This document shows positions 1-62,146 of a DNA stretch of 62,146 nucleotides, in pieces. The first letter of the stretch is position 1, and each line of letters begins with the position of its first letter. A program made the translations under genes and the position numbers. The stretch comes from a virus (Duplodnaviria > Caudoviricetes). The DNA lies in the IMG/VR virus record IMGVR_UViG_3300033183_000484, positions 1 to 62,146 of that record, one strand, 5' to 3'. The notes beneath the pieces are model-generated. The model had not been told where the DNA came from. It saw nothing but the letters and a program-made list of their open reading frames with translations, and made no database searches.

Positions 1-228
1 AATGCCATCGCTGCTCCAATTGCCTTGGATTGTGATGCCTTCGTGCAGAACGGAGCGACGTTTGTCGGTGACGCTGCCTTCCCGATAGGGCGGCACGAAG
101 GGTTTGCCTGGGGCTTTGGGGAGATCGTCAAAGGCCTCGACGGGTGATGGTGTCAGGGTGGCTTTGGGCGCAGGCATGGGGGTGTCCGGCTCAGTGCTGG
201 ATAGTTTCGATTTGAACTTTGACAGCAT
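1..228 (-). CDS. Bactofilin-like (polymer-forming cytoskeletal) protein, N-terminal part, runs off the window
   Basis: Manual translation from ATG at 228 (not in ORF track): MLSKFKSKLSSTEPDTPMPAPK...KRRSVLHEGITIQGNWSSDGI. A Pro-rich leader is followed by a bactofilin-like SVxxxGxTIxGNxxSDG beta-helix start; open to the window edge. Confidence 0.6.
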   Translation of the reverse strand, partial: MLSKFKSKLSSTEPDTPMPAPKATLTPSPVEAFDDLPKAPGKPFVPPYREGSVTDKRRSVLHEGITIQGNWSSDGI

Positions 229-274
229 GGGATGCGCCCTTTTCTAAAACCATATGGGGCAGATGGGCGAGGAA

Positions 275-288
275 TGACCGTTCGGTCA
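275..288. promoter_or_regulatory. Palindrome TGACCG-TT-CGGTCA in the divergent intergenic region, possible operator
   Basis: Perfect 6-bp arms, located between the two divergent start codons at 228 and 331. Confidence 0.3.
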
Positions 289-330
289 AGAGCATCGCAG
301 GCCTTCATATCCTTTTGATGGAGAGAAAAC

Positions 331-1272
331 ATGGCACGAGCCCAAGGGGCGCGGGCGCAAATGGCGCTGGCCTTTGAGACGACCTATGGGGTTCCACCGA
401 TGAGTGGGTATACGCAAATCCCCTTCACGAGCACCACGCTGGGGTCTGAGCAACCGCTGCAGACCTCGGAGGTCTTGGGCTATGGGCGTGATCCGCAAGC
501 GCCTGTGAAAGATGCGGTCACGGCGGATGGCACGATCGTTGTGCCCATTGATGTGGAGAGCTTTGGGTTTTGGTTGACGGCGGCCTTTGGGGTGCCTGTC
601 ACGAGCGGCGATCAGGCGCCTTTTACCCATGAGTTCCGCTCAGGGTCTTGGGCTTTGCCATCGTTTACGGTGGAGACGGCGATGCCGGAGGTGCCACGCT
701 ATGCGCTCTATGCCGGCTGCAAGGTCGATAGCGTGTCGTGGCAGATGGCGCGGTCGGGGCTTTTGACGGCGACGGTCAGTGTGATTGCCCAAGGCGAAGA
801 AGTCTCTGGGAGTTCGTCGGTCGGCACTGTCGAGACGATTGAGCTGAGGCGTTTTGGGCATTTTAACGGAACAATCACCCGCAATGGCCTGGCGATTGGC
901 AATGTCGTCTCTGTTGATCTGACCTATTCCAATACCCTCGATCGGATTGAGACCATTCGCTCGGATGGGAAAATTGATGGGATTGATCCCTCGATTGCGG
1001 CGCTGACCGGGAGCATCACGGTTCGCTTTGCAGATCAAACATTGGTCACCCAAGCGATCAATGGTGAGGCTTGCGCGTTGGAGTTCTCCTACGCGCTTCC
1101 CACCGGCGAAAGCCTGACCCTGACCGCGCACGCTGTCTACCTGCCGCGTCCCCGGATCGAGATCTCTGGCCCGCAAGGGGTACAGGCCAGTTTTGACTGG
1201 CAGGCTGCCAGTGATCCGGTGCTGGGCCGGATGTGCACTGTGACACTGACCAATGATCGCGAGGTATACTGA
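331..1272 (+). CDS. Phage tail tube (major tail) protein
   Basis: 313 aa, beta-rich, MARAQGARAQMALAFETTYG N-terminus typical of alphaproteobacterial siphoviral tail tubes; GGAGA RBS; lies before chaperone and tape measure genes. Confidence 0.8.
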   Translation: MARAQGARAQMALAFETTYGVPPMSGYTQIPFTSTTLGSEQPLQTSEVLGYGRDPQAPVKDAVTADGTIVVPIDVESFGFWLTAAFGVPVTSGDQAPFTHEFRSGSWALPSFTVETAMPEVPRYALYAGCKVDSVSWQMARSGLLTATVSVIAQGEEVSGSSSVGTVETIELRRFGHFNGTITRNGLAIGNVVSVDLTYSNTLDRIETIRSDGKIDGIDPSIAALTGSITVRFADQTLVTQAINGEACALEFSYALPTGESLTLTAHAVYLPRPRIEISGPQGVQASFDWQAASDPVLGRMCTVTLTNDREVY

Positions 1273-1274
1273 CC

Positions 1275-1637
1275 ATGCTCCGTTTAAATCTCTCCATTGA
1301 GCCGCGTTGGCTTGATCTTGGCCATGGAGTCCGCCTGCTGGTGGAGCCCTTGACCACCGCCATCATGCTGGCTGCGCGCGGTGACCCGGCGATTGTTGCT
1401 GCAGCAGCGGAAGACGAGGCCGCCACGTCCAATGATGATCTCGCGCGGATTGTGGCCAAAGCCGTTGCCCGCATCGTTGTCAAAGATTGGGAGGGCGTCG
1501 GTGATGAGGAGGGCAAACCTCTCGAGGTGACGCCCGAGGGCATTGAGGCACTCTTAGAAATCTGGCCGATCTTTGAGGCCTTCCAGACCAAATACATCGC
1601 GGGTGCGCTGATACTGGATGCAGAAAAAAACGTCTGA
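1275..1637 (+). CDS. Tail assembly chaperone (lambda gpG-like)
   Basis: 120 aa between tube and tape measure genes; ends on slippery A AAA AAC (1625-1631). Confidence 0.75.
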   Translation: MLRLNLSIEPRWLDLGHGVRLLVEPLTTAIMLAARGDPAIVAAAAEDEAATSNDDLARIVAKAVARIVVKDWEGVGDEEGKPLEVTPEGIEALLEIWPIFEAFQTKYIAGALILDAEKNV

Positions 1638-1969
1638 CCGCTCTTGCCGACTGGGAGTTCGGCGGGGGCGGCGGCTATTGCGCGGCCTGTTCCACGATCT
1701 GCCCGGACTGTCCGCGTAACCTCCATAAACCGCTGACCCTTGAGGGCTGGCAGGTCTGGGATCTGGTCCAACGTCTAGGAGGTCAGTTGCGCGTCGCAAG
1801 CGGGATGAGCGGCAGTGTTATCCTCGGCTGGGATATGACTGCGGCGCTTCAACTTGGCGCGGCTCTTGGGCTCTCACCCCTCATCCTCGCGGAACTTCTG
1901 TCGCCCATTGAGGCGGTGATGGTGCGTAAAATCAACGAAACGTCGCAGGCCGAAGCAGGCCTGATCTGA
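1631..1969 (+). CDS. -1 frameshift extension of tail chaperone (gpGT-like)
   Basis: The -1 frame is open from the slippery site to TGA at 1969: RLTALADWEFGGGGGYCAACSTICPDCP...AEAGLI; in frame with track ORF 1787-1969. Confidence 0.7.
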   Translation, partial: RLTALADWEFGGGGGYCAACSTICPDCPRNLHKPLTLEGWQVWDLVQRLGGQLRVASGMSGSVILGWDMTAALQLGAALGLSPLILAELLSPIEAVMVRKINETSQAEAGLI

Positions 1970-2017
1970 CCTCGTCTCTCTCTGGAGCGGGGTCTTATGC
2001 TTTGAGGACACTGAGTG

Positions 2018-4456
2018 ATGGCTGACAAACGTGTATCCGTTCGATTGTCTGCGACGGGCGGCCGCCAGGTGCGCTCTGAGTTGGAGGGGGTTGGCGCGTC
2101 GGGGGCAAAGGGCTTTGGGCGTCTGTCTCGAGAAATGGATCACGCCAATGCGCGGATAGCGGCTTTTGCCCGTCGTGCAAAACTAGCCGGTTGGGCGGCA
2201 GCAACGGCCCTGTCGGCGGCTGTGGTCTCGATGACCCGCTCGACGGTCTCTGCCGCCAATGAAATCTCACAACTCTCCCAAGTGGCCAATGCCAATCCTG
2301 AGGTCTTCCAGCGCTGGTCTGCTGCCTCCGCAACGGTTGGCATCGCGCAGGAAAAACTCGCCGATATTTTGAAGGATGTGAACGACCGGGTTGGGGACTT
2401 CCTGCAGACGGGTGGTGGCCCGATGGCAGACTTTTTTGAAAACATTGCCCCTCGGGTTGGGGTGACGGCGGATCAGTTTGCGCGTTTGTCCGGCCCGGAG
2501 GCTTTGCAGCTTTATGTGGATAGTCTGCAAAAGGCGGGTGTGAACAGCCAAGAGATGACCTTTTATCTTGAGGCCATGGCGTCGGACGCCACACGGCTCA
2601 TTCCGCTGTTGCAGAATGGCGGTGCAGAAATGACCCGCCTTGGGGCGCAAGCCGAGAGGCTTGGGGCGGTGCTTGATGCGGATGCTCTTGCAGCCTTGCG
2701 GCGCTCAGAACTGGCCTTGGTGAGTATTGGTCAGGTCTTCACAGGCCTGCGCAATAAGGTTGCCGTTGCACTCGCACCATCCCTTGAGGCTGTTGCCAAT
2801 GCTTTTGTGGCACTGGCCTCTGAGACCAGTCCGATTGCCAAGGCCTTTGACGCGGTGCTCGCCCATCTTGATCGGCTGGCCATTTATGCCGGCACCTTTG
2901 TTAGTTTTATGGCGGGGCGTTGGGTGGCGGGGATGGCTGCGGCGGCGCTCTCGGTACGGGGTCTGGCCACAACCTTGGTGGTACTCAAAGGGGCGCTCAT
3001 CCGTACAGGCATTGGGGCGCTGATCGTTGGGGCTGGGGAGTTGGTCTACTGGTTTACCCGGTTGTCCTCGGGCGCGGGTGGCTTTGGGGAGGCCATGGGG
3101 CTCTTACAGGATTTGGCCCTTGAGGTGTGGGACCGCCTCACTTTGGGAGCGTGCAGTGTCACTGCGCAGTGGGCTGCGATGTTTTTTGACATGACGCAGG
3201 GTGCGGCAGCGAGCCTGGCAGGAGCGATTGAGAGTGTTGTGGACTTTGGCAATGTCACGGCCAATACCTTTGAGGGGGCGCTCTTGGCCATAAAGGAGAT
3301 CTGGTCACGTTTGCCGGCGGTGATTGGGGATTTGGTCTATCGGGCAGCCAATCGCATGCTGCAGGGCATGGAAGCGATGCTCAATGGGGCCATTGGGCGC
3401 ATTGATGCCTTCACCGGTAAAATCCGAGAGGCATTGGCGGCAATTGGAGTTGAGACCACCTTCGGCACCATTGGAGAAATCTCTCTGGGCGATATTGCCA
3501 ACCCCTATGCGCAAGGGGCTGAGGAGGCGGGCCTTGCCGCCTCGGAGGCCTTCCGCAAAGCCTTTGAGGACAATCCCCTGGCGGTTCCGGACTTTGGTTT
3601 GGAGGGACTTGCTAGGGAGGCCCAAGCGGCGGCGGATCGATCGCGCGAGGCCGCGCAGGATTTGGCGCAGGGTGCGATGGCCCCTCTGACCTCTTGGCAG
3701 GCCTTGAAGGAGGCCGTGACAGGTGCTGGCGATGCGGGATCGTCGGCGCTGGATGAGGCGTCAAGCTCGGCCGATCGGCTCACCTCCGCATTGGGATCTG
3801 CTGCCAGCACAGCCGGATCCGCTGGGGCTCAGGTTCTGACCGGATGGCGTGCTGTTAGGGAGGCGCTCACCTCTTATGCCACGGAGGCGTTGAACTGGGG
3901 CAAGGGACTTGGCGAAACCCTAACAGGCGCCTTTGGTAGCGCGGAAAGCGCTTTCCGAAGCTTCGTCGAGACTGGCAAGTTCGACTTCAAGGGACTCGTG
4001 CGCTCGATTCTGGCCGACCTCGCGGTTCTGTCATTCAAACGCGCGGTCTTGGGCCCGATTGCCTCGGCGCTTTCCGGTGTCTTTGGCGGTGGGTCGGTTG
4101 CAGCGGCTGTTTCTCATGCGGGAGGTATCGTTGGGCTGTCTGGGCATAGTCGCTCTGTGCCTGCACTGGCCTTTGCTGCGGCACCTCGGATGCATGCGGG
4201 TGGTTGGGCAGGCCTTCGTCCCGACGAGGTGCCAACTATCCTGCAACGCGGAGAGAGGGTCTTATCGCGCAACGACATAGCCCGAGGGGTCGATGGGCCC
4301 GCTCCTGTCGCTGTTCACCTCAATGTTGATGCACGTGGCGCACAAATGGGGGTGGCCGAACAAATCACTGCGGTCATACGAAGCGCTCAGCCTGAATTTG
4401 AACGCATCGCAATCGCCGCGGTTGGCAATGCGATGCGCAGGGGGCGCATGGCATGA
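2018..4456 (+). CDS. Tail tape measure protein
   Basis: ~812 aa, Ala/Gly-rich helical; C-terminal HAGG..GLRPDEVPTILQRGERVL motif; position in the module. Confidence 0.9.
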   Translation: MADKRVSVRLSATGGRQVRSELEGVGASGAKGFGRLSREMDHANARIAAFARRAKLAGWAAATALSAAVVSMTRSTVSAANEISQLSQVANANPEVFQRWSAASATVGIAQEKLADILKDVNDRVGDFLQTGGGPMADFFENIAPRVGVTADQFARLSGPEALQLYVDSLQKAGVNSQEMTFYLEAMASDATRLIPLLQNGGAEMTRLGAQAERLGAVLDADALAALRRSELALVSIGQVFTGLRNKVAVALAPSLEAVANAFVALASETSPIAKAFDAVLAHLDRLAIYAGTFVSFMAGRWVAGMAAAALSVRGLATTLVVLKGALIRTGIGALIVGAGELVYWFTRLSSGAGGFGEAMGLLQDLALEVWDRLTLGACSVTAQWAAMFFDMTQGAAASLAGAIESVVDFGNVTANTFEGALLAIKEIWSRLPAVIGDLVYRAANRMLQGMEAMLNGAIGRIDAFTGKIREALAAIGVETTFGTIGEISLGDIANPYAQGAEEAGLAASEAFRKAFEDNPLAVPDFGLEGLAREAQAAADRSREAAQDLAQGAMAPLTSWQALKEAVTGAGDAGSSALDEASSSADRLTSALGSAASTAGSAGAQVLTGWRAVREALTSYATEALNWGKGLGETLTGAFGSAESAFRSFVETGKFDFKGLVRSILADLAVLSFKRAVLGPIASALSGVFGGGSVAAAVSHAGGIVGLSGHSRSVPALAFAAAPRMHAGGWAGLRPDEVPTILQRGERVLSRNDIARGVDGPAPVAVHLNVDARGAQMGVAEQITAVIRSAQPEFERIAIAAVGNAMRRGRMA

Positions 4457-5052
4457 GTACCATAATTGAACTGCCGCGCACTTGGATCACCGCACTCGAG
4501 CGCCGATTGGTTTCTGCAACCAGCCAAACGCAGTCTCCTTTCACCGGAACAACCGAGGTGCAAAATTGGGGAGGCGAATGGTGGGAATATGACATTGAAT
4601 TTGCAACCCAATCTGGCTCCGTAGCCCGCGCGGTCTCCGCAGCACTTACCGCCCTTGGCTCAGGTCAAAACCTACTGCTCCTCGCAGATCCAACCATTAT
4701 TCCTAAGAGCCTTACTTACACGATCACGCTTGCAGCGGAAGTGACCGGCAGCCACGTGATCCATACCCAAGGTTGGCCCCCTAACCTTCCCGCTATGGCC
4801 TCCGGCGATTTTTTCTCAGTCGGAGCCGCACGCGATACACGTTTGCACCAAATTACGTTTGATGCATCAGCAGACAGCAACGGCATTGCAACGTTAACAA
4901 TCTTTCCAGCCATTCGTGGATCCTTACCTGCAAACACACCCCTCGAAGTCAATCAGCCGCAGGTCCTTTTACGCCCAACCAATCCTGTCCCTACCCGAAT
5001 TGAGCGGGTCGCCCGCCACCGCTTCACTATGTCAGCTCGAGAGGCCCTATGA
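4453..5052 (+). CDS. Putative distal tail protein
   Basis: 199 aa, ATGA-coupled to the tape measure gene; SPFTG..Q.W.GEWWEY motif. Confidence 0.6.
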   Translation: MSTIIELPRTWITALERRLVSATSQTQSPFTGTTEVQNWGGEWWEYDIEFATQSGSVARAVSAALTALGSGQNLLLLADPTIIPKSLTYTITLAAEVTGSHVIHTQGWPPNLPAMASGDFFSVGAARDTRLHQITFDASADSNGIATLTIFPAIRGSLPANTPLEVNQPQVLLRPTNPVPTRIERVARHRFTMSAREAL

Positions 5053-5609
5053 GCCGAGACCTATCAGCAACTGTTGCCGAAGCATTAGGCAGCTCCGACC
5101 TACGCCCCGCACTCTTTTTTGAAGGAGTATTTCCATCTGGTGTCGTTCGGATTTGGACCGGGCTAGGCTCAATCGATTGGGACAGCAAAAAATGGACCGG
5201 TGTTGGCAGCCTCCTCAGCTTTGGGTCTTTAGAGGAAGCCTCTGACGTTGTGGCCTCTGGTACCTCAGTTTCGCTCTCAGGCGTGCCATTAGATCTCGTA
5301 GCGCTCGCAATTGAAGAAGCCCGTCAAGGCCAGGCGGGACGTATATGGCTCGCGTTTCTCGCTCAAGATCGCACCGTTCTTGCCGACCCTATGCAGGCGT
5401 TTTCGGGACGATTGGATGTCCCGGAACTGCAAGAGGATGGTCAAACGTGTCGGATTACGATCAGCTATGAAAACCGACTGATTGACCTCAGTGCTCCACG
5501 CAGTTGGCGTTATACCCATGAAAGTCAGCAAGTTCTTTTCCCAGGCGATCGCGGATTTGAACATGTCACAGCCATTCAAGATCAAGAAGTCACTTGGGGG
5601 CGTGGCTAA
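5049..5609 (+). CDS. Minor tail / baseplate hub protein
   Basis: 186 aa, coupled to upstream gene; C-terminal RYTHESQQVLFPGDRGFEHV...WG motif seen in siphoviral tail tip genes. Confidence 0.6.
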   Translation: MSRDLSATVAEALGSSDLRPALFFEGVFPSGVVRIWTGLGSIDWDSKKWTGVGSLLSFGSLEEASDVVASGTSVSLSGVPLDLVALAIEEARQGQAGRIWLAFLAQDRTVLADPMQAFSGRLDVPELQEDGQTCRITISYENRLIDLSAPRSWRYTHESQQVLFPGDRGFEHVTAIQDQEVTWGRG

Positions 5610-6022
5610 TGGAGCACCCGCGCGTTCCCCATTGGGAAGAGATCTTACAAACAGCTTTTTCTGCTGCAGGTGAACGTCCCTTTGTATGGGGCCACCATGA
5701 CTGCGCAACCTGGGCTTTTGATCTGCGCCGTGACCTCACACTTGGCCCAGACCATGCCGCCCTTTGGCGCGGTCGATACAGTACACCGATTGGGTCTCAG
5801 CGTATCTTGCGTAAGCTTGGGTGGCAAAATTTTGAGGATGGCGCTCGAGCATTGCTGGGAAAGCCGCTCGCAGATCCACGCTTCGCACGACGCGGCGACC
5901 TGGTCCTCGGAGGAACTCCCGAAGCCTTTGGTATCGTCTTCGGGGCAAAGGCTGCATTCTTAGCCCCCAAGGGTCTGGTGTACCTGCAGATTTCTGCCTG
6001 CCGCCTTGCGTGGAGGACCTGA
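5609..6022 (+). CDS. NlpC/P60-like tail assembly protein (lambda gpK-like position)
   Basis: FVWGHHDCA and ARRGDLV motifs; TAATG overlap with upstream gene. Confidence 0.65.
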   Translation: MEHPRVPHWEEILQTAFSAAGERPFVWGHHDCATWAFDLRRDLTLGPDHAALWRGRYSTPIGSQRILRKLGWQNFEDGARALLGKPLADPRFARRGDLVLGGTPEAFGIVFGAKAAFLAPKGLVYLQISACRLAWRT

Positions 6023-6025
6023 GAG

Positions 6026-8623
6026 ATGCCACCTGTCGTTCTTGGAGCTGTAGCACTCGGGGGCGCTGCCATCGCCGCAGGAGGTGTGGCAGCCGCCTTT
6101 GCCGCAACTGGGCTTGTTGGCTTTGCGGCCTCCTTTGGGGCCTCGATGCTTCTATCGGCTGCGGCTCAGGCGTTAATGCCGACACCCAGCCTCGGACAGA
6201 TGGAAATGAAGGCGCGCACCGTGACAGTCCGCGAGCCCGTAATGCCAAGAGAGCTCGTTTATGGCCGCGTGCGCAAAGGAGGCGTGATTGTTTTCCTGCA
6301 TGCTACAGGCACGAAGGATAAAGACCTACACCTTGTCATCGTCTTGGCGGCACATCAGATCAAATCGATTGGGGCGATCTATTTTGAAGGCGAAGAAGCC
6401 ATTGATGCATTGGGCACACCTCAAGGCAGATGGTCAAACAAACTCTCCGTCGAAAAACGCCTTGGCACCGATGATCAGACAGCCTTTACAGGGTTAATAG
6501 AGGCGGCGCCCGAATTTTGGACAGAACATCATCGCTTGGCTGGCTGCGCGGCATTGTATCTGCGCCTCACATATGATCCCGACGTTTTCCCAAGCGGCAT
6601 TCCAAACATCACCGTCGATGTAGAGGGCAAGGCCGATATCTTAGACCCAAGATCGAACACAGAAATCTACACCGATAATGCCGCGCTCTGTATCGCCGAT
6701 TACATGTCACATCCTCTCTACGGAATCGGCGCTGAAGTTGGACAAGACGATGGCCTTGATCTCGACAGCCTGATTGAGGCGGCAAACATTTGTGATGAGA
6801 CGATCTCTCTTGCAAAGGGAGGAACCGAGCCACGCTATACCTGTAACGGCGTCGTATCCCTATCAGAACCTCCAAAAACGATCATTGAGGCGATGCTCAC
6901 AGCGATGGCAGGTCGAAGCATATGGAGAGCCGGACAGTGGCATCTCCTTGCAGGCGCATATCGGGTTCCAGAGACGACACTGACAGCCGATGATGTCCGC
7001 GACGGCGGGATGACACTGACGACGCGGCAAAGTCGCATGTCAAATTTTAATGCTGTGCGTGGGCAATTTGTAAGCCCAGACAACAACTGGCAGCCAGATG
7101 ACTTTCCGGCCTACGCCAGCGAAGTTTACCGACTGGAGGACAATGGCGAGCAGGTCTGGCGAGATATCTCCCTGCCCTTCACGATTTCCCCATCGATGGC
7201 TCAGCGGCTTGCCAAAATTGAATTGGAACGTGCTCGACGGCAAATGACACTCAGGGTCTCTGGAAAATTGAAGGCCTGGCGTGTCGCTGCCGGCGAAACA
7301 ACCTTTGTCACCTATCCGCGCTGGGGCTTCGGAGGCGCAGAGGGATCACCCGGAAAGCCCTTTGAGATCGAAGGTGTAAGGCTCGACTTAAACCAGGTTG
7401 GTCATGGGCCACGCCTGGCACCTGAATTGATGCTGAGAGAAACTTCTCCACGCGTCTATGACTGGGATGCCTCAGAAGAACAGATTTATGAGGCAGCTCC
7501 ACGTACAACACTGCCTACAGCATTTGATATCGCCCCACCCGGCGCACCGCAAATGTCAGAAGAACTCTATGTGACGCGCGATGGCTCGGCCGTTAAAGTC
7601 TTACTTCGCATGACTTGGGAACCGGCGGCCTCAGGCTTTGTGGACACATATCAGGTCGAAACCCGTCAAAATGGCGGGAATTGGATAGATCGTGGCCGCA
7701 CGACTGGAACGATGATGGAGGTACGGGACATTGAGCCTGGCCAATGGGACGTTCGCATCAAGGCGTTGTCCGTTTTGGGTGTCTCTTCAGTTTGGCGCGA
7801 CGGCGCAATGGAGGTTATGGGCTTAACCGCTCCCCCGGAAGTTCTATTGGGACTGACGATCCAATCCGCTGGTGGGCTAGCTATCCTCAAATGGCAACGC
7901 TCAGTTGATGTGGATGTTCGAGTGGGCGGCAATATCATCATCCGCCACAGCAAAGAGGCCACAGCCAGCTGGGCCAATTCTACGCTTATGGACCGTGTCT
8001 CTGGCAGTGAAGCTATTGCGGTCGTGCCGTTAAAACCCGGAACTTATTTATTACGTGCAGAAGACAGTGAGGGCCGCATAGGCCCCGTGACCACGGTCAC
8101 AACCAAAGGGGTCCAAATTTTAAGCTTCGCACAGTTGAACACTTTGGTAGCGGAGCCTTCGTTTGAGGGATCGAAAACCAATCTCAAAACTGCCAGTGCA
8201 ACCTTGCAACTTACAAGCAGCCCCAATTCCAACGGGCGCCCAGAGGTGGAAGCTCTTGAAGGTCTCTACAATTTTGCAAGTCGTCTAGACTTTGGAGAAC
8301 TCAAACGTGTGCGATTGCGCTCAGATATTATGGTCGGAGCAGCCGCTCTGTCCGATTACATTGATGATCGCGTCACCCCTATCGACACTTGGGCAGACTT
8401 CGACGGATCTGAGGGAGCGGACATCGACGTTGTCCTTGAGGTGCGCGAAACCGACGACGATCCAACAACATCAAACCCATCTTGGGGGCCATGGGGTCGC
8501 ATCGACAATAGTGAAATCGAAGCGAGAGCGGTCGAAGCGCGGGCGTGGCTGCGCACGAATGACCCAGCCTTTACGCCAATTGTTTCGGAATTACGGCTGA
8601 TAGCAGATGAGGTTTCATCGTGA
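6026..8623 (+). CDS. Tail tip / host-specificity protein (gpJ-like) with FN3-like domains
   Basis: 865 aa; PRELVYGR, NAALCIADY, RYTCNG and FN3-like W..P...Y.V segments. Confidence 0.85.
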   Translation: MPPVVLGAVALGGAAIAAGGVAAAFAATGLVGFAASFGASMLLSAAAQALMPTPSLGQMEMKARTVTVREPVMPRELVYGRVRKGGVIVFLHATGTKDKDLHLVIVLAAHQIKSIGAIYFEGEEAIDALGTPQGRWSNKLSVEKRLGTDDQTAFTGLIEAAPEFWTEHHRLAGCAALYLRLTYDPDVFPSGIPNITVDVEGKADILDPRSNTEIYTDNAALCIADYMSHPLYGIGAEVGQDDGLDLDSLIEAANICDETISLAKGGTEPRYTCNGVVSLSEPPKTIIEAMLTAMAGRSIWRAGQWHLLAGAYRVPETTLTADDVRDGGMTLTTRQSRMSNFNAVRGQFVSPDNNWQPDDFPAYASEVYRLEDNGEQVWRDISLPFTISPSMAQRLAKIELERARRQMTLRVSGKLKAWRVAAGETTFVTYPRWGFGGAEGSPGKPFEIEGVRLDLNQVGHGPRLAPELMLRETSPRVYDWDASEEQIYEAAPRTTLPTAFDIAPPGAPQMSEELYVTRDGSAVKVLLRMTWEPAASGFVDTYQVETRQNGGNWIDRGRTTGTMMEVRDIEPGQWDVRIKALSVLGVSSVWRDGAMEVMGLTAPPEVLLGLTIQSAGGLAILKWQRSVDVDVRVGGNIIIRHSKEATASWANSTLMDRVSGSEAIAVVPLKPGTYLLRAEDSEGRIGPVTTVTTKGVQILSFAQLNTLVAEPSFEGSKTNLKTASATLQLTSSPNSNGRPEVEALEGLYNFASRLDFGELKRVRLRSDIMVGAAALSDYIDDRVTPIDTWADFDGSEGADIDVVLEVRETDDDPTTSNPSWGPWGRIDNSEIEARAVEARAWLRTNDPAFTPIVSELRLIADEVSS

Positions 8624-8850
8624 CCCAAATTCAAAGTTTCGTGATTATTAACGACAATGGAGCTGCCGTACGCGCTCAGATCAATCAGGTTCTGCTCGCG
8701 CTCAGATCGACCAATAGCGGTAGCCTTGAACCGACAGCCACCGCGCCTGGCATGCTCTGGTTGGACACCAGCACCACACCATCGACGCTCAAACTACGTG
8801 ATGTCACAGATAGCCTATTTGAACCGCTTCTCGACGGAGGTTCATATTGA
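8620..8850 (+). CDS. Small tail-tip associated protein
   Basis: 76 aa; GAAVRAQIN..L.AL and PGMLWLDT fibre-anchor-like motifs; ends LLDGGSY. Confidence 0.55.
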   Translation: MTQIQSFVIINDNGAAVRAQINQVLLALRSTNSGSLEPTATAPGMLWLDTSTTPSTLKLRDVTDSLFEPLLDGGSY

Positions 8851-8888
8851 TCGGCCCCTCAACTCGAATTCTGCAATGGGAGGCATCC

Positions 8889-9200
8889 ATGCCGGAACCT
8901 GGCTTTTTAGAAACATTGAACAGCCTTTTTGGTGGCGCGCTAACCACGCTGATCGGCGCTTTTACCGGTCGGTTGATGTATCATTCCGGTGAGGTCAAAC
9001 TGGGTCGCCGACGTTTTTTTGGAAAAGAACTCTTGTGGGAAATCCCCGTCGCGATTGGGATGGCCATCATCGGGGAAGGCATTGCGCGGTATTTAGAGCT
9101 TGGCCAACCCGTGAGTACTGGCCTTGTGGCCACCCTCGCCTATCTGGGACCTCGAGGTGCAGAAGCCTTGATGACTTCTTGGTTCAGCCAAAAGAAATAA
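8889..9200 (+). CDS. Putative holin
   Basis: 103 aa with 2-3 hydrophobic segments and basic C-terminus; GGGAGG RBS; upstream of endolysin. Confidence 0.65.
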   Translation: MPEPGFLETLNSLFGGALTTLIGAFTGRLMYHSGEVKLGRRRFFGKELLWEIPVAIGMAIIGEGIARYLELGQPVSTGLVATLAYLGPRGAEALMTSWFSQKK

Positions 9201-9227
9201 ACTTCACATGATCGCCAGCGCCATTGC

Positions 9228-9280
9228 GAACCATAAGAACCATAAGAACCATAAGAACCATAAGAACCATAAGAACCATA
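9228..9280. repeat. Tandem 9-bp repeat (GAACCATAA)x5 + GAACCATA
   Basis: Units start at 9228, 9237, 9246, 9255, 9264 and 9273. Confidence 0.95.
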
Positions 9281-9321
9281 CCCACTTCTCGGCAATGAGC
9301 CATCAAAACGAAAGATTGATC

Positions 9322-9546
9322 ATGACCGACATCGCGAGTGTTCTGTCACAAATTTCGCAAGCCTCAGATCCGGTCGAAGCACTTCGATCCGCGATCTTAG
9401 AGCAGGATGGAGCCTGGCCAAATGAGAACGCAACTGGCCTCTTCGAAATACAGCTGCATCGTGTCATTGGCCTCGGTCCCTCTCAGCAGGCCGCAGTCGA
9501 TGACTGGATCGTACAAGCTCGTATTCGGGCAAAAAGCACCCCATAA
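9322..9546 (+). CDS. Hypothetical protein inserted between holin and endolysin
   Basis: 74 aa from ATG at 9322; the longer track ORF simply reads through the repeat. Confidence 0.55.
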   Translation: MTDIASVLSQISQASDPVEALRSAILEQDGAWPNENATGLFEIQLHRVIGLGPSQQAAVDDWIVQARIRAKSTP

Positions 9547-9605
9547 ACCAGCGTTTATCGGCTGAAATCACAAATCCACCTCAAATCCTTTTGACATCCA
9601 ACACG

Positions 9606-9630
9606 GCCGCCCTTTCGGGGCGGCTTTTTT
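9606..9630 (+). terminator. Rho-independent terminator
   Basis: GCCGCCC-TTTCG-GGGCGGC stem-loop followed by T6. Confidence 0.75.
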
Positions 9631-9645
9631 GCATGGGAGACTATC

Positions 9646-10578
9646 ATGACACCCTTTGAGATTGCCCTTGGGTACCTCGGAACATCAGAAGCACCCGGCG
9701 ATGCCAACAACTCAGCTATCATGGCAATGTACCAGAGCGTTGGACAAGATTGGGTCGAACATGACTCCGTCGCCTGGTGCGCCGCCTTTGTCGGACACTG
9801 CCTGGAAAAAGCAGGGGTTCGATCGACGCGCAAACTGACCGCTCGGTCTTATCTCACATGGGGCATCTCGGTCGAACTCGCGAACGCACGCCAGGGTGAC
9901 ATTGGCGTCATTCCGCGCGGACGTTCGGCTTGGCAAGGCCACGTCTTTTTTATTGATCGGATCGAGGGCGCCTGGGTGTGGGGTTTGGGCGGAAATCAGT
10001 CGGATACCGTATCTATCAAACGGTATCCTGCCTCAAAGCTCTTAGGGATCAGACGAGCTGGCTCTCAGCGTGCGGCGGTATCATTGACGATCGAGGCTGC
10101 GCAAACAAAATTACGGGACCTCGGGTATCATGAAGTAGGTCAAATCGATGGAATACTGGGGACACGTACCCGTGCAGCGCTATTAGCGTTTCGAGATGAC
10201 CATGACTTACCACTCATTCCTATTATTGATACGGCGCTCGAAGAGGCCCTAGCGCTTGCGCGCCCACGCAAAATTGCCCCTTCACGAGCCGAAGGTATCC
10301 CTAAACGCAGCCGCATTTTGGCAGCAGCAAATAAGCAAATCGGATTGGGTGCCCTTGGGCTAATCGGATCGATTGGCACACAAATAGTTCCCGTTTTAAC
10401 CAAGGCGGAAGAGGCCAAAGAAACGGCTGATCGGCTCGTCTCACTCGCGGGCCTTGACGCCTCTCTCACTGGTGCACTTCCGTGGATTGGCGCCGCAGCG
10501 TTCGGTGTGATGATGATCCTGGCACTGAGAGCCCGTTCAGCGCGGATAGACGACCACCGATCGGGGCGCACTCCATGA
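9646..10578 (+). CDS. Endolysin: NlpC/P60/CHAP-type (TIGR02594-like) domain + peptidoglycan-binding domain + C-terminal hydrophobic segments
   Basis: AWCAAFV (Cys), QGHV (His), LGGNQSD; AQ.KL..LGY...IDG..G..T..A...F PG-binding motif. Confidence 0.85.
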   Translation: MTPFEIALGYLGTSEAPGDANNSAIMAMYQSVGQDWVEHDSVAWCAAFVGHCLEKAGVRSTRKLTARSYLTWGISVELANARQGDIGVIPRGRSAWQGHVFFIDRIEGAWVWGLGGNQSDTVSIKRYPASKLLGIRRAGSQRAAVSLTIEAAQTKLRDLGYHEVGQIDGILGTRTRAALLAFRDDHDLPLIPIIDTALEEALALARPRKIAPSRAEGIPKRSRILAAANKQIGLGALGLIGSIGTQIVPVLTKAEEAKETADRLVSLAGLDASLTGALPWIGAAAFGVMMILALRARSARIDDHRSGRTP

Positions 10579-10832
10579 GTGGCCTATTTCGAAATCTATT
10601 AGTTCCGATTGGGCGACGTGCGGTGTTTTACGCCCTCGTCCTCTTAGCCGCCCTGACGGCACTTTGGACGGCCGCGCGCCATGGACGCCAAGCCGCAGAG
10701 GTTGCCCTGGCTTTACGGCAGGCCAACGCCCGTATCCGAATAATGAAACGCGCAAAGGACATTCGTCATGACACGCAATCTATTGACCGCGCTGACCTTG
10801 ACCGTCGGGCTGATCGCTGGATGCGGGATTGA
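10575..10832 (+). CDS. Putative inner-membrane spanin (Rz-like)
   Basis: N-terminal TM segment then helical region; ATGA-coupled to endolysin. Confidence 0.55.
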   Translation: MSGLFRNLLVPIGRRAVFYALVLLAALTALWTAARHGRQAAEVALALRQANARIRIMKRAKDIRHDTQSIDRADLDRRADRWMRD

Positions 10833-10971
10833 TCCAAACCACCTCGGGACAGACTGTGCTTGGGCCGAGCCCATTCGGACATCGCGTCAAGATGTCATGA
10901 GCGACACCACCCTTTCACAAATCGTTGCACATAATGACCTCGGCGCGCAGCTCTGCGGATGGGAGCCATGA
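10768..10971 (+). CDS. Putative outer-membrane spanin lipoprotein (Rz1-like)
   Basis: Signal peptide with lipobox LIAG-C; overlaps the 3' end of the previous gene in another frame. Confidence 0.6.
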   Translation: MTRNLLTALTLTVGLIAGCGIDPNHLGTDCAWAEPIRTSRQDVMSDTTLSQIVAHNDLGAQLCGWEP

Positions 10972-11321
10972 TGCCCACAACCACAACTGAAGGCCCTGCC
11001 CTTCTTATCGGTTATGGATGGCGACTGCAGATAGAAACGGATGCCGCCATGTTCACCGAAGGTGCACAATATATTGGTCAAATACGTGAACGCCCGAACG
11101 CTTCAGAAATATTAGCGACAATCGACAGTGCTACCGGTGGAGCCATAAGGATTAGCGATCAGATCCTCGAACTTTCGCTCCGCCCTGATCAAACAAATGC
11201 ACTCTCCCCTGGTCGCGTTGTTATGGATCTCGTCCGAATAGACATCGATCCTGATCTTCACCTTGGATTTGTACTGGAAATTCCGGTGGTCTTACCCATT
11301 ACCCGAGGACTTGGACCGTGA
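10968..11321 (+). CDS. Phage structural/adaptor hypothetical protein
   Basis: 117 aa, beta-rich, coupled to upstream gene; precedes fibre genes. Confidence 0.5.
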   Translation: MMPTTTTEGPALLIGYGWRLQIETDAAMFTEGAQYIGQIRERPNASEILATIDSATGGAIRISDQILELSLRPDQTNALSPGRVVMDLVRIDIDPDLHLGFVLEIPVVLPITRGLGP

Positions 11322-11524
11322 CGACACTCACACCTCAAACAGGGCCAATCACTATCACCGCACCAATCAGGACCCGCGTGCTCACAGGGCCAGTGCGGAT
11401 CCACTTGGCCGGCCAACCAGGACCAGAGGGCATGGTCGGACCACAAGGCGAAAAAGGGGATCAGGGCGCTCCCGGCATCACGATTTTACCCACCGACACC
11501 CCAATTAATGGAGGCTTCTTCTGA
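11318..11524 (+). CDS. Small collagen-repeat protein
   Basis: GQPGPEGMVGPQGEKGDQGAPG; ends INGGFF. Confidence 0.65.
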   Translation: MTTLTPQTGPITITAPIRTRVLTGPVRIHLAGQPGPEGMVGPQGEKGDQGAPGITILPTDTPINGGFF

Positions 11525-12639
11525 TGGCTAACTCTATCCAATTCAAACGGCGCCAGGCGGGGGCCGCCGGCGCGCCTTCGACGCTGAAATCCGGTGAGGT
11601 CGCTCACAATGAAGTTGATGATACACTCTACATTGGCAAAGGCGACGACGGTGCGGGCAACGCTACGGGCATTATACCGCTGGCTGGGCGTGGTGCATTT
11701 ATCGATATTAATGGATCACAAACGATCGGAGGCACTAAAACCTTTGCTCTTGTTCCCAAGTCTGCCCAAGACGCAACGGGGGCAACAGAGCTCATCCGCA
11801 AATCGCAATTCGATCTCAGCCTTTCTCAGAAATCCAATGCCGGCCATGGCCATGCAGTGTCGGATGTCTCAGGGCTTGAAGAAGCTCTAGCGGGCAAGTC
11901 CGCAACAGGGCACGGGCACGCGATTGCAGAGGTGACGGGGCTTCAAGAAGAGCTGACCGCGAAAGCTCCGCTGGCGTCTCCAGCTTTAACCGGAACGCCG
12001 ACGGCGCCCACAGCGGCCGCAAATACAAATACAACGCAGCTTGCGACCACTGCTTTTGTTCAAACAGCGCTTGCGGGCTTTGGGGCGGGCGACATGCTGG
12101 CCGCCACCTATGATGCGGATGGAGACGGTAAGGTGGATGCGGCGGAGGTGGCAGATGCTGCGCCTTGGGCTGGCATTACCGGCAAGCCCACGACCTTCGC
12201 ACCTTCCGCTCACGGACATGGGATCTCTGAGATCACGGGGTTGGAGACCGCCTTAAATGCAAAAGCACCTCTCGCTTCTCCCGTGCTCACGGGGACACCA
12301 ACGGCTCCGACCGCAGCGCAGGGCACAAACAGCACCCAGCTTGCGACCACGGGCTTCGTGGCCGCCGCAATCGGCGCTTTGATTGATGCCGCACCTGGGG
12401 CTCTGAACACGCTCAATGAATTGGCTGCCGCCTTGGGTGATGATCCCAGTTTTGCCAGCACCGTGACCAATGGTTTGGCGTCCAAACTGCAAGCTTCGCT
12501 GAACTTGAGTGATCTCACCAATATAGCCACGGCACGCGGCAATTTGGGACTTGGGTCGATGGCCACGCAGGTTGCAACCGATGTGGCCATCACAGGGGGC
12601 ACGATCACAGGCATTGCGCTTGATGGCGGGACCTTCTGA
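11524..12639 (+). CDS. Tail fibre protein
   Basis: Mtd_N-like start (IQFKR...GE.....DTLYIG); three HGH repeats; two KAPLASP.LTGTPTAPTAA..TN.TQLATT.FV repeats; APGALNTLNELAAALGDDP motif; ends LDGGTF. Confidence 0.85.
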   Translation: MANSIQFKRRQAGAAGAPSTLKSGEVAHNEVDDTLYIGKGDDGAGNATGIIPLAGRGAFIDINGSQTIGGTKTFALVPKSAQDATGATELIRKSQFDLSLSQKSNAGHGHAVSDVSGLEEALAGKSATGHGHAIAEVTGLQEELTAKAPLASPALTGTPTAPTAAANTNTTQLATTAFVQTALAGFGAGDMLAATYDADGDGKVDAAEVADAAPWAGITGKPTTFAPSAHGHGISEITGLETALNAKAPLASPVLTGTPTAPTAAQGTNSTQLATTGFVAAAIGALIDAAPGALNTLNELAAALGDDPSFASTVTNGLASKLQASLNLSDLTNIATARGNLGLGSMATQVATDVAITGGTITGIALDGGTF

Positions 12640-12707
12640 GCCTGCAACGCGTCACGCTTCACAGTCACTTCCCACTCTTTAACTGACGGCAGCCAAGAGG
12701 AGGCCGC

Positions 12708-13454
12708 ATGGCCAGTACAATCACTCACAAGCGTTCCGCGATTGCAGGCAAAGTGCCCACTGTGGCGCAGCTTGCTCTCGGAGAAATCGCGATCAACACG
12801 CGCGATGGTAAAATCTACATCAAGCGCGATAATGGTACCGCCCAAGTCCTTGAGATCGGGGCAACGGGGCCGCAGGGTCCGGAAGGACCAGCCGGGCCAC
12901 AGGGCCCCATCGGTCCTACCCAATTCCCACTAGCGCAGCCCAGCGCCACCACGGGTGCTGTCTACTTCAATCCCAGTGATCAAAAGCTTTACGTCTACAA
13001 CGGCGACCATTGGGGTGGTGTCCGCTTTACCAACCCCTATCTCAATCTCGTCACAGGGTTAAATAATAACCTCTTCGCCAATGGTGCCGTCCACGGGGAT
13101 GTAGGGATCGGCTATACGGGCACCACCTATGTTCCGCCCTCGACGAGCGACAACCAAGTGGTGTCCTATCGTTTTACAAACTTACGGGCGACGGGGTCTG
13201 TCAACGTGATGGGGACTGTGAGCCCGACCAGCAGTACGGTTTCTGGCAATGACCGCGATATCACCATCACGAAGAATGGGGTCACCATTGCCAGCACAGG
13301 CGGTCCTTATGGCCCCTACACGACCGTCGTCGCCACCAGCATTGCTCCAAACGATGTCTTTGAGTGGAAAATCCGTGACGTCTACTGGCGCTACTCGGCC
13401 AGTGGCGCCCAAGCCGACAATTGCAAGATCACAACAGGGAGCAGTCTCACATGA
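12708..13454 (+). CDS. Second tail fibre / receptor-binding protein
   Basis: Mtd_N-like start (KRS...GEIAINTRDGKIYIK), collagen stretch, GAVYFN...LYVYNG..W, beta-rich C-terminus. Confidence 0.75.
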   Translation: MASTITHKRSAIAGKVPTVAQLALGEIAINTRDGKIYIKRDNGTAQVLEIGATGPQGPEGPAGPQGPIGPTQFPLAQPSATTGAVYFNPSDQKLYVYNGDHWGGVRFTNPYLNLVTGLNNNLFANGAVHGDVGIGYTGTTYVPPSTSDNQVVSYRFTNLRATGSVNVMGTVSPTSSTVSGNDRDITITKNGVTIASTGGPYGPYTTVVATSIAPNDVFEWKIRDVYWRYSASGAQADNCKITTGSSLT

Positions 13455-13789
13455 TGTATCACTGGACAGATGAAACCCATCGCGCTGTGCGGGTTATCGA
13501 CGACAGTGTCCCTCTCGACGATCAGGCGCCGCGTATCATAACGGATCGGGATCCAGGCTGGGCTAAGCTGCCTTTTGAGGAGGTGCAGCAGGCGCCGATC
13601 GACGACTACCTCCTCCTACAGCGAGTTCGGAAAAAACGCGATCTGCTGCTTCAGGAGAGTGATTGGACGCAGCTCATTGACGCACCTGTCGATCGCGAGG
13701 CTTGGGCAGACTACAGGCAGGCGCTTAGGGATCTGCCGCAGCAGGATGGGTTTCCGGGGGAGGTGGTGTGGCCTGAGGTGCCGAGTTAA
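13451..13789 (+). CDS. Tail fibre assembly chaperone
   Basis: R..RDLLL.ESDWTQL.DAP...W..YRQALRDLPQQ.GFP..V.WP motif. Confidence 0.85.
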   Translation: MMYHWTDETHRAVRVIDDSVPLDDQAPRIITDRDPGWAKLPFEEVQQAPIDDYLLLQRVRKKRDLLLQESDWTQLIDAPVDREAWADYRQALRDLPQQDGFPGEVVWPEVPS

Positions 13790-13875
13790 TTGTCTCAATG
13801 CATGTGAAGTGAACACACCATATAAAATTAAATTATTCACCTAACGCATTGATTTATAAAATTAATATATCCACC

Positions 13876-14367
13876 TCACCCGATCAGAACTCGACGATAT
13901 GAAGAAGGTTCAATAACAAGATCTTCACCGGTCCACGTTGCCACCGCTGTCTCCGCTGCGATTTTTGTACCCCAAAATTCGGTAGCCAGAAGGTCCTCAA
14001 TGAGCTCAGGGATAAAGAATTTTTCTCCTATGCCAGCATCTTCTGGCAATATGTAAAAGCCCCAACTCGAAAGATGCGGTGACGGACGCGCATAGCCTTT
14101 AACTTCCTCTATAAGCAACCACTCGTCCTCTTCGTAGTAAGTAGGTGACTTATCGTATTGTTGAAATACCATTCGGTCAGGTACAGAGACGAATTGTCCA
14201 CTGATGCGATGTCGCAGAATGAGTTCATTAAACCGCAAATCTGGATTTTTCGCCCTCTTTTTGAAGAGGCAAATTAATCCAGCTTGGCTCGCAATATTGA
14301 CCCTTTTGATATCAAAGGATGTCTCCACATTCCTCAAATTGCCATGCTTACTATTATTATACGTCAT
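13876..14367 (-). CDS. Hypothetical protein
   Basis: 163 aa ORF coupled to upstream 92-aa ORF; AT-rich. Confidence 0.55.
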   Translation of the reverse strand: MTYNNSKHGNLRNVETSFDIKRVNIASQAGLICLFKKRAKNPDLRFNELILRHRISGQFVSVPDRMVFQQYDKSPTYYEEDEWLLIEEVKGYARPSPHLSSWGFYILPEDAGIGEKFFIPELIEDLLATEFWGTKIAAETAVATWTGEDLVIEPSSYRRVLIG

Positions 14368-14642
14368 TGATTATAAACTCGAAAAATCGGATTGGCCAAA
14401 TTGATGTAGAGGCAGGTATTGGGTCCAGCTCGAAGTAGGGAAACAATATCGTCTTCAGACAAGACGTCTGTGTTGACTACCTCCTCTGAGCAAAACCGAC
14501 ACTCAAAGTCATCACCGTGCCCAATGCTAAGATCAGAGGTCTCAGCTTTCCTAGGGCATTGAATGCGCTTCAAGGCGACGCCATCACGATCGTAAATAAC
14601 GTGATCCCTAATCGTTAACACTATACGATATGCCCCCTTCAC
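14364..14642 (-). CDS. Small Cys-containing hypothetical protein (possible Zn-binding)
   Basis: QCP...CRFC...TC pattern. Confidence 0.5.
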   Translation of the reverse strand: MKGAYRIVLTIRDHVIYDRDGVALKRIQCPRKAETSDLSIGHGDDFECRFCSEEVVNTDVLSEDDIVSLLRAGPNTCLYINLANPIFRVYNQ

Positions 14643-14797
14643 CCTTCATTTGACCAACTAGAGCCCAAAACGCCCTTCAGTGATCATAAATTATTAAATC
14701 ACATCCCTAGTTTGCGGCCCAACAATTGAGATGGTGTATACAAAGTCCAGCAATCAATTTCTGAAGAAGTTGTGTCACTAGGCGACCATCATAGAAT

Positions 14798-16912
14798 TCA
14801 ATTTCTGATGTAGGTCACATAAAAGCCCTTAATGATGCGGTGCTCTTGCAACCGATCACTGAGCGAAAACCCGTCCTTCTTGATCGGCGCCTGGAAAATA
14901 TCGAGACCGCGGTCCAGCACGATCTTCCACCCAGTATCGGTGACTATGTCGCGCGCATGCGCTGTTCCTGTGCCATCGAACGCCCATGTGAATTCAACGC
15001 CCGAGCCGACACAGGCGTCGACGATCGAGTCCAGCAATTCGCGTTGCTTCCCGACATTGCCGTCATCTGGCCCTGTGACGAGGTGAACACTGACCTGGTC
15101 CTCGGGCGATTTCCGCCGAATTACCATTTCGACGAATTCCATCATGTTTCGGATTTGATAGAAGTATCGTACATAGGGGTCTGTCACGATGATCTTTGAC
15201 GCGCCTTCGATGTAAGGACCGAAGAGCCGATCGTAGCTGATACCCTTGCGATCCTCTGTGAAGACATGGTGGCCTTCTTCGAGAACGGGCTTCGCCTCTG
15301 CTTTGACGCGACGCGCCGCCTCCAAAGCAGGCCCAGACGTCGCTGCCCCTTCGTCACCTGCAGATGTGGACTCACCGGAACCGGTTGACGTCTCTGACTG
15401 TTCCTGCTCCTTGGGATCCAGCGCAGGCTTGAGGTGATAGAAGTGCGGGTATTCTTCCTCCTCGACCGTGGTCACACGGCGCTTGGATCCGTCCGTGCCA
15501 AGGTAGTGGAAATCAACCTCGGGATAGGTACTGTCGATGCGAGCCAGTTGATCCTTGACCCGCTTGCGGCTCTCCATTGCAAGGCGCAGCAGTTCTTCGA
15601 CATCCTCGGCCGTCTCGCCGCCATTCGGGAAGATCAGCTTCAGCAGGCCCGACATCGTCTTGTAGATCGCATCCCGATCCCGCGTCGAAATCTTCTCGCT
15701 AATCTTGAAATGCTGGTCCGGCCGGTGCGAGAAATCCTCCTGGCGCAGGTGGCGCAGGATCTCGGCGAGGTAGTCGACGATGAAGCCATATCCCTTGGTG
15801 AACATCTCGCCGCGGATCACGTCGATTTCCCAGCCGGGCAGATAGGCATGCAGACGATCGATGAAGGCCGAGTCATGGAACTGCGGCGGCAGAGCCTCGA
15901 AGAGGTCGCTGTTTTTCAGCATGAAGGGCACGTTGTGGTCGGTGTTGCCGACAAACGCAAAACTGGCCTCGGCCCCCATCGGGTTCACACCCCGAGAGAA
16001 GGTCTTGTTGGCCATATAGTTTTTCATGATGTCGACCAGCGCCTTGTTCGCTGTCTTTTCTCGACCAGCGAACTCATCAAAGGCCACGACATCCCAGTAG
16101 CCGACAAGGCCAATGCGCCCGTTCGAGTTGTTCACAAAGAGCTTCGGGATCGTCACCTCGCCACCTGAGATCAGCTGACCATGTGGCGAAAACTCCGAAT
16201 AGATGTGCGATTTACCGGTCCCTTTGGGCCCAAGCTCAATGATGTTGTAGTTGCGTTCCACGAAGGGGATCAGGCGCATCAACTGCAAGAGCTTCGCCCG
16301 ACGCCCGAAAGCCTCCGGGTTGAACCCGATGCTTTGCATCAGAAGATCGATCCAATCGTCCGTATTGAAACTGCCCCGCGCCTCCCGGTAACCCTCATAA
16401 TCGACCTTGGCGATCTGGATGGGCTTGATGGTCTCGAGGATCCACGGCGAAATGCGCGCATCTTCAGAAAACTCATATTGCACATCCGCGATGCACCAGA
16501 CGCCAGTCACAAGAAGCTTTGGGTGCGCCTTGATCGTGCCGCTGTCGACCGCGACCTTCTTGATCCCGAGGTTGTCGAAGGTCGCCTCGTAGCTGTCGGT
16601 CTTCTCGTTCAACGACACGCTGATCTGGTCAATGACCTTGTAGCGCCCCTTTTCCTTGATCGTTGACTGGATGAGCCCCGCTTCGCTGCGGTGGACATAA
16701 TGCTTGCGCAGGATTTCCTTAACGGTCTCGATGCCAGTCGCGATCGATGCCTCGTCGTCGGTGGCGCAGTACTGCCCCAGGAGATACTCGAGCACATAGG
16801 TCGGAACGATCGCGTTCCCCTTGACCGCCTTCACCAGGTCCTTGCGCACGACAAAGCCCGCGAAATGTTCATTGATCCTGGCGTCGAGATCACTCATGGG
16901 CCCGCTCCTCAA
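14798..16912 (-). CDS. brxL: BREX BrxL-family AAA+ protein with C-terminal PLD/MIT_C-like domain
   Basis: VPTYVLEYLLGQYC N-domain, Walker A GPKGTGKS, FDEF; C-terminal TDPY...HARDIVTDTGWKIVLDRGLDIF; last gene of the BREX run. Confidence 0.9.
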   Translation of the reverse strand: MRSGPMSDLDARINEHFAGFVVRKDLVKAVKGNAIVPTYVLEYLLGQYCATDDEASIATGIETVKEILRKHYVHRSEAGLIQSTIKEKGRYKVIDQISVSLNEKTDSYEATFDNLGIKKVAVDSGTIKAHPKLLVTGVWCIADVQYEFSEDARISPWILETIKPIQIAKVDYEGYREARGSFNTDDWIDLLMQSIGFNPEAFGRRAKLLQLMRLIPFVERNYNIIELGPKGTGKSHIYSEFSPHGQLISGGEVTIPKLFVNNSNGRIGLVGYWDVVAFDEFAGREKTANKALVDIMKNYMANKTFSRGVNPMGAEASFAFVGNTDHNVPFMLKNSDLFEALPPQFHDSAFIDRLHAYLPGWEIDVIRGEMFTKGYGFIVDYLAEILRHLRQEDFSHRPDQHFKISEKISTRDRDAIYKTMSGLLKLIFPNGGETAEDVEELLRLAMESRKRVKDQLARIDSTYPEVDFHYLGTDGSKRRVTTVEEEEYPHFYHLKPALDPKEQEQSETSTGSGESTSAGDEGAATSGPALEAARRVKAEAKPVLEEGHHVFTEDRKGISYDRLFGPYIEGASKIIVTDPYVRYFYQIRNMMEFVEMVIRRKSPEDQVSVHLVTGPDDGNVGKQRELLDSIVDACVGSGVEFTWAFDGTGTAHARDIVTDTGWKIVLDRGLDIFQAPIKKDGFSLSDRLQEHRIIKGFYVTYIRN

Positions 16913-19410
16913 AAGTCAAAATCTGTTGTAATGCCACGTTTCAACTGGAAGCGATGGCTTGTGTAGTCCTGATAGTGACTTGTCTTGCCCACCCGCTCGC
17001 GCAGTTTCAGGAATACGTCTTGGTTGTTGAATTTGTCCGCCTCACGCGACAGCAGGAACTTCCGGGGCATTTCGCGCTCACGGGCGTTCTCAGAGGTGAA
17101 ATCAAACTGAAGGACATGCTCGTCTGAAATCAGCGTATCGTCGGCTGCATAGATACCCGCAACCAGCTCGCGCGCCTGCATCTTCTCGGAGACCGGTTGC
17201 GCTTGGTAGAAGATGACCGCCGTCTGCCCAGACGTGATCTGGCTGCGGCCAGATACGATGATCTGCACCTCAACCTGGTTCACATCCGCCTCGCGCTGTT
17301 TTCCGACGCGAATAACCGGGACCACGATTTCCTGCAGCGACGCACCGCCATGGACAAACCGGCTCCCTGACCCTTTGACCCGCAGGCGGTTGATCGAGTT
17401 CGGGATCAGGACATCGAGGTCGCCCGTGAGGCCCAGCTTGGCCGAGGTGAACTTCTTCATGCCCGCGGTTTCTTCGAGGCCGCGACCGATGACGAAGCGG
17501 CGATTGCGCAGCAGGATTTCTTCGCCCTTAGGATCAGCGACAGCGAAGTCGCTCTCATCAAGCGCTCGGTGCTGATAGAGGAAGCCATGGTCTGCCGTGA
17601 TCAGGATGTTCGAGAAGTTCGCCGACGTCAGTTTGCGGACAAGCTTGGTCAGTTCTTCGATTGCATCTTCCGCAGCCTTGGGCAGCTGGTCCTCGGTTTG
17701 CAGCTTGTCGCCGATCGCGTCGATAAGGTTGTGATAGATGTAAACCACGTCATTGTCACGGAAGAGCTCTTTGCCCTCATCGACCCGCATATCGAGCACA
17801 TCGCGTGCGGACAGAGCCTTCGCGCGGTCGCCTACACGTCCTGTTGCCAAAAGCTTCTCGCGCGCGGCAAGGCCCTGAGTGCTTTCGCCTCCCGAAAGTA
17901 CCGAGCCGCTGCCGTCAGATGCAAAAGACAGCTCCCTGTTCGGTAAAAGTGCCGCCATCCCGAGCTGTGTATAGCTGGGTAGCGCGCTGATCATGGGCTT
18001 CAGTTCCGCATCAAATCGGTTCAATGCTCGGATCCGGCGTAGGCATTCCTCGGCCACCTCGAAGCGCAGGGCATCCGAGATAATGACCACGACCTTCTGA
18101 TCTCGACGGCGGAACTCTGCAGCCTGTTCGACATAGAAAGCGCTCTGGCGTGCGTAGCCGGGGATTGTCCAATCGGTCAGTCCGGCAACCTGATCCTGCC
18201 AGGCGTCGTTCAGCTTCAAGAGGAAGCTATTGGTGTATCGGTTCTCGACCGCCTCGTAGAGTTCTGAAAGCAGCGAGGCATGGCCGCTCCGCTGCATATG
18301 GTAGATGAATTTGCGATAGAGCTGGTCGAGCTTGTACCAGCTGCTAACATACCGCTTCACCCCTTCCGCGGGGCTCGTCATCCCCAGGTTGGCCTCGGCC
18401 AGAGCCTGCTGGAATTCGGTGGCAAAGCCGATCGCCTGATAGATGTCCTCATAGGTGCCATACCAATGGCTTTGCCGGCGTTCGCGCACCCATTTCAGCA
18501 CCTCGGATGCGCTGACGGTTTGGGTCGACATCGCGTGCACCAACTGCCGGATGATGTGGCGGTCGATTTCCTCGAAATGGTCGACGGCCATCACCGCGCG
18601 GAAATCACGCTTGGACAAGTCTTCGGGGATCTTCAGCAAGCTCTGATAGCGCGCAGCCAGCGTCTCAAACGCTTCTTCCCAGTGGCGGTTGTTCTTCCAG
18701 CGCCGGAAAACCAGAAGCGCCTCGGCGTTCAGCTTACCATCCTCGCCCAGCGCTCGCAGATAGGCCGACTGGAAGAGCGCGATCGCGAAGTCTTCAAGAT
18801 CAGGCTGGTCCGGCTGATAACCATAAGCATTCCCAACCTGCTTCCAAAACACCTCAGTAAGGCCGGATCGCTCAATGAGCCGCATCGCATCTTCACGGCC
18901 CTCTGCTAATTCGCCCAAGAGCGCCTCGACAACCGTATCAAGCCCGCCCTCAGCACCAGCGCAAACCGCCAACATGCGCAGTCGAACCTGCGACTGGGTA
19001 TCTGCCGCATGCAAAAGCCGTTTCAGCTCCGCCACACGCGCCTTGGAGCGGTAGAACTCCATGTGATCACGCACGACGCTTTCGAACTGTGGCGGCAGGC
19101 CCAACTCACCCAGCCAGATGCCAGCTTGATCCGCCTTGAACACCGCCGTTGCCAATTGCAGGTCCAGAAGCCAGTTCGCCGCATTCCCGGGCTCTGGCCC
19201 ATCATGGAACACCAAAAACTTCGTTTTAGGCTCCTGCCGCAGCATCCGGTGCTTTAACCCGAACTGGTTGTTGGCGATCTCCACCTTGGTCACGCCCGAT
19301 AGCTCGACGTCGTCGAACTCCCCCCGCATGTCGCGCGCGGCGTCATACCAAAAGACGATGCGATGCTCGTCAAAAAGCCGTTCTAGACTGGCGGTGATCC
19401 GATCAGTCAT
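16909..19410 (-). CDS. pglZ: BREX PglZ phosphatase/phosphodiesterase
   Basis: SDALR, LPSYTQLGMAALLP, TADHG and FVHGG motifs. Confidence 0.95.
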   Translation of the reverse strand: MTDRITASLERLFDEHRIVFWYDAARDMRGEFDDVELSGVTKVEIANNQFGLKHRMLRQEPKTKFLVFHDGPEPGNAANWLLDLQLATAVFKADQAGIWLGELGLPPQFESVVRDHMEFYRSKARVAELKRLLHAADTQSQVRLRMLAVCAGAEGGLDTVVEALLGELAEGREDAMRLIERSGLTEVFWKQVGNAYGYQPDQPDLEDFAIALFQSAYLRALGEDGKLNAEALLVFRRWKNNRHWEEAFETLAARYQSLLKIPEDLSKRDFRAVMAVDHFEEIDRHIIRQLVHAMSTQTVSASEVLKWVRERRQSHWYGTYEDIYQAIGFATEFQQALAEANLGMTSPAEGVKRYVSSWYKLDQLYRKFIYHMQRSGHASLLSELYEAVENRYTNSFLLKLNDAWQDQVAGLTDWTIPGYARQSAFYVEQAAEFRRRDQKVVVIISDALRFEVAEECLRRIRALNRFDAELKPMISALPSYTQLGMAALLPNRELSFASDGSGSVLSGGESTQGLAAREKLLATGRVGDRAKALSARDVLDMRVDEGKELFRDNDVVYIYHNLIDAIGDKLQTEDQLPKAAEDAIEELTKLVRKLTSANFSNILITADHGFLYQHRALDESDFAVADPKGEEILLRNRRFVIGRGLEETAGMKKFTSAKLGLTGDLDVLIPNSINRLRVKGSGSRFVHGGASLQEIVVPVIRVGKQREADVNQVEVQIIVSGRSQITSGQTAVIFYQAQPVSEKMQARELVAGIYAADDTLISDEHVLQFDFTSENAREREMPRKFLLSREADKFNNQDVFLKLRERVGKTSHYQDYTSHRFQLKRGITTDFDF

Positions 19411-22400
19411 CCTTTGCCTCCAGCCCGGGAATCTTCTTCAGTGCCTCGCCGAATTTCGGATAGTTCGCCTTCACGCCGTCATCGAGGTCGATCTCGATCT
19501 TGGCCTGCGCCAACGGGAAGACGACATCGAGCTCCCATTCGTTCAGCTCGTCGATCTGTTTGGCGATCACGGCCATGTCCTTCAGCGCCTTGGTGCGCTG
19601 GCCCTGGCTGGCGCTCGGATCGTCAGACAGCTTTTCAAGTCGGCCGCGCTCCGCTTCCAGCTTACTGATGAACTCGCGCAGGTAATCGTTGAGCAGCACG
19701 GACACCGTGTCGGGCCGATACCGGTGCATGTAAATGAGCGCGTTGAACGTCCCCTTGGGGCTCGAGAACATCCAGTAGATCGGGCGCTTCTTGTAGCGTT
19801 TGACGTGATCGGCGTAGAAATCCTTGGTGAACCACTTGCGGATGTCCTTGCCGAGCGCGTCCTCGATATAGCGCAAGTTCTCTTGGAAATGCGTCTCGCC
19901 GAAGGTCACGCGCAGGAACAGGCGGAAGCGTTCGGTGATGTCGTCAGGGAACCAATCGCCGTCAAGCACGGGAATGACGTTGTCCGCGTCCGGCATGAAG
20001 CTGGGCTCTGGGATGCGGGCAAGGTAATCTTCCAGCCGCTCGCCCTGATTGGCGAGGATCAGCCCCGGCGCGTCGAGGCTGTAGCGCCCGAACATGCAGC
20101 CCACGGCATAATGCAGGAACTCGGCCATGGTGTCGGCGCGCAGGCGGGTTTCGCGCTCACCTTCCGTGCCCTTCACGCCATAGCGATAGGCGGGGTTGCA
20201 GGTGAGGGTGATCTCTTCCAGCGGCACCTCGGGGGTCAGCTCGTCCTGCAGACCATAGGCGTCGATGAAGATGCGGTTGTTCTCTTCCTCAAGGGCCTGC
20301 ATCTCGTCTGTCATGGACTGCCAATGGGCGCGGAGCGTGGCATAGCTCTCCGCCAGCGTCTCGCCACGATGATCGGGCGAGAGCAGCGGGAGCGTGGTGA
20401 AATCCCAAGAGGTTTCATAGGCGTCCCAGTCGGATTTCGCCAATTCAACCAAATCAGAAACGGTGGCCCCGCCACTTGAAGGTTCAATAAACGGAAGTTT
20501 GGCTATTGTCCCAGAATTGTAGTCCAAGGTGGGCGCAAGGAAGGTGAGCAAGTGATTTGCGACCTTAGAATTTGTCATCGCGATAATGGATCGCCGAATC
20601 GCTTCATCTTCGTGAAAAATGCATTGCCCCTTAGTGTCGAATACAAAGCCTGGCTCATTCCACCTCATTGATATGCTGCCAATTGTAAGGGCTGACCAGG
20701 TCACAGACGGTTTGAAATAGTGTCTTATGTTCTTGATCGTGCGAGTTGGGCTGCCGTACAGTTCTGCAGCAAACTCCAGCAGTTCTTTGCCGTCGTTTTC
20801 CCAGTTTACAACGACAAAGTTGTTGCCGAACCAGCGTCGAAAAGGTCCACCCTTATTGTAAGGAAACCATTTCTTTTGTGACTGTCTGGCCGATACGTGG
20901 TTCTTGTGACCAAAGCCAATGCGGCATGACTGCACCTCATGCCAGTTTCGCAAGAAGCGATCGTTGTCGCTTGTCGCCAACCCTTGGCGAGGGGCGGATA
21001 CATCTCCGAGTTTCTCTCCCTTCTCGAATACCTCCTGGACGTTGCTAGAGGCCCAATAGGCAATCGGTTGACTGGGGATTTTCTCAAATTGCAGAGCAGA
21101 TGCGGTGTATTTATAAGTGCAGCCTTCGTTCTGAATTCCTTCTCTTAGCTTTATGGGCTGTGTCGATGCGCCCCAAAACTCTTGAAGATCAAAGTAAACT
21201 CCCGACGCAGATCGATCCGCAGTTTTTCGCAAGCAGAAGCAACAAATTGGCACTGCTGCTGACTCAAAAAATGAATGATACTGTGGGCGTACAAGAGAGG
21301 TAATTGAAAAGCGGCTCAGGATCTCAGTTCTAAGAGCCTCAAACGATGCAATGAACATCCAAACAAACGGTGTCATTAGCCCAACCAACGCCTTGTCTGT
21401 TGACAATTTATCGATCCTAAGCATGAAGCAGGAAAACAAGTCTCCTTTTGCGAGACCAAACTCCGATTTTGCAAAATCAGCTAGCCGACCATTCATCCCT
21501 TTCCCGCCCATATACGGCGGGTTGGCCACCACCACGTGATACTTCGGCGACAGCGCCTCGGCCATGCGCAGCACAGCCACGACGCGCGCCTGCACGTCCT
21601 TCAGCAGCAGGTCCGCGCCGAAATCCCGCGCCTCGACCACCCGTAGCGTCTCGGCAGGATCGCGGAGTTTCGGCACGATCAGCGAGCCGAAGTTCTTGGC
21701 CTGCTCGAACTGGCCCAGCGTCTCGCGCAGCTCATCGGTGAACAGATCCTTGCCCACCACTGCGGCCACGTCCTGCATCTCGGCAGGCGTAAAGCTCACA
21801 TCCTGCAACACGCAGATGTCAGGCTTTGCCTCCATCCGCAGAAACCGCCGCCGCCCCAGCTTCGCCGTCGCCTTCATCGCCAGCGCAAAGGCCGCCAGTG
21901 CCCCCGCGCGGTCGTCGATCTCGACCCCCGTCAGGTTGTGCGTCAGGATCAGCGCAGGGATCTCGGTCGCGTCATATCCCTCCTCCTCGTAGATGGCGTA
22001 GAGCAGGTCAAAGGCATAGGTCAGCATGTGCCCCGAGCCCGCCGCCGGATCGCAGATGCGGATCTCTTCGGGGCGGGTGATCTTCAGGAAGTCCGTCTCA
22101 GGCTCTTCCGGCGCGATGTAATAGTCCATACGCTCGGCCAGCTTCGACCCAGGACGGTTCAGCAGCCAGAGCCGCCCCAGCGAGTTCTCCACCAGGTAGC
22201 GGACGATCCAGTGAGGGGTGAAGAGCTGCGTCGCGGCGGGGATGTTCTCGGCCGTGATCTTCTGGTTCTTCTTCAGCCCCGCGAAGACCTGGTCTTTCTT
22301 CTCCGAGATGTAGAACTGGTAGAGCCAGCCGATGATCTCGACGTCCTGACATGCGTCCTCGGTCATAACCATGCGCAGTTCGGCCAAGATCGAAGTTTGC

Positions 22401-22906
22401 GACAGCAAATCTTCGGGCATCAGCAGTTCGGTGTAGTCATCCAGCTCCTCGAACAGGAAGGGCATCGGCCCGTGCCACTGGTTGCAAGCATGCACCAGAA
22501 GCTGTCGGTAAGCTTCCCCCTGCGGATCAGAGGACGGCGTGCGGCCATCAAGCAGCGCCGCGATGCTGCCGGGCGCGCCATCGGGCAGGTTACCCGCCAT
22601 CGCCTCGGCAAGAATTTCTGGCCGTGTTTGCCCTTCTGCTGGGGATACAACACCAACCGTCGTGTAGCCATTGGCATCCATGAAACGCAGTGCGGTGAAA
22701 CGGTTGAACCAGGTGTAGGCCACCTGCTCGATCATCTGCACCTTGCCATCCCGCGCGATCGCAGTATCAAGCTCTTTCATCGCCTGCGGATGCTCCCGCC
22801 GCGCGGGCGAGGCCGGATCAAGCACAAGATCAAGCTTGGAGCGGACCTGATCGATCAGCAGATTTCGGGCCGCTTGGGCAAACTTCTTCAGCGCGTTCGT
22901 GTCCAT
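19403..22906 (-). CDS. pglX: BREX adenine methyltransferase PglX/BrxX
   Basis: ATQLFTP, DPAAGSGH (SAM binding), NPPY, KKRPIYW, DLDDGVK.NY. Confidence 0.95.
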   Translation of the reverse strand: MDTNALKKFAQAARNLLIDQVRSKLDLVLDPASPARREHPQAMKELDTAIARDGKVQMIEQVAYTWFNRFTALRFMDANGYTTVGVVSPAEGQTRPEILAEAMAGNLPDGAPGSIAALLDGRTPSSDPQGEAYRQLLVHACNQWHGPMPFLFEELDDYTELLMPEDLLSQTSILAELRMVMTEDACQDVEIIGWLYQFYISEKKDQVFAGLKKNQKITAENIPAATQLFTPHWIVRYLVENSLGRLWLLNRPGSKLAERMDYYIAPEEPETDFLKITRPEEIRICDPAAGSGHMLTYAFDLLYAIYEEEGYDATEIPALILTHNLTGVEIDDRAGALAAFALAMKATAKLGRRRFLRMEAKPDICVLQDVSFTPAEMQDVAAVVGKDLFTDELRETLGQFEQAKNFGSLIVPKLRDPAETLRVVEARDFGADLLLKDVQARVVAVLRMAEALSPKYHVVVANPPYMGGKGMNGRLADFAKSEFGLAKGDLFSCFMLRIDKLSTDKALVGLMTPFVWMFIASFEALRTEILSRFSITSLVRPQYHSFFESAAVPICCFCLRKTADRSASGVYFDLQEFWGASTQPIKLREGIQNEGCTYKYTASALQFEKIPSQPIAYWASSNVQEVFEKGEKLGDVSAPRQGLATSDNDRFLRNWHEVQSCRIGFGHKNHVSARQSQKKWFPYNKGGPFRRWFGNNFVVVNWENDGKELLEFAAELYGSPTRTIKNIRHYFKPSVTWSALTIGSISMRWNEPGFVFDTKGQCIFHEDEAIRRSIIAMTNSKVANHLLTFLAPTLDYNSGTIAKLPFIEPSSGGATVSDLVELAKSDWDAYETSWDFTTLPLLSPDHRGETLAESYATLRAHWQSMTDEMQALEEENNRIFIDAYGLQDELTPEVPLEEITLTCNPAYRYGVKGTEGERETRLRADTMAEFLHYAVGCMFGRYSLDAPGLILANQGERLEDYLARIPEPSFMPDADNVIPVLDGDWFPDDITERFRLFLRVTFGETHFQENLRYIEDALGKDIRKWFTKDFYADHVKRYKKRPIYWMFSSPKGTFNALIYMHRYRPDTVSVLLNDYLREFISKLEAERGRLEKLSDDPSASQGQRTKALKDMAVIAKQIDELNEWELDVVFPLAQAKIEIDLDDGVKANYPKFGEALKKIPGLEAKDD

Positions 22907-25900
22907 CAGACAATCACCTTCTTGCCCGAACGGATCTGCTCCAGCAGGGTCTTTTTCATTTCTTGGACGTATTGTTCGACGTCAGCCTCTTCGGTCAGGT
23001 AAGGCTTGGTGAAACCCACCTTGATTTCGGAAGCGTTGACATAGGTCGGCTGCGGCGCGGGTGCCGGGTCTTCGCCCATTCCGGGGTTCGGTTGCGCCGG
23101 CGCTGCAGGCCGGCTGAGTCGCTCAACCTCTGCCAAAATGCGTGGCAACAGGTCGAGCTTTGCGCCATTCGCCCGATCGCGCAGGATCGGGATCATCTTG
23201 ACGCTGTCGAGCCCGGATTTGTGGCTGTCGATGTTACGCTTGATGTGGGCTTGGTCGTCTGCCGATAGCGCTTGAAACTCGGGCGTCTGTGTGACCTTGG
23301 CCGCGCAGTCCTCTACCGCCGCGATCACAGCTTTGCGTTCTTCAAGTACGGTCAGCTCTACGCGGTCTTTCAGCCCATAGAGATCGGATTTCAGGGACTG
23401 GATTGCCGTGCCCTAATAGCAAGCGGGATCCGCCAAGGCGCGGGCCAGCGCCTCTCCCGCCGCCGCATCCACATAGGAGATGTTCGCTTCCTGATCGCGC
23501 AGGAATTCGCGCGCATCGTCATAGATCTCGCGCTGGGCGCCGCCCATGAAACTGCGGATTTTGTCGAGGACTTCCTCCTTGGCGTCGAGCAGGTCATCTT
23601 CCTGTGCCGCAGGCTCGGTGATGTACCAAGTGGCGGGCTTACCCACCATTGCGACAATCTTTGTCGCCAAGGGTTCGAGCGCCACGACAAACGGATACTG
23701 CGCTTTCTGGGCCTGCATCTTACCCAGATCTTCTGACAGAGTCCGCGTGCTCTCCAACCATTCCGCGCCGATCGTCCGCGCGTCAGTCCCATCCGATGGC
23801 AAGTCAAACAGCTCCTTGTAGAGCTCTTTCGCCTTCCGGATCTGGGCAGAGGTGAACTCGGTCTGCGGGGTAAGCAGGATATTGGCCAGGGCATGGCTGT
23901 TGTTCAGCGCCTTGGCGAGTTCTGCACGCTCAAGCACAGTGCCGTCCGAGCGGGCTTCCAGCTTACCTTTGCCGGAGAGACTGGCAGCGAGGCACAAAAT
24001 AGCTGTCGTCGGCCAGCCATAGGGTTTGCCACCAAAGCGTTCAGTGAGATATTTGACCGAGACCTTCACGCCGTTGCGGGCCTGCGACTGGACGTAGTTC
24101 AGAACATCCTGCTCGGCCTCTGTCAGCCCTTCGCCATTATTGCCGAAAAGCCCGCTTTCGGGCGTTGCCGCCTTGAGGATGTCTGCCTCGGCATAGGTTA
24201 CGCCTCGCAGCATCGGCAAGTTGACATAGACCTTGTCAACAAGGCCCTGGAAGCCTTTCACGATCCGATCCTGGGGCTCCTCCCCACCAATGTCGAGCTC
24301 ATCGCCCCGCACGAACATCCGCGCCTCCGCCATGAGCTTACGCAGGCGCAATTCGAGGTCCTTGGAGCGCCGGCTGTTTTGATCCCCCTTTTCGGCCACG
24401 ATGCGATCACGGCCCGGCTGCTGGGAACCCGCACGCGCTTGGCGGATGAATTTGTCCGTCTGTTTGAAGAGCGTCAAATCGCGGATGAACCGCACATCCG
24501 GCTGCAACACCACCGCCAGTTCTTCACGGCTCATGTTCCGCATGCGGACAGCTTCAGGTGATGCCACATCATCGTTAAACGGACTGATCACGTTGATGGA
24601 GAGTTCGTACTCCCGGCCCAAAAGGTGGTCATCGAGCTTGCGGCTGAAGCTGTATTCGTTGCCAGTGGTCAGGTGCTTGATCTTGCGGTGACGCAGGATC
24701 GTATCGAACGCCAGCGTCTCCATTTCCTTGGAAAGCTCTGAGGGGTCGACATCCAGCGCCTTGATTTCCGCTTCGACGTCTTTTTCTTCGTTCGTCAGGA
24801 ACTCATAGACCTCGCCATTGCGCTGAATGAGCGTGTTGCGCTCAAGGAAGGACAGCGCCTCCTCGATCTTGCGCCGCTGCTTGACCTGATCGGTGTCGAA
24901 CTCGGAGAGCAGCAGCACGCTGATGTTGCGCACCGTCGGCTTGAACTCCTTGACGTATTTCACAAGGAAGAGGGCCTTAAGGACACGGACCGCGAAGGGG
25001 TCGATGTCCTGGATTTCCTTCTCGGCAATCTGGATTGACTGCTGGACGGCGGATTTCAGTGCCGTACGGATGCCCTCGAACATGAGATCAAAGGTGGCAA
25101 GACCACCCACAGGTTGGTCTGCCATCTTCTTGGCGACCTCTTGGAACACGCCCAGCATTGAGCGTTCGCCGACCGAGCTGTGCTTTCCCTCAAAGGCGTT
25201 GTGCTGCGAGAGCGACGTGATCGCCATCTGGAACAGCATGTATTGATACGGAGGGAACGGGTAGCTCGAGACGAAATGGGCACGCCCATCAAAGTTCTTC
25301 AGCTTGATCGACCCGTCCGTGAAATCAAACAGGGTCTTGAGGTTGTTCTCCTCGCGGTCGTGCAAGTTGCCAAGCCGCACCTGGCCTTCGTCTGTCTTCG
25401 ACAGAAGGCGGCGCTGGATGACCTCAGCCACATCAGCCGAGTTCAGCGGCATCTTCACACCGAAGCGTGCCATGATCTTCGAGAAGTCCTGCGACTGAAA
25501 CGCCTTCCCGTCCCCGATGATGGCTTCCATGTCCTGCTGTGAGGTCACGATGACCCAGGCCTGGCCTTTGCACTTCGTGTTCAGGCTTTCGGCAATCGTC
25601 TGCAGGTTCGTCATCAGCTTGACGTTTTCGGCTATGTACTGGCCTACCTCGTCCACGAAGAAGTTCAGCCGGAACTTCGGTGCCTGCTTATCTATCCAAG
25701 CCTTCACCTTGTTGGCAAAGTCCTCGATCGAAACGCGGGTGTCGGCGCGGTACTGGCCCAGAATGTCTGCGGCATCTGCCGGATCGCCGCCTGTCACGGA
25801 AGCAAAAGCCGTGGCGATATTTTTGCGCTCGAGCGCTGCCTGTTCACGGCCGCGCTCCCAAGGCTTACCGGCAGCGGCCGCATAGGCATCCTTAAACGCT

Positions 25901-26427
25901 GCCAGCTGGTCGCGATCATCAAGGTCGCGCTCAAACTGCGCGATATGGGGCAGCTTGCCGTAATAGCCGCAGGCCTCGTCAAAGACCTTTTGGAACACGG
26001 AAAGCAGTGCATCGACATCGGTCTTGGAGATAACATCCGCCTTCTGGTCGATGTTGAACAGGATCGACTTTGACGGCACGGAAACTGCCTTGCGCAACGC
26101 GCCCAAAAGCATGGGCTGATCGGTCAGCTTCTCTTCGAAAATGTCAAAGGCCCGCGTGCCGTCGACTTCCCGGTTTTCCATGAGAAGGGCGAGCATCTTC
26201 AGCAGGTGCGACTTACCCGAGCCAAAGAAACCAGAAATCCAGACCCCATTGGCGGTGTCATAATTGTTGTAGGCATCAAGGAAGGTCTCGAGGCGTTTAC
26301 CGATTTCATCGGTGATGACGTACTCGTCGAGCTCGATGCGCAGGCTCGCTTCATCGTCGGCCTTGATCACGCCATCAATTGGGCGGTCAACGGGCTTGGC
26401 GAAAATGTTTCTCAGAGCAGTGGTCAT
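22906..26427 (-). pseudogene. brxC: BREX BrxC P-loop ATPase interrupted by a single in-frame TAG at 23413-23415
   Basis: GFFGSGKS, VDEVGQY, YPF.PYQ. Reads ...DPACY*GTAIQSLKSDLYGLKDRVELTVLEERKAVIAAVEDC... continuously into ORF 22906-23328; full length would be 1173 codons. Confidence 0.85.
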
Positions 26428-26431
26428 CGGG

Positions 26432-27034
26432 TCAGACCTCGTAGTTCAGAATGTTAAAAGCGCGGTAATATTTGTCGTCATGCAGCAGCCCAAAGAGATC
26501 GAGGGATCCCCCCGTCGCTGTAGAGTGGGTGTAGCTGCCGGGAAAGAACAGGACCGTCGGCTTGTCCTTGGCGGTGCTCTGCAGGTTGTTGAGCACATTG
26601 TGCGAGCGGATGTACGGGTAGACCTCGCCCACGCCAGATAGGAAAATCACGTCATGCGGCTGGGCGGCGATCGCTTCCGCAATTTTCGGGATTAGGTGCT
26701 CATGGACATCGAGAACACCCTGCAGCAGCTCGCGCAGTTCTGACTTTTCCATGTCAGGCTCTGCAGCCAGGACATCCTCTAGGATGCCCCGCTCTTCCAG
26801 GAGCCCGAGCGAAATGTCGTATAGGTTGAGATCGAGCGCGGTCACGCCCGCATGCGCCATCCGCTCAATCAGGTCGAGCCGGTCCTCGATCATCGTCAGG
26901 CCTTCTTCGGCCGGAAACGGGCAGATGAAAAACGGCACTTCATTGCCCAGTCCCTGTTTCGTCAGGAAGCGCTCGCTGGTAATGACCCGATACAGGTGCT
27001 CGGCGCGTTCTTTGCGCGTCAATTGCAGGCTCAC
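26432..27034 (-). CDS. brxB: BREX BrxB (DUF1788)
   Basis: GLGNEVPFFI, GVGEVYPYIRSHNVLNNL, FFPG.Y, YYRAFNI. Confidence 0.92.
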   Translation of the reverse strand: MSLQLTRKERAEHLYRVITSERFLTKQGLGNEVPFFICPFPAEEGLTMIEDRLDLIERMAHAGVTALDLNLYDISLGLLEERGILEDVLAAEPDMEKSELRELLQGVLDVHEHLIPKIAEAIAAQPHDVIFLSGVGEVYPYIRSHNVLNNLQSTAKDKPTVLFFPGSYTHSTATGGSLDLFGLLHDDKYYRAFNILNYEV

Positions 27035-27672
27035 GACGGACCTCCTTCGATCACAACACCCGGGAATACGGCCAGATCAGCTGGGTTGGTCGCTTCAATC
27101 AGCCCGCGCAGCTGTGGCGAGAGGTAACTCGACTGGATCCGGTTTTCTTCCGAGATAATTCCAACGTCTCGCATGGTCTTGAACACGACCTGCCGGAGGC
27201 GAACGCGTGTGGAGGCAGAGGTTGAGGCCAACGTGTCATCCCACTCGGCTTTATGCTCGAAGAACAAATCGAAACTGTCGGTCGACAAATCCAGTTGATA
27301 GGCGAGATACCGGTCTTGCACGATTTCAAATGTGAACTCGCGCACCAACCGGTAGGCACGGCAAAAGGAAAGCCAAATGAGCAGCGCTTGATCTTGCCGA
27401 TCGGCACGCTCAACCAGGAAACGCACCTCGTCCTCGGTCAGCGTTTCGAGACGATTGACCAGTTCCCGGAGTATTCGACGCTTTGACTTCTGCTTGGGCG
27501 ATGATGTGAGGCCATCAGCCTGCAACTGGGAGATCGTGACATCCCAGTCGCGGGTTTCCAGATAGCTCGCTGCAAGATCGATGCATTCGTTCAAGAAAAG
27601 TCCCCCGGAGGTGAAGGACATCTTGTAGGGCTGCTTTGCCACGAACTCTGCTTGCCGTGCCGCCATGGTCAT
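27031..27672 (-). CDS. brxA: BREX BrxA (DUF1819)
   Basis: YKMSFTSGGLF start, E...RL..L motif; position before brxB. Confidence 0.88.
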   Translation of the reverse strand: MTMAARQAEFVAKQPYKMSFTSGGLFLNECIDLAASYLETRDWDVTISQLQADGLTSSPKQKSKRRILRELVNRLETLTEDEVRFLVERADRQDQALLIWLSFCRAYRLVREFTFEIVQDRYLAYQLDLSTDSFDLFFEHKAEWDDTLASTSASTRVRLRQVVFKTMRDVGIISEENRIQSSYLSPQLRGLIEATNPADLAVFPGVVIEGGPS

Positions 27673-28583
27673 CCAATGACCTCGTCACGGTTGAGAAGGA
27701 CAATCTGTTGGTCTTGAGGACGGCGCGCCGCCGGGTCAGTATCCAGTCCTAGCCGCTTCAGCGCATAAAACAGCAGTGCGCGGCGGACAGCGATCTGGGC
27801 CCTGCCCTCCTCCATGCCGTAGTCCATCTCGATGGCACGGCGCTGGTTTTCCGAGAGGTCTGGATGCGGGCCGATTTCTAGAACAACTTCTGTGTGCCAT
27901 GCTTGATCAGCGCTGGGCTCAGCGGTCACGGGCCCCTGCTCACCCACTTCGACGATCCGAGATAACAAGAAGTCCTTGAACACCTGATCGTTCTGACAGA
28001 ACGCCCGAGCATGCCAGCGGAACCCGTCAAAGGCCAGTGCATGTGGTTCAATCCAGCGCTCACTTGGCTCTGGCCTAGACATGGACTGATAAGTTACCAA
28101 AAGCGCTTTCTGTTCACGAATTGAAGCAAGGACGTCCCGAAGTATTTCGTGATCAACTCCTCGAGCAGGAATAGGTGTCGCCGCATAACCAGGAAAGAAG
28201 CTAATCCAGCTCTGTTCTTCAGCGACTAACCCATGTTCAACGGCTTGAAGTTGCGCGAAGTATTCCGCGGCGTCGGGTTGAAAATACCGAGGCTTGAAGT
28301 TCTTGCCTCGTAGATAGGTGCGAAGGCGCTTATCGTAGGTGAGATTACTTTTGCGGCCTTCGATGTAATTGGTCAGATCTTTGGACGCTTGCTGAATAGA
28401 GATGCCAAATGCCTCCATCAGATCGCTTCTGTTTATATTACCTTGCCAATACAATCTAAACTCAATGAACTCGTAACGTCGCTCAACGTTCCAATTCATT
28501 CCCTTTTTAATACTACGCCGACTCATGCCATCCCCTGCATGGTACATCGCCCCATTTAGTCCGTCTACTTTATAGATTGACAC
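27669..28583 (-). CDS. brxR: WYL-domain transcriptional regulator (BrxR-like); true start probably near 28526 or 28499
   Basis: wHTH (INRSDLMEAFGISIQQASKDL) plus WYL (YQSMS..RWIEPHAL..GFRWHARAFC..FKDFLLSRI); ATGA-coupled to brxA. Confidence 0.85.
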   Translation of the reverse strand: MSIYKVDGLNGAMYHAGDGMSRRSIKKGMNWNVERRYEFIEFRLYWQGNINRSDLMEAFGISIQQASKDLTNYIEGRKSNLTYDKRLRTYLRGKNFKPRYFQPDAAEYFAQLQAVEHGLVAEEQSWISFFPGYAATPIPARGVDHEILRDVLASIREQKALLVTYQSMSRPEPSERWIEPHALAFDGFRWHARAFCQNDQVFKDFLLSRIVEVGEQGPVTAEPSADQAWHTEVVLEIGPHPDLSENQRRAIEMDYGMEEGRAQIAVRRALLFYALKRLGLDTDPAARRPQDQQIVLLNRDEVIG

Positions 28584-28595
28584 ATTGGATGGACT
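28558..28595. promoter_or_regulatory. Imperfect inverted repeat, candidate BrxR operator
   Basis: AGTCCGTCTA-N18-TGGATGGACT (8/10 complementary), enclosing TTGACA on + and TATAAA on -. Confidence 0.35.
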
Positions 28596-28702
28596 GTCCC
28601 AACCTAGAGTCGCTTGGGTTCCATGCTAAGCTGTATCATCTACCCTGGCTAGTATTAGTTGCACCAGTTGAAGCCACATTTAGCTGGCGGTGAGGATTTC
28701 TC

Positions 28703-29371
28703 ATGAATGACGGCTTAGTTTTGATTCTTTTACTGTTTCTCGCTTTCGCGTTGCTTTGGTTTTTTGTTTGGGAACCAAAAGCCCGAGAAGAACGTTTAGA
28801 GCGAAATCGAAGAGCAAAGGTGGCTCGAATTGAACTTGAGCGCCAAGCTGCTGAAGCGAAGGTTGAACGTGAGCGTAGAGATGCAGAAGGACGCGCAAAA
28901 CGTGAAGCGGTACAAACTCGGCTAAAAGCTGAACGGGAAGAAATATTAACAAATGTTCGGACAGGCGTGCCGGACTTTATTTTGAAGGCTCGTCTAGAGT
29001 TCGAGCGCGAGTACCGATCCAAGGGCGGGGAGGGCTTGTTTGGGCAGGAGATGTCGCCCCTCGTATGCTTTGGATATCGTGTTGGGAAAACGGCTGGGAG
29101 GACAGAAAGTGAGCGTCACCGAATTCTCGAATACGCTATGGCTGCTGACTACAATGCCACGCTGCCCTTCTTACCAACCTCATATCGGAACGATTGGGGT
29201 GGTCCATTGAGCGTGATGCGCTTCAATCGAATTTATCAGCATCTAAACAACATGGCGGACCTCCGCGATGGACGGCGGAATTTCGAAGTGGCGGTATATC
29301 ATTGGCGCACGGATGCGTCGTGGCTCTATGAACAGCAGCGGCCCATTGTGGAGAAGTTTCGTGCGATTTAA
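28703..29371 (+). CDS. Membrane-anchored coiled-coil hypothetical protein
   Basis: N-terminal TM segment, E/R-rich coil, globular C-terminal domain; GAGG RBS. Confidence 0.7.
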   Translation: MNDGLVLILLLFLAFALLWFFVWEPKAREERLERNRRAKVARIELERQAAEAKVERERRDAEGRAKREAVQTRLKAEREEILTNVRTGVPDFILKARLEFEREYRSKGGEGLFGQEMSPLVCFGYRVGKTAGRTESERHRILEYAMAADYNATLPFLPTSYRNDWGGPLSVMRFNRIYQHLNNMADLRDGRRNFEVAVYHWRTDASWLYEQQRPIVEKFRAI

Positions 29372-30536
29372 TCTTTTAGCGATTGGTATTTCTATCGGAC
29401 TGAGTGGCTCAGCTGTTGCTGAGGTTCCTTCGATGTTTGAGTATCAATTGGGTGATCATGTTATTGATTACCCGACCAATTTGCCAAATGTGATCGCTTC
29501 TGAACTGTACAGTCCGGATGGCCAGTCATTCATCAAAGTGGCGGCGCCTCAGGAAACAGAACTTGTCCTAACATTCACCCGTCCTGATCAAACCCTCAAG
29601 TACCTCGAACATGACTGGGTTAATCGCGATGTATCGGCTTCCACAGATCTAAAGATCCCGGGGGTTTCGGAGTTTGTATTCGGCAAAACTCGTGTTGTGG
29701 ATGTGCAGGCTGCGCTCGGACAGGAAGGATTTTATTACGACTGTCGTCAGCTGCAGTCGATTTCCGGTGGTGTTAATAGTCTCGTCTCGTTCGAAATTCC
29801 TTCGATCCCTGATGCAGTTTACACTTTTGCTTTCGAGTTTTCCCAAGATTTGGCTGATAGGGGGCTTGTCGATCTAGAAAAGCCTGATCTTTCTCAGGCT
29901 ATTCTCGTTGCTGCGATCGTATCTCGGCCAGAATATCCTGAAACTTTCTGGTGTTCAGAAACGAGCCCATACACCGCTCAGCCGACGTTGCCTGAGCTGC
30001 CCGAGGTAGAAGCATTCGACGATTTCCTACCTGACGGCGCGGGTTTGGAAGTTGAACCCTGGCAGGTTGTGACCGATCCCGTTCTGATGATTGCCAAGCC
30101 TGGCTCGATCACTTGGGGGGACCGGATGTTCATCATTCAAGATCCATCCGAATGCTCGTTGGTCGACATCTTTGTTTGGTCCCACACATTCGACGACCAA
30201 GAACTCCTTAGACTTGAAGGTCAGGATCTAGACGGGTCATTCAATATTCTGACCGTGGGCAGTCAACATGTACCAATCGAGTCTCCTGTAAATCTAAGTT
30301 TTACGATGTACGCCCCGGTTGTTGAGGGGTCCTGGCCTCCCTTCGCAATCGGTTCATTTGTCTTCCGAGGTTTTGATTTGGCACGGCTTGCCTCGATGGA
30401 AGCTGACCCGTCAGTTTTCGGATTTTCCTTGGAATTTGAAGGATCGCCTGCGGGACTGATGGACAATTATTGGTCTTTGGATGGGCTCGCGTCGGCTGGC
30501 CAAGAACTCATTAAACTTTGTGAGGGTGAACAATGA
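29361..30536 (+). CDS. Putative exported acidic protein
   Basis: GTG at 29361 gives signal peptide MRFNLLAIGISIGLSGSAVA-E. Confidence 0.65.
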   Translation: MRFNLLAIGISIGLSGSAVAEVPSMFEYQLGDHVIDYPTNLPNVIASELYSPDGQSFIKVAAPQETELVLTFTRPDQTLKYLEHDWVNRDVSASTDLKIPGVSEFVFGKTRVVDVQAALGQEGFYYDCRQLQSISGGVNSLVSFEIPSIPDAVYTFAFEFSQDLADRGLVDLEKPDLSQAILVAAIVSRPEYPETFWCSETSPYTAQPTLPELPEVEAFDDFLPDGAGLEVEPWQVVTDPVLMIAKPGSITWGDRMFIIQDPSECSLVDIFVWSHTFDDQELLRLEGQDLDGSFNILTVGSQHVPIESPVNLSFTMYAPVVEGSWPPFAIGSFVFRGFDLARLASMEADPSVFGFSLEFEGSPAGLMDNYWSLDGLASAGQELIKLCEGEQ

Positions 30537-31015
30537 AGTCGATTAAATTGGCCTTGATTTTAGTGTGCTCGAGTATGGGTGGAGTTGCCGTTCATGCGGA
30601 GCAAGCGTCCCCAAACAGTCCAGACAATATGGTTGCTATGTTTGCTGTATCGGGTCGTTGTGAGTTTTTAATGATCGCGGACGAGGAACGTCCCTGTAAG
30701 GGAAACGTCATCAACACCGAATATGATTTTGGCCGAACAGGTTTTTATTTTATCGAAAATGATCCCGACGGTATCATCGTGTCCTTTTCGGGAATGGGGC
30801 AGGACCAGATTTCTCCGTCAGAGAACATTCGACTGCAGCCGTTGGACTCTATTTTTATAGATGGGGCAGGGCTTGCCGCTGTGGGTTTTTGTACCTTTGA
30901 GAACCCATTTGTTGGACCCGCTCGCATCGAATGTTCAGCCTACTTAGAAAATGGAGAACTTTATTCTGGGTTTTTCGCATCTGACGGTTCTAAGCCGATG
31001 AATATGTTGGAGTAA
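30533..31015 (+). CDS. Putative exported protein
   Basis: Signal peptide ending VHA-E; four Cys in the mature region; ATGA-coupled. Confidence 0.65.
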   Translation: MKSIKLALILVCSSMGGVAVHAEQASPNSPDNMVAMFAVSGRCEFLMIADEERPCKGNVINTEYDFGRTGFYFIENDPDGIIVSFSGMGQDQISPSENIRLQPLDSIFIDGAGLAAVGFCTFENPFVGPARIECSAYLENGELYSGFFASDGSKPMNMLE

Positions 31016-31021
31016 TTAACG

Positions 31022-31438
31022 ATGACTAATCCTATCGATCAATCAAAAATTGTCGTCGCTTACCCTGGCTCAATGAGTGAAGACGGGCTACCAAAAAACA
31101 TTTCCCGAAAAGCCTGCCGAATTTGCTCCTTGGCCTGGAGTTGGACGCCAGCCCATAGTCGCGCTGAAGACTATTGGCTACATTATGGGAAATCTGAATG
31201 GTTTGTTTGGCTGTCATATTTCAACGAATTCGAAAACAAAACGGATCGCTACGTTGTCGCACGCATGCCAAAGGAAAATATCGCCCCTGAAAATGCAATA
31301 TCGCACCTGCTAACTGCTTTCTGGACGTTCGACGAGAAACAGACTGAACCTGGGCGACCACATGAGTGGAATGCCATAGGCGTACCTAATGACTTATTAG
31401 TCGGGATAATAGACTCTGTATGGAGGACATCTAAGTGA
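31022..31438 (+). CDS. Hypothetical protein
   Basis: 138 aa, Trp-rich; GGAG RBS. Confidence 0.55.
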   Translation: MTNPIDQSKIVVAYPGSMSEDGLPKNISRKACRICSLAWSWTPAHSRAEDYWLHYGKSEWFVWLSYFNEFENKTDRYVVARMPKENIAPENAISHLLTAFWTFDEKQTEPGRPHEWNAIGVPNDLLVGIIDSVWRTSK

Positions 31439-31864
31439 GACGATTTCAGAGATTTTGGCGGAAGCTAATAGTTTTGTTTTTTGCCTTAGGTGGCGTATAT
31501 TGGCTCGTTGATGGCATTCCTCCTTCCGATCTTGATAGTTGGTGCGCAGAAAACACGACCTGTGAAGAAGGGGCCTGTTGTTTAGAAGCTTACAATCAAG
31601 AAAAAAGCCAATGATACCTAAGTAATGGGCCTCATTATTTTGTGCTAGATTATTGAAAATATACCGCGATGGGTTGGGCAGCATCTCGTAGAGTTTGACC
31701 ACAATCAAGCCTTTGAGTAAATTGGTCTAGGCTTAAGTATCTTTAATGCCCCTGCCCCACGATAACTTGATCGAAACCTGTCGGTATAGAGTATGAATAT
31801 CGTGCCCGTTTCAAAGCAGACTAAGATCAAAATACGCCCGCCAATCGAAAATTTGAAAATTCTA

Positions 31865-33256
31865 CTAGAGCGACCCGCAACCCACCCGTGCCGCTAATTG
31901 ATCGAAAAATGTTGCGATAGCATCGATTTCAGCCCTATTCATATCACCCTTATTCCGAAGTTCTTCGATATCGAGCCGTGCCTTCGAAAAGGTTGTCCAT
32001 TGAGTCGCTGAAACATCAGAAGACTTCCATTTTGCTCGCAAATAATTTTCGAAAAGCGCCGCCTCCTCTATTGTCAGAAGTTCAGGGCTGTAAAACGCTA
32101 CCAACCGCCTACCGAGTTGACGCAGTCGAGCATCTGAAAGACTTGAGACGATTTCTTGGCGGCGTAACCAGGTTGCATGCTGAAACTCCTGCAAGAGTAT
32201 TTTGTCAGAGTTGGAGTAGAATTCCCCATAAATCTGTTGCTCAACCTTCTTTGGCGTAGCCTTGGTATCTTCGACGAAGCGTGCAGCCATTGCCGCGCCT
32301 ACACGCTGACGAAACTCAGGCGCGTTGGCAATAATCTCTGCCCGGCGCAAATGCTCTGAACTGGGCTCTCTGTGTTCTAGGAGAGCGGGCGCTTTGTTCG
32401 TGGGCACGCCTCGGATGATTTTCGGCGTGGCATCCACTGCGGCGAAGATCGCCTCATCCGAGGCCTCGAGGAACTCCGATGGGTCAGCAGCATCCAGATC
32501 AAAAAACGCCGCTTGTGCGATGTTGCCGTGGGAGTACCCGCAGAAACACCCCACGTAGGATCGCGGCTCACCGCCGCCAAAGCGCGTAAGTAGCTCGTAA
32601 GGCCGAAAGCTTTCAAGCTTTGCCTGCACACGCGCCTTATGGGCGCTGTCAATCAATTCAGACCACAGCGCTGGGCTACGTGTTGCGATCAGACGTGCGA
32701 TGTGAATGGTCGCCTCGACATCCCCCAGCGCATCATGCGCGTTGTGGGCATTGAAGCCATTTGCAGGCGCTAGCCGGTCAAGCTTGAAACTCCGCCGTCC
32801 AGTGTCCTCGGTGGGCCAAACAAGCAGATCAGGCTGCCGGACATAGGACGCATAGACTGCCGGCAGAATGTCGAAGCGCGTGTTTCCGTTGAACTGCGTG
32901 GCGTAAATGTTTGGCGACAGGTTCTGATAAAAGGTCTGCCGCAGCACCTCCTCGTCGAACTTCATCGTGTTGTAGCCCACCCAAATCGCCGGCGCCCATT
33001 TCTCGGTGAACTCGGCCACCTGCTGTGAGAACTCAAAAAGCGATGGCAGGCTTGCATCTGTCAGCTGATCAGGCGTGACGCGGGTAACAACCATCGCCTG
33101 CGGTGAAGGCAGAATATGAGGCGCCAACCGACAGCGAATGTTGATCCTATCTTTTTCCACGAAATGCTCATCCGTCCAGATTGCAGCAAACTGCAGCGGC
33201 TGATCGAACTCAGGAGAGATCCCAGTGGTTTCAAGATCGTAGAAGACAAAGTCCAT
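31865..33256 (-). CDS. sbcB: Exonuclease I-like DEDDh 3'-5' ssDNA exonuclease
   Basis: FYDLETTG, DQPLQFAAI, GYN..KFDEE, SFKLD, AHDALGDV, EQQIY..F motifs; 463 aa. Confidence 0.85.
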   Translation of the reverse strand: MDFVFYDLETTGISPEFDQPLQFAAIWTDEHFVEKDRINIRCRLAPHILPSPQAMVVTRVTPDQLTDASLPSLFEFSQQVAEFTEKWAPAIWVGYNTMKFDEEVLRQTFYQNLSPNIYATQFNGNTRFDILPAVYASYVRQPDLLVWPTEDTGRRSFKLDRLAPANGFNAHNAHDALGDVEATIHIARLIATRSPALWSELIDSAHKARVQAKLESFRPYELLTRFGGGEPRSYVGCFCGYSHGNIAQAAFFDLDAADPSEFLEASDEAIFAAVDATPKIIRGVPTNKAPALLEHREPSSEHLRRAEIIANAPEFRQRVGAAMAARFVEDTKATPKKVEQQIYGEFYSNSDKILLQEFQHATWLRRQEIVSSLSDARLRQLGRRLVAFYSPELLTIEEAALFENYLRAKWKSSDVSATQWTTFSKARLDIEELRNKGDMNRAEIDAIATFFDQLAARVGCGSL

Positions 33257-33463
33257 CGTTACAATATACTTGATTAAACTGAACTAATCTACAGAGGCCT
33301 AGCTGCAGAAACATTGAATTTCTCCACAGGAAACTCGAGCAGCATACTCATCAGTTAAATTTCAAGTAGCTAGCAGTATATAGGCCAGTTTATATTTGTG
33401 GTGTTACAATCGTAAGCGAGACCAAGTCAAAAAATATCATCATGCAGAGCAAAAAGGGATCGA

Positions 33464-33898
33464 ATGTCTGGAAGCGTAAATAAAGTGATATTGGTGGGCA
33501 ACCTCGGAGCGGACCCCGACATCCGCCCCCTAACAGGCGGACAATCTGTGGCTAACTTGCGCATCGCAACGAGCGAAAATTGGTCTGATAAGGTAACAGG
33601 AGAGCGTCGCGAACGTACGGAATGGCACAACGTCAGTGTATTTTCTCCCAACGCCGTGAATTACGCTCAATCATACCTGAAGAAAGGTTCTCCGGTATAC
33701 ATTGAGGGCCGTTTACAAACTCGCAAATGGCAAGATCCTTCAGGACAGGACCGGTACTCGACAGAAATAGTGGTAAATAACATTGGTGGGCAACTTATTG
33801 GCCTACCATCCAATCGGACCTCCCTCGAAACCGGACCGCTCCCCCAAACTACTCCCAATACACAACCCGGTTTTGACCCCGGCGACATCCCATTTTGA
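33464..33898 (+). CDS. ssb: Single-stranded DNA-binding protein
   Basis: [35 protein letters not shown]-terminal DIPF. Confidence 0.97.
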
Positions 33899-33927
33899 TT
33901 TCAATTAACATTTTGTCAAATCAAGGA

Positions 33928-33952
33928 GCGGGATTAAGTGTCTTAATCCTGC
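33928..33952. terminator. Hairpin between convergent ssb and Hsp70-like genes
   Basis: GCGGGATTAAG-TGT-CTTAATCCTGC (one G-U pair); no clear U tract. Confidence 0.35.
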
Positions 33953-34079
33953 GGTAAATCTAGTTACCGTGTTACCGCTCAGGCATAACTCAGCCAGTAT
34001 CCGTCCTTCCAAAGTTAATACGATCTCAGTGATTTACAACTCAACAATCAAATTAGAGTTCATCAAATTTTTGGCAACT

Positions 34080-36458
34080 TCACATGTTGTAAAGGTCAAC
34101 TAGAAGATTTGGATTACTAGTTTCCCCCATCAACTCATCAGACAAATTTTCCAACAATTGTGAGTACTTATCCGCTTTTATTTTTTCTTTCCACCCCTTC
34201 CTCGCAAGCCTCTGCAAGTCTTTTCTGGTTCTTGTGATGGCAATGGCTAATTGCTCTGCAACTGGATCAAATCCAATCGTAAGAGCATGACGATCTTTAA
34301 GACGTGTTCTAATTAACCCACCTAGTAGGAATGGAGCATAATTGAACTTAGTATAATTCCCACCAATTTCTGCGGAAAACTCCTGTATGATCCGTTCTGC
34401 CAACCGCTCAATATCTCTCTGAGATAGGTTCAAAGGGGCAGTATCTGAGCGGGATAATAAGAATGCCATAGCCGCAGTCTCATTTCGCCAATTCCAAGTA
34501 GACAAATTAGAAGACATCAAGACTTTGATTGCTCGCTCTTCATCGTCAAGCTTCAAACAAGTCCGTCCTAGTCCTTGATAAAAGAGCACCCAACTTGCGG
34601 CATGTGAAACAACAGGATGCTGACCAGATGCATTCCTCTCGCTTATGACTTCGATCAGCTTTGACGCAACACCTTCAGGCGCCCTTCTAAACTGCCAAGT
34701 CAGAAACTTTAAGGTACCGTTACTTTCGGCTGATCTCCCATCAAGCCGCTTATAAGCATGCTCCCAAGCTCTAATGGTAAGTTCATCCAAACCATCGCGG
34801 CTCTGACCTGTGATTTCATTTGGGATCTCACCATCGCTTGAAACGCAATATGCACCTTCAAATCGGGAGCTTAATTGTTTCGTGAGCAATTCCCAATCTG
34901 GCTGATGACGCGATTTTTCCTGTGAGATCAGCTCTGTGAGGCCAGGAGTGCCATCCTGACCATCCCACAGTGATTTCGTACACGGCAATATCAATCTCTT
35001 AGGTATGGACGGGTTCCCTTGAGACAAATCGCTGATTAGCTCATCCCACGACTTATCCAGCTCTTCCGCACCTTCCCAATCCACCAAGAATTGCCGAGCT
35101 AACATTGGCGCATAAATAAATATCTTTGCTCGTCCTGCCGATGGAGCTTGCTCCACACTTAACTCCACCGGAAAGCGGTCTTGAACTTTATTCCCAAGTG
35201 AAACATTGGCCTTCCGTGCAGAAGGCATCATCTCTTTCTTAAGATATATGGAAATTTCACTTTGCCCGGGCTGAACTGCAAATTTAGCCGGTTCAGGAGA
35301 GCGGTAAATTCGACCTGCTTGCAAGATTTCATCTGGCCTAACTAGATCAAACGACTTAGCACCTTCATCACCAAGAACTATTGTCGAAATAGCTGGTAAA
35401 AAATCGAAGTACACAGGCTCTCCTTTTGCGTATCTTCGTGCAGCTTCTAGCGCCCCCCTTGCGATGATATCCTCATCTGCAACCGTCAACTTGGAACCAA
35501 AAATTTTAGCCAAGCGCTGCGCCAATGCTAATTTGATAGGTCCCGCAGAAAGCGTTTCAAATACAACACAGTCGCAATCTATCAGAGCACTTCCTAAATC
35601 ACTAAAATCGTCCCTCTTGAATTCTAATAATAATTTTTTTTCTTTAATGAAATTAAAATTACCTCGAGCATTTCTACTTAAGGCCTCAGAAGAAATACCA
35701 TTCAACGCCAACTCGTAAATAGCGCGGCGCAAAACTGTATCAACACCTTGGCTATGCTCAATATCACTGAGAAAATTTACTTTTGCATTCGAAATTAAAT
35801 TATCGTAGCCAAAACTTGTTTGAATTATCTTTGCAGCCTGCTGTCTTTCAGGCGCATAAATTTTGCCTGATTCAGTTTGGTACGACCTAATTTCGAGCTT
35901 CTGCACGGTTATGCCAGAACGGGCATGCGTTAACACACCTACAGTTTGTTTATCCACAAAGGTAAATTCTTTGTTTTGGTTTGTAAGAAGCCCCAATATT
36001 ACTAAAACTGATCGCCAAACTAAGAGTGATCGTCCTAATTTTTCTTTTGAAATAGCGGCTATAAGACGATCCTGGAGATCTTCAGTAAATGAGTGATCTT
36101 CATCCAAAGAGACCGCACAAAATTTAGCCCCAGAAGTATGCCCAGATAATGCAGCGCCAAGACATTCTCGCTCAGATGCTTCTTTGTGGAGCAACTCGAG
36201 CACAGGAATACGTCGTTCTACTGCTCCAACAACGCCCCATCCTCCTCCTCTTCCATGCGGTGCTAGTTGAGCTTGAGAGCCTCCAATCCACTTGCTTCGC
36301 CCACCTATTCCAACCCTTACCACATCCGGCGCGATAATAGATCCAGTAACCGATACATCACCGATCACTTCTTCTCCTTGAGCAGAATAATGCCAATTCT
36401 TCGCCGCACAATCTCTAATGCCATTTAAATCATAACCGCAAATCTTGGGTTTCTTCAT
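34080..36458 (-). CDS. Divergent Hsp70/actin-fold protein
   Basis: CGYDLNG (GIDLG-like), LLVWRSVLVILG (connect-1 position), IIARGALEAA (AVAxGAA-like), YFDFLP.IS (linker-like); TAATG-coupled start at 36458. Confidence 0.6.
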   Translation of the reverse strand: MKKPKICGYDLNGIRDCAAKNWHYSAQGEEVIGDVSVTGSIIAPDVVRVGIGGRSKWIGGSQAQLAPHGRGGGWGVVGAVERRIPVLELLHKEASERECLGAALSGHTSGAKFCAVSLDEDHSFTEDLQDRLIAAISKEKLGRSLLVWRSVLVILGLLTNQNKEFTFVDKQTVGVLTHARSGITVQKLEIRSYQTESGKIYAPERQQAAKIIQTSFGYDNLISNAKVNFLSDIEHSQGVDTVLRRAIYELALNGISSEALSRNARGNFNFIKEKKLLLEFKRDDFSDLGSALIDCDCVVFETLSAGPIKLALAQRLAKIFGSKLTVADEDIIARGALEAARRYAKGEPVYFDFLPAISTIVLGDEGAKSFDLVRPDEILQAGRIYRSPEPAKFAVQPGQSEISIYLKKEMMPSARKANVSLGNKVQDRFPVELSVEQAPSAGRAKIFIYAPMLARQFLVDWEGAEELDKSWDELISDLSQGNPSIPKRLILPCTKSLWDGQDGTPGLTELISQEKSRHQPDWELLTKQLSSRFEGAYCVSSDGEIPNEITGQSRDGLDELTIRAWEHAYKRLDGRSAESNGTLKFLTWQFRRAPEGVASKLIEVISERNASGQHPVVSHAASWVLFYQGLGRTCLKLDDEERAIKVLMSSNLSTWNWRNETAAMAFLLSRSDTAPLNLSQRDIERLAERIIQEFSAEIGGNYTKFNYAPFLLGGLIRTRLKDRHALTIGFDPVAEQLAIAITRTRKDLQRLARKGWKEKIKADKYSQLLENLSDELMGETSNPNLLVDLYNM

Positions 36459-37954
36459 TACGCGCCCCAAATATTCTTGGATAAAAATTCAGCGATAGCC
36501 TTACGCCCAAAGCCGAGAGAGGCTCCTGCGCCGTCGAATGTGACCGCATCCACGAGCAAACCAGCTTTCTCGAGCACCTCATGACCGGGCTCGTGATGAC
36601 CTGGTGTCAAAATCAAGCCGTGCCTAATACGTTCAAAGGCATTTGGGATCTGTTGCAGACCAATCAGGCGTTCCAATGCTTCATTGCATGCTAAATTGGG
36701 ATCAATTTTGCTCAATGCATGAGGCGTCCACACTGCAACTCGGTGCGGGTAACCACTGTCGTCCATCGGGTTGGAAATCTTCAATGCAACGTGAGCACGA
36801 GAAGCAAACTGTAAAGTTCCAGGCTCTTCGGGTCGGGCCATTACTTCAACCACTCGGCCGATGTCTTTCAACCAAAAAACTGCTATTGGCCTCTCTTGGT
36901 CGAACCAAATTCCATTCACAGCCTCATTTCTAAATATGATCGGCGACTGTGCCATCAAATGAGCATCTGGCATCTCATGAATGGCTAAGACTAGACACAG
37001 GACGGCAAATTCTGTCCATGTTTCGGCCTGCCAAGCCCACAGTTCGTCTTTAGCTTTTTCTCGTTGCAGAAGCTTCTCCCAAGCCTCCCTAACCGCACGA
37101 TATCCCTTATCCTCCATCAGTACGTAATTGGGTGTGATATCTGCTAGTGCGACTCCAATCCCAAGGCCGCGCAAATCGGCGGCCATCCCTTTGCATAATT
37201 TATTATAACTCTCGACAGCTACGTACCTTTGGCTCCCCTGCGCTTTTGCATGTTCGCGCAACCATTCTTGGCATACATCCGACGCAAGTCTGCAATAGGC
37301 ATGCATTACGCGATTTTCCAAAGTGTCGAAATTTTCTTTTCGAATGACAGCCATAATACGCTGTTCACTTCCTGCACGTTCCGCAACTGTCGATCCAGGT
37401 TGACGGGATAACCAAACCATCGAACCACGATCCATTTCTTGCACTCGATCTAATGGTATTAACTCACGTTCGCGACGAAGGACTCTGCGAATACGTGATC
37501 TTAACTCCTTTAAAATAATAGCTAACTCTCGTGCTTGCTTAACAATCTCCGCCATTCGTGGTTCTTCTTCACGTTCAGCTGCATCCCAAGACAGTTTTAG
37601 ATTGGACCAAAGGTGACTTGGATCATCAAGTGCCTCCTCCAGTTCCTGAACGCGTGCTACAACTTCATTCATGCGCGCTAGCGCTCGCACAGCATCGTCC
37701 GGAGCTTCCAATTCTTTTCCGGTTTTTGGGCGAATTAGAAAGTTGTCGCGTAGCGGAGCGTCTTCTTGCGTTTTTTTCGGATACGGATGTTGGACAAGTA
37801 AGCGCTCAACTCCATTCACTTTGCTCCTCATAAGAACAGAGTGACGCCCGGGCTGTTCCCCAGCACTTACTTCGGAAATCAAACAATCGCGCACGGAAAA
37901 CGGCTCGCCTTCATCTAGCCCTTTTCCCAACCATGGCCGCGAAAGACGGATCAT
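36458..37954 (-). CDS. McrC-like DUF2357 protein
   Basis: RERELIPLDRVQEMD, ENFDTLENRV, PNYVL..D..Y; directly follows the McrB-like gene with TAATG overlap. Confidence 0.8.
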   Translation of the reverse strand: MIRLSRPWLGKGLDEGEPFSVRDCLISEVSAGEQPGRHSVLMRSKVNGVERLLVQHPYPKKTQEDAPLRDNFLIRPKTGKELEAPDDAVRALARMNEVVARVQELEEALDDPSHLWSNLKLSWDAAEREEEPRMAEIVKQARELAIILKELRSRIRRVLRRERELIPLDRVQEMDRGSMVWLSRQPGSTVAERAGSEQRIMAVIRKENFDTLENRVMHAYCRLASDVCQEWLREHAKAQGSQRYVAVESYNKLCKGMAADLRGLGIGVALADITPNYVLMEDKGYRAVREAWEKLLQREKAKDELWAWQAETWTEFAVLCLVLAIHEMPDAHLMAQSPIIFRNEAVNGIWFDQERPIAVFWLKDIGRVVEVMARPEEPGTLQFASRAHVALKISNPMDDSGYPHRVAVWTPHALSKIDPNLACNEALERLIGLQQIPNAFERIRHGLILTPGHHEPGHEVLEKAGLLVDAVTFDGAGASLGFGRKAIAEFLSKNIWGA

Positions 37955-39924
37955 TAACGGATGACCCCTCTCCAGACAAATTGCCCGGTAGTTTCTGCGG
38001 CCTCAACAGACTGCTTTATTGCCTCAGCTAGCGGGTCATCTCCAAACTTGGTCGCTAGCTTTTCGAGTTTTTCAAATTCAGCGCTGCATTCTTCGACGTC
38101 AACACCACGCAATTTGGGAAGAAGTCGCATTTCTATTTGATCTGCCAATGCCAAGCCAATACGATCTCCTACCCCGTCGCCATCAGGGTAAACAGTTGCA
38201 TAAGCTTTGATTGCACGTCCAAGACGATGACCGAACGGCTTTCCAAAATTCTGCATGAGCCCCAACATTTCTTGGATAGCACCATCAACTCGGGTCAAAT
38301 CAGATCCAGTGAGCGGGAGATTACACCACGTGTCCCAAACGGCTCGGCTCAATGCACGAATAGGAACGGCTTCATTGGATTGTCGAACTTGAGCAATCGA
38401 ACGAGGCGCGCCAAAACGCATGACATTCGCACGGTCTACCACCTTGTCAGACAGCGACTGTGTGCTCTCATCTTCATTCATCGTACCTGCAAAAAGGAGA
38501 TTGTAGCCGGGGAAAATACGCGTGACTGCGTTAGGTATTTCAAGCTCGATCTCTGCATCCTTCCTGAGGTTAACGTCCCCGACCGCATCTCGTGCAGGTC
38601 TACTTTCAAGACGACTTAAGAAGTCTGAGAAATAGTACTCAACACGAGCAAGGTTCATCTCATCGAGAAGAACCATCATCATCCTATCTCTGAGGGCACC
38701 CTCTTCATTATTCTGCTCGTCCATTGCGTAAAGCGCGCGAGCCATATCCGTTGGCCGGAAACGCCCCTCAATGTAATTGTAGAACCCCATTAAATCCTGG
38801 GGACTATCCCACCTGGGTTGAACAGGCACTTGAAGAAAACCAATTCCCATACCCGCAGCATATTGACGAGGGAGTTGGCTCTTACCTGTACCCGAAATAC
38901 CCGCCAAAACCGTCATCTGCGTGGTGTCATTCACTTTCATCGAAGTATGGAAGGCTCGCAAGGTTCGTTCTGGGTACGATAAGCCAAAAGCGTCAAAACG
39001 CTTTTTGACGCTCTTTAGAGCATCGTCTTCATTTTCAGGCTGCGGCTTATCCCAAGAGAGCATATTAGCAATTACTTGAGGTTGCTCTTTGAGCTCACGC
39101 ATGGGGTCTTCGTTGCTTGACTTTCTCCCATCTGGCGATGGCAACAACTTTATTTGTTCTTCCAAATAAACCTTGCGTGCTTCCAATGAAGAAACTGTAG
39201 CATCAAGATCTAGCTGTGATTGTTTTTTTGCAGCGTAATCTGATGTCAAAGCATCCAAATCGACATGCACAGACTGGAGCTGTTCTCTAGACACTTGAAG
39301 CTCGTGATCCAGGCTTTCAACCCGAGATGATTTTTCAAAAATTAGACCGTCAATATTTGAATGTTCCCGCCGCAACTTATCGAGTTGTTTTTCAGCATCC
39401 TCAAGTTCAGCAGCTTTACTGTATAGTTCTGACACTTTCTGAGATAGATCTCTTTCTCTGCCCTCGAGTGAAGCTATCTGTCCAACCAACGTTTCAGCAC
39501 GCTCTAGGCGTTCTTTGACAACGTCATAATCAGCCGTCGCGTTTGCAAGTTGTGCTTCCAATTCAACTTTGGAAATTTGAGCTTTTTCAATTTCGTCTCG
39601 AACAGAATTAACTTCCTTTCGCCGCTCTGCGCTTTGTTCCCATTCTCGGAGAAGTTCGTCTCGTTGGCGAACTAACGCATCAACCTCAGCCTGAATTTCC
39701 GCGATATGTGCCAACGCCTTCCGACGAGCCTCAAGATCATTTTCAAGATCAAGTAACGTCGCTCGCTTTTCTTCAATACGAGCAGAAACAGCGCGCTCCT
39801 CCTCTAAAGGACCGGCTAAAGCAACTGCCTTATCGTGCCAAACTGCCTTAATGAGAGTCAGCAAAATGAGCGCGATGACCGCGACACATAGCGCGATAAA
39901 AATGTAAAGATTTGCATCAAGCAT
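37954..39924 (-). CDS. McrB-like AAA+ GTPase with N-terminal TM segment and long coiled coil
   Basis: TM ~5-27, heptad coil to ~260, Walker A GISGTGKS, VQPRWDSPQDLMGFYN, Walker B LLDEMN, GTMNEDEST (NxD), DRAN. Confidence 0.9.
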   Translation of the reverse strand: MLDANLYIFIALCVAVIALILLTLIKAVWHDKAVALAGPLEEERAVSARIEEKRATLLDLENDLEARRKALAHIAEIQAEVDALVRQRDELLREWEQSAERRKEVNSVRDEIEKAQISKVELEAQLANATADYDVVKERLERAETLVGQIASLEGRERDLSQKVSELYSKAAELEDAEKQLDKLRREHSNIDGLIFEKSSRVESLDHELQVSREQLQSVHVDLDALTSDYAAKKQSQLDLDATVSSLEARKVYLEEQIKLLPSPDGRKSSNEDPMRELKEQPQVIANMLSWDKPQPENEDDALKSVKKRFDAFGLSYPERTLRAFHTSMKVNDTTQMTVLAGISGTGKSQLPRQYAAGMGIGFLQVPVQPRWDSPQDLMGFYNYIEGRFRPTDMARALYAMDEQNNEEGALRDRMMMVLLDEMNLARVEYYFSDFLSRLESRPARDAVGDVNLRKDAEIELEIPNAVTRIFPGYNLLFAGTMNEDESTQSLSDKVVDRANVMRFGAPRSIAQVRQSNEAVPIRALSRAVWDTWCNLPLTGSDLTRVDGAIQEMLGLMQNFGKPFGHRLGRAIKAYATVYPDGDGVGDRIGLALADQIEMRLLPKLRGVDVEECSAEFEKLEKLATKFGDDPLAEAIKQSVEAAETTGQFVWRGVIR

Positions 39925-39935
39925 TTACCCGTCCT

Positions 39936-41411
39936 CTATTGGTTCGGCATCTGGGAAGCTGCATTAGAAATTGCATCCAATTGCATCCTGTAAACTTCGA
40001 CTTCCGATGCAAATTTGGCAGAGTTCTGACGCAGCTCATCCACAATGGGTGTCAATGCATCTCGCGTTGCCTCAAGTACCGTAATCTCAGCATCTATTTG
40101 ATTTTTCCGGTCTTCTAATGCTTGTATCTGCGCCCGAGCATCGTCTCTCTGGATAATAAATTGTCGGGCTTCAGAAACATCTGCCTGTAAATCTCTCAAG
40201 GTTTGATCGAGTGACGCTTGTTCCGCTCTCTTCACTGAAAGAACTTCCTCTGCCCGAGCAACTTCCTGACTTATAATATCAATGCGGGCCACCTGCTCTT
40301 CAACTAAGGCAACTCTTTCCTGATAATTGGCGATACGCGTTCTCAAATCATCAAGACTTTGCTGTTGAGTTGAAATTTGTCCATTTACAGACTCAAGCTC
40401 GATAATGAGTGCCGCACGATCAGAGAGTAACTGTTGCTTCTGCTGATTGAGCCCATCGACAGTGCCGTTAAGGTCAGCGATTTCCTCATCTAGTCCGTCG
40501 CGCTTGAGTAAATCGTCCGCCAAGAAGGCGACATCTGCTTTCAACATATCACGTTGATCGCTCAAATTCTGAAATTCTGTTGTGACATCAGCAATCTTTT
40601 GTTGAACGTCATCAAGTGCTTTCTCTTGAGCCAACACTGCAGTCTGATTTGCCTCTAGGTCACGCTTGGTAGTTTCTAAATCATTAATTGCAATGGTGAG
40701 AGCTCGTTGCGTTTCCGCCAGTGAATCGTTGGCTTCCGAGATATTTGTTTCCACCGACCTCAATTCTTCAGCCCTTAGCAACAAAGAATCTACATTTCTC
40801 TGCAATCTATTAAACTCATTGAGTAAAGCTGACTTATCGGTTTCTAGCTGTGCATTGGACTGCTGCAGCTCATCTCTCTCCCTTCTAAGCACAACTATTT
40901 GATCACCTAGAGCCGAGTGATTTGAAGTTAAATTTGCAATAGCGTCTTCGAGCAAGGCTTTATCTTGTTGCAGACTAACAATATTGTTTTGAACCTCTCT
41001 TTCTTGTTGCTGAAATTCACCTAGGGTGACGGCTGCAGATGAAGCCTGATCTAACGTTTTCTGGGCCTCCGGAATTCTTGGCAACAAACGATCCAAGTCT
41101 TCTCGGGCTGCGCGTATATCAGAATTTAGACCTTCCAGTTCAGCAGTGATCTGTATTTTTTGGGCTCTCAAATTGCTATTTTCCGATGTAGCTTGGGCGA
41201 TATCATTCAAGAGTTGCCCATGCTCTCCCAAAAGCCCTTCACGCTGGCTTTGATAATAATCAATATCACTTGCAATCATTCCATACTTCTGGCTCAAACC
41301 ATTGACTTGAATCCCCAAGTAAATCACCGCCCCTAACGAAACGGTTGCAAGGATCGCAGCCAGCGAAGTATGCGTTCGCGAGTTACGATAAGTCTTGTTC
41401 GATGATGTCAA
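39936..41411 (-). CDS. Membrane-anchored long coiled-coil protein
   Basis: TM ~17-36 followed by ~450 aa of nearly continuous heptads; no NTPase motifs. Confidence 0.8.
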   Translation of the reverse strand: MTSSNKTYRNSRTHTSLAAILATVSLGAVIYLGIQVNGLSQKYGMIASDIDYYQSQREGLLGEHGQLLNDIAQATSENSNLRAQKIQITAELEGLNSDIRAAREDLDRLLPRIPEAQKTLDQASSAAVTLGEFQQQEREVQNNIVSLQQDKALLEDAIANLTSNHSALGDQIVVLRRERDELQQSNAQLETDKSALLNEFNRLQRNVDSLLLRAEELRSVETNISEANDSLAETQRALTIAINDLETTKRDLEANQTAVLAQEKALDDVQQKIADVTTEFQNLSDQRDMLKADVAFLADDLLKRDGLDEEIADLNGTVDGLNQQKQQLLSDRAALIIELESVNGQISTQQQSLDDLRTRIANYQERVALVEEQVARIDIISQEVARAEEVLSVKRAEQASLDQTLRDLQADVSEARQFIIQRDDARAQIQALEDRKNQIDAEITVLEATRDALTPIVDELRQNSAKFASEVEVYRMQLDAISNAASQMPNQ

Positions 41412-44400
41412 GGCATGCCTCCATATTGTTGGCTAATTCATCAACCCAAAAACGGCGCACACGCCACCCCAAGGATTTTAATTGGTGATCGCGCCAATAA
41501 TCCGAAATCTTGCGCGATCCGTCTGTGTTCTGGTGCCAACGCCGACCGTCGACCTCGAGGTCAAGTTTGATTCCGTTTGCCCCAAAAAGCGCAAAATCTA
41601 GACGGCGGCCGGCTATTTCATACTGAGGCTCTGGTTTAAGACCACGCTCAATAAGTGCATAGTAGACTCTACGCTCCCAACCACTGTCAAATATGCCCTC
41701 ACCTGGACGCGTTGGTGGTTCAGTGGCAGCAGCAGCAAGAGATGCCAATGAGCGTAATTTACCCGATCTGGCAAAAGATAAATCACCAAATATATGAGCC
41801 ACAGCTCGAGCACGCGAAATTGCAACATTCAATCGGCGGGTGTCCTTTTGAACGAACGCTATAGCCGATGAGCGGCTCGCTCCACCAAGCGTAGGCGAAA
41901 ACAGAATGACGTCACGCTCTTGTCCCTGAAAACCATCTACGGTAGCGACCCGGAATTCAGCACCCTCAAGTTTTTGGTCGGGGATACGCGCCCTAACAGC
42001 ACGTTCAATAGCCGCAACTTGCCCTCTAAAGGGGGAAACAACGCCAATAGTACCTTCATAAGCTTCTGCAATGAGCAGTTTTTCAAGGTGAGTTACAATT
42101 GCTTCAATTTCCGAGTCATTGGTATTATTTTGGCCCTGAACTAAAGGAGCAGGAACATCTGTCCATGCAAGCCCTGGCTTTTGAGACGCTGGCGCTCGAA
42201 TTGTTTTTGGATCGTACGCAGTTTTTAGTTCACCGCCGTAAAAGTTTGAGCTGATATAATCAACGATAGGCCCAACCGAACGATATTGCTGTTTCAGCAA
42301 GATTTTTTCAGCACCGTTTGTTCGTCGAGCAAAATCAAATAAAGCCTGTTTGCTTTGAGCATACCTACTCATTTTTTGTACGGGGAGACCCTGTGCCTGC
42401 ATCAAATTTCGATCCTGAGCCTGACCGATTTGAGCAATAAAATTGAGTTGTCGATTATCCCCGACAACGACCGCACGCCGGGCGCGCGCCAACAAAGGAA
42501 GGGCAGATCCAATATCACATTGACTTGCTTCATCGAAAATCACCAAATCAAAAAGTCCTGGCTCCAATGGAATACGTTTTGGAGTACCTAAGATTGAAGC
42601 TAACCAAAGAGGCCTATGCTGCACGACGGATTGCGCCAAGCCCGAGGGCACATGGCCACTAGCACCTGAGAAATCAAAGTCAGCCTTCTGGTGTTCTATA
42701 ATATCCAATTCTTCCAATGTCACAGAGGTCCTATCTTTCAATATGATAGGCAAAACTCTTCGGGTTGTTTCTGCAAGAACTTGAGTTTGAGACACGACGT
42801 CGGGAGGTGTGCCCAACTTGTCGCGGTCTGACCGCAGTCTTGCCAAACGTTTGTCCAATGTCTCCGATACTTTTAGCGGAACAAATCTGCCACCCACTCC
42901 AAAACTCATTATCTTCGACAGAAACCTAATTAACCTTTCAATCAGGCTCGGTTGATATTGTTCAGTTTCCGAATGCTTCGCGAGAGTGTTATCCAGTTGA
43001 GCCTGTGCCTCGAGTTGCTCAATGACGTCTGCAATTTCACACTCTAATCGGGTCCGCTCTGAAATATTCAGAAGAGCACTCTTCCGCTCAGACGCAAGCT
43101 GCATGAGCGCATTAACAGTTTGACTTTCAAGATAATTACCTTGTTCGGCAGGTAGGGTAACCAGCTCATCAAGTACCTTGCCAAAAGACACGTCAAGATT
43201 TCGCGACGGATCCAAAGTTCGAACGAGAAACGGCAAATCTTCTGCTATTGATCCCAAACGGTCTTGCACCGCGTCAAGTGCTTGGTGGTTTTTTGAAGCT
43301 ACCAAAACGGAGCCACCAGCGGCGAGAACTGATGCAGCCATAGATACGATTGCTTGAGACTTTCCCGTACCAGGTGGACCCGTCACAACAGTCAAATGCT
43401 CTATTGCGGCCTTTTGAACAGCTTCTATTTGTTCAGCATTGAGCGGCCCGACATTTAACGGGTAAACATCTGAAGGGGGGATCTTACTTTCAAGGCCTAA
43501 GAATGGAGCAAGCGCCGTTCTTTGCAATTGCTCTGTTTTCCAAGTCGCAATGGTATCAAGATCTTTAATCGAACCCGCTGTAAAACTGCTTTCATCAGGT
43601 AGGAACAAACCCGCCATGTTAAAAATGCCAGTTTGATCAAGCGCTAACGTACGACCCAGGTCCTTCGATTGAAGATCATCTCTGATAAGAGTCGCTGCGG
43701 CCTCAGACAAACGGAACCTAAATTCGTCCTTTTCAAGACCTATTCCGGCATCCCCTTCAAAAACAGCCGCCAAGGCATCCCGACGCCATACCGTAACGTT
43801 TGAAGCACCTCTTACCCAATGTGGATTTACTAAAATATCGTTAGATTCAACAGATATATGAAGTTCACCAGCTACACGCTCCCAAGTCGCCGCAATTAAG
43901 CCGACAGGCCATACAACCGGCACGCCAGACTTCCGACCAACACATATCGGCCAGCCAATCGCGAGAGCGTTTTCATTGGCTTCACGTTGTAGTAAGGCCG
44001 TACGAAAATTAGGGGCAAGACTATCCAACTGTATGCGGATTTTTTGAATACCACTATCTGTTGGCAAGAACTTATTGGGACCACTGATCAAGTGCCAAGC
44101 ACGTCCATACCTATCAACATTTTCTTCAAGAGCCCCCCTCGGGTCTGATCGAAGTGCCGACCGATAATATCGCAGCAGAGCTGACGGATCCAATGCGGCA
44201 TGATCATCTGTATCGATAAACTCAATTTCTTCGGCTTGTACCGTCTGGAGAACAAATGGCGCGGCATACAAGTGTTCCGCTGTCATTTCTGAATTTGAAG
44301 AGCTCTCCTTGGACACTCCATTAACGGATGCCGCTAAAGATTTATTGATAGGAACCCACTTTCCTGATGACAGACGCCTTACTTGCCCCGCCTTCACGAG

Positions 44401-44526
44401 ATCTTCAAGCTCAGCAACCATGGCCATTCTTTCGTTCGCGTCGAACGAACAACCAATGAGAGCCTGAAGCTCCTGCAATGTTCGCCCTCTAGGAAACGAA
44501 CGAATTGTGTTCATTAAGAGAGACAT
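41383..44526 (-). CDS. Upf1/DNA2-like SF1 helicase with N-terminal wHTH-like region and C-terminal Vsr-like (DUF559-type) nuclease
   Basis: LNAEQ, GPPGTGKS, DEASQ, VGD..QL, QYRS, TVDGFQGQERD, RLNVAISRAR; C-terminal E...PQY...LDF...EVDG..WH...RD..L..LGWRV.RFW. Confidence 0.92.
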   Translation of the reverse strand: MSLLMNTIRSFPRGRTLQELQALIGCSFDANERMAMVAELEDLVKAGQVRRLSSGKWVPINKSLAASVNGVSKESSSNSEMTAEHLYAAPFVLQTVQAEEIEFIDTDDHAALDPSALLRYYRSALRSDPRGALEENVDRYGRAWHLISGPNKFLPTDSGIQKIRIQLDSLAPNFRTALLQREANENALAIGWPICVGRKSGVPVVWPVGLIAATWERVAGELHISVESNDILVNPHWVRGASNVTVWRRDALAAVFEGDAGIGLEKDEFRFRLSEAAATLIRDDLQSKDLGRTLALDQTGIFNMAGLFLPDESSFTAGSIKDLDTIATWKTEQLQRTALAPFLGLESKIPPSDVYPLNVGPLNAEQIEAVQKAAIEHLTVVTGPPGTGKSQAIVSMAASVLAAGGSVLVASKNHQALDAVQDRLGSIAEDLPFLVRTLDPSRNLDVSFGKVLDELVTLPAEQGNYLESQTVNALMQLASERKSALLNISERTRLECEIADVIEQLEAQAQLDNTLAKHSETEQYQPSLIERLIRFLSKIMSFGVGGRFVPLKVSETLDKRLARLRSDRDKLGTPPDVVSQTQVLAETTRRVLPIILKDRTSVTLEELDIIEHQKADFDFSGASGHVPSGLAQSVVQHRPLWLASILGTPKRIPLEPGLFDLVIFDEASQCDIGSALPLLARARRAVVVGDNRQLNFIAQIGQAQDRNLMQAQGLPVQKMSRYAQSKQALFDFARRTNGAEKILLKQQYRSVGPIVDYISSNFYGGELKTAYDPKTIRAPASQKPGLAWTDVPAPLVQGQNNTNDSEIEAIVTHLEKLLIAEAYEGTIGVVSPFRGQVAAIERAVRARIPDQKLEGAEFRVATVDGFQGQERDVILFSPTLGGASRSSAIAFVQKDTRRLNVAISRARAVAHIFGDLSFARSGKLRSLASLAAAATEPPTRPGEGIFDSGWERRVYYALIERGLKPEPQYEIAGRRLDFALFGANGIKLDLEVDGRRWHQNTDGSRKISDYWRDHQLKSLGWRVRRFWVDELANNMEACLDIIEQDLS

Positions 44527-44908
44527 GAACCTTACGGAATCTAAAATTGTCTAAGAGCATTTCACCCCTCAACAGAACCCGATGAAGCGAGCAGCGTCCA
44601 TAAGAAAAAGTCTAACTCTGACACTTTTTCAACCAACAAGTAAAATAGTACAGTACTGCCCTGCAATTACGCTTCGTGGTGTACAGAAATCCCAGTGTCA
44701 CTATCATGGCCAAATCTCGATAGAACTTTGGAGCCTCCAACGATTTAAAAAATGCTTTGATTGTAATCGGAAACGTTCCCACAGATCAGTGAGAACCCAA
44801 GAGTAGCAATCGATTTAATGAAAAACACCAAGAATACTGCCACATATGATTGGAGACAGCTGATTATCAATGATTACGGCTTTTCTGGGGGGGGGACGGC
44901 TCACCAAA

Positions 44909-44929
44909 CGTTGACATGGCGTTGACATG
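44909..44929. repeat. Direct repeat CGTTGACATG x2 (11-bp period), integrase arm-site-like
   Basis: Copies at 44909-44918 and 44920-44929; IHF-consensus-like TAAGTTTTTGATT at 44968-44980. Confidence 0.6.
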
Positions 44930-44989
44930 AAACGCAGCAATAATTCCCCAGTATTTTACTCGGAAACTAAGTTTTTGATTTATTTAGGT

Positions 44990-45038
44990 ATTTTGGTTGC
45001 GGGGGTAGGATTTGAACCTACGACCTTCAGGTTATGAG
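44990..45038 (-). repeat. att site: duplicated 3' half of tRNA-fMet
   Basis: 49 bp, 46/49 identical to 61975-62023; identity ends at the anticodon loop. Confidence 0.95.
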
Positions 45039-45179
45039 GCGCTCCAGTGCGGGCACAATACCTTCGCAATATCAGTGGCTTAGACAGATTTTCACGACGC
45101 AACGTCATTCACGTGTCGCACGGAAACGCCGTAAGCCGTTGGGAAAAAACGGGAATCCGGTCACGGGATTCACCAGCGC

Positions 45180-45473
45180 CTAAGGTCGCAGTTCATTGCA
45201 GCGCTGCCGGGCGTAGGCCCAGGCCGAGAATGGTGGGGTGTCGGGCCCGGGGGATGGCCCCTTGATCCACGGGTCTTCACCGAACGACGTGTATTGATCG
45301 TAGAGTTCGTCGGCGGTTTTGGCGGGATTGTCCTGCAGAAATTCATCCACGATCTTCTGGCAAGCGGCCACGGCCGCGTCGAGGCTGTCGAAGGTTCCGA
45401 GGCAATACCGCTCGTCTTCGTCCATGTAATGGAAGTTGTCATCGACGTAGACAGTCCAGTCGCCCCCTGCCAT
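45180..45473 (-). CDS. Hypothetical protein
   Basis: 97 aa MAGGDWTVYVDDNFHYMDEDERY..., GGAGG RBS. Confidence 0.7.
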   Translation of the reverse strand: MAGGDWTVYVDDNFHYMDEDERYCLGTFDSLDAAVAACQKIVDEFLQDNPAKTADELYDQYTSFGEDPWIKGPSPGPDTPPFSAWAYARQRCNELRP

Positions 45474-45553
45474 CGCCTCCTCCAAACAGTGCAACCCAAT
45501 GCCTCGACTGTATTGTGCCGCGTCATGGCGATCAAGGCCGCGACGGGCCCCTG

Positions 45554-46657
45554 TCACCCCAGCAGCTTCGCCTCGACCTCGGCCATAGCGTTCTGGTGGT
45601 CTGGCGATGGGAACAGGTGGCCGTAACGCTCCATGGTCATCTGTATCGAGGAATGGCCCGCGAAGGTCATGACCTCCTTGATCGAGAAGCCCTGCTCGAT
45701 CCACAGCGACACCGCGAAGTGGCGCAGGTCGTGCCAGCGGACCTTCACATCGGCGCCTGCGCAGAGCTTGCGGAACCTCGCCTGCGTGTTGGTGTGTTGC
45801 AGAATGCCACCGCGCGGGGCCGGGAACACCAACGCCAGTTCACTCTTGGGGCAACGCAGTTTCCAGCGGCGCAGCGCGTTCAGCACCATCGGCCCTGCCG
45901 GAATGTCACGATAGCCTGCCCGTGATTTCGGCTCGCCCATCTGGTTATATGCGTCAGCGCGCTGCCGCACGTAGATGAACCCTTTCTCGAAATCCACATC
46001 CTGCCAGCGGAGCCCACGCATCTCCGAGGCGCGCAGGCCGGTCAGCGCAGAGACGATCAGGTGGGGTTTGAAATCTTCGTCGGCCGCCTCGATCAGCGCG
46101 CGGATCGTCTCCTTCGACGGCACGGGCGCCTTGTAGTCGATGCGGCTGGACTTAATCACCCGCACGCCCTGCGCGGCATTGGTGAACAACTGGCCGTTGT
46201 CGATGGCATGGTCGAGGAGCAGCTTCAGCGTGGACAGCGCACGGCGGGTCAGGTGTTCAGATCGGCCGTTGATGAGCATCCGGTCGCGCCATTCGTTCAC
46301 ATGGCGCCGGGTCAGCTGAGTGATCAGCTTATCGCCGATTCCGATGTCGGGGGCGGTGATATGCAGGCGCACATAGTCGCTGTAGCCGCGCAGGGTGGAC
46401 CGCTCCATCCGCCGCCCTGTCTTACAGCGCACTTCGCAATGGTCGAGCCACGCCTTTGCCGCGTCCGCCACGGTGACGCTTTCGCTATCCGCGAGATAGG
46501 TGTTGTTGGCGACGAGCGAACGAACCTTCACGAGGTAGACGTCAGCATCCTTGCGGCGCGGGAACAGCTTGGACCGGCGTTTGCCCGCCTGGTCGGTAAA
46601 ATCCACCTGCCAGCGGACTAGGCCCGAGGGCAGCGTGCGTTTGCGAATTGTGGCCAT
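45554..46657 (-). CDS. int: Tyrosine integrase
   Basis: TGLRASE (R), PKS (K), HDLRH, GHSSIQMTMERY; N-terminal arm-binding-like domain; next to att. Confidence 0.97.
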   Translation of the reverse strand: MATIRKRTLPSGLVRWQVDFTDQAGKRRSKLFPRRKDADVYLVKVRSLVANNTYLADSESVTVADAAKAWLDHCEVRCKTGRRMERSTLRGYSDYVRLHITAPDIGIGDKLITQLTRRHVNEWRDRMLINGRSEHLTRRALSTLKLLLDHAIDNGQLFTNAAQGVRVIKSSRIDYKAPVPSKETIRALIEAADEDFKPHLIVSALTGLRASEMRGLRWQDVDFEKGFIYVRQRADAYNQMGEPKSRAGYRDIPAGPMVLNALRRWKLRCPKSELALVFPAPRGGILQHTNTQARFRKLCAGADVKVRWHDLRHFAVSLWIEQGFSIKEVMTFAGHSSIQMTMERYGHLFPSPDHQNAMAEVEAKLLG

Positions 46658-46790
46658 GTTTTCCCTCCGGCGCGCAAGAAACAGGAACAGTTGTCAAACT
46701 CTGTTAATTGGTGATATGAACCGTATCAATAGCACTTGCAATGTATTGTTGCGCGTGTAAACCCATAGTTTATGAACGGAGCCCCAAACA

Positions 46791-47570
46791 ATGACAGCCA
46801 ACGAACGGAACGGTGCGCAAGCCCCCGAACCGCTTCTCTATGGCGATGCGGAAGCAGCGGAAGCGTCAGGAATGCCGGTGCCGAGTTTGCGCGTCCTGAG
46901 CACAGCCGGAGCCCTGCAGGCACAGAAAACCCCCAAGGAGCATGGCGGCTTCAAACGCATGTGGCGCGAGGAAGATGTGCTGATTGCCTCAATTGGGGCC
47001 GCGATGAGCGAACACTTCGCCTGGAACATCAGAATCGTGGCCGAGGCGATGGCCAAGACACGGCCGGGGACATGGAGCGCTCTGACAGCGTCAATTGCTG
47101 GCACCATCTCTGCAGAGGCGGACACGTTTATACGAAGGGAAAAAGAGGACTGGTATCTCGATCTGATCGACAGAAAGTTCCTGTTCCTGCGGGTTCCTCC
47201 CATCGCCACCGCAATCTTTCCGGATACGGCCCTCGGGAAAACAGACCTGATCTTGGGATGGGCGACCTCGAAAGACACCTTCCAAATGTTGCCATGGCTG
47301 CTCGGCCACCCTGAAGGAAAAGAGACGCTTCGGAGCGTGTTCACGGCGAAGCAAATTCAAAGCCTCGCGCAATACTACAAATTTTCCATGGTGGCGCACA
47401 GAAACGCGCTGAGTACCGCCAGCATCAATATCAGCATGCAGGTCCGCGCCGCCTGGCGCCGTCTCCACGGACTTGAAACCCACTTCCTCCAAGAAATCCT
47501 GCCCCAGAAAGGAACCCCCAATGACCCAGAACCCCGGCCCCATTCAAGCGACCGAAAAGACAGCGACTGA
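46791..47570 (+). CDS. Putative regulator with N-terminal MerR-like HTH
   Basis: AEAAEASGMPVPSLRVL...G.L...GGFKRMW..EDV; divergent from int. Confidence 0.55.
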   Translation: MTANERNGAQAPEPLLYGDAEAAEASGMPVPSLRVLSTAGALQAQKTPKEHGGFKRMWREEDVLIASIGAAMSEHFAWNIRIVAEAMAKTRPGTWSALTASIAGTISAEADTFIRREKEDWYLDLIDRKFLFLRVPPIATAIFPDTALGKTDLILGWATSKDTFQMLPWLLGHPEGKETLRSVFTAKQIQSLAQYYKFSMVAHRNALSTASINISMQVRAAWRRLHGLETHFLQEILPQKGTPNDPEPRPHSSDRKDSD

Positions 47571-47784
47571 GGCGCCACTTTCCGAAGACCTACTTCGCGG
47601 CGCCGAAGAAATCGCGATCTTCATGTTTGGCGACGTGAAACACCGCCGTAAGGTTTACTACCTCACCGGCGAAGCGCCGCGCGGGCTACCGCACTTCAAA
47701 ATGGGCTCTGTGATCTGTGCGCGCAAAAGCACGATCCGAAACTGGATCAAGGAACAGGAGGGGCGTTTCAAGACGGTGGCATAA
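47521..47784 (+). CDS. AlpA/excisionase-like DNA-binding protein
   Basis: 87 aa, LLRGAEEIA.F...KVYYL...LPHFKMG..ICARKS.I..WI; AAAGGA RBS. Confidence 0.75.
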   Translation: MTQNPGPIQATEKTATEAPLSEDLLRGAEEIAIFMFGDVKHRRKVYYLTGEAPRGLPHFKMGSVICARKSTIRNWIKEQEGRFKTVA

Positions 47785-47865
47785 GGCCACTCCCGAAAGA
47801 GTTCTGCAGCCCGCGATGCATGCGCGGGCTGCTATTTCCCCAGATGCACAGAGAACGCTTTCAGA

Positions 47866-50307
47866 ATGACGCTTCAAGACAATCCCCTAGATTTCAACAG
47901 CAAGCCGCCCCGCGCCAAGGGCAAAAATGGCGCCCGCATGCCCATCGCAAAACTGGCCGAATTGCTGAACGACCGCGTTGCCGACTTGGCACAGGAACTG
48001 ATGGGGCCACCCAACCGCGAACTTTCCAGTCAGCAACAACTGCGCTTTGGCACCAAAGGCAGCCTGGCCGTCGAGATTGCCGGCAAAGACAAGGGGCGCT
48101 GGTATGACCATGAAGCAAGCACCGGCGGCGCTGGGCTGGAGTTGATCCAGCACTGCCTCGGAATTGAAGGTAAATCCGCATGGGATTGGGCGCGAAATTG
48201 GCTGGGCGAGATGCCCAACTCCGCGCTGTCACGCCCCCCCGCCACGCCCAAAGCGGCCCCTGCAAGCACATCCCCTGCCCCGACAACGGAAGAGCGCAGC
48301 GAGAAATTCGCTCAAATCTTGCGGCGTTGCGAAAGCCTCGCCTCCACCCCCGTGCTGCCCTATCTGCGCCGACGCGGCATCACCGCCACCCCGCCGGACT
48401 GCATCAAATATCGGCAATATGCGTATGGCAAGTTTGGCGCCATGGTCGCGCTTGCAACCGATGAGGCTGGCGACGTTCTGGCTCTGCAGCAGGTATACCT
48501 CACCGCCCAAGGCGAAAAGGCGCCGCTCGAGGTCAAGAAACGCACAAACAAGGCAGTTGATGGGTGGGGCGAGCGCTCCGCAGTCCGCCTCCCGGGTAAC
48601 GAACCCTTGGTCCTCTGCGAAGGCGTCGAAACCGCCCTCTCAGTCTGGCAAGCAACAGGACAGGAAACATGGGCCTGCCTCGGGGTCTCAAACTTTGGCA
48701 ACGCCCCGGTACCCGCAAACTCTACGGTCATCATTGCACGCGACGGCGATGCCCCAGGCAGCAAAGCCGAGCGCCAAATCAATCGCGCAGCCCGCAGCCT
48801 CGGCACACGTGGCCGCAACGTCTTGATCGCGATGCCACCCGAGGGGCAGGACTTCAACGATGTGCTTGTGCAAGAAGGGGATGCGGCGGTTCGCAATTAC
48901 ATCGCCAACGCCGAGCCAGCGGCCTTCACATCGGTTGACGACCGCCGCAAGGACTTGTTCGTCGGCTCCGACATCGAGATTGCAAAACGCGTGCGCGAGG
49001 ACCTCACCGAACGCCATGGACGGATCGTCTATGCCGAGGGTGCGTTCTGGCATTATGACGAAACGGAATGGAAACCCATCCCGGATCACACGATCAGGCT
49101 GCCCGTCCATGTTTACGATGGCGCGACATTCATGACCGCGTCGGGTGAGCCATCAAACGTCAAGCTGAACAAGTCACGGGTGGACTCCGTGCTCAATGAA
49201 TGTGCCGCGCTTTGCGCAGATCCCGAGTTCTTCCAAAACCCGCCTGCAGGTATCAACTGCGCCTCAGGCTTTATCCGCTTCGACGATGCAGGCAGTCCCC
49301 AACTCGAGCGCCATCACCGCAGTCACCGGTGCCGCCACACTCTACCAGGTCAATGGAAAGCTGACGCATCCGGCACACCGCCCGAGGGCTCACTTCTCCA
49401 CCGCCTCTTGTCTGGCAGTTTCAAAGGTGATCGGGATGCACAGGCGAAATGTGATCTGCTGGCCGAGGTTTGCGGCTCGGCCGCGTTGGGATATGCCACG
49501 CGCCTTCTGCAGCCTCGCGCGGTCATTCTCCACGGCAAGACCGCTGAAAACGGCAAGAGCCAGATCCTAGAGCTGGCGCGCGGCCTGCTGCCCGAGAGCG
49601 CGAAATGCTCGCTCACCGCCTCAAGCATGTCGGACGAGCGGCATATCATCGGCCTTGTGGGCAAACTCCTGAATGCCTCCGATGAATTGTCACCCGAAGC
49701 CATCGCCTCGGACACCTTCAAATCCGTGGTGACCGGCGAACCCGTTCACGGGCGCGATGTCTACAAGAGCAGGGTGGAGTTCCGCTCGGTCGCGCAGAAC
49801 CTCTTTGCCGCCAACCAGCTACCCGGCTTCAGCGGCGGTGTGGATCGTGGAGTGCAGCGCCGCCTTTTGGTGATCCCCTTCACGCGAACAATCCCCCTCG
49901 AGGAGAGGATTGCCGACATCGGAAAGCGGATCGCCCTAGAGGAAGCAGACCTGCTCCTCGCTTGGGCTGTCGAAGGCGCTTCCCGATTGATCCGCCAACG
50001 CAATTTCAATACCCCGAAGACTTGCCAAGATGCGCTTCTCGACTGGCTGCTGAGTGAAGACCCCGTGTTGGATTGGATCAATACCAGCGTGCGCACCGCA
50101 CCCATCGTCAATGGCGAGCCGAGGCTTGCAACACGCGACGCCTACCTGCGGTTTACCAACTGGGCGCAGGCCGAAGGCTACAAGTCGGACAAGATCCCCG
50201 CGATCAACGGCTTCGTCCAACGCGTTCAGGCGCAAGTTCCGGGGCTTCAGCACAAGCGTACGAGTGCTGGGCGGTTCTTTGTCGGCATGACAGTGACGCA
50301 GTGGTGA
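47866..50307 (+). CDS. Primase-helicase (Toprim + D5/P4-alpha-like SF3 helicase)
   Basis: YL..RGI, CEGVETALS, RDGD, DFND; GKTAENGKS, NASDE, FAANQLP, QRRLLVIPF. Confidence 0.9.
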   Translation: MTLQDNPLDFNSKPPRAKGKNGARMPIAKLAELLNDRVADLAQELMGPPNRELSSQQQLRFGTKGSLAVEIAGKDKGRWYDHEASTGGAGLELIQHCLGIEGKSAWDWARNWLGEMPNSALSRPPATPKAAPASTSPAPTTEERSEKFAQILRRCESLASTPVLPYLRRRGITATPPDCIKYRQYAYGKFGAMVALATDEAGDVLALQQVYLTAQGEKAPLEVKKRTNKAVDGWGERSAVRLPGNEPLVLCEGVETALSVWQATGQETWACLGVSNFGNAPVPANSTVIIARDGDAPGSKAERQINRAARSLGTRGRNVLIAMPPEGQDFNDVLVQEGDAAVRNYIANAEPAAFTSVDDRRKDLFVGSDIEIAKRVREDLTERHGRIVYAEGAFWHYDETEWKPIPDHTIRLPVHVYDGATFMTASGEPSNVKLNKSRVDSVLNECAALCADPEFFQNPPAGINCASGFIRFDDAGSPQLERHHRSHRCRHTLPGQWKADASGTPPEGSLLHRLLSGSFKGDRDAQAKCDLLAEVCGSAALGYATRLLQPRAVILHGKTAENGKSQILELARGLLPESAKCSLTASSMSDERHIIGLVGKLLNASDELSPEAIASDTFKSVVTGEPVHGRDVYKSRVEFRSVAQNLFAANQLPGFSGGVDRGVQRRLLVIPFTRTIPLEERIADIGKRIALEEADLLLAWAVEGASRLIRQRNFNTPKTCQDALLDWLLSEDPVLDWINTSVRTAPIVNGEPRLATRDAYLRFTNWAQAEGYKSDKIPAINGFVQRVQAQVPGLQHKRTSAGRFFVGMTVTQW

Positions 50308-50495
50308 CGCACCAATGACGCACTATAGCCTGCAACCCATTGAAAGTGTTGAGATGACGCACCTAGAGCCAAACATTTTATATAGCGGGAAATCAATTTC
50401 CCCTCATAGGAAAAGGTTGAGCAAAAGTGCGTCATCTCAACACTTTCAAGGACTTACAGAGGAAAGTGCGTCATTCATGCGTCACGGGTGCGTCA
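50294..50495. repeat. Mirror-symmetric iteron array, putative replication origin
   Basis: TGACGCA at 50294/50305/50316/50355; TGCGTCA at 50428/50467/50478/50489; perfect 23-bp inverted repeat 50340-50362/50427-50449; central GGGAAAT-CA-ATTTCCC. Confidence 0.85.
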
Positions 50496-50555
50496 TTCCA
50501 TCAGGGCAATCACTCTGCCCCAGTAGCAATGATTGGGAAGGAACAGAAACGTGGC

Positions 50556-50599
50556 GGTTCCTCCTGGAGAGATTTGTATGCGGGGGGGCGCAGCGCATA
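50556..50599 (+). other. Putative lambda-like cos site
   Basis: GGTTCCT (cosQ-like), then TATGCG-GGGGGGCGCAG-CGCATA just upstream of terS. Confidence 0.5.
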
Positions 50600-50624
50600 A
50601 GCCCGCCAGCGTCAGGGGGCCGAA

Positions 50625-51143
50625 TTGACTAAACTCAACAGCTCGGAATCCAAGACTGACTTCGCCACCCGCGTCGGCCTGACCAAAGGGCGCATCTCGC
50701 AGCTGATCACCAACGGCCTGCCCGTGCGGCCGGATGGACAGATCGACGTGGCCGAGGGGCTGGCCTGGATCGAGGCCAATCTCGATCCCTCGCGGCGCAA
50801 CAAGGGCGGTGCGGCGGCCTCGTTCAGCGCGTCACGGGCCGGTACCACCCTGGCCGATGCCAAGCGGCTGCATGAGATCGTGAAAGTGCAACGCGCCAAG
50901 CTCGCCTTTGAAAAGGAGCAAGGGCTGCTGATCGACACGGCCGCCGCGACGCGCACCGTGTTTGCGCGCGCCCGTGCTGAACGCGACGCGCATATGGCCT
51001 GGGTGCAGCGCAGCGCGCCCTTGTTGGCAGCGGAGCTGGGGGCTGACCCTCGGGCGACCTTCGCCGCGCTCGACCGCATGATGCGCGAGCATCTCGAACA
51101 TTTGGCCGACATGCCGCTGGGGAGTTTTGACGATGGTGCCTGA
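50625..51143 (+). CDS. terS: Terminase small subunit (Nu1-like)
   Basis: wHTH FATRVGLTKGRISQL...GLP...DGQID followed by a coil; overlaps terL. Confidence 0.75.
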   Translation: MTKLNSSESKTDFATRVGLTKGRISQLITNGLPVRPDGQIDVAEGLAWIEANLDPSRRNKGGAAASFSASRAGTTLADAKRLHEIVKVQRAKLAFEKEQGLLIDTAAATRTVFARARAERDAHMAWVQRSAPLLAAELGADPRATFAALDRMMREHLEHLADMPLGSFDDGA

Positions 51144-52935
51144 TATTGATCTTGCCTGGCGGCGCGGCATCCGGCCGGAACCGCTAATCCCGGTCTCGGA
51201 CTGGGCTGACCGCAACCGCATCCTGCCACCCACCTCGGCCGAGCCGGGCCGCTGGCGCACGGATCGGACGCCCTATCTGCGCGCGGTGATGGATGCCCTG
51301 TCCACCTCCAGCCCCTACGAACGGGTGGTGCTGATGAAGGGCGCGCAAACCGGCGGCTCCGAGGCAGGGCTGAACTGGCTTGGCTATATCATTCAGAATG
51401 CCCCTGGCATTGCCATGCTGGTCATGCCCTCGCTTGACATGGTGCGGCGCAACACCAGCGTGCGCATCGACCCTCTGATCGAGGCAACTCCGGCCCTGCG
51501 CGATCTGGTGGCATCGCCGCGCTCGCGGGATGCCGGGAACAGCCTCTTTCGCAAATCCTTCCCCGGCGGGCAGCTGGTCATGACCGGCGCCAACTCTGCG
51601 GTGGGCCTGCGCTCGACGCCGGTGCGTTATCTCTTCATGGACGAGGTGGATGGCTATCCGGGCGATGCGGATGGCGAAGGCGACCCAGTTGATCTCGCCA
51701 TTCAGCGCACCGCCACCTTCCGAGGGCGGCGCAAGATTTACATGGTCTCAACGCCCACCCTGAAAGGCTATTCCCGCATCGAGGCGGCGTTCGCCCAGAG
51801 TGACCAGCGGTATTTCCACGTGCCATGTCTGCATTGCGGTGACATGGCCCCGATCACCTGGGCGCGCATTCGCTGGCCGGAGGGGCTACGCGATGCGGCC
51901 TATCTGGTCTGCGAGGCCTGTGGTGGCGTGCATTATGAGCATGAAAAGCCCCGCCTGCTGGCGGCAGGGGAATGGCGCGCGACAGCACCAGGTGATGGCC
52001 GCACGGCTGGGTTTCATTTGTCTGCGCTTTATTCGCCTTGGGAAACTTGGGCGGAAATCGCCACCGAGCATGGCAGAGTAAAAAAGGACCCTGCCCGCCT
52101 GCAGGTCTGGGTGAACACGAAACTGGGCGAGTCCTGGGAGGATCAGGCAGGCGATACCGTCCCCGCCGATCCACTGATGGACCGCCGTGAAATCTGGGGT
52201 GCGGAGCTTCCTGCGGGCGTGGCTGTTTTGACTGCTGGCGTCGATGTGCAAGGCGACCGGCTGGAACTGCAGGTTATCGGCTGGGGCCGCGATGAGGAGG
52301 CTTGGGTCATTGATTACCGCGTGATCTGGGGCGATCCATCCGGGCCACGTGTCTGGGCCGATCTCGATCTGGCGCTGCAGGCGACCTACGTCCACGGTCA
52401 TAGCCGCGCCGAATTGCCGATCCGCGCGACAGCCATCGACACTGGCGGGCACCACACCAAAGCGGCCTACGAGTTCTGCCGAACGCGGCTTGCGCGCCGC
52501 ATCTGGGCGATCAAGGGTCGAGGTGGACCGGGCATACCAGTTTGGCCGCGCAGACCAACCCGCACCAACAAGGGCAAAATCCCGCTGTTCATCGTGGGTG
52601 TCGATGCCGTGAAAGATGCGGTCTATGCGCGCCTCAAGCTCACCGATCCAGGGCCGGGATTTGTGCATTTCGGGCGCAATCTCGATGCGGATTATTTCCG
52701 GCAGTTGACAGCCGAGCGTGTCGTGACCCGATTTGAGCGCGGGCGGCCGATACGGTCATGGCAGCCAAAGCGGGATGGCGAGCGCAACGAGGCGCTGGAT
52801 ACCTTGGTCTACGCGCAGGCGGCATTGCATGGGCTTATCAGCATGGGGCTGAGGTTGAATGAGGAAGTCGCTCGCTCTCCTACGGCTCCGGGCCGCCGTG
52901 TGCAAACGCCGATCCGTTCTGCATGGATGGGATGA
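51133..52935 (+). CDS. terL: Terminase large subunit (lambda gpA family)
   Basis: GRWRT.RTPY, KGAQTGGSE, DEVD.YP, STPT, AGVDVQ.DRLE, IDTGG, RNEALD. Confidence 0.95.
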   Translation: MVPDIDLAWRRGIRPEPLIPVSDWADRNRILPPTSAEPGRWRTDRTPYLRAVMDALSTSSPYERVVLMKGAQTGGSEAGLNWLGYIIQNAPGIAMLVMPSLDMVRRNTSVRIDPLIEATPALRDLVASPRSRDAGNSLFRKSFPGGQLVMTGANSAVGLRSTPVRYLFMDEVDGYPGDADGEGDPVDLAIQRTATFRGRRKIYMVSTPTLKGYSRIEAAFAQSDQRYFHVPCLHCGDMAPITWARIRWPEGLRDAAYLVCEACGGVHYEHEKPRLLAAGEWRATAPGDGRTAGFHLSALYSPWETWAEIATEHGRVKKDPARLQVWVNTKLGESWEDQAGDTVPADPLMDRREIWGAELPAGVAVLTAGVDVQGDRLELQVIGWGRDEEAWVIDYRVIWGDPSGPRVWADLDLALQATYVHGHSRAELPIRATAIDTGGHHTKAAYEFCRTRLARRIWAIKGRGGPGIPVWPRRPTRTNKGKIPLFIVGVDAVKDAVYARLKLTDPGPGFVHFGRNLDADYFRQLTAERVVTRFERGRPIRSWQPKRDGERNEALDTLVYAQAALHGLISMGLRLNEEVARSPTAPGRRVQTPIRSAWMG

Positions 52936-52942
52936 CAGCGGA

Positions 52943-52979
52943 TTGACCCACAGTAAAATTGTGATCATTGTGACCACAA
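52943..52979 (+). promoter_or_regulatory. Putative promoter with overlapping palindromic operator
   Basis: TTGACC-N17-CATTGT; TTGTGATCA-TTG-TGACCACAA (8/9 inverted repeat) at 52959-52979. Confidence 0.5.
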
Positions 52980-52994
52980 AATACGGAGGGCCGG

Positions 52995-53183
52995 ATGAAG
53001 GCCATGTCTGCCCGCGCGGCCAAACACCATTTTGGCCAGTTGATCGACGCCGCATTGGCCGCACCGGTGGTGGTCGAAAAACATGGCCGCCCGGTGGTAG
53101 TGGTGCTGTCGGTCGAAGAATTTCAGCGGCTGACAGGGCAATCGGTGGCACCCTCTGACAAACATGACAAGGACGCGCCGTAA
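52995..53183 (+). CDS. Phd/YefM-family antitoxin-like protein (no adjacent toxin)
   Basis: SARAAKHHFGQLIDAA...PVVVEKHGRPVVVVLSVEEF; GGAGG RBS. Confidence 0.85.
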   Translation: MKAMSARAAKHHFGQLIDAALAAPVVVEKHGRPVVVVLSVEEFQRLTGQSVAPSDKHDKDAP

Positions 53184-53186
53184 CTA

Positions 53187-54737
53187 ATGCCCATTCTGAA
53201 CTGGCTGACCCGAGACGAGGATACCCGTAGCGCCGCCCGCGTGCCTTACCGTCTACTGGAAGAGGTGCCCGAGCTTTCGGCGGGTGACGGCGCCACGGAA
53301 AATATGCTGATCCAGGGCGACAATCTGGAGGCGCTGAAGGCGCTGCTGCCGTTTTATGCTGGTCGGGTGAAATGCATCTACATCGACCCGCCTTACAACA
53401 CTGGGTCAGCTTTCGAGCACTATGACGATAATCTGGAGCACAGCCAATGGCTGGCTATGATGTGGCCCCGGCTGGAATTGCTGCGCGAGTTGCTGGCCGA
53501 GGATGGCTCCATTTGGGTGAGCATTGATGATGATGAAGCCCACTACATGAAGGTGATGCTTGATGAAATTTTTGGGAGAAAGAACTTCATAGTCAACGCA
53601 CTTTGGCAGAAGCGCACGTCACCCGATGGCAGAATCCACATGGGGGATGCCCACGATCACATCTTGGTCTACGGCTCACAAACTTCCAGAATTAAATTCA
53701 ATGAACTTAGTCTGAACGAGGATCAGGCAAAGGCATACAAAAACCCCGATGACGATCCCAAAGGCCCATGGGTATCGACGGATTTCACGGCGCAGGGTTA
53801 TCGACCCAACCAAATGTATACGATCGTCACTCCCGGCGGTGCCGAATATTCACCGCCAGAGGGACGCTGCTGGGGCAATATTGAGGACAATTTTAAACGC
53901 TTTCTCGCTGAGGGACGTATGTGGTTCGGCAAAGATGGGAAGGCTCGACCGAGGATCAAAAACTATCTTTCGGAAGCTAATGGCGTGAAATCATGGAGTT
54001 GGTGGACGAACAAAGATGTAGGTCACAATCAAGAGGCCAAGAAAGAGATTAATGCGATCTTTGGAGCCACCAATGCTTTCGACACGCCAAAACCTGAGCG
54101 TTTGATTGAAAGGATTTTGACCATCGCCACCAACCCCGGCGACCTCGTCCTCGACAGCTTCCTCGGTTCTGGCACCACGGCGGCAGTGGCGCAGAAGATG
54201 GGTCGTCGCTGGATCGGCATCGAGATGGGCGACCATGCCGTCACACATTGCGCGCCGCGCCTGCAAAAGGTGATCGACGGCGAACAGGGCGGCATTTCAA
54301 AGGCCGTCAATTGGCAGGGCGGCGGCGGCTTCCGCTTCTATCGCCTTGGCCCGCCGGTCTTTGATGAACAGGGCCATATTCGGGCCGATATCCGTTTCCC
54401 CGTGCTGGCGGCGCATGTGTGGTTTTCTGAGGTTGGCCGCCCCTGGATCGGGACCTCTGGCACGCCGATATTGGGGATCCATGACGGCCGCGCTATCGCG
54501 CTTTTGTATAACGGCATCCTCGGCGACAAACGGCCAGCAGGCGGCAATGTGCTGACCCGCACCACGCTCAAACTGATCCGCGAGACTGTCGCCACGCTGG
54601 ACCCCGAGTTTGTGACGACCAATCCCGAGTATCCGCTGACCGTCTATGGCGAGCAATCCCGCCTGCAGCCCACCGCACTCGACAACGAGCGTATCAGTTT
54701 CAAACAGACGCCCTACGACATCAAAGCGCGCAAGTAA
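53187..54737 (+). CDS. mod: Type III R-M methyltransferase (Mod)
   Basis: NMLIQGDNL, YIDPPYNTG, TPKPERL, LDSFLGSGTT (beta-class order). Confidence 0.93.
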   Translation: MPILNWLTRDEDTRSAARVPYRLLEEVPELSAGDGATENMLIQGDNLEALKALLPFYAGRVKCIYIDPPYNTGSAFEHYDDNLEHSQWLAMMWPRLELLRELLAEDGSIWVSIDDDEAHYMKVMLDEIFGRKNFIVNALWQKRTSPDGRIHMGDAHDHILVYGSQTSRIKFNELSLNEDQAKAYKNPDDDPKGPWVSTDFTAQGYRPNQMYTIVTPGGAEYSPPEGRCWGNIEDNFKRFLAEGRMWFGKDGKARPRIKNYLSEANGVKSWSWWTNKDVGHNQEAKKEINAIFGATNAFDTPKPERLIERILTIATNPGDLVLDSFLGSGTTAAVAQKMGRRWIGIEMGDHAVTHCAPRLQKVIDGEQGGISKAVNWQGGGGFRFYRLGPPVFDEQGHIRADIRFPVLAAHVWFSEVGRPWIGTSGTPILGIHDGRAIALLYNGILGDKRPAGGNVLTRTTLKLIRETVATLDPEFVTTNPEYPLTVYGEQSRLQPTALDNERISFKQTPYDIKARK

Positions 54738-54749
54738 TAGGGGCCTCAG

Positions 54750-57380
54750 ATGAAGCTTAAAAAATACCAAAGCGATACTCTGTCCACGCTACGGCGTTTC
54801 CTGCAGGACGCCCGCGTTGCAGGGGCCAAAGGCGCCTATGAAGCGATCACCAAGGAGCCGGATCAAGCCAAGCGGCTGGGCCGCTACGGCGGCAGCTATA
54901 CGCCGCTGGTGGAACTGCCAAGCGTTCCCTATGTCTGCCTGCGTCTGCCTACCGGGGGCGGCAAAACGATCCTTGGCGCGCATTCCATCGGCATTGCCCG
55001 CGATGCCTGGGTGGAAAAGGACTATCCGATGGTGCTCTGGCTGGTGCCGTCGAACACCATCCGACTGCAGACGGCCGATGCGCTGAAGAACCCGCGCCAC
55101 CCCTATCGGCAGGCTTTGGACGAGGCGTTTGACGGCCGGGTTCGGGTTTTCGACATCGCCGACTTCACGCAGATCCGCCCGCATGACATCCGTGACAATT
55201 GCTGCATCGTGGTAGGCACGATCCAGACACTGCGAGTGTCGAACACCGAAGGGCGCAAGGTCTATGCCCACAACGAGAATATGGAGCCGCACTTCACGGC
55301 ACTGCCGACGACTCTGCCCGGACTGGAAACGATGGACGGCGGCGGGGTGAAGTTCTCCTTCGCCAATCTGATGCACATTCACCGCCCGCTGATGATCGTG
55401 GACGAGGCGCATAACGCCGTAACCGGCCTGACGCGCGAGATGCAAGGCCGGGTGAACCCCTGTGCCATCATCGAGTTCACGGCGACGCCGCGGCTGAATT
55501 CCAACATCCTGCACAGCGTGACAGCGCAGGAGCTGAAGCAGGAAGAGATGATCAAGCTGCCGATCATGCTGTCGGAACATGACACCTGGCAGAATGCGGT
55601 GAACGGTGCCATCGCGTCTCGGGCATCGCTGGCGGAGGAAGCCGAGAAGGACCCAGACTACATCCGTCCTATCGTTTTGTTCCAGGCGCAGCCGAAGAAC
55701 CAGGAAGTGACGGTCGAGGTGCTGAAGCAGCACCTGATGGAGGTGGAAAACGTCGAGGAGCACAAGATTGCCATTGCGACCGGCGATCAGCGCGAATTGG
55801 ATGGGGTCAACCTTTTCGATCCGAAATGCCCCATCGAATACGTCATCACCGTCGAGGCGCTGAAAGAAGGGTGGGATTGTTCCTTCGCCTATGCGTTCTG
55901 CTCGGTTTCACGGATACAGAGTGCGGTAGACGTGGAGCAGTTGCTCGGCCGCGTCCTGCGGATGCCTTATGCCAAGCGCCGCAAAGCCGAAGATCTGAAT
56001 CGCGCATATGCCTTCCTGTCAGAGCCGTCCTTTGGCGAAGCGGCGCGTTCATTGGCTGACAAGCTGGTGGCGATGGGCTTCGAGGAAGACGAGGCTGTCG
56101 CCAATATCGAACCGGCACAAACGTTGCTCGATATGGATACCGGGCTGTTTGGCCCCCGTGACAAGCCGAAACCGACCTTCACGCATACCGTGACGGCGAC
56201 ACCGGAAGTGGTGGCAGAACTTAAGAAGCGTGAAGGGGTGACCGTTCGCGAAACGGAGGATGGAAAAGTCGAGATCGCGGTGACCGGCCGCGTCGATGGC
56301 GGCCTTGAACAGGCGATCATCCAGGCGCTGCCCGAAACAGAACGGACCGGATTTTCAGCAGCCGTCACCAAGTATCGCGTCGAGGCGAAGGATCAGCTTT
56401 CGCCTGCCGAACAGGGCGAGGCATTCAGGGTTCCGCGCTTGGTGTCGGAAATACAGGGCGAGTTCGAATTTGCCGACACCGACGTATTCATGGAGCTTCA
56501 CGACTGGTCGCTGTTGAACCATTCGTCCAAACTTGGCGACGCCGAGTTTGCGATCCGCGAAACTGCCCGTAGCTTCGAGATCGACCTCGACGGTAACCGC
56601 ATCACCTATCAATTCGCCGATGAGGCCGAGCAACTGGCGCTGGATGTCGATGTCGATGGCTGGACACCGGAAGCATTGGTGCTGTGGCTCGACCGTCAGG
56701 TGCGCCAGCAGGATATTCACCAAAGCGAACTGCTGCGGTGGCTGCGCGACTTGGTCGGCCATCTGATCACGGCTCGCGGCATGCACATCGCTGCGTTGAT
56801 GCGCTGCAAGTTCATCCTCGCCCGCAAAATCCGAGAGAAGATTGCCACCATCCGTCAGCAAGAACGCAACGGCGTCTACCAGCGCTACTTGTTCGCACCA
56901 CAGGCAAAGGTCGACGTGTCTTTCGACCAAGAGTTCGCGTTCAAGGACGGTATGTATTGGGACCAGCGTCGCTATCGCGGGCGGTGGAAACCACGTCGAC
57001 ATTTCCTTGGCCCCGATCAGGTTCCTGCCTTCGACGGCGCAGAGAACGGTGAGGAATTCCAGTGCGCGCAGGCTATCGACAGCCTGCCGGGCGTGAAGTT
57101 CTGGATCCGCAATATAGCCAGGCATCCGAATTCATTCTGGCTGCCGACGGCAACCGACAAGTTCTATCCCGACTTCGTCGCGCAGATGAATGACGGCCGC
57201 CTGCTCATCGTGGAATACAAAGGTGCCCATATCGCCGACGGAGCTGATACGGCCGAGAAGCGGACCATTGGTCAACTATGGGAAAGCAAGAGCGGCGGCA
57301 AAGGGCTGTTCGTCGTGGTTGAGAAGTTAATCGATGGAAAAGATATGCGAACACAGATGACCGCAAAAATCGGTGCCTGA
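54750..57380 (+). CDS. res: Type III R-M restriction subunit (Res)
   Basis: LPTGGGKT, DEAH, TATP, EGWD, QLLGR.LR; C-terminal YPDF...VEYKG (PD-ExK). Confidence 0.93.
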   Translation: MKLKKYQSDTLSTLRRFLQDARVAGAKGAYEAITKEPDQAKRLGRYGGSYTPLVELPSVPYVCLRLPTGGGKTILGAHSIGIARDAWVEKDYPMVLWLVPSNTIRLQTADALKNPRHPYRQALDEAFDGRVRVFDIADFTQIRPHDIRDNCCIVVGTIQTLRVSNTEGRKVYAHNENMEPHFTALPTTLPGLETMDGGGVKFSFANLMHIHRPLMIVDEAHNAVTGLTREMQGRVNPCAIIEFTATPRLNSNILHSVTAQELKQEEMIKLPIMLSEHDTWQNAVNGAIASRASLAEEAEKDPDYIRPIVLFQAQPKNQEVTVEVLKQHLMEVENVEEHKIAIATGDQRELDGVNLFDPKCPIEYVITVEALKEGWDCSFAYAFCSVSRIQSAVDVEQLLGRVLRMPYAKRRKAEDLNRAYAFLSEPSFGEAARSLADKLVAMGFEEDEAVANIEPAQTLLDMDTGLFGPRDKPKPTFTHTVTATPEVVAELKKREGVTVRETEDGKVEIAVTGRVDGGLEQAIIQALPETERTGFSAAVTKYRVEAKDQLSPAEQGEAFRVPRLVSEIQGEFEFADTDVFMELHDWSLLNHSSKLGDAEFAIRETARSFEIDLDGNRITYQFADEAEQLALDVDVDGWTPEALVLWLDRQVRQQDIHQSELLRWLRDLVGHLITARGMHIAALMRCKFILARKIREKIATIRQQERNGVYQRYLFAPQAKVDVSFDQEFAFKDGMYWDQRRYRGRWKPRRHFLGPDQVPAFDGAENGEEFQCAQAIDSLPGVKFWIRNIARHPNSFWLPTATDKFYPDFVAQMNDGRLLIVEYKGAHIADGADTAEKRTIGQLWESKSGGKGLFVVVEKLIDGKDMRTQMTAKIGA

Positions 57381-57470
57381 CAGCGCGCAGGTCGTTTCGA
57401 CACCAACCTTTCCCAATCTTTCCCACCCGCTCTGATACCCTTGAATCTGCTGATATGAGAGTCTCCGCTT

Positions 57471-58883
57471 ATGCGGACACTCTTTCAAAAACTTCTGGGC
57501 CGGAGCGCAACCCGGTCCTTTGACGCGGCGGGCCAAGGGCGTCGCTGGGACCAGCCACGCACGCTTGACAGCCTGAACACGGCAATCCTTGCGGGGGCCA
57601 CGCCTGCCGCACGACGAGCGGGCTGGTATGCGCGCAACAACCCGTGGGTCGCTGCGGCGGTAGATAGCCTCGTCGGCAATGTCGTCGGCGCCGGGATTAA
57701 GCCCCAGTCTACCCACCCCGACCGCGCGGTGCGCGAACTACTGCAGGCGCTCTGGTTGCGCTGGACCGATCAGGCTACCCCGGATGGCCTTGCCGATTTC
57801 TACGGCCTGCAATCGATGGCGGTGCGGGCCATGGTGGAAAGCGGCGAAAGCTTCGCCCGCTTGCGTATCAACGACACCGCCGATGGCATCCCTCTTCACA
57901 TTGAACTTCTGGATCGCGAGCAGGTCCCCACGGATTTGCATCGTGATATCGGTGGCGGGGCGCGGATACGCGCTGGCATCGAGTTTGACTCTGCCGGGCG
58001 CCGGATCGCCTATCGGGTTTCAACCGCCCGTCCCGGCGATCCCCTCGGGTCTTTCCGCATGGACCCGATCCGCGTCCCCGCCGCCGATTGCCTTCACCTA
58101 TTCAAACCTCTGGCCGCAGGGCAGTTGCGCGGCATCACCTGGCTCGCACCGGTCCTGCTCCGCCTCCATGAACTCGACCAATTCGAGGATGCGACGCTGG
58201 TCAAAGCCAAGGTGGCGGCGCTGTTCACAGGCTTCATCACCGACCCTGATGGCACGGTAGGCGGCCTCTCCGGCGACAATCGCTCTGGCGTGCTGACCGT
58301 GGGCATGGAACCGGGCAGCCTCATCCCCCTGCCCCCTGGCGCAGACATCCGGTTCTCCAACCCGACCGAGCACGATGCTTATGCGCCCTTCGTGAAGAAC
58401 CACCTTCGCGCCGTCGCAGCAGGGCTTGGCCTGCCTTACGAACTGGTTTCCGGCGACCTCGAGGGGGTGACCTATTCCTCGATCCGCGCTGGGCTCGTGG
58501 AATTTCGCCGTAGGGTCGAACAATTGCAGCATAACGTCGTCGTGCATCTCTTTTGTCGCCCCGTCTGGGAACGCTTCGTGCGCCTCGCGGTCCTAACCGG
58601 TGATCTGCCTGCCCGCGATTTCGACGCCGATCCCGCAGCCTATCTGGGATGCAGCTGGCTGCCGCCGAAGTTCGATTACGTCGATCCGATGAAGGATGTG
58701 CAGGCCGAGATCCTCGCCATCGAAGCTGGCCTCAAATCCCGCAGCCAGGCGATTTCCGAGCGTGGCTACGATGCCGAACAGGTCGACGCCGAGATAGCGG
58801 CCGACAAAGAGCGCGCCGACGGGATGGGGCTCGGGTTCGATCAAAATGTTGCCACGCAGCAGAAGGACATTCCCAATGGCTGA
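57471..58883 (+). CDS. Portal protein (lambda family)
   Basis: ARNNPW, VG.GIKP, GQLRGI.W, GD...TYSSIRAG..EF, VDP.KD. Confidence 0.95.
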   Translation: MRTLFQKLLGRSATRSFDAAGQGRRWDQPRTLDSLNTAILAGATPAARRAGWYARNNPWVAAAVDSLVGNVVGAGIKPQSTHPDRAVRELLQALWLRWTDQATPDGLADFYGLQSMAVRAMVESGESFARLRINDTADGIPLHIELLDREQVPTDLHRDIGGGARIRAGIEFDSAGRRIAYRVSTARPGDPLGSFRMDPIRVPAADCLHLFKPLAAGQLRGITWLAPVLLRLHELDQFEDATLVKAKVAALFTGFITDPDGTVGGLSGDNRSGVLTVGMEPGSLIPLPPGADIRFSNPTEHDAYAPFVKNHLRAVAAGLGLPYELVSGDLEGVTYSSIRAGLVEFRRRVEQLQHNVVVHLFCRPVWERFVRLAVLTGDLPARDFDADPAAYLGCSWLPPKFDYVDPMKDVQAEILAIEAGLKSRSQAISERGYDAEQVDAEIAADKERADGMGLGFDQNVATQQKDIPNG

Positions 58884-60780
58884 TAGAGCAACCCAGCATA
58901 CGGGCCTCATGCCCCCACCCCAGGCACAGCAATCCGTTGTAAACGACAACGGTTTCCTGCTGACCCGCCGCGCCGACCTGGCCCCGGCCAGCGCCGACAT
59001 CGATGCCCGCACAGTCGAGGTGATTTGGTCCACCGGCGCGGCCGTCCGCCGCCGCGACATGGGCGGCCCCTATGTCGAGCGCCTGAGCCTCGATCCCGGT
59101 GCGGTGGACCTCTCCCGCCTCGAGGGGGCCAGCGTTCTCGATGCCCACCGCCAATCCGCAGTGCGCGATGTCCTCGGCACCGTGCGTAGCGCCACCGTTG
59201 ATGGCCAGCAGGGAACGGCCATCTTGCAGTTTTCTGCGCGGCCGGAGGTGGAGCCCATCTGGCAAGATGTCGTGGCAGGCATCCTGCGCCACGTCTCGGT
59301 TGGCTACTCGGTCGAGCGCTGGTCTGAGAGCACCGAGAACGGAGCGCGCGTGCTGACCGCCGTGCGCTGGACCCCTCACGAGATTTCCCTTGTTCCAACA
59401 CCTGCCGATCCCGGCGCCCATATTCGCATGGAGACAGATATGACTGACACCACGCACCTCGTTTCCAATGAGAACGAGGTTGACCCTAAGCGCACCGTTC
59501 CCAACGGAAACGATGCACAAACTCGCGCCGCCGCAAATGCCGAGATCCGCTCCATCGGCAAGATCGCTGGCCTCGATCAGACCTGGGTCGACACCCAGAT
59601 TGACGCAAACGCCGATCCCGACATGGCTCGCCGTGCCGCTTTCGAGGCGCTGGCACGCCGCAGTTCGCCCGCCATCCGCACCGAACAGGTCCGGGTCGAG
59701 ATGGGGGAGAGCCACGACGACCCAAGCCTGCGCGCGCGGCAGATGGGCGAAGCGCTCTACGCCCGGATCAATCCGCGCCACCAACTGAGCGAGCCCGCGC
59801 GCCGCTACGCCTATGCGACCCCCGTGGACATGGCCAAAGACCTGCTGAGCCTGCGCGGCGAAAGCACCATGGGCCTTTCCCCTGCCAGCCTCGTTACACG
59901 CGCCCTGCACACGACCTCGGACTTTCCGATCATCCTGGGCGATACGGTCGGCCGCGTGCTGCGAGACAGCTACCAGGCTGCACCCTCTGGCATTCGCCAA
60001 CTTGGCCGCCAAACCAGCGCACGAGATTTCCGCTCGGTTAACAAGATCATGCTGGGCGAAGCGCCGCTCCTTGAGAAGCTGAACGAACACGGTGAGATCA
60101 AGGCAGGCACCATGGCCGAAGCGCGCGAAGCCTATAAGGTCGAGACCTGGGCGCGGAAGATCGGCATCACCCGGCAGGTTCTGGTGAACGATGACCTTGG
60201 CGCCTTTTCGGACCTCGCCCGCCGGATGGGTCAAGCCGCCGCCGAGACCGAAGCCCGCATCCTTGTGAACCTGCTCGAGGCGAACTCTGGCAATGGGCCG
60301 AAGCTCTCGGACGGCAAGACGCTGTTTCACGCGGACCATGGCAACAAGGCGGGCACCGGAGCGGCGATTTCGGATGGCACGCTGTCGGCGGCACGGCTGG
60401 CGCTGCGCACCCAGAAGGGCATCGAAGACCGCACGATCCGTGTGACGCCGCGCTACCTGCTGGTGCCGCCAGCGCTTGAGACGGAAGCCGAGAAGTGGCT
60501 CGCCACCGTGTCCCCCGCGAAAGCGGCCGATGTGAACCCCTTTGCCGGGTCCCTCAGTCTCGTCGTGGAACCGCGCCTGACCTCGGCCGCGCGCTGGTAT
60601 GTCACCGCCGACCCCGGCGAGATCGATGGCCTGGAATTCGCCTATCTCTCCGGCAACGAGGGGCCGCAGGTCGAAAGCAAATCCGGCTGGGATGTCGATG
60701 GCGTCGAGATCAGGGTGATCCTGGATTTCGGGGCGGGGTTCCTCGACCACCGTGGCTGGTTCGTCAACGCGGGCGCATGA
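58876..60780 (+). CDS. Prohead protease / major capsid fusion protein
   Basis: LDAH, SVGY, EISLVP.PAD protease domain, linker, then TTSDFP..L, DDLGAF, YLLVPP, D.G...D.RG capsid domain. Confidence 0.93.
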   Translation: MADRATQHTGLMPPPQAQQSVVNDNGFLLTRRADLAPASADIDARTVEVIWSTGAAVRRRDMGGPYVERLSLDPGAVDLSRLEGASVLDAHRQSAVRDVLGTVRSATVDGQQGTAILQFSARPEVEPIWQDVVAGILRHVSVGYSVERWSESTENGARVLTAVRWTPHEISLVPTPADPGAHIRMETDMTDTTHLVSNENEVDPKRTVPNGNDAQTRAAANAEIRSIGKIAGLDQTWVDTQIDANADPDMARRAAFEALARRSSPAIRTEQVRVEMGESHDDPSLRARQMGEALYARINPRHQLSEPARRYAYATPVDMAKDLLSLRGESTMGLSPASLVTRALHTTSDFPIILGDTVGRVLRDSYQAAPSGIRQLGRQTSARDFRSVNKIMLGEAPLLEKLNEHGEIKAGTMAEAREAYKVETWARKIGITRQVLVNDDLGAFSDLARRMGQAAAETEARILVNLLEANSGNGPKLSDGKTLFHADHGNKAGTGAAISDGTLSAARLALRTQKGIEDRTIRVTPRYLLVPPALETEAEKWLATVSPAKAADVNPFAGSLSLVVEPRLTSAARWYVTADPGEIDGLEFAYLSGNEGPQVESKSGWDVDGVEIRVILDFGAGFLDHRGWFVNAGA

Positions 60781-60995
60781 GCATGACGGATCTCGGTCAA
60801 CTGACTGAGTGGCGGGATGCCCTTCTGGCAGCCCGCTACAAGGGCGTGCGCACGGTCGAATATGACGGCAAACGCATCAGCTACGCCACAGACGGGGAGA
60901 TGGCTGCCGCCCTTGCCGATCTTGAAAGGCGCATCACTGGCCTCGGCCCCAAGCGGGTCTCGGTCGTTCGCATTCAATCCAGCAAAGGGGTGTGA
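60777..60995 (+). CDS. Head completion protein (gpW-like)
   Basis: 72 aa, AR..GVRTVEYDGKRISY....EM..A; ATGA-coupled to the capsid gene. Confidence 0.75.
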   Translation: MSMTDLGQLTEWRDALLAARYKGVRTVEYDGKRISYATDGEMAAALADLERRITGLGPKRVSVVRIQSSKGV

Positions 60996-60998
60996 CCC

Positions 60999-61343
60999 AT
61001 GAAGACCTTTATCCAGAATGGTGACGTGATCACCGTCCCTGCCCCCACTGGCGGCATCACATCCGGCGATGGCATGCTGGTAGGCAACCTCTTTGGTGTG
61101 GCCGCCACCACCGCCGTAGAAGGCGAACCCGCCGAAGTGGCCACCACCGGCGTCTACTCGCTTCCAAAAGCCGCCAGCGCTGTCCTGACCCTTGGCGCAC
61201 GTGTCTCATGGGACAACACCGCGAAGGTGGTCACCACGCCGGGCACCGGCCGCTATCCTATCGGGATCGCCGTCGAGGATGCAGGCAATGGCGCGACAAC
61301 GGTTGCGGTGCGCCTCGACGGTATCGGGACTGTCGCCGCATGA
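60999..61343 (+). CDS. DUF2190-family capsid cement/decoration protein
   Basis: MKTFIQNGD.I...P..G..SG....VG..FGVA...TGVY.LPKA. Confidence 0.85.
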   Translation: MKTFIQNGDVITVPAPTGGITSGDGMLVGNLFGVAATTAVEGEPAEVATTGVYSLPKAASAVLTLGARVSWDNTAKVVTTPGTGRYPIGIAVEDAGNGATTVAVRLDGIGTVAA

Positions 61344-61681
61344 TGGAACGGGATGTTCACGCAACCCTAACCAGCCTGACCCTCTTGGTGGAGAGCACCA
61401 AGGGGGCGGACCCTCTCGCCCGCCTCCACAGCTATGCGGCGGTGATGGCACTTTGCGCCGACCTGCGCAAAGCAGCCACCGAATACAACGGCACCCGGAA
61501 CATCACGATGGTGATCGGCGAGGTGGAGAACCACATGGCGGCCCTTGCGGGGATATTCCCCACCTGGGATTTGCCGCCAGATCAGCACCGTGGGAGCGCA
61601 CGCGCGGCGATCATGAAGCTCGCCATGCCAACCTGCTTCGGCTTGCAGTCCACGAGCCCGGCCTTGCAGCGCAAATCGTAA
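61340..61681 (+). CDS. Hypothetical helical protein
   Basis: 113 aa, ATGA-coupled to the DUF2190 gene. Confidence 0.6.
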   Translation: MMERDVHATLTSLTLLVESTKGADPLARLHSYAAVMALCADLRKAATEYNGTRNITMVIGEVENHMAALAGIFPTWDLPPDQHRGSARAAIMKLAMPTCFGLQSTSPALQRKS

Positions 61682-61740
61682 GGTTGACGCCTCCAACGTT
61701 ACGAGCGGCGGTGATGTTGCAAAGCACAACATCTCTCAGC

Positions 61741-61763
61741 ACACCCTCTTCGGAGGGTGTTTT
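61741..61763 (+). terminator. Terminator of the head operon
   Basis: ACACCCTC-TTCG-GAGGGTGT followed by TTT. Confidence 0.65.
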
Positions 61764-61928
61764 CGCCTGCAACACCCACCATTTCAGCGGGCCTGAGGTA
61801 GAACGTTCAGCGAACATCCGCGCCTCGCCACGTCGCATTGGTGTCGCACGGAATAAGCGCGAGGAGTTGTAAGCCTTTGGAATCTTTCGGAAACGTGTCG
61901 CACAGGTTTGCAACACCGCAAGACAGGA

Positions 61929-61950
61929 CAAAGCCGCCCCGAAGGCGGCC
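61929..61950 (-). terminator. Element-supplied terminator downstream of the tRNA
   Basis: Minus strand GCCGCC-TTCGG-GGCGGC-TTTG. Confidence 0.6.
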
Positions 61951-61978
61951 TAAGTCTTTGTAATTGCGAAGTTAATTT

Positions 61979-62055
<77 letters not shown>

Positions 62056-62146
62056 CCGGTTGTGACGGTGTTTTGTCACTGGTGCGTTGATCCAGCTATT
62101 GCGTATTTGTTTTGCTTTGCTGGAAGATATCGAAAGAGAGAAAGTA

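Follow-up and report, generated by a model that had tools for sequence, protein, structure and literature searches.

A probable Rhodobacterales prophage fragment and a predicted tail-less, capsid-encoding island on one linear virus record

The window analysed here was the entire IMG/VR virus record IMGVR_UViG_3300033183_000484, 62,146 nt long and classed as linear. It is a fragment: CheckV completeness was 26, no terminal overlap was found, the record did not close into a circle, and base 1 falls within a minus-strand bactofilin ORF (228 to 1), which runs for 76 codons to the edge with no stop, so that the record stops in mid-gene 330 bp upstream of the tail tube gene. A search of metagenome contigs gave none extending the left end of the window, and none of the public runs held more than 0.32 of the sampled words from positions 1 to 4000. 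Two gene blocks, listed in Table 1, are considered here. They lie 31.2 kb apart, and the 31-kb region between them is a defence region.

The first block carries tail, lysis and fibre genes. The tube, chaperones, tape measure, tip, holin, endolysin, spanins and fibres were located by profile matches where the initial annotation had placed them, and all of them look intact. The tip genes together occupy 4453-8623. Among the scanned ORFs of the block there was no match to any sheath family, and the tube, tape measure and tip genes point to a flexible, non-contractile tail. An A7 slippery site at 1624-1631, together with the reading frames, predicts a -1 frameshift that would join G and GT. The tube protein was 96.8% identical in amino acids to that of locus L083 and 55% identical to the tail tube of Rhodobacter phage RcKemmy. 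The divergent bactofilin start does lie 102 bp from the tube ATG, as read from the sequence, and its identity was established through a homologue in locus L081: the window copy is 95% identical to residues 1-76 of a 162-aa protein there, which matches PF04519 (E 2.7e-22). No att-like repeat of the tRNA-Met was found near 13.8-14.8 kb.

The second block, 44990-62023, is an island of its own. It sits between att repeats in the initiator tRNA-Met gene, encodes a capsid and has no tail genes. Its earlier recognition as a distinct element agrees with the repeats, the integrase, the portal and capsid genes and the tail-less family to which it belongs. It measures 17,034 bp between the outer ends of two 49-bp repeats, which are identical at 46 of 49 bases; the window held no additional copy of the repeat. 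Profile scans revealed neither tail nor lysis genes between the repeats. No candidate head-tail connector was seen in the island either, PF05354 being unmatched in the window at E<=1. The HNH family was absent from the Pfam matches of the scanned island ORFs, and a nuclease domain (PF20454) is part of the gpA-type terminase itself. The element had been noted for its head set, which is present; the gpW-like adaptor and TerS had been overlooked. A cargo slot, 52995..57380, lies between TerL and portal, and its content varies across the island family. This family gave 227 confirmed IMG/VR matches, of which 80 loci were kept, with capsid genes 79-86% identical. None of the 80 contained tube, gpJ, holin or lysin, and gpFII (by tblastn), DUF6441 and terminator were equally absent from all 80. 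The last island gene, encoding the phrog_32542 protein, occurred in only 10 of them. In a sample of 401 genomes of one Rhodobacterales family, the island-type capsid gene was present in 12.

Table 1. Features of the tail, lysis and fibre block and of the island, with the matches on which they were assigned.
Positions	Strand	Feature	Basis or remark
1..228	-	bactofilin gene, first 76 codons	cut by record end; no stop
229..330	.	divergent bactofilin/tube intergenic region, 102 bp	read from sequence
331..1272	+	tail tube protein	PF18906, E 5e-58; phrog_290
1275..1637	+	tail assembly chaperone G	group 1275..1969: phrog_313, PF24752
1577..1969	+	chaperone T frame (open), GT extension	DUF7697
2015..4456	+	tape measure protein	phrog_8462, E 8e-109; PF09718
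4453..5052	+	distal tail protein	group 4453..6022: phrog_1302, phrog_2048, phrog_2134, PF22262
5049..5609	+	tail protein	within group 4453..6022
5594..6022	+	DUF6950 protein	within group 4453..6022
6026..8623	+	gpJ-like central tail fibre / tip protein	phrog_5616 (E 1e-99), phrog_31; PF13550
8620..8850	+	small conserved ORF, lysis cassette	
8847..9200	+	LydA-type holin	cassette 8620..10971: phrog_126, phrog_1259, phrog_1026, phrog_1275; PF16083, PF01471
9208..9546	+	lysis-cassette ORF without assigned function	
9646..10578	+	endolysin with PG-binding domain	cassette matches
10482..10832	+	inner spanin	cassette matches
10768..10971	+	outer spanin lipoprotein	LIAGC lipobox
10959..11321	+	fibre-module ORF without assigned function	
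11318..11524	+	collagen-like protein	module 10959..13789: phrog_2631, phrog_17885, phrog_4912; PF12789, PF16778
11524..12639 and 12708..13454	+	two tail fibres	module matches
13421..13789	+	fibre assembly chaperone	module matches
44990..45038	.	left att repeat, 49-bp copy of tRNA-Met 3' end	repeat comparison
45554..46657	-	tyrosine integrase	PF00589, phrog_1
46791..47570		phrog_37409 protein	
47473..47784		AlpA-position HTH-like ORF	phrog_18541 (unknown function); weak HTH family match, E 0.005
47866..50307		primase/helicase	Toprim + DUF5906; phrog_2249
50625..51143	+	TerS	phrog_57, E 4e-32
51127..52935	+	gpA-type TerL	PF05876, PF20454
52995..53183	+	Phd-like antitoxin, cargo slot	PF02604
53187..54737	+	type III methylase, cargo slot	MTase_III, E 6e-186
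54750..57380	+	type III restriction enzyme, cargo slot	REase_III, E 5e-192
57471..58883	+	lambda-family portal	PF05136
58846..60780	+	protease-major capsid fusion	phrog_4523, E 3e-230
60777..60995	+	gpW-like head-tail adaptor Ad1	phrog_2545, E 2e-18
60999..61343	+	cement/decoration protein	group 57471..61681 matches, including PF09956
61340..61681	+	accessory protein, function unknown	phrog_32542
61975..62023		right att repeat	46/49 identical to left repeat
61979..62055	-	initiator-type tRNA-Met gene	overlaps right att repeat

In lambda the head-tail joining set consists of gpW, gpFII, gpU and gpZ. When all six frames of the window were searched with profiles (E<=1), no gpFII (PF05354), DUF6441 or tail terminator (phrog_4204) turned up, in agreement with the earlier remark that no gpFII-, gpU- or gpZ-like gene could be recognised. 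Such an absence is expected if these genes sit just past base 1. The island does have its gpW-like Ad1, although the gene follows that of the capsid, not preceding the portal as in lambda, whereas gpFII and the terminator are missing from the entire window. The tube gene was also said to be the first in its run, which holds within the record, but only because the record ends inside the bactofilin ORF.

The context left of the tube could be followed in 80 Rhodobacterales genome loci carrying this tail, counted in subsets according to the length of their upstream flank. L081 has 93.7% nucleotide identity over window positions 1-1929 and reaches 919 bp further left. These extra 919 bp contain the full 162-aa bactofilin, an SNase-family nuclease gene on the same strand as the bactofilin and, in the orientation of the tube, the C-terminal 84 aa of a tail terminator, 61% identical to the phrog_4204 protein of another relative (L041). 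L083 has 91.6% nucleotide identity over 1-1929 and 2017-4260, with a tape measure 93% identical in amino acids, and immediately to the left of the same nuclease-bactofilin pair it holds TerS, TerL, portal, ClpP protease, gpD, gpE, gpFII, DUF6441 and terminator, all in the orientation of the tube. Relatives have a gpW-like protein, gpFII and terminator in lambda-like positions. A minus-strand bactofilin stood upstream of the tube in 13 of 75 relatives, and head genes were present in all ten such loci with at least 6 kb of flank. The bactofilin, initially thought to occupy the normal site of the joining genes, is in the relatives an insert, and is predicted to be a moron placed between tail terminator and tube, a known insertion slot. 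A head module was found in 48 of 50 loci with at least 8.8 kb upstream, and a terminator within 2.4 kb in 67 of 67 loci with at least 1.3 kb upstream (adjacent in 42), so the head-less appearance of the block is most likely a contig-end artefact.

We consider, with a probability of about 0.9, that positions 1-13789 come from an ordinary prophage, a temperate siphovirus of the lambda-like kind in a Rhodobacterales bacterium, of which the assembly has captured only the right half. The left half would lie beyond base 1, where the assembly stops. Expected there, besides the remaining bactofilin codons and probably a small nuclease gene, are the tail terminator, DUF6441 and gpFII as well as the head and packaging genes, with replication genes and an integrase still further left. 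Once induced, the prophage would use its tail genes to make a flexible tail for heads of its own, and cell lysis would fall to the holin-endolysin-spanin cassette. Gene content and truncation are read from the record and the upstream context from its relatives; that this particular copy retains its heads is what we infer from them. A gene run that starts at a record edge cannot be called incomplete.

Against the prophage reading stand the unseen left flank of the window copy itself, the lack of an extending metagenome contig, the small share of sampled words in any public run, and the loss of heads in two of 50 relatives. A rearrangement, too, might in principle lie behind a break of the assembly within the moron slot.

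The block also resembles isolated phages. Rhodobacter capsulatus siphophages RcKemmy, RcDormio, RcOceanus and relatives (MW677517 and others) have the same tube family (54-55% amino acid identity) and share a late gene order of gpFII-like protein, two minor tail proteins, tube, frameshifted chaperone, tape measure, tip, and then holin and endolysin. In RcKemmy the capsid precedes the gpFII-like gene, and the same joined G/GT chaperone is annotated; from the tube through G/GT and tape measure to the tip, the window has this order. In the RcKemmy group the terminase and portal are of lambda type, and capsid and protease are fused in the manner also seen in the island (34-35% amino acid identity). 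The window copy differs by the bactofilin insert before the tube, by a different tip and by a fibre set after the lysis genes, and it is a prophage fragment whereas the others are virion genomes of isolated phages.

Compatible with a truncated prophage, and adding a relation between the two blocks, is the view that the prophage, with its own heads or not, is a helper giving tails, and probably a gpFII-type head-closure protein, to the island capsids. With a TerS and TerL of its own, the island would fill its own small capsids with island DNA, and it would leave the cell through the phage's lysis genes. Such a link is plausible from gene content and distribution, and we put it slightly below an even chance. 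In most respects the island resembles a capsid-forming PICI (e.g., EcCIEDL933, KpCIDSM30104) as characterised in bioRxiv 10.1101/2025.02.11.637232 and PMC10085698. The likeness covers an att-flanked element of about 10-18 kb with integrase and replication module, its own TerS, TerL, portal, protease, capsid and head-tail adaptor, the absence of tail and lysis genes, and defence cargo. Where such elements have an AlpA/MerR/Stl-type regulator, the island has the ORF 47473-47784 with its weak HTH match. The island is set apart in that neither a head-tail connector (a gpFII homologue in 0 of 80 relatives by tblastn) nor, among its scanned ORFs, an HNH match was found, and further by the lambda gpA type of terminase and the fusion of capsid and protease, and by the cargo slot between TerL and portal and the Rhodobacterales hosts. 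In the main text of PMC10085698 the words "Alphaproteobacteria" and "Rhodobacter" do not occur.

Four further observations favour tail donation. Firstly, a homologous head set, with protease-capsid fusion and cement protein, occurs in 12 of 80 phage loci of this tail type. Secondly, Ad1 of the island shares 43% identity with the gpW-like protein that a full phage of this type encodes in genome G155. Thirdly, on contig 40 of the same genome under 2 kb separates the end of an island from a prophage of this family that is complete. Lastly, co-occurrence across genomes, a check suggested by the initial annotation, was scored in the 401 genomes, with at least 77% identity required for an island-type capsid gene: the tube gene was found in 8 of 12 genomes with such a capsid gene, compared with 75 of the remaining 389 (Fisher p=6e-4), and in 11 of 16 against 72 of 385 when four partial island copies were counted too. 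The myovirus sheath PF04984, used as control, showed no enrichment (1/12 vs 31/389, p=0.64). On the other side, four of the 12 island-bearing genomes are without such a tube gene, the sampled genomes are related and a shared host range could yield the enrichment, and the prophage's own connector genes fall off the record. We judge it a little less likely than not that the tail donor is a complete prophage of this type with nothing unusual about it, and that the island stands for an undescribed Rhodobacterales branch of capsid-forming satellites in which the connector gene is lacking. The useful remainder of the analysis is the large island family, which encodes terminase, portal, capsid and gpW-like adaptor but nothing recognised for tail, lysis or head closure, has its defence cargo in the slot after TerL and before the portal, and is enriched in genomes with one siphovirus tail type. 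If use of the donor were borne out in a culturable roseobacter, tail piracy by capsid-forming satellites would extend to marine Alphaproteobacteria, and the same system could show whether a satellite can borrow a head-closure protein besides a tail.

The block was first described as a head-less module, either a domesticated flexible tailocin or a tail donor; the latter part is plausible, as set out above. F-type tailocins (F-pyocins, monocins) combine lambda-like flexible tail genes with a lysis cassette of their own, and to our knowledge tailocins by definition have no head genes. The block has flexible tail genes with a holin, an endolysin and two spanins (8847-10971), as ordinary prophages likewise do. 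A deletion derivative of such a prophage that persists either as a tailocin of the F type or as a dedicated source of tails would fit the intact genes and the unseen left flank, and head loss does happen in this phage group: loci L021 and L032, two of the 50 relatives, are genuinely head-less remnants. Yet both have breakpoint scars and look like decay, not domestication, L021 with a truncated gpFII (69 aa) beside a truncated serine recombinase and host genes, and L032 with an IS21 IstB gene and host genes beside a terminator-like gene. Heads have been retained in every one of the closest relatives that share the bactofilin insert, namely L083 and the ten loci with enough flank, the terminator is in place in L081, and neither a conserved chromosomal site nor a tailocin-type regulator was seen for the block. 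We consider a truly head-less block very unlikely. Its premise found no support, since L083 has the full head module and terminator left of the same bactofilin. By proxy, in relatives 92-94% identical, a head and connector module lies just left with the bactofilin as a simple insertion, the very arrangement named beforehand as speaking against the proposal, and the tailocin reading is thus left with no positive evidence. There is also a very small chance that the block lost its heads as L021 and L032 did and was kept beside the defence island as a supply of tail, head-closure and lysis functions for the capsid-forming island in tRNA-Met; the two parts would then form a particle factory carried on the chromosome of a marine alphaproteobacterium. 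Tail donation by a complete prophage is far likelier.

That the island and the tail block are one phage genome, split by rearrangement or by insertion of the 31-kb defence region, is hardly conceivable even though both lie on the plus strand, belong to related gene families and would together supply most late functions: the island has its own att repeats in the tRNA-Met gene, which contradict a single split phage, its own integrase and primase, and a family whose 80 kept loci are all tail-less, and the record does not form a circle. The two blocks are not halves of one phage: phages with this tail have a TerL, portal and capsid that share only 36-49% identity with the island proteins. The head of L083, the nearest metagenomic relative of the tail block, is of another type (ClpP, gpD, gpE), in contrast to the fusion capsid of the RcKemmy group.

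The tail, lysis and fibre genes were confirmed by profile matches in the window as the initial annotation had placed them, and are listed in the table together with the genes of the island. The overlap of the two chaperone frames matches the classic -1 G/GT frameshift, with an AAAAAAA slippery site at 1624-1631. The divergent open reading frame upstream of the tube starts at position 228, leaving a gap of 102 bp to the tube ATG, and consists of 76 codons without a stop, running past the end of the record. By itself this fragment gave no family match. Its sequence was 95% identical to the N-terminal 76 residues of a protein from L081 (162 aa), a close relative of the tail block, and since this full-length protein matches Pfam Bactofilin (E 2.7e-22), the label "bactofilin-like" proposed earlier is correct.

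Two relatives gave a view of the left flank. An exact search with the first 39 bases of the window returned one IMG/VR contig, L081, which was 93.7% identical to window 1-1929 and extended 919 bp further to the left, covering the remaining bactofilin gene and, on the bactofilin strand, a gene of the SNase family (PF00565, E 6e-11). On the tube strand L081 encodes the last 84 residues of a protein that is 61% identical to the C-terminus of the tail terminator (phrog_4204, E 1.8e-31) of L041, the reference locus for head and connector proteins. The search with the full bactofilin led to L083, on a 40,277-bp IMG/VR contig, which was 91.6% identical over window 1-1929 and 2017-4260 (tube 96.8% and tape measure 93% at the protein level). 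In lambda, the head-tail joining set consists of gpW, gpFII, gpU and gpZ. Upstream in L083, in tube orientation, lie TerS, TerL, portal, ClpP protease, gpD, gpE, gpFII, DUF6441 and the terminator, followed by the nuclease and bactofilin genes on the opposite strand, and then by the tube. The tail block had been described as a module without heads; the nearest relative of sufficient length has a full head and connector set to the left, with the bactofilin as an insertion, the arrangement which the initial annotation had named as speaking against its description. Judged from these comparisons, the tail block most probably (about 0.9) represents the right-hand half of a normal prophage that the end of the assembly cuts within a moron slot, i.e., a place where extra genes are inserted. 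The edge falls within the bactofilin, a moron between terminator and tube. In both L081 and L083 the bactofilin is adjoined by the SNase-family nuclease gene. L083 also carries an elongator-like tRNA-Met and a tRNA-Leu gene immediately before the tail terminator (11360-11527), and it is in this bin that contigs from marine metagenomes accumulate.

Scanning genomes with the tube protein gave at least 600 matching stretches, at least 487 of them confirmed. The best 80, all from Rhodobacterales and allies with 65-81% identity, were kept, and head and connector proteins from both L041 and the window were then mapped onto these loci. Among these best 80 of at least 487, TerL, portal or capsid genes were found upstream on the same strand in 48 of the 50 loci whose upstream flank measured 8.8 kb or more, and a terminator lay within 2.4 kb of the tube in all 67 loci whose flank measured 1.3 kb or more. 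It stood directly beside the tube in 42 of the 67, while inserted material separated the two in 25. Inserts with a minus-strand bactofilin occurred in 13 of the 75 loci having at least 600 bp upstream, and head genes were present in all ten bactofilin-insert loci with at least 6 kb of flank. Since the terminator precedes the tube with or without inserts, and bactofilin is found in 13/75, the terminator-tube junction is a moron slot and bactofilin is a recurrent occupant of it. Among the titles and abstracts listed, none described a prophage bactofilin. Two head types accompany this tail type, either ClpP/gpD/gpE or a protease-capsid fusion with a cement protein, the latter in 12 of the best 80 tube loci of at least 487. 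The isolated Rhodobacter capsulatus phage RcKemmy, with a tube 55% identical to that of the window, is annotated in the order TerS, TerL, gpW-like, portal, capsid-protease fusion, hypothetical, head-tail attachment, two minor tail proteins, tube, frameshifted chaperone and tape measure.

The initial annotation had also offered a tailocin as one of two readings of the tail block, a reading which gained no positive support. Tail modules without heads do exist in this group: the remaining two of the 50 loci, L021 and L032, had no head genes in 10 kb of upstream flank. In the former, a 69-aa gpFII remnant adjoins host genes and a truncated serine recombinase (6515-8625), and in the latter an IS21 IstB gene and host genes adjoin a terminator-like gene (7073-9477). 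Both are true tail modules without heads and bear the scars of breakpoints; head genes have thus been lost in this phage group, apparently via deletion. The base rate for a head-less reading, 2/50, was lowered for the evidence of L081 and L083, as these nearest relatives keep the terminator and L083 keeps the heads, which makes a tailocin very improbable here.

The window record is a single contig of 62,146 bases from a virus record, classed in IMG/VR as linear, a class that lacks repeats at the ends and often stands for fragments; CheckV estimates its completeness at 26. Its two ends do not overlap, and the frame running off the left end was not continued at the right end; the flank left of base 1 therefore lies outside the record. 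A circular record, with head genes leading into tail genes across the ends, was rejected on the same two grounds, and the lack of a match between L083 and the last 91 bp of the window also counts against it. Two metagenome scans were aimed at extending the left end: with the bactofilin protein, 0 of 244 stretches were confirmed, and the 39-base edge pattern had 0 hits. The best public sequencing runs contained 0.26-0.32 of the words sampled from window 1-4000. On L083, contigs of four runs (X1, X2, X6 and X7) appeared as short pieces of many relatives, the listed ones up to 1.3 kb, and none spanned from the tube to the head genes.

Features of the tail block and the island, and positions of the bactofilin slot (window coordinates unless a locus is named)
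Feature	Position	Match or remark
Bactofilin slot	window 1-228; L081 259-1147; L083 10001-10886; L041 9518-9904	opposite strand to tube
Tail tube	331-1272	PF18906, E 5e-58
Chaperone G	1275-1637	
GT extension, DUF7697	1577-1969	second frame open
Tape measure	2015-4456	
Distal tail and tip proteins	4453-8623	
LydA-type holin	8847-9200	
Endolysin	9646-10578	peptidoglycan-binding domain
Inner spanin and lipoprotein outer spanin	10482-10971	LIAGC lipobox
Collagen-like and repeat-bearing fibres	11318-13454	
Fibre assembly chaperone	13421-13789	
Island, left genes		tyrosine integrase, phrog_37409 protein, HTH-like ORF in AlpA position, primase-helicase
Island, packaging		TerS (phrog_57), gpA-type TerL
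Island, cargo	52995-57380	Phd-like antitoxin and complete type III methylase/restriction enzyme pair, between TerL and portal
Island, portal		lambda-family
Island, protease-capsid fusion		phrog_4523, E 3e-230
Island, gpW-like adaptor Ad1		phrog_2545, E 2e-18
Island, cement protein		PF09956
Island, accessory gene		phrog_32542 protein

The island is bounded by an initiator-like tRNA-Met gene (61979-62055), whose 3' 49 bases recur at 44990-45038 (46/49 identical) and nowhere else in the window. A further tRNA fragment bounding the prophage or the 14-45 kb region was not found within the window beyond chance matches of 10-14 bp. Insertion of the island in a phage-borne tRNA-Met was rejected, the tRNA-Met of L083 being a different, elongator-like one. 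No tail or lysis genes lie between the island repeats, and the island capsid matched the phage collection at 37% at best. An IMG/VR scan with the capsid fusion matched 231 stretches, 227 of which were confirmed, and the 80 best (79-86% identity) were retained. Many lie in records 14-20 kb long. Among these best 80 of 227, portal was found in 79, Ad1 in 77, cement in 68, and, wherever the locus extended that far, TerL in 44 and TerS in 33, while tube, gpJ, holin, lysin, gpFII, DUF6441, terminator, ClpP, gpD and gpE were found in none. The stretches between TerL and portal and after cement are variable, and in related islands the former holds other cargo or none. Compared with capsid-forming PICI satellites, as described in bioRxiv 10.1101/2025.02.11.637232 and in the SatelliteFinder paper (PMC10085698), the island shares size, integrase, replication, TerS, TerL, portal, protease, capsid and adaptor, as well as the absence of tail and lysis genes, but differs in having no detected connector or HNH gene. 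Its gene content and family context make a satellite well supported; among the titles and abstracts listed, none described the family. In four IMG/VR records (L105, L106, L109 and L112) the order is permuted, with portal, capsid, Ad1 and cement followed by integrase, primase, TerS and TerL, as in either circular or concatemeric molecules or else tandem copies; no terminal overlap was found. In two of them the phrog_32542 gene (L105 3742-4071, L106 4583-4912) has TAG at two conserved Trp positions, with stop-free neighbouring genes, and is likely a pseudogene.

The tail block and the island are not halves of one genome, because the island is equipped with att sites, an integrase and a primase of its own, and its head proteins share only 36-49% identity with their counterparts in phages of this tail type. 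Co-occurrence was scored in 401 genomes from the family of G001, the source of L041. Island-type capsid genes, defined by at least 77% identity and either near full length or divided by a contig edge, were found in 12 genomes, with partial copies in four more; capsid matches at E<=1e-30 were found in 93 genomes in all, of which 77 with only 30-52% matches were scored as island-negative. The tube gene, present in 83 of the 401, occurred in 8/12 island genomes versus 75/389 others (Fisher one-sided p=6e-4), or 11/16 versus 72/385 with the partial copies included. The control, myovirus sheath PF04984 (32/401), occurred in 1/12 versus 31/389 (p=0.64). The two modules are thus enriched together, but the tube gene was not found in 4 of the 12 island genomes, and part of the signal may come from shared ancestry or shared host range. 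On contig 40 of genome G155 (L170-L172, 1-45000) the end of another island of this family lies at 6038, less than 2 kb ahead of a complete prophage with the same type of tail, which has an integrase-like gene (7808-8272), TerL (30084) and tube (39456). The gpW-like protein of this prophage was 43% identical to Ad1 of the island in the window, and a search of the 55 kb with aragorn returned no tRNA. The earlier proposal of a tail donor for the island is plausible, and dependence of the island on this phage type is suggested by the co-occurrence; a helper relation would stand somewhat short of even odds.

Between the two blocks, in the 28.7-44.5 kb stretch and the BREX region, no integrase or tRNA fragment was found. 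Window 14798-28583 is occupied by a type 1 BREX system that includes a WYL regulator. Its BrxC (22906-26427, minus strand) is split into two ORFs, of which 23413-26427 spans profile positions 2-1001 of 1172 and 22906-23328 spans 1033-1172, and the system may be broken. The stretch at 28.7-44.5 kb has lower G+C and more defence-like genes. Within its low-GC part (31865-44526) are an SbcB-like exonuclease matching PADLOC "RTasSbcB" (E 8e-162), an SSB, and a minus-strand cluster of five genes encoding two large unknown proteins, two coiled-coil proteins with PDC-M26A and LmuB/JetC-like matches, and an SF1 helicase-DUF559 nuclease with MkoA/Hhe-like matches, which together are a candidate defence system.
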